This document shows positions 1 through 32,000 of a DNA stretch of 32,000 bases, piece by piece. The notes under the pieces are model-generated. The model did no database searches, was not told where the DNA came from, and worked only from the letters and a program-made list of their open reading frames with translations. Made by a program: the position numbers and the translations under genes. The stretch comes from an uncultured Methanobrevibacter sp. (lineage in GTDB: Archaea > Methanobacteriota > Methanobacteria > Methanobacteriales > Methanobacteriaceae). How positions within the stretch are numbered: the stretch's first letter is position 1; every line of letters begins with the position of its first letter. The DNA lies in contig NZ_CAJOKH010000025.1 in NCBI RefSeq assembly GCF_905235195.1, positions 2,852 through 34,851 on the forward strand. Reading direction: 5' to 3'.

Positions 1-504
1 TCGCTATTAATCCACTTGGAACTTTTTTTGTAAAACGTGGAAGAGAATACATTATTAAACTACTAATTATAACTAAAACTAACATTAAAATAAGTGGAGT
101 TCCACTTAACCAAGATCCAGAAAGAGTTTTAAATTGTTCTATTTGGGATAGGAATATGATTATTGCAAGACCATTTAAAAATCCGTATACTACAGGCTGT
201 GGAACAAGACGTATAAATTTAGCTAATTTCAATAAACCTACTGCTATTTTTATAATTCCCATTATAATAACTGTCAGAAATAGATACTCGACTCCATGAG
301 TAACTATAAGAGCTGCACTGACAACTGCTGACTACCTGCTGCACCACTTATCATTCCAGGCCTTCCACCAAGAAGTGATGTTACTAGACATATTATAAGT
401 GCAATGTATAGGCCTGTTAATGGGTCTAAATGTGCAACTATAACAAATGCAATACATTCTGGCATTAGAGCAAGAGATGTTTGTAATACCTGCTAATATT
501 TCAT
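1..504 (-). pseudogene. SulP-family anion (sulfate/bicarbonate-type) permease, N-terminal portion, disrupted; runs off the window start
   Basis: My own minus-strand translation gives ATG(504-502) K Y then TAG (495-493). An overlapping frame reads LAGIT. It continues as TSLALMPECIAFVIVAHLDPLTGLYIALIICLVTSLLGGRPGMISGAAGS, followed by a frame break near 329-333. It then reads AVVSAALIVTHGVEYLFLTVIIMGIIKIAVGLLKLAKFIRLVPQPVVYGFLNGLAIIIFLSQ... through to position 1. This pattern (AGit..lP..iAf, GLY, G.RP.mISG..g..AVV, P.pVv.GF..G.A) is typical of the SulP transmembrane core. The segment is absent from the ORF track because of the stop and the shifts. Confidence 0.6.
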
Positions 505-757
505 TTTTTAATGTAATAAATCATATTCATCTTTAATATTTGCAAAATTATACATAAGACCATCAAATTTGATTTAAATTATAAAAGTAATGTTTTATAG
601 AAACTTATATAAAAAATTAGTTTATCTAATATATAAAATAATTATCTAAATTTTCAATTATTAATTTAATAAATGTTTATAGAAAATAGAAAAAATCCAT
701 AAGGGATTATTAAGAAATATCTAAATAAATAAAAAAAGAATTTATAAAAAAATTTAT

Positions 758-1438
758 TTAGAATATATTTTTAACTGCTTCTGCTAAAGGAGCAATTTCA
801 GATTGGTTAATACCTATAGCTAACTCTTCATCTTTAACTTTAGCAGTTCTTCTAGAACCATCACATCCTAAAGTAATATTAGGTTTTCCGGTCTCAATAG
901 GTGTAGCACATACATCACCACATAATGATTGTATACCTGAGAAATTAGGTTCGAATTTTTCTGAGTATTGGTAAACATAGCTTTGAGCAGTTCTCATACC
1001 TGCAACTGGTTTTACAAAGTAAACAATTACATCTGGTGCAAATTCAGCATCTTGTAAAGGTGCATAAATTAGTCCTTTATGTCTAGTAGAGACTTTTGTA
1101 AGATTATCTGCTACTTTTTTACCTTCTTCAAGTGATTTAAATCTTCCAAGTTCAAAATATTTTTCACCACTTGCAACTTTTTTAGGAGCATCTTCAAGAC
1201 CTAAAGCGGAGGAACCCCCTTTACATGTTTGTTCATCTTTAGTTGCATAGAATGATTCTCCTTTTGAAGCTAATTTAACCATTTCACAATGTCTTACTGG
1301 TTTAGCTTTTTCTATTCCTATAGGGATTTCACTTTCATCATCAAAGAATTTAATAGCAACAACATTATCTTCTATTCCTATTTTTTCTTTAAATAAACTT
1401 GCATATTCCTTGTTTTTACTTACATCATATTCTGCCAT
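758..1438 (-). CDS. DUF169-family protein (COG2043-like, function unknown)
   Basis: Intact 226-aa ORF. The length and layout resemble DUF169 proteins common in methanogens: conserved Cys residues (RHCEM, TCKGG, LCGDVCATP, LGCDGSR) and an internal 'IYAPL...PDVIVYFVKP' segment. Assigned from memory of the family, not from a search. Confidence 0.5.
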   Translation of the reverse strand: MAEYDVSKNKEYASLFKEKIGIEDNVVAIKFFDDESEIPIGIEKAKPVRHCEMVKLASKGESFYATKDEQTCKGGSSALGLEDAPKKVASGEKYFELGRFKSLEEGKKVADNLTKVSTRHKGLIYAPLQDAEFAPDVIVYFVKPVAGMRTAQSYVYQYSEKFEPNFSGIQSLCGDVCATPIETGKPNITLGCDGSRRTAKVKDEELAIGINQSEIAPLAEAVKNIF

Positions 1439-1778
1439 ATTTTAACCTCAAAATATTATAAAAAGATAAGGATAGTATATTATTTATAATATTTATAAAT
1501 TATCTTAACAATGTTATATCATTATTATAAGAACAATAATTAAATAAATACCTAATTTAAATAATTTAAAAAGAAAAAATATATAAAATAAGGAATATAT
1601 TTTAGGAAATAAATATCATTAATTTAATTAATATTATAAAAACTTATTAAAAATAAAAATCAGTACGAATCTTAAATTAAGTAAATTTTAAAAAAAGAAT
1701 TGAATATTTAAGACTTTTAATACCTAAAACATTTTTTTTTATAAAAAAAATATAAAAAAGATAAATGAGAGATTAATC

Positions 1779-3290
1779 TCATTGTTTATCAATTTTTTTA
1801 TTTTTCAGCCGTAATGTCATTAAAAATACAACTACCATAAGTATTGAGGTTACTTCCATTACAAATGCCATAGCATCCTGAATAACTGTATCTATAATGG
1901 TTAAAGTTGTTTTATTTTGTTGGATATCATTTACAGAAACATCTTGGAAGTGATTATAAATTTCATGTTGGAATGTTTCATTTCCAGAATATTGTGGAGC
2001 ATACATATCTACTGTATGAGAAATACCTCCAAAAACTCCAAGAATTAGGATTATTCCAATAATTGCAGTACCCATAGATTCTCCTAAAGATTGTCCTACT
2101 GTAGTAATACCTGATGCATTATTTTGACTTTCAGCAGGAATATCGATTAATGCAATATCCACACTTAATGCCATTATAAAACCAAGTCCTGATCCCATTA
2201 CAAACAAACCCGGCATTAAATTAAAAGTTGAAGTCTCAAGGGTAAACTGATTACATAAAAGAAGACATCCAACTATTGAAAGTATGCTTCCAATAGCCAT
2301 AAGAATCTTATGATTTAATCTTGAAGATAATTTAGGAGCAATTATTGCAAAAATAAGTAAACCTAAAGTTAGTGGAAGTGTAGTCAATCCAGTATCAAAT
2401 GCATTTAACTGTAAAACAGTTTGTAAAAAGACTGAAACTGCAAATAATCCTCCACCCATTGCAAGATAACATAATAGCATAACAGAAGAACCTACACGTA
2501 AATTCCTGTCTTTAAATAATTCAACATCAAGTAATGGTACTTGACCATTACGTTTTCTTTTAAGTTCATACCACGCAAAGATTGCTAATATAATTAAAGC
2601 AATAATAATCATAATTATACTAGAAGTAGTTTCTTTAGATAATGATAAAATACCAAGAACTAATAAAATTAGGCCTATAAATGAAATTATAGCACCTGTA
2701 ATATCTAAATCTTTTTTAGATTCAGTTGGTGCAAATGAAGGTATTTTACCTTGCATTGCTAAAATAAAAATTACAATTATTAATTCACATGCAAATCCAT
2801 ATCTCCAACTGAGAAATGTAGTCATAACTCCACCAAATAGTGGACCGATAGCAGCTGCAATTGCACCCATAACTCCTACAATAGCTAAAGCCATTGTACG
2901 TTTTTCACCAGAATAAGTACCACTGATTATTGAAACCGTTGCAGGTAACATTAATGCTCCAGCTACACCTTCTATTACTGCCCATCCTAAAAATAAGATT
3001 TCAACATTTGGGCTTATTGATGCTATAAATGTACCAAGACCATAAAGAGCAGCACCAATTAAAAATAGTTTCTTTTTACCAATAATATCTTGAAGCTTAG
3101 CACTTAGCAACATACATGCAGCTGTAATAAGAGTATAAAAGGACATAAGCATTTGAATAGTGCTTACATCAGTATGTAAATCGACAACAACCTGAGAAAT
3201 ACTTACATTCATAAATGTAGCTATAATTAAAGAAGCACAAGCTATTACTAATAGCGGAATCCATGACTGTTCTTTTGTATTTTCATTCAT
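1779..3290 (-). CDS. MFS transporter, DHA2/EmrB-like (about 14 TM segments)
   Basis: A 503-aa, highly hydrophobic ORF with many TM-length segments. It has an MFS-type loop after TM2 (LSAKLQDIIGKKKLFLIG) and a central charged loop (YELKRKRNGQVPLLDVELFKDRN) typical of 14-TMS drug:H+ antiporters. Confidence 0.75.
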   Translation of the reverse strand: MNENTKEQSWIPLLVIACASLIIATFMNVSISQVVVDLHTDVSTIQMLMSFYTLITAACMLLSAKLQDIIGKKKLFLIGAALYGLGTFIASISPNVEILFLGWAVIEGVAGALMLPATVSIISGTYSGEKRTMALAIVGVMGAIAAAIGPLFGGVMTTFLSWRYGFACELIIVIFILAMQGKIPSFAPTESKKDLDITGAIISFIGLILLVLGILSLSKETTSSIIMIIIALIILAIFAWYELKRKRNGQVPLLDVELFKDRNLRVGSSVMLLCYLAMGGGLFAVSVFLQTVLQLNAFDTGLTTLPLTLGLLIFAIIAPKLSSRLNHKILMAIGSILSIVGCLLLCNQFTLETSTFNLMPGLFVMGSGLGFIMALSVDIALIDIPAESQNNASGITTVGQSLGESMGTAIIGIILILGVFGGISHTVDMYAPQYSGNETFQHEIYNHFQDVSVNDIQQNKTTLTIIDTVIQDAMAFVMEVTSILMVVVFLMTLRLKNKKIDKQ

Positions 3291-3527
3291 ATTAATTTAT
3301 CTCCATAATATTTAAATTTAAAAATAATTTAGCAATATTCCGATTAATCTATTAAATTTATATCTATTTATTTAATTTTAATATCTCACTAATGATTATC
3401 ATATGAGATAAATTAAATAAGTAGGATCTATTTTTAATAGTGGAATTAAATGTATATTTATTAAAGATAATTTTTAATAAAAATTTAAGAATAAAAAAAT
3501 AAAGATATGGATAGAATCATATCTTAT

Positions 3528-4319
3528 TTATTTATTTTTAATTAAGTATTCTAATTCATCTAAACGTTTATTTAATTCTTCTTCATGTTTTTTGTAATGT
3601 CTTGATAATATTGCAACAGTTAATGTAGCAGTACCTACTCCTGATAGTATGTATCCACTCCAAACTAAAATAATTGCATTAATTTTACCAATAATAGTAT
3701 TTCCAAGTATTGCATAACCATTACTTGTAAATGCATTTGAAACCATTGCCATAGAATCTAATGGACTTACACTTTCTGAAAATATTGTTAGAATAAAACT
3801 AAAAAAAACAATAATGAATAATAGAACTATTGTAATTCCAAGACTATTGGACTCAGTATATTGTCTAAATTTATTGTAATATAACTTCATCAAATAGATA
3901 TAAACGATTATATGAAATTGATAGAAAGGGAATAATATATATGATGCATTAAAAACAATATATATTATAGACTCAAAAGGTATTAATAAGAAAAATAATA
4001 CTTTATTCTTCCATAAACTATAATCTAAAGTTAAAGCAACATATAATGATATAATTATTTGCAAAATACCCATGGCTAAAAAATCTGTTTTTTCACTTAC
4101 ACATATGTATATTATGAATAAAAAGAATATTGACATCATAATTAAGTAGAAAACTTGATTTAATGTATGATATTCTTCCATAGGAAAATATTCAAGTGGA
4201 TTTAAAATTTTTCTTTTACTATTTTTTAATTTCTTATAAATAAAATTTCCAACAACAAATAAGCCATAGTATATTAATATAGCTATAATAAATTCACAAA
4301 TAATAATTATAGATTCCAT
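3528..4319 (-). CDS. Integral membrane protein with a C-terminal 2TM pore-loop (K+-channel-like) module and a short coiled-coil tail
   Basis: A 263-aa hydrophobic ORF. The C-terminal part reads TM (ITIVLLFIIVFFSFILTIF), then SPLDSMAMVSNAFTSNGYAILGNTIIGK, then TM (INAIILVWSGYILSGVGTATLTVAIL). This has the shape of an M1-P-M2 channel pore, but the filter reads TSNGYA instead of T(V/I)GYGD. Confidence 0.45.
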   Translation of the reverse strand: MESIIIICEFIIAILIYYGLFVVGNFIYKKLKNSKRKILNPLEYFPMEEYHTLNQVFYLIMMSIFFLFIIYICVSEKTDFLAMGILQIIISLYVALTLDYSLWKNKVLFFLLIPFESIIYIVFNASYILFPFYQFHIIVYIYLMKLYYNKFRQYTESNSLGITIVLLFIIVFFSFILTIFSESVSPLDSMAMVSNAFTSNGYAILGNTIIGKINAIILVWSGYILSGVGTATLTVAILSRHYKKHEEELNKRLDELEYLIKNK

Positions 4320-4765
4320 AAATATATTTTATTTAATCTTATATTTAACCTTTTAATAATTCCATCAAGGAAATTGATAAATAGTAATAATTACATTTTA
4401 TCTTGCTATATATAAACAGTTATATTAAAGATTTTCAATCTCTTTTCAAAAATTTGTGTATAAAGTTTATTAGAATTATTTACGGTTTTTGAAATTAATT
4501 ATTAAAATAAATCTATTTAAAACCATTTTTCTACTTTCATTCTTATATTTATATGTTTTAGAGAATTTTGGAATTTATTTATTAGTTTTTAATTCATATG
4601 AGCTTTTATTTTATTTTTAGTTTATTAATATTAAGTACATTTTATATATTAAGTGTACTATTTCTAAATTAAAATAAATAAATTAAGACTTAAAGATTTC
4701 ATATATTAATTTGAAAATTCAAATCAAACAAGTTTTTAAAAGTGCTGATTTTAATTAAAAACTTA

Positions 4766-7663
4766 TTATTGTTGTATTTTTTCATCAATTAATTCTTTTG
4801 CAAGGGGAGTAATATTTTCTTTTAAAATTTCTAATAAAAAGTCACCAGTATATGTACCTGATTTAGATACTTCTTCAGGGGTTCCTTGAGCAATGACTTC
4901 TCCTCCTCCATCTCCACCTTCAGGACCAAGATCTATAATATAATCTGCAGTTTTAATAACATCCAGATTATGTTCTATAACAACAATAGAATTGCCTTTA
5001 TCTGTAAGTCTATTTAAAACAGAAAGTAATCTTTTAATATCTGCAAAATGTAATCCTGTAGTTGGTTCATCTAAAATATATAATGTTTGACCTGTAGAGG
5101 ATTTTGATAATTCTTTTGCAAGTTTAATCCTTTGAGCTTCTCCCCCGGATAATGTAGTAGCAGGTTGACCTAACTTAAGATAACCTAATCCTACATCATA
5201 TAAAGTTTGTAGTTTATTTTTAATTTTTGGAATATTTTCAAAGAATTCTAAAGCTTCTTCAACTGTCATTTCAAGAACATCATATATATTTTTACCTTTA
5301 TAACGAATGTCCAAGGTTTCTTCATTATATCTTTTACCATGACATACTTCACAAGGAACATATACATCGGCTAAAAAGTGCATTTCAATTTGTATAATCC
5401 CATCACCTGAACATGCTTCACATCTACCACCTTTTACATTAAAACTAAATCTTCCAGGTTTATATCCTCGTGCTTTAGCTTCAGGAGTTTGTGCAAAAAG
5501 TTCTCTTATTGGTGTAAATAATCCTATATAGGTAGCAGGATTACTTCTAGGGGTCCTACCAATAGGTGTTTGATTAATAATTATAAGTTTATCAATATTT
5601 TCTGCTCCTTCAATTGTATCATGGTCTCCTGCAAATGCATATTTATGATCTAATATGCCTTTAAGACCCTTATATAATATCTGATTAATTAGGCTACTTT
5701 TACCTGAACCACTTACTCCGGTAACACAGGTAAATAATCCAAGAGGTATTTTAACTTCTATATCTTTAAGGTTGTTTTGTCTTGCACCTTTTATTGTAAC
5801 AAATTTACCATTACCTTTTCTTCTCTTTTCAGGTATTGGTATAAACTCTTTTCTAGAGAGATACCTGCCTGTTATAGATTCTTCTGAAGATAGAATATCT
5901 TGAGGAGTTCCTTGGGTAATAATACGACCACCATGTTCACCTGCACCAGGTCCTATATCGACAACATAATCTGCAGATAAAATGGTCTCTTCATCATGTT
6001 CTACAACAATCAAGGTATTTCCAATATTACATAAATGTTCTAGAGTTTGAATAAGTTTACGGTTGTCTCTTTGGTGTAATCCTATACTAGGCTCATCAAG
6101 AATATATAAAACACCTACAAGTCCTGAGCCTATTTGGGTTGCAAGTCTTATTCTTTGAGCTTCCCCTCCAGATAATGTTCCTGATGAACGTGCCATAGTA
6201 ATATAATCAAGACCTACATCTACGAGAAAACTTAATCTTTGATTTATTTCCTTTAAAACTTCACTTGCAATATATTCTTCCCGATCAGTCAATTCAAGAT
6301 TTTGGAAAAAATTATAGGAATCTTTGATTGACATTTCACAGACTTCTGCAATATTCATGCCTCCAACAGTTACAGCTAATACTTCAGGACGTAACCGTCT
6401 ACCATCACAAACAGAACATTTTCTATCACTCATAAATTTAGAAATATGTTTACGATTCCAGTTAGACTTAGTTTCAAAATATAATCTTTGAAGACGGATT
6501 ATAACTCCTTCAAAACGTCTGTTAACCATATATGTCCTATTTCTCCTATTTATATTAAATGGTATTCTGTCTTCGGAACCATATAAAATAATATCTTGAT
6601 TTTCTTTTGATAAATCTTTAAATGGTGTGTCCAATGAAAAATCATAGAATTCTCCAAGTGCCTGAAGCAATTGATTATAATAATTGTCTTTTTTATTTGA
6701 ATTACTCCATGGTACTATAGCTCCTTCATTAATAGATAAATTTTTATTTGGAATTACTAAATCTGGATCTATTTCCATTTTAGAGCCTATTCCTTTACAT
6801 TCAGGACATGCACCATGTGGTGAATTAAATGAAAACATACGAGGAGTTAACTCTTCAAAACTTAATCCACAATCTACACACGCAAAATCTTCGGAGTATA
6901 CTTTTTCATATTCTTCATCTTCTTTGGGAGTAAATAATACTTTTACAAGACCTTCTGAAAATTTACTAGCAGTTTCTAGAGAATCTGTTAATCTTCTTTT
7001 AAAATCAACAGTATTTCTAATTTTTAACCTATCTACAACAATATCTATTGTATGTTTAAAGTTTTTCTTAAGTTCAATATTTTCTTCAAGGTCTCGTATT
7101 TCACCATCAACACGTGCTCTAACAAATCCCTTTTCTCTAAATTCATCAAAGACCTGTCTGTGTTCTCCTTTACGGTCTTTAATAATTGGAGATAAAACCT
7201 GGATTTTAAGACCTTCTCCTTCTTCCATTATTGTTTCTGCAATTTGTCCTATTGTTTGCTGTGATATTTCACGACCACAATTTGGACAATGAGGTATACC
7301 AATGCGGGCAAAAAGCAATCTTAAATAATCATAAATCTCTGTAATTGTTCCAACTGTACTTCTAGGATTTACTCTTGTAGTTTTTTGATCTATTGATATA
7401 GCTGGAGATAGACCTTCTATGTAATCTAATTCTGGTTTGTCCATCTGTCCTAAAAATTGTCTTGCATAACTAGATAATGACTCTACATATCTACGTTGTC
7501 CTTCAGCATAGATAGTATCAAAAGCAAGTGATGATTTACCTGAACCACTTAAACCTGTTACTACAATAAATTCATCACGTGGAATGTTTAAGTCAATGTT
7601 TTGCAGGTTATGTTCTCTTGCACCTTTTATAATAATTTCCCTTTTATTTGAGTCTTTACTCAT
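4766..7663 (-). CDS. uvrA: Excinuclease ABC subunit A
   Basis: A 965-aa ORF. It has two ABC ATPase modules ([14 protein letters not shown] and [12 protein letters not shown] Walker A; two LSGGEAQR signatures; YILDEP Walker B twice) plus zinc-finger Cys clusters (CPNCG, CVDCG...CPECKG, CEAC...CEVCHG). Confidence 0.97.
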
Positions 7664-7899
7664 ATTTTCACCAAAAAATATAAACTAATTGTTAATAAAT
7701 GTTTAAGAATAATAAAGAATTTTTGATAATTATAGTATTTAGATATAATCTCCAATAAAATATTTGATAATTTATATATTAAATTTGTAGATTTATAAAT
7801 TATATCGTTCGTATATAATGAAACTATTTATTTATAAATAAATCTATTTTTTTCAATAATTTAAATTAGTATAATTTTATTTAATTTAAAATGTGAAAT

Positions 7900-9855
7900 T
7901 TAATTAATTAAACCTTTAAGTTGAACAATTTCATCTCTTAAAAGTGCTGCCTTTTCAAAATCTAAATCATTAGCAGCTTCATGCATATCCTTCTCTAAAT
8001 CTCTTATTAATAATTTGATTTCATCTTTAGGTAAACGTTTAATTTCTGAAATCTTTTTAACTTTAAGATCTTGTTTTTTCTCTTTTAATGTTCTTTCTGT
8101 AGATTTAGGAGTAATATTAAATTTTTTATTATAAGCCATTTGTATAAAACGTCTTTTATCTGTAATATCTTTAGCATTTTTTACAGAATCAGTCATCTCA
8201 TCGGCATACATTATAACCTGACCATAAACATTACGTGCTGCTCTACCAATAGTTTGAATAAGAGAAGTTTCACTTCTTAAAAATCCTTCCTTATCAGCAT
8301 CTAAAATAGCAACAAGAGATACTTCAGGTAAATCAAGCCCTTCTCTTAAAAGGTTAACTCCAACCAATACATCAAAAGACCCACGTCTTAATTCATCAAT
8401 AATTTCAATACGTTCTAATGTATCGACTTCAGAATGTAGGTAATGAACTTTAATACCAATTTTTGCATAATAATCAGTTAAATCTTCTGCCATACGTTTG
8501 GTAAGTGTAGTTACAAGTACACGTTCATCACGTTCAGCTCTTTTTTTAACTTCACCAAGTAAATCTTCAACTTGACCCTTAACTGGTCTTATAATAACCT
8601 CAGGGTCAACCAGGCCTGTTGGTCTTATAATTTGTTCTGTAACATTAAGACTTCTTGAAAGTTCATAGTTACCAGGAGTAGCTGATATGTAGATAACCTG
8701 ATTTACAGAATCCTCAAATTCATTAAATTTAAATGGGCGATTTTCTTTTGCAGAAGGCAATCTGAAACCATAATCAACAAGAGTCTGTTTACGAGCCTTA
8801 TCTCCATTATACATACCTCTAATTTGAGGAACTGTTACATGTGATTCATCAATTATAGTTAAAAAATCATCTGGAAAATATTTTAGTAATGTATAGGGCA
8901 TATCTCCCCAGTTACGACCTGATAAATGCATAGAATAATTTTCTATTCCTGGACAATAACCCATCTCTTGTAGCATTTCCATATCAAAACGAGTTCTTTG
9001 CTCTAATCTTTGTGCTTCTAAATACTTACCTTCCTGGTTTAAATTCTTTAATCTTGAATCAAGTTCTTCATTTATATCCTTTAGGGCTTGTTCCATTCTA
9101 TCTTGACCTACAATAAAATGCTTTGCAGGAAATAAAGTATATCTTTCAAGAGATTCTTTTTTTTTCTTAGTTACAGGATCAATCAATGATATGCCATCAA
9201 TTTCATCACCAAATAGTTCTATCCTAATAGGACTAGTACCATCAACAGGATTAATTTCGATTACATCCCCTCTAACACGAAATTGTCCTCTTTCAAAAGC
9301 CATATCATTACGTTCATATTGCAGATAAATTAATCTGGATAAAATATATGCTCTATCATATTCATCTCCAATTTGAAATGGAAAAGCAAATTCACCATAA
9401 TCTTGAGGTGAACCTATACCATAAATACAACTTACACTACTTACAACTATAACATCATCACGTGAAAGAAGTGACTGTGTAGCAGAATGACGCATAATAT
9501 CAATTTCTTCATTTATTGATGCTTCCTTATCAATAAATGTATCACTTCTTGGAACATATGCTTCTGGTTGATAATAGTCATAATAACTAACAAAATATTC
9601 TACAGCATTTTCAGGGAAAAATCCTTTAAATTCTTCATATAATTGAGCAGCTAAAGTTTTATTATGAGATATTACAAGTGTTGGTTTTTGAACTTTTTTA
9701 ATAACATTTGCCATTGTAAATGTTTTTCCAGAACCTGTTACACCAAGTAAAGTCTGCTCATGTAAACCTTTATTAATCCCACTAACAAGGGAATCAATTG
9801 CTTTTGGCTGATCACCTAATGGCTTAAAAGGCGAATGTAATTTAAATTCTTTCAT
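7900..9855 (-). CDS. uvrB: Excinuclease ABC subunit B
   Basis: A 651-aa ORF with [10 protein letters not shown] Walker A, IIDESHVT (DExH), the helicase C-terminal motifs ([41 protein letters not shown]) and the C-terminal UVR domain ([13 protein letters not shown]). Confidence 0.97.
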
Positions 9856-10082
9856 AATATCAATTAAATTTAAAAATTATGAAAAATAGTTTATGATTTA
9901 ATCTGTAAATATAATAGTATTTATAAAAATATTAAATATTTAATAAATATTATTTATAAACAAATTAAATTCTTAACTAAATTTCAATATATTATAAGTG
10001 TTTTATATATAAACTAATTTTTCCTAGTTTATGGAAACTAATATATTAATAAAATTTTAGTATTTTTATTTTAGTGTATGAT

Positions 10083-10403
10083 TTAATTATTATCTAATTT
10101 AAAGTTAAAACTGATTGCAGTATACGGCAACTCACAACATGGTCTAACCCTTTGAGCCTTATAAACCACATTGTCATATTTGGATAAAAGTTCTTTTACT
10201 TCTTCATTAATTATATCTATTTCATCCTCATTATGAACGCGGAAATTACCTAAAAATGTTACTCCACCACCTAAATTTAATATTGCTAATTTGTCCATTT
10301 CATAAGGACATTTATGTTTTTTTAATATTGTATTAATTTTAGATACAACTTCCTCATTAATATCTTCTTTTTCTTCTTTTGTTAACAATTCTAACACCAA
10401 CAA
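10083..10403 (-). CDS. Hypothetical small protein (106 aa; TTG/GTG start region)
   Basis: This ORF lies 134 nt downstream of the DUF1998 helicase on the same strand. I recognise no family. It contains Cys residues (KCPYE, RPCCELP). The first codons are TTG-TTG-GTG, so the exact start is uncertain. Confidence 0.35.
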   Translation of the reverse strand: MLVLELLTKEEKEDINEEVVSKINTILKKHKCPYEMDKLAILNLGGGVTFLGNFRVHNEDEIDIINEEVKELLSKYDNVVYKAQRVRPCCELPYTAISFNFKLDNN

Positions 10404-10537
10404 TAATAATATATATTATTAAATAGATATTATTTGAAATTTTTAAATAAAAAATATTTATTAATAATAGTTTTATTAGAAATTATATAAATTTTTAATT
10501 GAAAATTAAATTAACAAATGAGAACATTTAAAATAAT

Positions 10538-13231
10538 TTATTTATTTTTTAGTTCTTCATACAAATCTCTTGCATCTGTATGGGATGGATTTATAGTTAA
10601 AGCTTTTTTTAAAAAGCTTTTAGCACCCTCTATATCCTTCTGTTCATTTAATATATCTCCAAGTAAATACCATGCATTTGAATAATTATTATCTATATTA
10701 ATTATTTCAACCAAAATATCTTTGGCCTTAGAATAATGGCCCATATCATATAATTGTAAAGCTTCAACATATTTGTTTTCTACTTCTCTAAATTCATGAT
10801 CTATAGATTCTTGAATTTGATTAAATAAATCTTCATTTGTATTTACATTAAGTGTATTTCTTTTTAAATTTTTATTTAACTCATCTATATCATCATATAC
10901 TATTATGTCTTCTTTTTTATCTGAAAGATTAGTAAATATATAATCAAGAACATATTTTGTAGCATTTTTATTTAATGGCTTATTATCATTTCCACATTTT
11001 GGAGAATATATACATTTAGGACAACCATCTTCACACTCACATGTATCAAGCAATTGTTTTGTAGATTTAACAAGTTCATAGAATACATCTATTGCTTTTT
11101 CACTAATACCTATTCCACCTTCAAATGCATCATAAATAAATATTGTAGCAGTTTCTGTATCTTTATGGAAATTTGTAGACATTCCTCCAATATCAAATCT
11201 ATCACACATAGTATGAAGTGGAAATAAACCGATAAGTGCATGTTCTGCACCGTGAAGACCGCCAGCAAATACCTGTTTATTATCAGGATATTTTTCTTCT
11301 AATTCATCTTTTAATTTCTCATCAACAGTAAACCACAATCCTTTTGTTTTAAATTTTAATGGAGGTAAATCAAGTTTGTATTGGCCTATAAGTTTGGAGA
11401 AATGTATTTTATTATATTTTTTAAAGTTTTCAATAACCTCTAAAAGACCAAAATGTACTGTAAAATCTCCAATTTTAATTTTTTTATATTTTTCAAGTAT
11501 ATTAATGTCCGTATCTTTTAAAACATTAGTATGATATTCAACGTTTTTCTTAATAACATTAACAAAGTTTTTTTCAAAGTTTACACTTCTTACTATATAG
11601 GTTTCACTTTGATGAATTAAAACTGCACCTTCATATGCTTCTGAGTAGACCTGTGCTAATTCCATTGTTTCAATTAATTTTCCATCACACATAATCATAA
11701 ACATATTATTTGACAATTGATCTAAGGAATGATTAAATGAGGGACTATCATTTGAAGTGTAATAATACTGATTTTTTAGATTTTTTTCAATATACTGATT
11801 TTGTGATAATTCTTTAAGTATAAATTTAGTTTCATTTTTATTTAATTCTGGTGAAAAGTCATGTAATTCCTCTTCTCTAAGAGGTAATTCATTTGCTGCA
11901 CATATAAGATGGGCATTTAAAAGAATTTCATTTTTTAAATCTACAATTGCATTTTCATGACTTCTTCCAAAGAAAAATTCAGGATTTTTCATAAAATATT
12001 GGTCTAGTTGGTTTTCAAAAGCAACTAAAATAACAAGGGATTTTTCTGCTCCACGACCACAACGACCTCCTTGTTGCCATACAGAAACCATGGTTCCAGG
12101 ATAACCTGATATTATAACTGCATCTAATGTACCAATATTTATTCCAAGCTCCAAGGCATTTGTAGTTGTTACTCCTAAATATTTCCGTGACTTAAGACCA
12201 TTTTCTATCTCACGTCTATCTTCAGGAAGATAACCTGCACGATATGCTGTAATTCTACTTGTTAATTTACTTTTATATTCTGTCATATCATTTTTAGCCC
12301 ATAAAGCAATTAATTCTGCAGTTTTACGTGAAACAGTAAAACATAAAGTTTGTATGTTTTTCAAAAGTAAAAATAAGAAAATAAATTCTATTTCCTGATG
12401 GAAACTAGGTTCGTTTTCTTTATTACGTTTAGTCCTTTTAAAAGTTTTATAAGGATTATATAAAATAAAATCTTTCTCACCACTAGGAGATGAATCATTT
12501 GAAATTAACTCAAATTCACATCCTGTTAATTTATATCCATGTTCTAGAGGGTTTGCAAGTGTTGCAGAGGATAATATAAACTGTGGATTAGACTTATAAA
12601 AGTTACATATACGTTTAAGTCTACGAATTAAAAGTGCAACATTACTTCCAAAAATACCCTTGTAATAATGAGATTCATCTATAACAATATATTTTAGATT
12701 AGAATAGAATCTCTTCCATTGATGATGCCATGAAAGAATGTGGTGCAATTGATAAGGATTAGTTAAAACAATTCGTGATTTTTGTCTTATTCCATACTTC
12801 TCATCTTTAGGAGTATCTCCATCGTAACATGCAGGGTTAATTTCTATACCCATTTCCTTTTCATAATTTTTAAGGACTTGAACTTGATCGTTTTCAAGTG
12901 CTTTTGCAGGATAAATATATAATGCTGTTGCTTGTTCATCTTCTATTAATTTATTTAAAACAGGTAAATTAAAACATAAGGTTTTTCCACTAGCTGTGGC
13001 TGTTGTAACTATAATATTCTTACCTTCACGAACCATTTCATATGATTCTGCCTGATGAACATATAAACTAATATTCTTTTCGTTCAAATATTCAAGAATA
13101 ATATCATTAAGACCATTAACTTTTTTATAACTAGCATCATGAGAAGGAATGGTTTCTATATATTCTATTTTCTTTTTAAATCGAATATCATTCTTAAATT
13201 TGTCAATTTGTATATCAGCCATATTATCCAT
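10538..13231 (-). CDS. DEAD/DEAH-box SF2 helicase with C-terminal DUF1998 metal-binding Cys cluster (MrfA/YprA, COG1205-like) fused to C-terminal TPR repeats
   Basis: An 897-aa ORF with helicase motifs TATASGKT (I), VIDESHYY (II, DExH), SSAT (III) and QQGGRCGRG (VI). The Cys cluster CECEDGCPKCIYSPKCGNDNKPLNK is typical of DUF1998. The last ~70 aa (YDMGHYSKAKDILVEII..NAWYLLGDIL...AKSFLKKALTINPSH) look like TPR repeats. Confidence 0.85.
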   Translation of the reverse strand: MDNMADIQIDKFKNDIRFKKKIEYIETIPSHDASYKKVNGLNDIILEYLNEKNISLYVHQAESYEMVREGKNIIVTTATASGKTLCFNLPVLNKLIEDEQATALYIYPAKALENDQVQVLKNYEKEMGIEINPACYDGDTPKDEKYGIRQKSRIVLTNPYQLHHILSWHHQWKRFYSNLKYIVIDESHYYKGIFGSNVALLIRRLKRICNFYKSNPQFILSSATLANPLEHGYKLTGCEFELISNDSSPSGEKDFILYNPYKTFKRTKRNKENEPSFHQEIEFIFLFLLLKNIQTLCFTVSRKTAELIALWAKNDMTEYKSKLTSRITAYRAGYLPEDRREIENGLKSRKYLGVTTTNALELGINIGTLDAVIISGYPGTMVSVWQQGGRCGRGAEKSLVILVAFENQLDQYFMKNPEFFFGRSHENAIVDLKNEILLNAHLICAANELPLREEELHDFSPELNKNETKFILKELSQNQYIEKNLKNQYYYTSNDSPSFNHSLDQLSNNMFMIMCDGKLIETMELAQVYSEAYEGAVLIHQSETYIVRSVNFEKNFVNVIKKNVEYHTNVLKDTDINILEKYKKIKIGDFTVHFGLLEVIENFKKYNKIHFSKLIGQYKLDLPPLKFKTKGLWFTVDEKLKDELEEKYPDNKQVFAGGLHGAEHALIGLFPLHTMCDRFDIGGMSTNFHKDTETATIFIYDAFEGGIGISEKAIDVFYELVKSTKQLLDTCECEDGCPKCIYSPKCGNDNKPLNKNATKYVLDYIFTNLSDKKEDIIVYDDIDELNKNLKRNTLNVNTNEDLFNQIQESIDHEFREVENKYVEALQLYDMGHYSKAKDILVEIINIDNNYSNAWYLLGDILNEQKDIEGAKSFLKKALTINPSHTDARDLYEELKNK

Positions 13232-13447
13232 TAAACCTTTAAATTAATATTTATTATAATAATTTATTAATTTTAAATAGAAAAAACCCTTAAATAATTC
13301 TAAAAAAATTTATATAATATTTATAAAAAATTAATTTATAAATAAAAGTATTATAATATATTATATAATTAGATAATTACTTATATTTAAAATTTAAATA
13401 TTATTACGTAAAATATTTGATTATATAAAAATTTGTGAAGTGATTAA

Positions 13448-13645
13448 ATGACTGGGAAAAAACTATATCGTTCATATGATAATAGAATGCTTGCTGGTAT
13501 ATGTGGAGGAATAGGAGAATACTTAAATATAGACCCAACCATTATTAGATTAATAACTGCTTTATTAATTTTTCTATGGGGTTTCGGTATTATATTTTAC
13601 TTATTAGCTTGGATAATTGTTCCAAACGAAATTGACATAGTTTAA
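13448..13645 (+). CDS. PspC-domain membrane protein
   Basis: A 65-aa ORF. LYRSYDNRMLAGICGGIGEYLNIDPTIIRLI followed by one TM helix (LLIFLWGFGIIFYLLAWIIVP) matches the PspC-domain signature. Confidence 0.8.
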   Translation: MTGKKLYRSYDNRMLAGICGGIGEYLNIDPTIIRLITALLIFLWGFGIIFYLLAWIIVPNEIDIV

Positions 13646-13755
13646 TCAATAATTTATAATAAATTTAAATATTAATATACAGATTAAATATAATACTATT
13701 TTTTTACATAATATTTAAAATAATAATCAATTATATTTCTAAATAAGGATTTAAT

Positions 13756-16210
13756 ATGATAAGTTATGATGAATTTGAAAAAATTGTTGTAGAAATTCTT
13801 AAAAGAGATATTTCTTCAAATCAAGATCAAAAATCAGCTATTGAATCTGATTTGAATAAATCTCTTTTTATTGTAGCAGGTCCTGGTTCTGGTAAAACTA
13901 CTGTTATTGTACTTAAAATTTTAAAATATATTTTTGTTGATGGAATTGAACCAGAATCAATTATTGCCACTACTTTTACCCGTAAAGCTGCTGATGAGAT
14001 AACAAGCAGAATCCTAGATTGGGGATATAAAATAAAAGACTATCTTTTAAGAAATCTTTTAGAATATAATATGGAAAATGATGATTTAAGAAAAATTGCC
14101 CATATTGATTTTAATCTAATTATAACTGGAACAATTGACAGTGTTGCAACAGAACTTATAAAGGTTAATCGTGAAGCAGGTACAAATTTACCTAATTGAA
14201 ACATATGTTGCACAATCTGCAATGACCAATATTGGCGTATATGCAAATGATAGATATTTAAATAAAGACCTCCAGGAATATGTAGGAGAATTTTTCGAAT
14301 TTACAGATGCAATTAAAAATCCATCAGAAATTGCAAAAATGATACTGTCAATTAGAGAGAAAATGTATTATAATATGGTTGATTTTGATGATGCATTTAG
14401 CGATATATCAGACCCTGGTGAAAATATTATAAGGGATGCTATACTTGATTATGAAAAAGAATTAAAATCAAGAAATACTATTGATTTTCCAATGTTAGAG
14501 TCCTTATTTTTAGAAAAACTTGACAGTGAAAAGTTCAAATCTTATCTTGATAATATTAAACTAATTCTTGTAGATGAATATCAGGATACTAATCTTTTAC
14601 AGGAAAAAATCTATTTCAAGCTTGCAAGGGATGTTATTAAAAATGGAGGAAATATTACTGTTGTAGGTGATGATGACCAATCATTATATCGTTTTAGAGG
14701 TGCTACTGTAGATTTATTTACTAATTTTCCTATTCGTGCAAAAAAACAATTAGGTATTGATATAAAAGAGGTTAATCTTAAGGATAATTACCGTTCAACT
14801 GAAAACATTATTAATCTATGTAATCATTTTGCTTCATTAGATGAAGAATATCAAAATGCACGTGTATCACATAAACCCCCAATTAAATGTCCAAATACAA
14901 ATGAGGAAAAAAACATACCTATCATTGGACTTTTTAGACCTAGTCCTCAACTTTTAAGTCGTGACTTAGCTATTTTTATAAGTGAATTAATTACAAAAGG
15001 AACTGTCAAAAGAGAAGTAAAATCAATAGTTGATACAAAATCATTTAAACTCATAAATAAAAGTGAAGATAATGATGAATTAATCAAAAAATCAAAATTA
15101 TTTGATATGAATAAAATAAAGGATAAACAATATATTGAAATTAGTTTGGATAAAAATAATGGTTCTCCTAATGATATTGCATTTTTAACATATTCACCAA
15201 AAGAAAATACGGCTTCACATAAAAATAAATTTACATATTATCTTAGGAAAAATTTACAAAGACGTAAAATTGAAGTATTTAATCCTAGAGGTAAAGAAAT
15301 TCATGACATTGAATCTGTTAAAATATTCTGTGGCCTTATCCTTGAATGTATAGATCCTGATAGAAAAATAGAAAAACAAGATAAATCCATCCCTCTTTCA
15401 GCTATTAGATATATGAAAAAATGGAGAGAATCTGCACAAAAATTTATAGATAAAGACCCAGAACCAAATGAACCTATAAGTATAAAAAGTTTTGTTGAAC
15501 ATTGGCAGTTAAGAAGACCATACAATCTTAAAAAATGGCCAAATAATACTAGACTAATGGATCTTGCATATAAATTAATTACTTGGATAGATTCACTTCA
15601 AGATGATATTGAAGGCCTTGTATACCTACAGGCAATATGTCAAACAATTACTCAAACCGGATTTTTCAATGAATATGGTTCTACCATATACTTTGACAAT
15701 CCTACAAAAGAACAGAAATCAATAGATGAATTATACTGGAATATTTTTATACCTATTGCAAATGGAGGAATAAAAATTGATGAAGAATTATTTGAAACTT
15801 TACCTAATGACAGATTAAATATTATGAGTATTCATCAATCAAAAGGATTAGAATTTCCAATGGTTATTGTTGATGTAGGTAGTGAATATAAAAAAGATTT
15901 GAAACGTACCAGTTATCAAAGATATCCTTATAAAGGCGGAGGAGATTTTGAGCTTGAAGATAGAATTCGAAAATACAATAATGACTTTGAAATAAAAAAT
16001 AGAGAACAACTTGACCGTTCATTTGATGATTTGATTAGACGTTATTTTGTTGCATTCTCAAGAGCTCAAGATGTTTTAATACTAATTGGATTAGATACAT
16101 GTATATATGGATATGATATGGAAGATAAACATAAAACAATTCCAAACATTGCTTTAGGTTGGAATAGGAATAAAGAATTCATAGGTTTTGATGAGATATA
16201 TATGATTTAA
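13756..16210 (+). pseudogene. UvrD/PcrA/Rep-like SF1 helicase, split by a single-nucleotide frame change at ~14185-14200 (ORFs 13756-14199 and 14171-16210)
   Basis: The N-terminal ORF carries motif I (AGPGSGKTT) and Ia (TFTRKAADE). The second ORF, shifted one nucleotide forward (needing a +1 shift), carries II (LVDEYQDTN), III (VVGDDDQSLYRFRGA), IV (NYRST), V (SIHQSKGLEFPMVIV) and VI (YFVAFSRAQDVLIL). The two overlap by 29 nt, and the first ends at TGA 14197-14199. An AAGGA lies just upstream of ATG 13756. Confidence 0.85.
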
Positions 16211-16213
16211 TTA

Positions 16214-16320
16214 ATCATAAAATTAATTTAATTATATCTATTGGATATGTTAAAAAAACTTATTTATTAATTTCTATCATAAAATTATTTAAATATATTA
16301 TTTAAAATGTTAAAAAAAAA
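16214..16320. repeat. Two imperfect ~45-bp direct repeats (period 62 bp) in the helicase-nuclease intergenic region
   Basis: 16214-16258 reads atcataaaattaatttaattatatctattggatatgttaaaaaaa. 16276-16320 reads atcataaaattatttaaatatattatttaaaatgttaaaaaaaaa. Confidence 0.6.
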
Positions 16321-16539
16321 TAATTTTATTTCAAACAAATCCAATAAAATAAAATAAAATTAATATAATTAATTATTAAATTCATTAAAATAAGTAATTA
16401 AATAAATAATATGACAATCAATAATAAAATTTAAATTAATAAAAATATAAAATAATCAAATTATCCGAATTATTAAGTATATAGAATTATTAGATTTTAA
16501 AAGTAAATAAAAATTCGAAAAAATATTATAAGGTGGATT

Positions 16540-17841
16540 ATGAATATAAAATCAAGATCTAAACCATATTTTATACCAGAATATAGTCTTACAGGGGATC
16601 TATTATCCTTTTTAACATGTAACTTACAGTACAGGTATCAAAATAAAGGAACTTTACCTCCATCAATGCCTATCCAATTATGGTTTGGAGAATTTATACA
16701 TGGAGTTATGGAAGAAGCATTTCTTAAATGGGAAGCTGAAAAAAAAGAATTTCCTTGGAATTGGGAATTAGATATAAGGCCAATAGAAGAAATGATCGAT
16801 CAAAGATTAAGATCAAGAGGATTAAATTCTCCACCAAAACAATTCTGTCCTGAACATTTACCAGAAGAGAAAATTGGAAAATATAAATTAGAGGATAATC
16901 CATATCATAGAATTGCTAGTGCAAGAGCTGAAAAAGCAATTAATATTTGGGGTAAAGACATATTTCCACTTATTAAATCTACTGAATTATTGATTAAAGG
17001 TATAAGAGATATGCCTAATTATGATGAAAAATTAAGTCGCTCTAATCATTATGGTATAAATGGTGTAATAGATGGATTAATATCTGTAACCCCTCAGGAT
17101 ATAAAAAATATCACAACTACACTTTTAAATAATAATAATCAAGACCATAATATATTAGAATCTGATATAGACAAACAAAAATCTCTTGATTTATTTGGTA
17201 TTGAAACTAATGAAAATACAGATACAAACCATTTCCTTGAATTGTTAAAAGAAACTCCTCAAGTTAAAGAATATTTAAGCAATAATAAATTAGATGAATT
17301 TGAAATAATAATAGATTATAAAGGAATGAAAAGGCCATCTGTTAATAGTGAAACATTTCAACACCATAAATGGCAAGTATTAACTTATTCTTGGCTCAGA
17401 TGCCAACAAAAAGATGCAAAAGAAATACCTGCAGGAATAATATTATATTTAAATGAACTTGTCCCTTCAACTATGGATTTAATTGCAATTAAAGAAGACA
17501 TAATTAATGATAAAAATGATGTTAAAATTTCTAAAAAAGATATGGATTCTTTATTTGAATGGGACGGCAGTGAAAAATATTATCCTACTTTATCTGATGA
17601 ATTTAGAATTAACCGTTCTATTAGAATTATTCCAATCAATAAACAGGAACAGGATGAAGCGCTTTTAAGTTTTGATAAAGTTGTAAATAATATTGAATCA
17701 TCTCTTATTAAAGAACAAAATGGATGTAAAATATCAAAATCATGGATTGGAAAAGCAGATAAAAGAACTTGTGATGCATGTGATTTTAAAATGATTTGCC
17801 AAAAAAACAAAGGTGAACTTGATGATATTACAGTCCCCTAG
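16540..17841 (+). CDS. PD-(D/E)XK nuclease of the Cas4/AddB (RecB-like, 4-Cys Fe-S) type
   Basis: A 433-aa ORF with a strong SD-like AGGTGG at 16531-16536. The motifs occur in Cas4 order: N-terminal Cys (FLTCNLQY), GxxxH (FGEFIHG), D (INGVIDGLI), DxK (IIIDYKGMK), QxxxY (WQVLTYSW) and C-terminal CxxCx5C (CDACDFKMIC). Large insertions include an Asn/Asp-rich low-complexity linker (TTLLNNNNQDHN...NENTDTNH). Confidence 0.75.
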   Translation: MNIKSRSKPYFIPEYSLTGDLLSFLTCNLQYRYQNKGTLPPSMPIQLWFGEFIHGVMEEAFLKWEAEKKEFPWNWELDIRPIEEMIDQRLRSRGLNSPPKQFCPEHLPEEKIGKYKLEDNPYHRIASARAEKAINIWGKDIFPLIKSTELLIKGIRDMPNYDEKLSRSNHYGINGVIDGLISVTPQDIKNITTTLLNNNNQDHNILESDIDKQKSLDLFGIETNENTDTNHFLELLKETPQVKEYLSNNKLDEFEIIIDYKGMKRPSVNSETFQHHKWQVLTYSWLRCQQKDAKEIPAGIILYLNELVPSTMDLIAIKEDIINDKNDVKISKKDMDSLFEWDGSEKYYPTLSDEFRINRSIRIIPINKQEQDEALLSFDKVVNNIESSLIKEQNGCKISKSWIGKADKRTCDACDFKMICQKNKGELDDITVP

Positions 17842-17948
17842 ACTATAAATATAATAAAAATTAAAAAAATTAGTATTTATATATAAAGTTTAGAATTTAT
17901 ATTTTATAAAAATAAAAAAATTAAGAATAATGTGAATTAGTAGGTTAA

Positions 17949-18635
17949 TTATTTTTTTTGTTTATTATCTTTAGTATTCACATCTTTTTTATCATTAACT
18001 TCATAATCTACATCAATTGAATCGTCATTTGATTTATTTTCTTCTTTCATTTCAGAAATATCTTTATAGACAATTTTTACAGTTTCTTTAACATTATTTT
18101 TAGTATTTCTAGCTTCTTCAATATATTCGTCTTTCTTAGCTTTTAATATTTCTTCTGCAGCTTCTCTTTTAACTTTAAGTTTTTCTATTTTAATTTTTAA
18201 AGCTTCTTTTTGTTCTTGTGATTGTTTTCTTTGAAGTTCAAGTATTTCAGCTTTATGTTTTGATATCAATTCATCTCTTTCGATTTTTTGTTTTTTTCTT
18301 AAAGATAATTCAACATCTTCCTCTTGTGGTGATTCTGGGAAGTTTTCATCTGCATAATCAATTGCATTTTTTAATTGGTCCTTAACATATTCTTTTCCTT
18401 TAGAAAATGAATCTTCACCATTTTTTACTTCTTCTAATTTAGAATTTGCTTTATCTAAAGTTTCATCCATAAATTGATTTGCTTTATCATCAGCAATAAC
18501 AGCGTATTTTTTTCCTAACTCTTTAGTAAGAGTTTTAAATTCATCGTCATCAAATTGTTTAATTCTTTCATTACCATATTCATATACAACTTTACCAATT
18601 TTTAAACTTTTTTTTGTAAGTCTTGATAATATCAT
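17949..18635 (-). CDS. Coiled-coil protein, unknown function (paralogue of the upstream gene, with an extra Lys/Glu-rich C-terminal extension)
   Basis: The track ORF extends to 18644 via GTG. ATG at 18635-18633 is preceded by AGGTGA, which directly abuts the TAA stop (18648-18646) of the upstream gene and shares its final A, so I prefer that start. The N-terminal ~100 aa align by eye with the 140-aa neighbour (L.K.L..G...Y.Y...R.K...D.E...LT..L........KA....D......KLEE.K...DSFS..K.....L..A.D.AD). The rest is predicted coiled coil. Confidence 0.6.
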   Translation of the reverse strand: MILSRLTKKSLKIGKVVYEYGNERIKQFDDDEFKTLTKELGKKYAVIADDKANQFMDETLDKANSKLEEVKNGEDSFSKGKEYVKDQLKNAIDYADENFPESPQEEDVELSLRKKQKIERDELISKHKAEILELQRKQSQEQKEALKIKIEKLKVKREAAEEILKAKKDEYIEEARNTKNNVKETVKIVYKDISEMKEENKSNDDSIDVDYEVNDKKDVNTKDNKQKK

Positions 18636-18645
18636 TTTCTTCACC

Positions 18646-19068
18646 TTATTTATTTTTATTTTTTAAATCCTTTAATTCTTTTGCTTGTTTATTTTTTAAA
18701 TCTTCTAATTCTTTAATTTGCTTTTTCATAAGTTCATATTCTTCATCTACAGATCCCCCATTGTATGAATCCAAATAGTAATCTGCCTTGTCAACTGCAT
18801 CTTGAAGTTGAGCTTTCCTCTGGGATTTTCTAATTGAAAAAGAATCCTTACTTGATTTAGCTTCTTCTAATTTAAGGGTCGACAATTCAATTGCCCTATC
18901 CAAAGCATGATCTGCTTTAAGTTCTCCAATTTGTATCCATTTCATTGTTAAATCATTAGTTAATCTAATCATTTCAGGATCACTTAGAGACTTAAGTCTT
19001 TGATAGCCATAAGAGGATAAATTTTTTCCAAGAACTAAACTTTTATTTATTTTATTAAAAATTCCCAT
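18646..19068 (-). CDS. Coiled-coil protein, unknown function (starts MGIFNKI...)
   Basis: A 140-aa ORF and the first gene of a two-gene unit with the 17949-18635 paralogue. The C-terminus has a repeated KELEDLKNKQAKELKDLKNKNK heptad-like sequence. Confidence 0.6.
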   Translation of the reverse strand: MGIFNKINKSLVLGKNLSSYGYQRLKSLSDPEMIRLTNDLTMKWIQIGELKADHALDRAIELSTLKLEEAKSSKDSFSIRKSQRKAQLQDAVDKADYYLDSYNGGSVDEEYELMKKQIKELEDLKNKQAKELKDLKNKNK

Positions 19069-19404
19069 AAAATCACAAGAAATTATTATTATAAATTATG
19101 TATGTTTTTATTATATTAAATACTTTGTATATAATTTTACCAAATTAATTAAAATATAATAAATATATAATTTCAATATCGATAATAATTTATATTTATT
19201 TAATTTTGATTAAAGCTAATATAAAACAAGGTTTAAAATAAATATTTTAAATATTTAAATTTTTTATAAATAAAAGAATAATTTAATCTTAAATAAATTT
19301 TAAAGACATATATACATTATAAATCAGTATATATCTGATTATATTGTAAAACAATTTATTAGCTTAGAATAATTTATAATAATAAAGTAAACAAAATTTT
19401 ATAT

Positions 19405-20019
19405 TTAAAGTTCGATGCTTTGGAATTTTAAAATTGCCATCTTACCAGCAGTTGTTAAGACTAGTTCCTTTGGATTAATATAACCTGAATGTCTCAAATC
19501 TTTTATATGGTTATAAACCATACTGGAAGATAATTCGGTTTTTTCTGAAATGTCTTTAACATTATCTGCACCTTCATTAATATAAAGGAGAATTTTAACC
19601 TTATTTTTTGAAATATTATAATCAAATATTGGTAAATCAACTATTTCTTCATTTTTAGGATCTAATATTGTTAGTTTATAAATATCTTTAATAAATGAAC
19701 ATGATGCATAAGATAATGCAATAGATTCTATAGAGTTATTTTCAATTAAATGTACAATAACATCATTTTTCTCTTTTATTTCTGTTGAAATAATATTAAA
19801 TGTTTGTGAAGCAATAGTTAATATGTCTTTATTAGATATCTCTTTAATTTTTATTTTTAAATGTCGTCCTCTTTTTTTATATAATTCTTCCATTATATCT
19901 TTAATTTCAGGATAATTTTTATTATCTGTTAATAATACAATAGTTTCAGGTTCAAATTTATCTACAGCTAATAATAATGATTTTAAATCAAATATAGTGG
20001 AAATTAAACTAATGGTCAT
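19405..20019 (-). CDS. Putative transcriptional regulator: N-terminal Rossmann-like (possibly Csa3/CARF-like) domain + C-terminal winged HTH
   Basis: The track ORF starts at GTG 20028, but that GTG is part of an AGGTGA SD-like box 5 nt upstream of ATG 20019-20017, so I prefer the ATG. The C-terminus (ILLYINEGADNVKDISEKTELSSSMVYNHIKDLRHSGYI) is a clear ArsR/MarR-style wHTH. The N-terminal ~130 aa alternate short hydrophobic strands and helices (TIVLLTD, IKIKEI, VIVHLIENNSIESIALSYA, KLTILD), the same architecture and size as Csa3. Confidence 0.55.
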   Translation of the reverse strand: MTISLISTIFDLKSLLLAVDKFEPETIVLLTDNKNYPEIKDIMEELYKKRGRHLKIKIKEISNKDILTIASQTFNIISTEIKEKNDVIVHLIENNSIESIALSYASCSFIKDIYKLTILDPKNEEIVDLPIFDYNISKNKVKILLYINEGADNVKDISEKTELSSSMVYNHIKDLRHSGYINPKELVLTTAGKMAILKFQSIEL

Positions 20020-20174
20020 ATTTATCACCTAGGCAAATATATTATTAAAATCAAGAGTCCATTCCAATATTGAAAATTTAAAAAAAATAAATTATCATAT
20101 TTTAAATAAATCATTATCAGATGTATTTAATTTTATAATTCTTTTAAAAGAGATGTAAAAAAAATATTATAAAA

Positions 20175-20768
20175 CTATAAACTTAAAAGTATTTTAGCTG
20201 CATTATTTAATTTTAATGAATCTTTTTCAATAAAACCTACTTCTCTTAAATCTCTAATATGATTGTAAACCATACTATGACTACGATTTACAGATTTTGA
20301 TATATCTTCAATAGTATTTTTTCCATCTTCTATATTTCTTAATATAACTTTTTTAGCATCAGATAGCTTAAAATCAAACAATGGTAAATATATTATTTTA
20401 TGAAGATTAGTATCATACATTATTACAGATTTAATAATATCTTTATTATAACATGTAGCATAGTATAATGCATTATTTAACATAAAATTTTCAATATTTA
20501 ATTTTACTACTATATTAGAAGATTTTTCAGCCTCTTTTATTATAAATTCTGAAATTTCTTTACATGAGACCTTTAAATCTAAATTTTCTACATTTAAATT
20601 AAGTATATTTATATCTATATTTTCAAAAATCGGGTCAGTTTCTAAATTTAGCAAATTAATCTCTTTATTAGAAACGAGGATTAATTTTTTAATATTATAC
20701 TCTTCTGTAATGTTTGAAATATCATCTAATTTTGTTTGAGTAGAAACAATGGTAATTTCATTTAACAT
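20175..20768 (-). CDS. Paralogous putative regulator: Rossmann-like (possibly Csa3/CARF-like) N-domain + C-terminal wHTH
   Basis: A 197-aa ORF with the same architecture as 19405-20019. Shared stretches include LPLFDFKLS/LPIFDYNIS, K.IL..I..G....DIS......SMVYNHI.DLR..G(F/Y)I, and an internal (V/I)V(K/H)L(N/I)IEN / LIENN segment. Confidence 0.55.
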   Translation of the reverse strand: MLNEITIVSTQTKLDDISNITEEYNIKKLILVSNKEINLLNLETDPIFENIDINILNLNVENLDLKVSCKEISEFIIKEAEKSSNIVVKLNIENFMLNNALYYATCYNKDIIKSVIMYDTNLHKIIYLPLFDFKLSDAKKVILRNIEDGKNTIEDISKSVNRSHSMVYNHIRDLREVGFIEKDSLKLNNAAKILLSL

Positions 20769-20914
20769 TATTAATAAATAATATTTATTAATATATAATA
20801 ATTTCGTTTTTTTCCTTTATTTAACAAAAAATTAATTAAAAATTATGATTTTCCATAAAAAATATTGAAAAATAATATTTCAAGTTTGAATTAATCAAAT
20901 ATTAAATTGTAGGA

Positions 20915-21285
20915 TTGAATACCTCAAAATAAGCTATTGTTAATTTATATATTAATAAATAAATTAGATATAACTATAGTTAATTTAAAGGCCTGTAATT
21001 TTATATATTTTCAATCAATCAAAAAATATACCGCTTTATTGTAGTAATAAATTAAAATTTATTTTAAATCAATACAAAAATATAATAGCTTATTGCAACT
21101 ATATTAAAATTTATTATAAAATCAATCCAAAAAATATACCTCTTTATTGAGTAATAAATTAAAATTTATTTTAAATCAATCTAATAAATATATGGCCTAT
21201 TGCAACTATATTTAAATTTATTTTTAATCAAACTATAAAAAAAACTTCTTTATTAAGTATTATTTTAAAAATATTATATATTTTT
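20915..21285. repeat. Intergenic tandem repeat array, ~52-54 bp period, two alternating unit flavours (higher-order ~107 bp unit)
   Basis: U1 (21015-21068): tcaatcaaaaaatataccgctttattgtagtaataaattaaaatttattttaaa. U2 (21069-21121): tcaatacaaaaatataatagcttattgcaactatattaaaatttattataaaa. U3 (21122-21175) is nearly identical to U1. U4 (21176-21227, ...tatggcctattgcaactatatttaaattt...) is closest to U2. Degenerate units flank the array on both sides. Confidence 0.8.
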
Positions 21286-21310
21286 AATTTATTGAATATT
21301 AATAAAATAG

Positions 21311-22009
21311 CTATAAATTAAAAAAGTAATTGTTTAAATCTATATTTTTTATTACAAACTGTAAATCTGTGTAATGATTAATATTTACAAGTTCAAGTTC
21401 GAATTGTTCTTTGACTGCATAGAATTTTACTTTATCCTCAAAGATTTTTCTAAGTATAGGATTTAAATTAGAATTTCTATCCTTTAAATAAGGTATGATT
21501 AAATTTTTTGAAGTGACAAAAGGCATACCAAGGCCTAAAGGACTAGTTAAATGACCAATTTTTCTTCTTCTTAAAAATGAAATTGTTTTATCCGGATTAT
21601 TACAATTAAAAAAAGCTATAATCATATTTTTATATGTAGTACTGGATATGGTAGGTTGATCTGCAGAAACACATAATACAAATTTATTATTCAAATTTTT
21701 TAAACCATTATGTAATGATGTAGATAATCCTACATCAGGAGGATTATTTTCAACAATTTTAATCTTATTTAAATAATACTCATCAAGTGAGTCCATAATT
21801 TCATCTTTATAATGGCCAAGTACTAAAAAACATTCATCAATACCTGAGTTTAATACATTATCTAATGTAAATTCTAAGATTGTTTTACTATTATCCTTAC
21901 TTTCTATTAATGGAAGTGTTAATTTATTTCGTATAGGCAAATTAGATTTTTTCAAATCATCTCGCATTCTAGAACTTAATCCTGCTCCTGTAACAACTGC
22001 ACTAAACAT
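21311..22009 (-). CDS. MobA-like/NTP_transf_3-type nucleotidyltransferase family protein
   Basis: A 232-aa ORF. The N-terminal AVVTGAGLSSRM...K..LPL motif is the nucleotide-binding signature of MobA/MocA/GlmU-N type transferases. The internal VSADQP is also consistent with that family. Confidence 0.5.
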   Translation of the reverse strand: MFSAVVTGAGLSSRMRDDLKKSNLPIRNKLTLPLIESKDNSKTILEFTLDNVLNSGIDECFLVLGHYKDEIMDSLDEYYLNKIKIVENNPPDVGLSTSLHNGLKNLNNKFVLCVSADQPTISSTTYKNMIIAFFNCNNPDKTISFLRRRKIGHLTSPLGLGMPFVTSKNLIIPYLKDRNSNLNPILRKIFEDKVKFYAVKEQFELELVNINHYTDLQFVIKNIDLNNYFFNL

Positions 22010-22205
22010 TATTACACCAAAATAATTTTGTTAAAATATTATATTAAATTTAAGGATTTAACTCAATTGATTATATTATACAATTATAATTCAATTTATA
22101 AAAATTTTTCTTTAATTTTTTTTTAAAATTTATCATTAAATAAAAATATAAAATTTTATTAATTTTTTAATTATACCAAATTTTTAAAGATTTATTTAAA
22201 TCTAT

Positions 22206-23807
22206 TTAATAATATGAACTTTTATTAATGATATTTTCAAATAATATCTTGTTTAAAGCATTTTTAGAATATTTAACTCCTGCCTCACCTAAAACAAGAA
22301 TAATATCATTTAAATCACATAAATTTAATGCTAGTTTTAAACCTTCTTCAACTTGACGTGGGGAAGAACCGATTGTACCTGTTTTATTAAATTTAGAATT
22401 ATTTTTAATCTGGGCAACTTCAGTATCAATATATTTTGACATTTCTACTGATGATGTGGATACAGGTATTACTATATCTGCATCTGAAAGTAATTTTGCA
22501 ATGGTCATATCACCTTCACGACCACTTTCAGATGAGATTGTATTTAATACAATGATTTTATTATGATCTGTTTTAAGATTTAAAACTGTTTTAATAATTG
22601 TTTCTACTCCTGCAGGATTATGTGCAAAATCAATGATGATTGTAGGATCTTTATTAATATATTCTAATCTACCTGGTACTCCCTTAAATGATTCTATCCC
22701 ACTTATTATATCATCAATATCTAAACCTGATTTCCATGCTGCACATGCCGCTGCAAGTGAATTATAAACATTATGAATACCGCCTTTAGGTAATCTAACA
22801 GTACGAGTCTGTTTATCTTCAAAGTGAATTGTATATGTAGTTTTTGTAATCTTATGTTCTTTTGTTATTTGTATATTATCTGCATAAACAGTTAAAGGAG
22901 GATTTTTAAATCCACATTTACATTTAAACTCTCCTAAACTCCTAAGATAATTAACATTATATTCTAGCTTACTACCACATTTAGGACATTTCATATCATA
23001 ATCAGAATCCCTAAAAAGTGGATTATCTTTATCTTTTATTCCGAAATAATAAATTTCTTTACCTTCACAATCAACAATATTTAATAATGTAGGGTCATCT
23101 CCATCTAAAACAAGTTTTTCTGCAACTTCTATCATTTCTTTTTTACAATTTATATAATCTTCAAAAGTACCATTATTTAAGTGATCATGAGTAATATTTG
23201 TAATAATACCCATATTTACATGAGAATTAGATGCAGAACGTTTAATTTCACCTGAAATACCAAAAGTACCTATCTCTAAAATTCCAACATCTCCACTAAG
23301 ACGTGACTGTAATGCTGGAATATATTCACTATTTCCCTGAATACGTAAACCATGACTTGGAATTTTATAACCATTTGCTAAAAATATATGTTTAAGAGCA
23401 TGGGTTGTAGTACTTTTACCATTAGTACCTGTTACAGCAATAACTGGTTTATTTGGAGTAAAAAATTTTAAAATCTCATCAATAGAATAAATAGGTAGGT
23501 TTTCCTTATTAAAATTATTAACTTTTCCCATAAAAATTTGATTATTAAGTAAGCTAGGAGCAATAAAAATGGCAGATTGATTATTAAATGAATCTTTATC
23601 TAATTGCTCTGCTAATCTTAAATTAATACCTTCATTTTTAAAAATAGGAACTAAATAAGAGTCTGGAGTAGAATCGATAATTGTAACATCAATATCATGG
23701 GATGCTAAAATACGTGCAATTAAACTACCTACAGTTCCACAACCACCTAAAACTACGACTCCACGAGATAAACCAGAAACAAAATCTTCTTTTTCCATGT
23801 CCCACAA
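22206..23807 (-). CDS. Mur-ligase-family protein (pseudomurein peptide ligase candidate) with N-terminal Rossmann domain and a Cys4 zinc-ribbon insertion
   Basis: A 533-aa ORF with GGCGTVGSLIARIL (N-terminal dinucleotide-fold-like), AVTGTNGKSTTT (Mur ligase P-loop), ITNITHDHL and DFAHNPAG. There is an inserted CPKCGSKLEY...CKCG ribbon between the central motifs. Confidence 0.8.
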   Translation of the reverse strand: MWDMEKEDFVSGLSRGVVVLGGCGTVGSLIARILASHDIDVTIIDSTPDSYLVPIFKNEGINLRLAEQLDKDSFNNQSAIFIAPSLLNNQIFMGKVNNFNKENLPIYSIDEILKFFTPNKPVIAVTGTNGKSTTTHALKHIFLANGYKIPSHGLRIQGNSEYIPALQSRLSGDVGILEIGTFGISGEIKRSASNSHVNMGIITNITHDHLNNGTFEDYINCKKEMIEVAEKLVLDGDDPTLLNIVDCEGKEIYYFGIKDKDNPLFRDSDYDMKCPKCGSKLEYNVNYLRSLGEFKCKCGFKNPPLTVYADNIQITKEHKITKTTYTIHFEDKQTRTVRLPKGGIHNVYNSLAAACAAWKSGLDIDDIISGIESFKGVPGRLEYINKDPTIIIDFAHNPAGVETIIKTVLNLKTDHNKIIVLNTISSESGREGDMTIAKLLSDADIVIPVSTSSVEMSKYIDTEVAQIKNNSKFNKTGTIGSSPRQVEEGLKLALNLCDLNDIILVLGEAGVKYSKNALNKILFENIINKSSYY

Positions 23808-23929
23808 TCCTAATTAATAATTAAATAAATATTATATTTTTAATTTAATAAAATTATATATCTTTTTTAAAAATATCATTTAAAAACATATCGATTTTTT
23901 AAAATTTCATTATAAAAATAAAAATAGTT

Positions 23930-25219
23930 TTAATCATTGCAAGCTTCACATAATTTTTCAAGTCGCTTTTGAATAGAAATAATAACCTCTTGACCATTAC
24001 CTCCAATAAATAATGCATCTTCGTGAGCATATTCAGCAACAAAACTAATTAAATCATCTAAATTATTTGCAATATTCACTTCTCCCTCATAGTTTAAAAG
24101 GTCAAGTCGATGCATTGCCATATCTACAGTATTTGCAAGTCCTGGAAATAGTACAATAACCTGAGGATTATGTTCTACAACTTCATCTAAAATATTTAGA
24201 CGATGATTTTCACTTGAACGAGGAGTTCCAATAAAAGCTGCATAAAAATCTATCTCATCAAAGATAGATTTAACTGCATCAGAATTGTCTGTTTTTCCAA
24301 CATAAATACTAGAATCATATAATCTGTAAACTTTAAGTCTACCCTCTACAACTTCAAAATTCTCTAAGGTTTCTTTTGAAATATCATCAGATATTCCTAT
24401 CTGTCTTGCAACTTCAATAGCAAGACCTGCATTTAAACGATTAAATTTACCTACAACTTTCAAATCATAAGTAGATTCACTAAATTTAATAAGATTATTT
24501 GCAGAGCTAGAGAAATCTTCACTATATATTTGATCTTCTGAAATAATGACATTTTTATTATTAAATAATTTAATAAGCTCATCTCGATAGTTTTCCATAC
24601 TACCATGAACATCCATATGGTCATTACCCATATTAGTCAATGCAACTAAATCAAAATTAAAACAGTAATCACAGAAACTTAAGGTCATATCACATACCTC
24701 AACAAGAAGTACATCATAATCACCAGATTCTGCCTCAAGAATAATATCATAATATCCTTCAAAACCGCCTCCTGCATTACCTCCAACTAATACCTTTTTT
24801 CCAAACTTTTCTAAAATAGATTTAATCATATAAACTGAAGTAGTTTTACCATTAGTTCCTGTTACACCAATAGTATAGATTTTTCTATGTTTATTTATAA
24901 TATCCTGAAGTAATTTACCAGATAACTTAAATTCATTTGCAAACTTACTATTCCACATACTAGGACTTAAAACAATTGCATCACAATCATTAATCTGATT
25001 AATATCATTAGAACCTAAATCCACATAAAGATTATCTGAAACAATAGAAATTTGTTGAGTATTATCAGTTTTTACATTTATATCAGTAATAGGCATACCA
25101 ATATCCTTTAGGTTAATATCAGTCTGTAAATCTGATGCATAAACTGACCATCCATGATTAAGTAATGATTTTGAAGCTTTTCTACCTTCAACTCCAAGTC
25201 CTATAACAGCAGCCCTCAT
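23930..25219 (-). CDS. Mur-ligase-family protein, MurD-like architecture (pseudomurein peptide ligase candidate)
   Basis: A 429-aa ORF with an N-terminal IGLGVEGRK Rossmann-like start as in MurD, a GVTGTNGKTTS P-loop and LTNMGNDHMD. From sequence alone I cannot exclude that one of the two ligase homologues is the F430 synthetase CfbE, which is also a Mur-ligase homologue. Confidence 0.75.
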   Translation of the reverse strand: MRAAVIGLGVEGRKASKSLLNHGWSVYASDLQTDINLKDIGMPITDINVKTDNTQQISIVSDNLYVDLGSNDINQINDCDAIVLSPSMWNSKFANEFKLSGKLLQDIINKHRKIYTIGVTGTNGKTTSVYMIKSILEKFGKKVLVGGNAGGGFEGYYDIILEAESGDYDVLLVEVCDMTLSFCDYCFNFDLVALTNMGNDHMDVHGSMENYRDELIKLFNNKNVIISEDQIYSEDFSSSANNLIKFSESTYDLKVVGKFNRLNAGLAIEVARQIGISDDISKETLENFEVVEGRLKVYRLYDSSIYVGKTDNSDAVKSIFDEIDFYAAFIGTPRSSENHRLNILDEVVEHNPQVIVLFPGLANTVDMAMHRLDLLNYEGEVNIANNLDDLISFVAEYAHEDALFIGGNGQEVIISIQKRLEKLCEACND

Positions 25220-25493
25220 TTAAATTAACTCGTAATATTTTAAATAATAATTCCAATAAACAATATTAAACCTAATTCAATAATTAAAACTAATTAAATT
25301 AGAATTTAATAATCATAATATTTTATATAATAAAAGAATTTTTATTATAAAATAATAAATTACTAATTTAATATAATTTTATATTCGTGTATTTATATAA
25401 TTTTATATATGAATTTAATATAATTTTTCAAATTTTATCTTTAAAAAAAAATTTATAAAATATTAAAAAAAAAATTATTAATAGGTTGATTGG

Positions 25494-25910
25494 ATGTTTG
25501 AAGAAGAAAAAGATGAAAAAATATATAATCTCTTAATTTCAAGAGGTGAAAGTGATGCTAATGATCATAAGCAATTTTATGAAAAATTATATTCTAAAAC
25601 TGATTTTCTATGGAAAGAATCAGTAGCTGCATCTTACAGCCATATGCCAGAAAGTTTTTTTAAAAAAATAGATACTATTATCATACTTAGTGGTGTTTAC
25701 AAACAAAATAAAGAAGAAATAGATGATATTATAAATGCTTCCAAACATTATGATATACCAATAGTACTTGTAAGGCCTTATGGTGTAGAAGAAGTTCCTG
25801 AAAATTTAGAAGATGTTGCAACTACAATTATTGGATGGAATGCCAATTGTATTGTAGATGAGATAAAAAATGTTGTAAATGGAGAATATGATGAACTAGA
25901 TGATTTCTAA
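25494..25910 (+). CDS. Small TIR-like domain protein (MTH538/DUF1863-like), acidic termini
   Basis: A 138-aa ORF with the beta-alpha pattern of the MTH538 TIR-like family (Pfam DUF1863). It reads strand IYNLLISRGESDAND, then TIIILSGVY..NKEEIDDII..A, then PIVLVRPYG...VP, then IIGWNANCI. The assignment is by pattern memory, not a search. Confidence 0.45.
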   Translation: MFEEEKDEKIYNLLISRGESDANDHKQFYEKLYSKTDFLWKESVAASYSHMPESFFKKIDTIIILSGVYKQNKEEIDDIINASKHYDIPIVLVRPYGVEEVPENLEDVATTIIGWNANCIVDEIKNVVNGEYDELDDF

Positions 25911-26028
25911 TTATCATTTCTTTATTTTTATTAATAATTTTTATTTTATTTTATCTCAATAATTCAAATAAATATATAAAGCTATATAATAATTGGATAG
26001 TAAATAAAAAAATAAAATATTTAATAAA

Positions 26029-28812
26029 TTAATTTATATCATCAGTACTAATTTCAGAATTTCCCTGTTTTTTAACTACTTTAATTATATTGTCAGCTGC
26101 ATTTTCTAATTCTTCATCATGTGTAACAATTATCATTTGAGGAAGTGTAGACATTTTTCTAAGTAAGTCTATAAGTTCTCCTCTTCTATAACTATCAAGA
26201 TGAATTGTAGGTTCATCTAAAAGAATTGTTTCCATTGCACCATTACTCATGGCCTTAGTAATACCAAGTCTAAGTGCAAGTGCAATAGCTATTTTTTCAC
26301 CCCCACTTACCATATTTAAGCTTGATTCTCCTTCCGGACCATATAATGTTACATTAAACTCATCATCTAAAATAAGACTTGAATAATCAAAATTAAATTC
26401 TTCAAAGAAATCCTTAGTATACTTTTGAATAGTAGGTCGTGATAGTTTTCTTAAATCTTCTTGAAGGCCATCTTTTGAAAAGAGTTCTCTTATATTTTCT
26501 AAGAATTGTATATAATCTTTTACATTTTTATAGTCTTCTTCAAGAGTATTATATTCATCCTCTAATTTTTGAAGAGATTCTATTGATTCTTCAATAGTTT
26601 TTGATTCACCTTCTAATCTAGATTTATCATTGTTAATTTTTAATCTATTATCTTCTATACTTGCAAGTTGCAATACAAGGGCATTATATTTTTCATCATC
26701 ATATTTAATCGATTTAATTGCTTCTTTATATTTTAAAAGATTTTTTTCATTTTCGCTGAGAGTTTTTTTCTTATTTTCTAATTTTGATTCAACTGATTCT
26801 TTAACTTGAATTGTTCCCTTAAGTTCACGATAATTTGCAACTTTATCTTCCAAATCTTGAATTTTACTGTTTATATCTTCAAGTTCCATGTCTGAATTTA
26901 AACCACTGTCTTTACTCATAGCAAGTTTAATAATATTTACTTCATGGTCTTGATCATCATTTAAAAGCTTGATTTTATTTTCAATTTGGTTTAATGGAGG
27001 AAGAAGTTCTATTGCTCCTTTTGCCTTAATATATTTATTGTAGCCTTCCTTAGATAAATTACGTCTATCTGTTTCTATTTGAATATTTTCATTTATTTTA
27101 TCTAAATCTACATTATTAACTTTATTAGAATTACTTTCCTTTTCAAGTGTTTCTAATTTCTTTTTTAACTCAACAATTCTTTCTATTAAATAAGAATTAG
27201 AGGATATATTTTTCTCAATTAAGGAAAGATTATTTATTTTTTCTTTAATTTCACTTTTTTCAGATTCAAGTTTTTCAATATCCTCTTTATTTTTCTTAAT
27301 ATTATTTGTAGAATTGATTATAGCATTTTTATAGGAATTTTTTAAATCAATTTTTTTCATATTAGAAATAGTTGATTGACATATCGGACATTTATCACCT
27401 ACAGACTCTAGTTCTTCTAAAATATTTTCACTTTGAGATATAATCTGATGATACTGTGAGTCTTTTGAGCTTTTCTTTGAAATTAACTCATCTATACCTA
27501 TAATTTTTTCTTCTAATTCTTCAATTCTTTTTATAATCAATTCACTGATTTGACCTAAATCCTCATTATCATTTTTTAAACTAATATTATTTTCTTTTAA
27601 ACTGTTAAATAATTCAGATTGAAATTTATTGAATTTTTCATTTTCTTTTTTATATTCTTCTTCTACTATCTCTAGATCTTTTGTAATCTTTTCATAAACT
27701 TTAATTTCACTATTCATTTTAGATTTTTCTTCTTTTAAATCATTAATAATAGTTTCAAGACGGTTATAATCATTATAAATTTGTTCGTTTTCTTTTAAAA
27801 TATTATTTTGATAAATAAAACTTTCTTTTTGTTTATTTAACTCTTCTTTCTTTTGGGTAATATCCATGATTTTCAAATAGGCTTGCCTAAATTCTTTATA
27901 GATAGGTAATCTATCTAAATATTTACCAAGTCTTAATACTTCAGATTCATTTTTTCTAATATCATCAAGTTGTGTTTGAAGTTCTGATTTTTCTTGTTTT
28001 AAACGTTCAATATCGTTTAAACTTGTTTCAATCATATTTTTATAATTAATATACTCATCTTTATTAGCTTCTAAACTTAATTTTTTAGTATTTATATCTT
28101 TATAAAGTATCTCTATTTGATTTAACTCTTCTTGAATTTTTATAAGTTCAGTAGATAAATTATCATATTTTGATTGTTTATCTTTAAGTTCTTTAGTATT
28201 TTCATCTTTTCTAGATAATTTACCCCTATATTCAGATTCTAATTTTTCATAATCTGAGATAAATTTTTTAATATTAGTCCATGATTTTTCAAGAGAATCT
28301 ATACCTAAAAGTTTTCCTATAAGTTTTTTCTTCTCAGAAGGAGTTTTACTAATAAGTTCTGCAATTTCTCCTTGACGAACATAAATAGCATTTAAAAACA
28401 AGTCTGCATCCATCTGTAAAATATTTTCAATTTCATTATTTACACTTCTATCTCCTTCACATATCATAGTATTAACATAATTAGACTTGTCATGATTTAA
28501 TTGTTTATAATATAATTTTGCATGTGATATAGATTTTTCCTTAGATCTTGTAACCTTATAGTGATTACCATTAGATATGAACTCTAATGTAACTTCCATA
28601 TTATTAAGAATTGTTTTATCATTAGATGTTCTAATTAAATCTGATATTTTATTAGAAGAATGTTGTTTAAATAATGCAAAACTAATAGCCTCTAAAATAG
28701 TAGACTTACCTGCACCATTTTCACCGATTATAAGAGTAATACCTGGATTAAATTGAATTTTAGTATTTAAATAACTTTTAAAATTTTTGAGTTCCAACTT
28801 TTCAATAATCAT
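26029..28812 (-). CDS. rad50: DNA double-strand break repair ATPase Rad50
   Basis: A 927-aa ORF with Walker A GENGAGKST at the N-terminus, a very long coiled coil, a central zinc hook CPICQ, the C-terminal signature SGGEKIAIALALRL and Walker B ILLDEPT. The ATG directly follows the mre11 TAG stop, and a GGTGAT SD lies within the mre11 3' end. Confidence 0.95.
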   Translation of the reverse strand: MIIEKLELKNFKSYLNTKIQFNPGITLIIGENGAGKSTILEAISFALFKQHSSNKISDLIRTSNDKTILNNMEVTLEFISNGNHYKVTRSKEKSISHAKLYYKQLNHDKSNYVNTMICEGDRSVNNEIENILQMDADLFLNAIYVRQGEIAELISKTPSEKKKLIGKLLGIDSLEKSWTNIKKFISDYEKLESEYRGKLSRKDENTKELKDKQSKYDNLSTELIKIQEELNQIEILYKDINTKKLSLEANKDEYINYKNMIETSLNDIERLKQEKSELQTQLDDIRKNESEVLRLGKYLDRLPIYKEFRQAYLKIMDITQKKEELNKQKESFIYQNNILKENEQIYNDYNRLETIINDLKEEKSKMNSEIKVYEKITKDLEIVEEEYKKENEKFNKFQSELFNSLKENNISLKNDNEDLGQISELIIKRIEELEEKIIGIDELISKKSSKDSQYHQIISQSENILEELESVGDKCPICQSTISNMKKIDLKNSYKNAIINSTNNIKKNKEDIEKLESEKSEIKEKINNLSLIEKNISSNSYLIERIVELKKKLETLEKESNSNKVNNVDLDKINENIQIETDRRNLSKEGYNKYIKAKGAIELLPPLNQIENKIKLLNDDQDHEVNIIKLAMSKDSGLNSDMELEDINSKIQDLEDKVANYRELKGTIQVKESVESKLENKKKTLSENEKNLLKYKEAIKSIKYDDEKYNALVLQLASIEDNRLKINNDKSRLEGESKTIEESIESLQKLEDEYNTLEEDYKNVKDYIQFLENIRELFSKDGLQEDLRKLSRPTIQKYTKDFFEEFNFDYSSLILDDEFNVTLYGPEGESSLNMVSGGEKIAIALALRLGITKAMSNGAMETILLDEPTIHLDSYRRGELIDLLRKMSTLPQMIIVTHDEELENAADNIIKVVKKQGNSEISTDDIN

Positions 28813-29949
28813 CTAATCACCCCCATATCTATCAGCATAAAAATCTTTAACACTATTTTCTGCATCTTCAAGATTATCCTTAGATAATTCATCAAATAAA
28901 TCAATGGTGAAAGTTACCACTTTTTCTCCTTCATCTTCTAACTTATCCTTAATTAATCTATTAATATTAATTGGTCCTGGATTATAATCAATATTGTCCT
29001 TATCATTCTCTTTGAAATCAAATGTTGGCCTATAAGATAAGGATAAATCTGAAAGTTCTTTGTTTAAATATTCATAAACTTCACTACTTGTAAAGTCACT
29101 ACCAAAAACATTTATATTAATAATTGGTTTTAATTCAAGTTTACTGATTTGGTCTGTTAATTTAGGTATTTCAGTGTAAAGGTTCTTATAGTCAACATTA
29201 ACATTAATGAATTTACGTGGCAAATCAACAGAAATTCTTTCAGTTTCTACATGACCGTCATCCATTTCAACAAGAACAAAACCTTTACCATTAATATTAT
29301 AATCATTTAATTCATTTGACTTCCAAATCTCAGTAGAACCGGGATATACTAAACGACCTTCACCATAAGAATCATTAATATAATTATGTAAATGACCCAT
29401 TGCATAATAATTAAAATTAGTTGGAATATCTCCAATTTCAAGCTCACATTGTGGAATATACTTGTCTATACCTTGATGCAATACTAAAATTTTATTTGTA
29501 GAACCTTTAGCTTTTTTAGATAAGGTTTCTAATTTTTCTTTAATTGCTAAATTTCTATTTTGAGGCATATATGGCACTCCACCAATAAAGTAATCTTCTT
29601 CTTTAAAATAAGGTTTAATAGGACTAATTAGTTTTATACCATTATCTCGAAATAGTACTTGGGGAGGTATTGGATTAACTCTGCGTGATAGGTCATGGTT
29701 ACCTGCAATGGCATAAAATGGAATACCTGCATTAGTTAATTTATTAATTTCTTTTTGTACTACTATAAGTGCATCTGTAGATGGACGTGAACTATCAAAC
29801 AAATCACCACTATGAATAACAAAATCCAAATCTAATTTTATAATCTTATCTATAATCCTTTCAAATCCGTTATAAAAATCTTTTTCACGGTCAATTAAAC
29901 CATACTGCCTATAACCTAAATGAGTATCAGATAAGTGTGCAAATCTCAT
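28813..29949 (-). CDS. mre11: DNA double-strand break repair nuclease Mre11
   Basis: Calcineurin-like phosphoesterase motifs are present: HLSDTHLG, GDLFD, GNHD, HQG and GHLH. The track ORF starts at TTG 29964. I prefer ATG 29949-29947 (MRFAHLSDTHLG), which matches the usual Mre11 N-terminus. Confidence 0.93.
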   Translation of the reverse strand: MRFAHLSDTHLGYRQYGLIDREKDFYNGFERIIDKIIKLDLDFVIHSGDLFDSSRPSTDALIVVQKEINKLTNAGIPFYAIAGNHDLSRRVNPIPPQVLFRDNGIKLISPIKPYFKEEDYFIGGVPYMPQNRNLAIKEKLETLSKKAKGSTNKILVLHQGIDKYIPQCELEIGDIPTNFNYYAMGHLHNYINDSYGEGRLVYPGSTEIWKSNELNDYNINGKGFVLVEMDDGHVETERISVDLPRKFINVNVDYKNLYTEIPKLTDQISKLELKPIININVFGSDFTSSEVYEYLNKELSDLSLSYRPTFDFKENDKDNIDYNPGPININRLIKDKLEDEGEKVVTFTIDLFDELSKDNLEDAENSVKDFYADRYGGD

Positions 29950-30152
29950 GATATCCCTAAACAAAACTTTTTATAGTAAATTAAGTATTTAATTAAATAG
30001 TAATACAAAATAATTTAATCTCTAAAGAAATTTTCTAATTAAAAAATAAGAATAAATATAATAATTAAAATTTCTTGAAATTAATAATTAATTATAATTT
30101 TATTAAAATCTACATATAAAATTTATTAAACATATTATAGAATTTTAAATAT

Positions 30153-31400
30153 ATTTAGGGGCCTGAATTTTTTCGAAGAAAATTAGCTATAATTGCCATT
30201 ATTTTTATAATTTACCATGTCATTATATTATAGCTTCTAAAAATACAAATTAAAATAGTTTTTTTAATAAAAAAGGTTTTTAAATCCTTAAATTTAAATA
30301 ATATGTGTTATATATATTTATTTGGAGATAAAAATGAAACACAAAATAAATTTAGATATTAAAGACCCAAATTATACATTGTGAAAGAGATATTTAAAAT
30401 TATGGATTGCAGAGAATCTTCTGAAATTTTAGCTTCTTGTGGTTTTAAAAACATTGATAAACAAGTATTTACTTTAAATCATATTTATCAGTATGTTCTT
30501 TGGTTTAGACATTCCATTCATATTGTATGAGCTTGAATCTAAAGAAAAACTTCGTAAATAATTTAATATTTCTGAAGTTTAAAGTGCTGATCAAGTTTAT
30601 AAAAATTTTTCACAACAGGACTCAGAAAAACTTGTTAAAGCATTAAATCCTATCTTAAATTCAAGAAATCGTGTTAAAAGAAGAGGAAAAAATATTTTCA
30701 TTGTTTATGCTACACCTATGGACTTGGATATTAATTTTCATAGAAATAAAAAGACTAAATAATATCTCAAATCATTGAATTTAAAATGGAGTTATTCTTC
30801 TAAAGGATTTTATATTGGATTTAAAGAACTGTTATAATTGATTTCGATAATATGAACCCTGTTTCTATTTTAATCCATTCTGGATTCCAAATGATGGAAA
30901 ACTTTTTGACGAAATTATGGAAAATCTTCAAAAACAGACGTATTATTCAAAAAAGAGATACATTAATTTTTGACAAAGCTATTACAGCTATAAAAACTAC
31001 CAATTGGAATTAGCAAATATAAATCATTCATTTTATTCTCGCAAAAGACAATTTCAAAAGAAACAAACTAAATGACCAATTATCCTACCCATTATCATCA
31101 TTTATGAAAAAATAAAATTAAAAATGAAAAAAGATTTTTTAAGATTCTAAAAGATGAATTATTAAAAAAATTAGATAAATGGAAAAACTTCAAACCAATT
31201 AGAGTATAAATAGAAGATTTTTTTAAATTACTAAAACAAGGACTTAATTTAAGAGAAATTCATAAATATACACCAAAATCTGTTGAAAAAACAGTATATC
31301 TAAATGTATTTTAAGAGCATTAATTATATCACAAGGATTTAAATCAAAAACAGCCATACAACAATTATCTGAAAAATTGAAAAATTCAGAACCCCTAAAT
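30153..31400 (+). mobile_element. Decayed insertion sequence (IS4/IS5-superfamily DDE transposase pseudogene) with imperfect ~22-bp terminal inverted repeats
   Basis: IR-L at 30153-30174 is ATTTAGGGGCCTGAATTTTTTC. The reverse complement of IR-R at 31379-31400 is ATTTAGGGGTTCTGAATTTTTC. The internal reading frame from ATG 30335 shows transposase-like stretches (IFIVYATPMDLD; NDGKLFDEIMENLQK; a D-K-x-YYSYKNY-like segment; R-x3-E-x6-K in IRV*IEDFFKLLK). These are interrupted by more than a dozen stop codons and several frame changes. Confidence 0.7.
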
Positions 31401-31623
31401 AAGATTTTTATCTAAGTTTCTCATATGAAAAAATCTAGCATCTTATATTTTTAAATTGTATTTTTTTTTAGAATGAATAATTAATGAGGTTCTAAATTAA
31501 TGAAATATCTTTGTGGAGTTAATATTTTTAATGTAAATTTCCAAAGGGCCTAAATTATTTTTAAGCACAAAAAATTAAGAAAATTAATCTTTTTTTTTAG
31601 ATTATAAGATTTTTAAAAAAATA

Positions 31624-31661
31624 GAAAAAAAATTAAGAGTTTATTATAATAAAACTCTTAA
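31624..31661 (-). terminator. Hairpin + oligo-T terminator-like element downstream of the adhesin-like gene
   Basis: A perfect 10-bp stem (31633-31642 ttaagagttt / 31652-31661 aaactcttaa) with a 9-nt loop. On the minus strand it is followed by T8 (complement of 31625-31632). It sits 19 nt after the stop at 31680. Confidence 0.5.
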
Positions 31662-31679
31662 AATATTATATAATTTTTT

Positions 31680-32000
31680 TTATGGTTTTACAGTTATTTT
31701 AACTTTTTTTGTTACTTTATTGTAGTAATGGTTTCCTGTAGATGTTATAACTGCATTGTATGTACCTGTTTTCTTAAGATTTCTTATTGTAAATGTTGCT
31801 TGACCTTTACTATTAGTTTTAGTAGTATATGTTTTACCGTTAATTTTTATTGTAACTTTTTTGTTTTTTACTATTTTGTTTTGGTTCATTAATCTTACAA
31901 CATATTTTTTAGCTTTTACTTTAAGTTTATAGCTTGCTGATTTTGCAGTTATTTTTGGAGTAGCCTTTTTAACTGTAACTTTTCCTAATGCTGATGAAGC
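31680..32000 (-). CDS. Adhesin-like protein, C-terminal end (partial; continues beyond the window end)
   Basis: The reading frame stays open from 32000 down to the stop at 31680; the M at 31889 in the track is internal. The Lys/Thr-rich Ig-like repeat sequence (KKVTIKINGKTYTTKTNSKGQATFTIRNLKKTGTYNAVITSTGNHYYNKVTKKVKITVKP) is characteristic of Methanobrevibacter/Methanosphaera adhesin-like proteins. Confidence 0.7.
   Translation of the reverse strand, partial: ASSALGKVTVKKATPKITAKSASYKLKVKAKKYVVRLMNQNKIVKNKKVTIKINGKTYTTKTNSKGQATFTIRNLKKTGTYNAVITSTGNHYYNKVTKKVKITVKP

Follow-up and report, generated by a model that had tools for sequence, protein, structure and literature searches.

In AddAB of Bacillus subtilis (PDB 3U44/4CEH), a UvrD-like SF1A motor and a RecB-family nuclease are encoded by two adjacent genes; AddA has a C-terminal nuclease of its own, and the large N-terminal part of AddB resembles a helicase but is inactive and serves to read Chi. 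HerA-NurA is a further two-gene unit of helicase and nuclease, found near mre11-rad50 and composed of unrelated families, HerA being a hexameric FtsK-like ATPase and NurA RNase H-like. A stand-alone Cas4-family nuclease also occurs in a non-CRISPR system as the Argonaute-associated ACE1 (PDB 9IAB/9IAC; ~265 aa). In 2017, Hudaiberdiev et al. (PMC5704561) catalogued UvrD/Cas4-like and COG1205/Cas4-like gene neighbourhoods in which a Cas4-like nuclease (pfam12705) lies outside CRISPR loci, and COG1205 helicases themselves appear there as frequent in defence islands.

We analysed a window of 32,000 nucleotides from an uncultured Methanobrevibacter sp., a gut methanogen, in which genes for a COG1205 helicase (minus strand), a PspC-domain protein, a UvrD-like helicase and a nuclease (all three plus strand) follow one another. 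The window unites all three genes of the catalogued neighbourhoods, and its gene order, like that of related loci (70 counted), puts a pfam12705 nuclease beside a COG1205 helicase that carries DUF1998, an unfused UvrD-like helicase, or both. This likeness to the published neighbourhoods is one of gene content and order. Gene linkage of this kind was partly catalogued already; in that paper the unfused UvrD link is mainly from Clostridiales, the two links are treated apart, and neither a dpd context nor a rad50-mre11 neighbourhood appears. A preliminary description of our locus had noted the helicase-nuclease pair and likened it to a minimal AddAB; the observation is real and was largely right, with corrections in part that are given below.

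The nuclease and its helicase partner

The nuclease gene (16540..17841, plus strand) encodes a PD-(D/E)XK protein of 433 aa, assigned to the Cas4/AddB type by Pfam, motifs, alignment and fold. It matches PF12705 (PDDEXK_1) with 41.5 bits at a cutoff of 22; 57 of the 58 members of the nuclease family match this profile. The motifs follow one another in the order that the preliminary description had given, namely C27 (16615-16638), G50-x3-H54 in GEFIHG (16687-16704), D178 (17062-17076), D259-Y-K261 in IIIDYKGMKRP (17305-17337), Q279-x3-Y283 in QVLTYSWL (17374-17397) and C411-x2-C414-x5-C420 in CDACDFKMIC (17770-17799). Across the alignment of 58 sequences, which reaches down to 27% identity, catalytic motifs and cysteines either do not vary or show at least 90% conservation; C27, C411 and C414 never vary, and C420 is retained in at least 90%. 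In AddB, the cluster ligands reportedly (Yeeles et al. 2009) have the spacing CX2CX5C together with one N-terminal cysteine. The four conserved residues most likely bind a 4Fe-4S cluster; in AddAB, too, one N-terminal and three C-terminal cysteines staple the nuclease fold.

The predicted structure (pLDDT 86.7) has an AddB chain as its top fold match (E 2e-5, probability 1.0), with TM-scores of 0.39-0.41 (query) and 0.17 (target). ACE1 is second (TM 0.55-0.64 on the target), followed by AddA, Exo5, MGME1, RecB and Cas4. With its 433 aa the protein amounts to little more than the nuclease module of AddB, and the N-terminal region of AddB is missing. With Cas4 it shares the PD-(D/E)XK fold, the motif order and the four cluster cysteines, but it is about twice as long and its obligate partner is a helicase, and it scores 23.7 bits against the TIGR00372 cutoff of 65, so that Cas4 proper was rejected. 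ACE1 differs in having an Argonaute rather than a helicase as partner and in its smaller size. The surplus length had been ascribed to two large insertions, one of them Asn/Asp-rich. The latter stands (about residues 190-237; 17128..17250); it is restricted to the window protein and its closest relatives, two sequences in the alignment, and pLDDT falls below 50 at residues 209-226. The count of two does not stand, as the size stems from at least three expansions and is mostly ordinary for the family, whose members measure 390-410 aa.

Upstream on the same strand lies the full set of SF1 motifs (Q, I, Ia, II, III, IV, V and VI), as described before, yet it is spread over two open reading frames instead of a single gene. 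The N-terminal, UvrD/AddA-like SF1A fragment (13756..14199, 147 aa, RefSeq WP_295722353; PF00580, E 7e-22) contains motifs Q (13819-13842), I (AGPGSGKT, 13876-13899) and Ia (TFTRKAA, 13972-13992). A frameshift, overlooked in the preliminary description, cuts this fragment short at a premature TGA. The C-terminal part (14171..16210, 679 aa, +1 frame; PF00580, PF13361 and PF13538) begins to show homology at about 14195, downstream of its called start, and carries motifs II LVDEYQDT (14567-14590), III (14663-14704), IV (14777-14797), V (15827-15856) and VI (16043-16072). Alignment to the related locus L001 locates the break to a deletion of five base pairs (TACTG) between 14192 and 14193, which shifts the helicase frame by +1. 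Two independent assemblies match the window at 100% over 13448-17841 (4.4 kb) apart from these 5 bp and encode an intact helicase of 819 aa; the deletion is therefore private to the window's assembly. The frameshift does not characterise the organism; it reflects an error of the assembly or else a strain variant of very recent origin. The dN/dS ratio 3' of the break is 0.13, equal to that of the intact nuclease.

A model of the intact helicase orthologue (pLDDT 82.6) matches AddA (E 7e-23) and UvrD, Rep and PcrA (E ~1e-22) in Foldseek, with RecB and AdnB as further matches. The helicase thus has the canonical motif set and fold of UvrD/PcrA/Rep, and the AddAB-like logic proposed earlier is borne out by an AddB fold on the nuclease side and an AddA/UvrD fold on the helicase side. 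Unlike AddA, it has no nuclease domain of its own, as a profile search found no PD-(D/E)XK domain in it, and the host, unlike that of AddAB, is an archaeon. The AddA equivalog model gives 103.9 bits at a cutoff of 707.65, which together with the missing AddB N-terminal region speaks against AddAB proper, and for the UvrD/PcrA/Rep equivalogs, with cutoffs of 911-1168, the top partial scores reach 46-90 bits. For Gabija, in which the GajB helicase is accompanied by GajA (OLD-type ATPase/TOPRIM), PADLOC returned only partial GajB matches on the helicase fragments and no GajA among the ORFs scanned. In PADLOC the pair corresponds to no named defence system, in line with the preliminary description, which could not assign it to one.

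Linkage, inheritance and neighbourhood

Of 168 related loci, 166 have the helicase directly upstream of the nuclease, and the median gap is about 11 bp; the adjacency is not chance, which had been raised as a possible objection, and a tight operon is the normal arrangement of the pair. Two lineages have lost the helicase but retain the nuclease. In distant loci the helicase shares 33-45% identity with its Methanobrevibacter counterpart over the full length, so helicase and nuclease co-diverge. Together they form a narrow family in archaea and bacteria whose genes are almost never apart. No function is assigned to the two genes, which answers the further objection that they might be a core repair operon with a known role. 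The window departs from the usual spacing: its gap, the fourth largest among the 166 loci, is a spacer of 329 bp with 9.7% G+C (16211..16539), and the Shine-Dalgarno-like site AAGGTGGA lies directly 5' of the nuclease ATG. Spacer length and ribosome-binding site had been correctly described, but the partly independent expression deduced from them finds no backing in the family, where the long spacer is a lineage-specific trait. Neither an ORF nor a repeat element was detected in the spacer, and Rfam gave no match.

A divergent COG1205/YprA/MrfA-like DEAH helicase of 897 aa (10538..13231, minus strand; TIGR03817, 703 bits), with the MrfA Zn-binding domain and C-terminal TPR repeats, accompanies the pair in most loci with enough upstream sequence (70 loci counted) and is its conserved partner in Methanobacteriaceae. 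Across 55 loci the pairwise distances of nuclease, UvrD-like helicase and COG1205 helicase correlate with r of 0.91-0.95, those of the COG1205 helicase against the pair with 0.91-0.92, and dN/dS is 0.05-0.14. The best 80 species-level genome matches all belong to Methanobrevibacter or other Methanobacteriaceae, except for one Bacteroidaceae-labelled contig that is probably mis-binned. Pair and COG1205 helicase are inherited vertically as a block in Methanobrevibacter; the question of a patchy distribution, posed in the preliminary description, is answered in the negative. Between the two divergent helicase genes lies a probable passenger, the gene for a small membrane protein with a PspC domain (13448..13645, plus strand), which only close relatives of the window share.

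Further out, the window contains rad50 (26029-28812) and mre11 (28813-29964) in one operon on the minus strand. Among the 54 loci whose flank extends to at least 7 kb, 49 have rad50 downstream, at a median distance of 4.4 kb. This nearness may be plain synteny, because cell-wall genes intervene and the genus generally keeps its gene order. Upstream lie uvrA (4766-7663) and uvrB (7900-9855), an adjacency that is not conserved, as uvrA occurs in no other related locus and uvrB in only two others. Two tandem genes on the minus strand, 1.5-3 kb downstream of the nuclease (19405-20028 and 20175-20768), encode Csa3-like proteins with CARF and winged-HTH domains (CasR/Csa3 matches; PADLOC CARF3, E 1.8e-41 and 2.4e-24). 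Of 94 Methanobacteriaceae-type loci, 12 have a CARF-HTH gene some 1-5 kb away, as do five sister-clade loci; these genes are possible regulators of the locus, though only loosely linked to it. The earlier statement that cas1, cas2 and a CRISPR array are absent from the window is accurate, although these CARF regulators had gone unmentioned. A scan of the window gave no cas domains among the ORFs, no array-like repeats, no tRNA and no Rfam match.

Outside Methanobacteriaceae the surroundings change. There the pair usually sits in dpdC-helicase-nuclease-dpdA cassettes, which belong to 7-deazaguanine DNA modification, or in restriction-modification islands. Relatives with 31-46% identity lie between a dpdC-like gene (DUF6884) and dpdA, or adjoin dpdA, dpdB and queCDE; on a Bradyrhizobium plasmid, annotated dpdA, dpdB and queCDE stand beside the pair. 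A DpdA-like gene is present in about 42 of 76 loci without the COG1205 helicase, and a sister lineage has DpnII and type IIG restriction-modification genes nearby. In a neighbor-joining tree (midpoint-rooted, no support values) the Methanobacteriaceae clade is nested among these dpd and restriction-modification lineages, and the pair was probably recruited into Methanobrevibacter from a module of such islands. Distant relatives of the pair are thus embedded in Dpd islands (dpdA-K), but the classical restriction genes dpdD-K are without a UvrD plus PD-(D/E)XK pair. The window itself is not a Dpd system: no dpd-like gene, including dpdA with dpdB or dpdC, was found in it or in any of 82 Methanobrevibacter-type loci, and such genes are met in distant relatives only.

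Repair, defence and other possible roles

We picture a two-gene operon of an UvrD/AddA-like SF1A motor, 819 aa when intact, and a stand-alone AddB/Cas4-type nuclease, that is, AddAB logic cut down to one motor and one nuclease. In a putative complex of the two, the helicase would load at a DNA end, nick or branch, translocate 3'-to-5' on ATP and pass the displaced strand to the nuclease, which would degrade it. That a linked SF1A helicase and AddB-type nuclease act jointly on DNA we regard, as a molecular description alone, as highly probable. In Methanobrevibacter the role is probably chromosome maintenance, in which the pair would either resect ends or process damaged or branched DNA, a reading suggested by vertical inheritance with the COG1205 helicase and by nearness to rad50-mre11. 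The occurrence of the pair in defence-type contexts elsewhere counts against it. For the full statement, an AddAB-like split helicase-nuclease for DNA-end processing that serves chromosome repair in this host, we consider the evidence evenly balanced.

Defence is the main rival. The pair might be an anti-virus or anti-plasmid effector in Methanobrevibacter too, one that breaks down foreign DNA in a restriction-like manner in concert with the COG1205 helicase; the CARF-HTH proteins might switch it on. The dpd cassettes and restriction-modification islands of its relatives, the nested position of the Methanobacteriaceae clade in the unsupported, midpoint-rooted tree, the two Csa3-like regulators and the matches of the COG1205 helicase to the PADLOC models SngC, DruE, BrxH and DpdJ all argue for it, and links of COG1205 and Cas4-like genes are read as defence by Hudaiberdiev et al. 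(PMC5704561). On the other hand, dpdA, dpdB, dpdC and a methyltransferase are absent from the window and the 82 related loci, so an effector of this kind would have no evident means of telling self from non-self. Stable synteny and vertical co-inheritance contrast with the patchiness typical of defence islands, and PADLOC yields just generic partial GajB and Cas4 matches. We judge a defence role possible but rather doubtful.

The remaining explanations are less probable. With uvrA and uvrB a few kilobases upstream, a helicase that is UvrD-like by Pfam and fold, and bacterial NER genes known from mesophilic methanogens (PMC7776575), the helicase could be the UvrD of a bacterial-type UvrABC excision repair, with the nuclease as an accessory. 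Its scores of 72 and 46 bits against the UvrD equivalog cutoff of 1144, the lack of uvrA and near-lack of uvrB in other loci, and the nuclease being its obligate partner in 166 loci, including bacteria that have their own UvrD, make this unlikely. Somewhat less likely still is that the nuclease is a Cas4 under Csa3-like control that serves, in trans, a CRISPR adaptation module at another genomic site. The Cas4-like signature and the nearby CARF-HTH genes would suit it, as Csa3a of Sulfolobus activates adaptation and DNA repair genes (PMC5587795, PMC7515695), but the nuclease scores far below the Cas4 cutoff, its constant partner is the helicase and not cas1/cas2, of which, as of an array, the window has none, and a CARF neighbour is confined to a minority of loci. 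Decay of the locus, with a helicase pseudogene and a pair that is non-functional in the host, would account for the split helicase, its loss in two related lineages and the enlarged spacer; the intact gene in two otherwise identical assemblies, the constraint maintained 3' of the break and the integrity of every catalytic motif render it highly improbable.

HerA-NurA, the helicase-nuclease of archaeal end resection, is also among the systems close to the pair, with the difference that the pair lies about 4.4 kb from rad50-mre11 and not in one operon with it. No herA or nurA stands beside rad50-mre11 in the window, and Haloferax is without HerA and NurA (PMC7776575). The pair is a candidate for the HerA-NurA job in archaea that have neither protein.

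The nuclease and the interrupted helicase gene

The ORF map contains a 433-aa reading frame at 16540-17841 (+), in line with the preliminary description of a Cas4/AddB-type nuclease, and the profile search proposed there yielded a PF12705 match above threshold. Residues C27, G50/H54, D178, D259-Y-K261, Q279/Y283, C411, C414 and C420 are invariant or at least 90% conserved when 16, 28 or 58 relatives, some as distant as 27% identity, are aligned. An AlphaFold model computed from the alignment of 58 has high confidence (pLDDT 86.7) except in an Asn-rich insertion, which is limited to the closest relatives of the window. By sequence alone no significant match was obtained in the PDB. Using Foldseek against the PDB, the AddB chain of AddAB ranked top (E 2e-5, probability 1.0), followed by ACE1 (an Argonaute-associated Cas4-family enzyme), AddA, Exo5, MGME1, RecB and Cas4. 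The protein is not Cas4 proper, as it fails the Cas4 equivalog model (23.7 bits vs a cutoff of 65); membership of the pair in AddAB or Gabija was rejected because each time a defining feature failed. The nuclease family is small: a search of 1.84 billion cluster representatives gave 318 at E ≤ 0.001.

The helicase is a divergent SF1A enzyme whose top PDB sequence match is UvrD1 from M. tuberculosis (E 2.5e-21). It scores far under every NCBIfam equivalog cutoff, that of canonical UvrD included, and it has no nuclease domain. When the intact orthologue was modeled (pLDDT 82.6), its fold resembled AddA, UvrD, Rep and PcrA to a similar degree, with RecB and AdnB next. We are fairly confident that, at the molecular level, the locus encodes a split helicase-nuclease with AddAB-like logic, the likeness lying in the pairing of one UvrD/AddA-type motor with one AddB-type nuclease that carries the cluster cysteines. 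We infer that the proteins form a complex and that the nuclease binds Fe-S, and likewise the polarity.

The helicase had been described as one member of a gene pair, with a complete motif set, but in the window itself it is not one gene. This DNA is very AT-rich (~25% G+C), and its ORF map splits the helicase over two reading frames: 13756-14199 (147 aa), with the N-terminal third of the Pfam UvrD-helicase domain and motifs Q, I and Ia, and 14171-16210 (679 aa), with the remainder of that domain, UvrD_C and motifs II to VI. The closest relative, L001, is 92% identical at the nucleotide level and has an intact 819-aa helicase gene; in the alignment the sole length difference is the absence of five bases, TACTG, after window position 14192. 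A look-up located the exact nuclease sequence in two independent assemblies. One is a 35,077-bp ENA contig and the other a Logan contig; each is 100% identical to window 13448-17841 save these five bases and encodes the intact helicase. The break is thus private to one assembly, and is either an assembly error or a very recent variant. Pseudogene decay was rejected in view of the intact copy in otherwise identical assemblies and of the dN/dS values against L001, 0.05 for the part before the break and 0.13 for the part after it; 0.14 was obtained for the nuclease and 0.075 for the neighboring helicase. We also rejected a programmed frameshift: all relatives are in frame, AAU-UGA makes an implausible +1 slippery site, and the same DNA occurs with the five bases present. 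The exact proteins of the region are present in RefSeq as 'uncultured Methanobrevibacter sp.', where the two halves of the helicase (window 13756-16210) are recorded as separate 'UvrD-helicase domain-containing' proteins, WP_295722353 and WP_295722354. These publicly recorded 'proteins' of 147 aa and 679 aa are pieces of one gene.

Linkage of helicase and nuclease

To examine the pairing we collected loci with relatives of the nuclease: species-level genomes and metagenomes supplied 80 each, and look-ups added more. Upstream sequence was available for 168 loci, and in 166 of them the gene directly preceding the nuclease is the helicase, so the adjacency noted in the preliminary description is meaningful and not due to chance. 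The sole two exceptions are Methanobacteriaceae loci with an intact nuclease and no helicase upstream: L006 (4256-5473), where a PPDK-like gene and Pei take that place, and L058 (2410-3609), where a sortase and PIG-L do. Even in the most distant loci the helicases are 33-45% identical over their full length to that of Methanobrevibacter, indicating that the two genes diverge together. The gap between them has a family median of ~11 bp, and the 329 bp in the window are the fourth largest. This spacer (9.7% G+C) shares only low-complexity similarity with other sequences, and neither an ORF, an Rfam match nor another functional element was found in it.

Associations of this kind are already catalogued, since Hudaiberdiev et al. 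2017 (PMC5704561) reported pfam12705 Cas4-like nucleases fused to UvrD in defense contexts, unfused UvrD and Cas4-like operons, mostly in Clostridiales, for which repair was suggested, and a link of COG1205 with Cas4-like proteins in bacteria and mesophilic archaea, for which defense was suggested. The finding is real, and the locus is a variant of the helicase plus RecB-family-nuclease theme. In the searchable literature we found no description of this particular obligately paired family, of the fixation of the pair with COG1205 near rad50-mre11 across Methanobrevibacter, or of the pair inside compact dpdC-helicase-nuclease-dpdA cassettes. Searches for Methanobrevibacter with UvrD and nuclease, and for dpdA with UvrD or Cas4, returned nothing relevant.

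Surroundings in Methanobrevibacter and elsewhere

The best 80 of the 297 species genomes with a relative all belong to Methanobrevibacter or close Methanobacteriaceae, save one labeled Bacteroidaceae. The latter locus (L009, CAVDAS010000079.1, 'Bacteroidaceae bacterium') is of the Methanobrevibacter type, with COG1205 helicase, UvrD-like helicase and nuclease 55-61% identical to those of the window, and its contig is probably mis-binned. A divergently oriented COG1205/YprA/MrfA-like DEAH helicase with the MrfA zinc-binding domain (window 10538-13231, -) sits just upstream of the pair in 70 loci. Across 55 loci, pairwise distances of nuclease, helicase and COG1205 helicase correlate (r 0.91-0.95), and the three are therefore inherited as a block. 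Downstream, rad50-mre11 follows in 49 of the 54 loci with enough flank, at a median of 4.4 kb, the genes in between encoding an NTP-transferase and Mur ligases. In the window this operon (26029-29964, -) has neither herA nor nurA beside it. Bacterial-type uvrA and uvrB (4766-9855, -) adjoin the COG1205 helicase; we do not use this as functional evidence because it is not conserved, uvrB occurring in only two other loci and uvrA in none. No dpd-like genes, that is, genes of 7-deazaguanine DNA modification, occur among 82 Methanobrevibacter-type loci. As previously described, cas1, cas2 and CRISPR arrays are absent; no cas gene of any kind, tRNA or Rfam match was found in the window.

Two Csa3-like genes lie 1.5-3 kb downstream of the nuclease, encoding tandem CARF and winged-HTH proteins that resemble Csa3/CasR (19405-20028 and 20175-20768, both -; PADLOC CARF3, E 1.8e-41 and 2.4e-24). 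A CARF-HTH-like gene is found 1-5 kb from the nuclease in 12/94 Methanobacteriaceae-type loci and in five sister-clade loci, and such regulators recur in early-branching lineages.

Outside Methanobrevibacter, context was read from relatives at 31-50% identity. Among 76 metagenomic or look-up loci lacking the COG1205 helicase, ~42 have a gene for a DpdA-like transglycosylase in the flanks fetched (up to 8 kb from the nuclease), most often immediately downstream of the nuclease, and 26 have a DUF6884 gene, usually as the gene directly preceding the helicase. DUF6884 is the domain of DpdC (bioRxiv 10.1101/2025.02.24.639861), and YaaA is a relative of it (PMC11701544). The downstream gene of L097 reaches 416 bits against the NCBIfam DpdA equivalog (cutoff 200). 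In these distant relatives DUF6884 (DpdC-like), UvrD-like helicase, PD-(D/E)XK nuclease and DpdA form a compact same-strand cassette (L089-L150, e.g. L097:5162-10501, and L084, L086, L087, L088, L169, L171 and L172), often without dpdB and sometimes with queC/D/E. Further loci also carry dpdB and queC/D/E, and on a Bradyrhizobium plasmid dpdA, dpdB and queCDE stand beside the pair, as annotated by PGAP. The family appears to form a core component of the compact dpd cassettes. In L077, from the lineage closest to the Methanobrevibacter clade, the pair is flanked by a Dam/DpnII system on one side and a type IIG methyltransferase on the other. A midpoint-rooted NJ tree places the Methanobacteriaceae as a monophyletic clade nested among dpd and restriction-modification lineages; as it has no support values, it only suggests a direction of change between these contexts.

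Chromosome processing or defense

For Methanobrevibacter we favor a role of the pair in processing DNA ends or damage on the chromosome, with less certainty than the molecular reading. Here the pair is fixed, syntenic, vertically inherited and under purifying selection, it stands without any modification partner, and it is flanked by an MrfA-like helicase of repair type on one side and by rad50-mre11 on the other. The chief alternative is that it serves as a defense effector in this genus too, which would agree with the contexts of its family outside Methanobrevibacter and with the defense associations of COG1205 helicases (PMC5704561). The CARF-HTH regulators fit either repair or defense, because Csa3a in Sulfolobus governs adaptation genes as well as DNA repair genes (PMC5587795, PMC7515695).

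Beyond the favored chromosomal role, it is conceivable, if improbable, that mesophilic methanogens have in this pair their missing machine for resecting the ends of double-strand breaks. The pair would then be an AddAB-like functional substitute for HerA-NurA, acting together with Mre11-Rad50, encoded nearby, and with the COG1205 helicase. It would have been domesticated from the helicase-nuclease module that other archaea and bacteria carry within a compact dpdC-helicase-nuclease-dpdA 7-deazaguanine system. To our knowledge, end resection in archaea without HerA-NurA is an unresolved question, for which a genus-wide operon near mre11-rad50 offers a concrete, testable candidate. Methanobrevibacter are the dominant methanogens of the human and ruminant gut.

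DpdA requires an ATPase, DpdB, for which the authors of that work raised a helicase-like role (PMC10164549), and dpdB-less cassettes with a helicase are therefore worth testing. As part of the end-resection reading above, the helicase may provide ATP-driven opening of DNA for DpdA, since the 7-deazaguanine system often lacks DpdB. From the link to the cassettes one could learn how DpdA manages without DpdB, or uncover a new 7-deazaguanine restriction arm.

Several smaller features accompany the locus in the window. Two Lys/Glu-rich, probably coiled-coil proteins of 231 and 140 aa (17949-19068, -) have no family match in Pfam or PADLOC and are conserved only in the closest relatives (L001, L003-L007). 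The stretch at 29965-32000 (~2 kb, 21% G+C) contains no ORF >69 aa, tRNA or Rfam match. Adjoining rad50, a 138-aa ORF (25494-25910, +) gives a weak TIR-like (ThsB) PADLOC match (E 3.6e-6). An intergenic tandem repeat (21006-21270), not CRISPR-like, lies in the gap that separates the NTP-transferase gene from the second CARF-HTH gene, with a period of 54 bp and 4.2 copies, also readable as 107 bp and 2.5 copies.

Follow-up and report, generated by a model that had tools for sequence, protein, structure and literature searches.

An apparent defence island in an uncultured Methanobrevibacter is probably a composite of a DNA-repair helicase–nuclease pair and a variable slot

Does a run of unassigned genes lodged between repair and cell-wall genes form a single module? 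The question is raised by positions 13756–21310 of the window, the 32,000-nucleotide stretch of DNA from an uncultured Methanobrevibacter sp. analysed here, in which a sequence-only reading had seen an inserted module of six genes and a repeat array, typical of accessory or defence-island DNA. All six genes are found where that reading had placed them, the two strands do converge at 17841/17949, and Pfam and NCBIfam matches confirm the flanking genes that it named (uvrA, uvrB, an MrfA-like helicase, PmurB, pMurC, pMurD2, rad50 and mre11). Two of these flanks matter for what follows: the MrfA/YprA-like SF2 helicase (10538..13231, minus strand; COG1205, with an MZB/DUF1998 domain; Pfam DEAD, Helicase_C and MZB), which is divergent from the helicase–nuclease pair that opens the block, and rad50–mre11 (26029..29964, minus strand; Pfam).

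We conclude that the 7.5-kb block probably combines four elements that differ in their history and is not one inserted module, and that its likely parts are a repair helicase–nuclease pair, a variable slot, a charged orphan pair, and a CARF pair with its repeat. The intergenic regions, which had been taken as a mark of accessory DNA, are as long as read (329, 336, 146 and 542 bp) but not unusual, housekeeping spacers elsewhere in the window measuring 110–446 bp; long spacers are a genome-wide trait of very AT-rich lineages and are not specific to the block. Against the sister species (L011), all genes of the block have dN/dS values of 0.09–0.46.

A conserved helicase–nuclease pair

The first gene of the block encodes a UvrD/PcrA-like SF1A helicase (13756..16210, plus strand; PF00580, PF13361, PF13245) that is split in the window into open reading frames of 147 aa (13756-14199) and 679 aa (14171-16210), both of which match the PF00580 UvrD-helicase family (7e-22 and 1e-22). 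The first frame contains the Walker A motif (GPGSGKT), the second DEYQD and motif VI. The best NCBIfam match is AddA and the best PDB matches are UvrD1, UvrD, PcrA, Rep and AddA; the protein ends directly after motif VI, with no nuclease-domain match there. The split reported earlier is real and reflects a 5-bp deletion (CTGTA, at 14194/14195), but it is not the accessory-DNA trait it was thought to be, being private to this one sequence: two metagenome assemblies (L006 and L007), otherwise 100% identical to the window, have no deletion and encode an intact helicase of 819 aa. A lone 5-bp indel between sequences that otherwise agree throughout is consistent with either a very recent inactivating mutation or an assembly or sequencing error.

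Downstream lies an AddB/Cas4-type PD-(D/E)XK nuclease of 433 aa (16540..17841, plus strand; PF12705, 1.9e-10), in keeping with the Fe-S Cas4-like nuclease proposed earlier. Among 33 nuclease homologues, H54, D178, D259-Y-K261 and Q279..Y283 are invariant, as are four cysteines (C27, C411, C414 and C420) that we predict to hold a 4Fe-4S cluster. The best Foldseek match of the AF2 model (pLDDT 73, mediocre at the N-terminus, where residues 1-43 fall below 50) is the AddB nuclease domain, followed by AddA, Cas4 SSO0001, ACE1 and MGME1; TM-scores against AddB are low (0.32-0.37), and the protein consists only of the PD-(D/E)XK core with insertions. Assignment as the CRISPR adaptation nuclease Cas4 itself was rejected, TIGR00372 scoring 23.7 bits against a cutoff of 65 with no cas1 or cas2 in the window.

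The two genes travel together. Counting testable lineages among 56 nuclease clusters at 90% identity, the helicase is adjacent to the nuclease in 46 and not in 4; two of those four prove adjacent after all across longer spacers (429 bp in L042, 743 bp in L085), giving 48 of 50 across Methanobrevibacter and higher-GC relatives. The median gap between the genes is 17 bp; in 50 of 77 loci they lie no more than 20 bp apart, and in L083, L086 and L090 they overlap. An MrfA gene lies upstream in 27 lineages and is missing in 7, and DUF169 is a neighbour in 31 and absent in 7. The order MrfA on the minus strand, helicase and nuclease on the plus strand, a variable slot, and then PmurB, pMur ligases, g138, Rad50 and Mre11 recurs in L001-L011 and in 80 metagenome loci, and in two higher-GC relatives (L077 and L083) mre11, rad50, helicase and nuclease follow one another directly on the same strand. 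Because this half is syntenic and near-invariant, the helicase–nuclease pair is a conserved archaeal two-gene unit of the core DNA-repair machinery and not an insertion. It probably belongs to an old repair neighbourhood that includes the MrfA-like helicase, UvrABC, an ExoIII-like gene and Mre11-Rad50.

Comparison with AddAB (PDB 3U44, 4CEJ) suggests what kind of machine the pair could be. Both combine a UvrD-like SF1A motor with a RecB-family nuclease carrying a four-cysteine Fe-S site (a predicted cluster in our case), and the window nuclease shares the layout of one N-terminal and three C-terminal cysteines as well as the D..D-x-K and QxxxY motifs. In contrast, AddB has a large inactivated helicase-like body (about 1100 aa) that the 433-aa nuclease lacks, and the C-terminal nuclease domain of AddA has no counterpart in the window helicase, leaving one nuclease instead of two; the helicase also scores just 104 bits against the AddA equivalog cutoff of 708. 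Operons of unfused UvrD and Cas4-like (pfam12705) genes, and a link between COG1205/YprA and Cas4-like genes in bacteria and mesophilic archaea, have been described before (Hudaiberdiev et al. 2017, PMC5704561). The window resembles the former in its adjacent, co-directional UvrD-like and pfam12705 genes in a non-defence setting, with repair and cell-wall neighbours, and the latter in its adjacent COG1205 helicase with a DUF1998/MZB domain. It differs in that the unfused pair was found mainly in Clostridiales and the COG1205 link in a separate context, whereas both occur together here, in a pair that may or may not share a clade with that of Clostridiales, and in that some relatives of the window join the pair directly to mre11-rad50.

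Charged paralogues, CARF regulators and a repeat array in the variable slot

Variation between lineages is confined to 17842-21310. The sequence-only reading had offered syntenic invariance across Methanobacteriales as the sign of a core block, and it splits the locus: the helicase–nuclease half is near-invariant in Methanobrevibacter and its higher-GC relatives, whereas 17842-21310 varies. Likewise, the description as accessory DNA with duplicated components suits this lineage-specific segment but not the core half. Other lineages carry DUF169, an ExoIII-like gene, an HNH gene or a lone CARF-wHTH gene in this slot behind the nuclease, and the window's clade has probably gained a pair of charged orphans there. 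That pair was found in 5 of 42 testable lineages (absent in 37), and a CARF-wHTH gene lies at most 7 kb downstream of the helicase–nuclease pair in 14 of 32 while being absent from the neighbourhood in 18. In the clade at 64% nuclease identity, L004 and L005 have no CARF gene, and the contig ends first in L003 and L082.

The charged proteins are a longer K/E-rich paralogue of 228-231 aa (17949..18644, minus strand), assigned by homologue searches to a lineage-specific orphan family, and a shorter one of 140 aa (18646..19068, minus strand), which is similar to the longer copy and spans the shared N-terminal ~135 residues. Their pairing as duplicates holds (36% identity, E 2e-17); the coiled-coil label does not, since the proteins are K/E-rich and almost free of Pro and Gly but give inconsistent results in a crude heptad test. 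The longer copy matches no Pfam, NCBIfam, PADLOC or PHROG family. A word-index search returned 20 homologues and a profile search eight representatives among 1.84 billion proteins, so the family is tiny; the shorter copy is missing in L001. With dN/dS of 0.25 for the longer and 0.16 for the shorter copy (against L011), the pair is under purifying selection. PspA/IM30 was considered for these proteins and rejected, with no Pfam match even at E<=10 and an hhalign probability of 0.4% against E. coli PspA.

The sensor-like wHTH paralogues of the earlier reading (37% identical, E 1e-20) can be specified further as Csa3-type CARF-wHTH regulators, CARF being a sensor family known chiefly from defence: copy 1 (204-207 aa; 19405..20028, minus strand; PADLOC CARF3 PDLC01849) and the more divergent copy 2 (197 aa; 20175..20768, minus strand; PADLOC CARF3). 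Both match CARF3 over their full length (1.8e-41 and 2.4e-24), copy 1 is also matched by the PADLOC CasR and Csa3 models, and HTH_5 and TrmB match the proteins as well; both fall short of the TIGR01884 cutoff of 60.2 bits (44.1 and 48.2). The top Foldseek matches of the AF2 model of copy 1 (pLDDT 85), the one model on which the structural match of the pair is based, are the Csa3 structures 2WTE, 6WXQ and 6W11 (E about 1e-8). The ligand loop is defined for this family as (D/N)-x-(S/T)-x3-(R/K), corresponding to the Csa3 motif 2, L-x2-G-phi-R (PMC8844856). In our alignment the single-copy relatives of this slot keep N-I-S-G-G-(E/R)-(R/K), and the window copies read H-L-I-E-N-N-S and K-L-N-I-E-N-F; as judged from these sequences, both copies are without the canonical CARF β4–α4 ligand loop, and alignment and tree together indicate that copy 2 has lost both Csa3-type ligand motifs. 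A single-copy relative with an intact loop fills the same slot in many lineages, and the two copies may stem from local duplication or from re-acquisition. Copy 2 has a dN/dS of 0.46 (against L011).

[quoted passage not shown] Unlike Csa3, they are encoded away from cas genes as a tandem, diverged pair below the TIGR01884 cutoff, and the loop with which Csa3 binds cA4 is gone from both copies in the alignment. A second likeness, of architecture, is to MM_0565 of Methanosarcina mazei (PMC7465815), a methanogen CARF-wHTH protein that forms a DNA-binding dimer with regulatory effects beyond the cas operon; its gene belongs to a type I-B CRISPR locus, while the window genes have repair genes around them.

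A tandem repeat of five ~54-bp units (21006..21270; TRF and repeat families) lies upstream of CARF copy 2, a short way past the stop codon of pmurB. The two flavours noted earlier are there, in the order A-B-A-B-A with periods of 54 and 107 bp (83% matches, score 352), that is, a 107-bp two-unit block present 2.5 times. The five units lie in a 542-bp spacer; the sister species L011 has two in a 383-bp spacer, and L001 has none. The array is a recent 107-bp tandem duplication, with no Rfam match and no RNA-fold signal, and its units do not recur elsewhere in the window. A CRISPR array was rejected as its identity: at a period of 54 bp, the variable halves recur as the two flavours rather than as unique spacers, and there is no CRISPR-DR Rfam match. 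The repeat could be neutral, or its expansion could raise the copy number of an operator or promoter element.

Competing readings and a possible repair circuit

That the whole block is one accessory or defence module, a regulator-controlled helicase–nuclease for which the charged pair serves as scaffold or effector, is a highly improbable reading and one largely refuted by synteny. Insertion as a whole is not borne out: the helicase–nuclease half keeps its position in nearly all lineages with or without the charged pair or CARF, and the remaining parts are distributed independently, the charged pair occurring without CARF in L004 and L005 and CARF without the charged pair in 11 clusters, so that the supposed co-occurring unit falls apart. 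The halves are convergent and therefore separate transcription units, and some relatives place the pair in a co-directional cluster with mre11-rad50. What speaks for a single module is that its component families are common in defence islands, that a CARF gene is often near the pair, in the 14 of 32 lineages given above, and that links to defence are frequent for COG1205 helicases and UvrD-Cas4 fusions (PMC5704561), which makes a defence role for the pair possible. PADLOC models returned only generic matches of this sort (GajB-type UvrD, weak Cas4, CARF3/CasR/Csa3) and recognised no complete defence system among the nine proteins scanned; Gabija was rejected because the GajB-type matches come without GajA or another partner in that set. 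Pfam, PADLOC and NCBIfam scans found no GajA or RM genes, and the 32-kb window holds no cas genes or CRISPR array.

A narrower alternative, rather unlikely in our judgement, takes 17949-21270 (charged pair, CARF pair and array) as an independent accessory cassette for signalling or defence that has no functional tie to the helicase–nuclease pair and could be left over from, or a satellite to, a CRISPR-Cas or cOA signalling system encoded elsewhere in the genome. Its four genes are co-directional, its GC content is the lowest in the window (0.17-0.20 over the CARF genes), close forms of both families are very narrowly distributed, and the CARF family is classically tied to CRISPR, Csa3-like proteins being known to bind CRISPR leaders (PMC7465815, PMC5587795). 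Against this, the phyletic patterns of the charged and CARF pairs differ, the single-copy CARF relative has long resided near ExoIII-like and UvrBC genes and not at cas loci, the canonical ligand loop is gone from both copies, and no viral relatives were found. It is also very unlikely that the frameshift marks decay, with the helicase–nuclease system being lost and the block a degenerating relic. The split does separate Walker A from motifs II-VI, yet the two independent assemblies with an intact helicase are identical to the window over 21.3 kb and 8.2 kb, dN/dS against the sister species is 0.13 for the helicase and 0.12 for the fully intact nuclease, and the lone indel is readily explained as above.

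For the composite locus we offer a tentative proposal, on balance doubtful when taken as a whole, in which, across Methanobrevibacter and its higher-GC relatives, a Csa3-type CARF protein was recruited as a resident regulator of a repair neighbourhood, the pair is a minimal AddAB-like resection machine working with Mre11-Rad50, and the clade's duplicated pocket-less CARF proteins, charged pair and multiplied element make up a CRISPR-independent repair circuit. Within the favoured composite reading itself, and independently of that wider proposal, the helicase would load at a DNA end or nick and unwind with ATP, and its partner nuclease would degrade the displaced strand; from domain content, fold and gene neighbourhood we infer a pared-down AddAB-like machine for processing ends or lesions, probably in concert with Mre11-Rad50. 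The CARF copies would bind DNA as transcription factors, each forming a homodimer or the two a heterodimer, and may be ligand-independent or tuned to a different ligand. They could control their own expression, and perhaps that of the repair genes next to them, in the way that Csa3a of Sulfolobus directly activates DNA-repair genes and regulates herA, nurA and DNA-damage-response genes (PMC5587795, PMC7515695). By this analogy the CARF pair could plausibly regulate the repair genes beside it, and the presence of a CARF gene within 7 kb of the pair in 14 lineages makes a regulatory link possible.

The locus carries a lesson for annotation, as an apparent defence island is probably for the most part conserved repair machinery with a small variable slot. 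Csa3-type CARF regulators inside a repair neighbourhood, away from cas genes, echo the link between Csa3a and repair that has been shown experimentally only in Sulfolobus, and the loop-less pair offers a natural test case for a CARF domain without its canonical pocket. Finally, the UvrD-like/AddB-like pair, near-universal in Methanobrevibacter and related methanogens and in some lineages appended to mre11-rad50, is a candidate to carry out end resection, a step that is poorly understood in mesophilic methanogens.

Conservation of a helicase–nuclease pair

The sequence-only reading treated the 7.5 kb between 13756 and 21310 as one module inserted between repair and cell-wall genes, and while its observations are largely right, the single-module interpretation is not borne out. 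It placed all six genes and the repeat array correctly, and both paralogue pairs are confirmed, the charged proteins being 36% identical to each other (E 2e-17) and the wHTH proteins 37% identical (E 1e-20). The spacer lengths it thought unusual are correct but not distinctive, as housekeeping spacers elsewhere in the window measure 110–446 bp. The window is very AT-rich (GC 0.17–0.33), and its nearest relatives are uncultured Methanobrevibacter. The block is flanked on one side by uvrA, uvrB and an MrfA-like SF2 helicase gene (10538–13231, −) with an MZB/DUF1998 domain, and on the other by PmurB, pMurC, pMurD2 and a small conserved gene, followed by rad50 and mre11.

The first gene of the block (13756–16210, +) encodes a divergent UvrD/PcrA/Rep-type SF1A helicase whose top NCBIfam match is AddA and in which no nuclease domain was found. 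It is followed by a nuclease gene (16540–17841, +) in whose product C27 and C411-x2-C414-x5-C420, along with H54, D178, D259-Y-K261 and Q279-x3-Y283, are invariant across 33 homologues, a pattern that is the Cas4/AddB signature. The AF2 model of the nuclease (pLDDT 73) matches the AddB nuclease domain best, then AddA, Cas4 SSO0001, ACE1 and MGME1. Lacking both AddB's body and AddA's nuclease domain, the pair falls outside AddAB proper; we suggest that it would act as a minimal AddAB-like helicase–nuclease on DNA ends or lesions, probably working together with Mre11–Rad50. Unfused operons of UvrD and Cas4-like genes have been described in a repair-like context (Hudaiberdiev et al. 2017, PMC5704561), and the same authors separately connected COG1205/DUF1998 helicases with Cas4-like nucleases in bacteria and mesophilic archaea; at the window locus the two are united. 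Our literature searches brought up no specific account of the pair for Methanobrevibacter or Methanobacteriales.

Using the nuclease as query against genomes and metagenomes, we gathered 91 loci and mapped the window proteins onto them; the loci collapse to 56 nuclease clusters at 90% identity. In 46 of the 50 testable clusters the helicase directly precedes the nuclease, and in two more it is adjacent with a longer spacer. A median of 17 bp separates the two genes, 50 of 77 loci have a gap of ≤20 bp, and the genes overlap in L083 (by 8 bp), L086 and L090. Of 34 clusters, 27 have an MrfA-like gene divergently upstream of the pair. The most frequent order is mrfA(−) helicase(+) nuclease(+) DUF169(+) pmurB(−) pmurD2(−) g138(+) rad50(−) mre11(−). 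In the higher-GC relatives L083 (3583–11179) and L077 (3307–11188), mre11, rad50, helicase and nuclease follow one another on a single strand with almost no gaps. Relative to the sister species (L011), the helicase has a dN/dS of 0.13 and the nuclease one of 0.12. The pair consists of core repair genes and is not an insertion; the slot between nuclease and pmurB is the sole segment that differs between lineages.

The helicase frameshift, previously listed among the traits of the block, is private to the window sequence, because all close relatives compared carry an intact gene. Two independent metagenome assemblies, L006 (ENA, 21.3 kb) and L007 (Logan, 8.2 kb), are identical to the window except that each carries an additional CTGTA at its position 14195, and in both the helicase ORF is an intact 819 aa, as it is likewise intact in the relatives L001, L002 and L011. 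The frameshift stems from either a very recent mutation or faulty assembly and is no feature of the locus.

Some local features of these neighbourhoods deserve mention. On a MAG contig (L004 1–4268), a PPDK_N-domain gene and a pseudomurein-binding transglutaminase gene precede the nuclease and replace the helicase and MrfA, which reflects either local rearrangement or misassembly. L077 has a DUF2357+PDDEXK_7 gene upstream of mre11 (762–2540) and, downstream of the nuclease, a 2847-aa ORF (11592–20135) and then a DprA-like gene. A 138-aa gene (25494–25910, +) between pMurD2 and rad50 recurs in almost every Methanobrevibacter locus examined; its sole match is a weak one to Pfam ThsB_TIR/PF08937 (E 0.015). 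HerA lies upstream of mre11 in the relatives L008 and L009, and was undetectable beside mre11 in the window by tblastn; the ~2 kb to the right of the window's mre11 (29965–32000) contain no ORF of ≥80 aa.

Lineage-specific contents of the slot

Most lineages hold DUF169 alone in the slot, and the relative L010 an HNH gene, three unknown genes and DUF169. Many AT-rich lineages carry an ExoIII-like gene with a single CARF-wHTH gene. The charged pair occurs in L003–L005 and L082, without a CARF gene in L004 and L005 and on contigs that end too early to show one in L003 and L082. The window, L006, L007 and L011 add two CARF genes to it, and L002 shows one before its contig ends; L001 has the long charged paralogue only, again with two CARF genes. 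The charged pair is thus distributed differently from the CARF genes.

The ExoIII-like (Exo_endo_phos) gene stands beside the single-copy CARF-wHTH gene in ~10 lineages (for instance L042 11540–13347, L059 9688–11125 and L073 12901–14351), either convergently or in tandem with CARF first, and no such gene is present in the window. DUF169 is directly downstream of the nuclease in L008 (11244–11924) and ~30 other clusters, that is, in most lineages. The window's DUF169 lies at 758–1438 (−), 15 kb from the nuclease and past uvrA/uvrB and an MFS transporter, a displacement that indicates neighbourhood rearrangement in the window's clade.

Regulators, charged proteins and repeats

The wHTH paralogues (copy 1, 19405–20028, −; copy 2, 20175–20768, −) are Csa3-type CARF-wHTH proteins, an assignment reached only with PADLOC profiles and a search by fold. 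PADLOC CARF3 matches both copies over their full length (1.8e-41 and 2.4e-24), the CasR and Csa3 models match too, and the TIGR01884 score falls below its cutoff. The AF2 model of copy 1 (pLDDT 85) finds the Csa3 structures 2WTE, 6WXQ and 6W11 first and CARF ring nucleases, Can2, Csm6 and Cam1 next; PDB sequence searches, with single sequence and profile, returned wHTH proteins only. Close relatives are very few (5 matches), and in 11 other clusters, the higher-GC group included, more distant single-copy relatives of 195–200 aa are encoded 1–6 kb past the nuclease on its downstream side. Most of these keep the β4-α4 CARF loop N-I-S-G-G-(E/R)-(R/K), which fits motifs defined for Csa3 and general CARF domains (PMC8844856) and is degenerate in L059 and L073. 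In the alignment, both window copies have this loop replaced (H-L-I-E-N-N-S and K-L-N-I-E-N-F), and the aromatic-Asp of motif 1 is also gone from copy 2. With the loop replaced in both, canonical cA4 binding would be unlikely. In Sulfolobus, Csa3a is a direct activator of herA, nurA, DNA polymerase II and genes of the DNA-damage response (PMC5587795, PMC7515695), which makes a putative repair-directed regulatory role for the window CARF pair a reasonable analogy.

None of Pfam, NCBIfam, PADLOC and PHROGs has a family that matches the charged paralogues (long, 17949–18644, −; short, 18646–19068, −). A word-index search yields 20 homologues and a profile search 8 among 1.84 billion representatives, and both proteins are under purifying selection (dN/dS 0.25 and 0.16). 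A test of heptad periodicity for the putative coiled coil gave inconsistent results. Kinship with PspA/IM30, suggested by the "MGIF..." start, a DPE motif and the proximity of a PspC gene, is rejected, with no Pfam match at E ≤10 and an hhalign probability of 0.4% against E. coli PspA. The 65-aa PspC-domain gene (PF04024, 9e-27; 13448–13645, +) lies between mrfA and the helicase, is limited to the window's clade (L001, L002, L006, L007 and L011) and is missing from that spacer in all other loci.

The array (21006–21270) is built of five ~54-bp units arranged A-B-A-B-A, which amounts to 2.5 copies of a 107-bp block of two units. In L011 there are two units, and the spacer measures 383 bp compared with 542 bp in the window; the promoter-proximal 235 bp align well between the two; L001 has no repeats, and the units have no copies elsewhere in the window or the fetched loci. 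The array is a recent tandem duplication; a role as operator or promoter element would be speculative. Its reading as a CRISPR or structured RNA is rejected, as Rfam returns no match at gathering score (one chance-level match at E ≤10) and RNA folding reveals no excess structure (z-scores 0.06 and 0.59). A sigma-70 promoter and terminator scan, with 49 sites where 40 ± 7 are expected, carries no information for this archaeon.

Repair core and variable slot

The proposal that the block is a defence-type module finds no counterpart among catalogued systems, none of which is present. A viral or mobile-element origin is likewise rejected: PHROGs yields generic helicase and Cas4-like matches only, and neither the charged nor the CARF proteins have viral relatives in IMG/VR or GenBank phages. 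The block is instead a core repair helicase–nuclease pair followed by a variable slot, which in the window's clade is occupied by two orphan genes, a duplicated and degenerate pair of Csa3-type regulators and a young tandem repeat.
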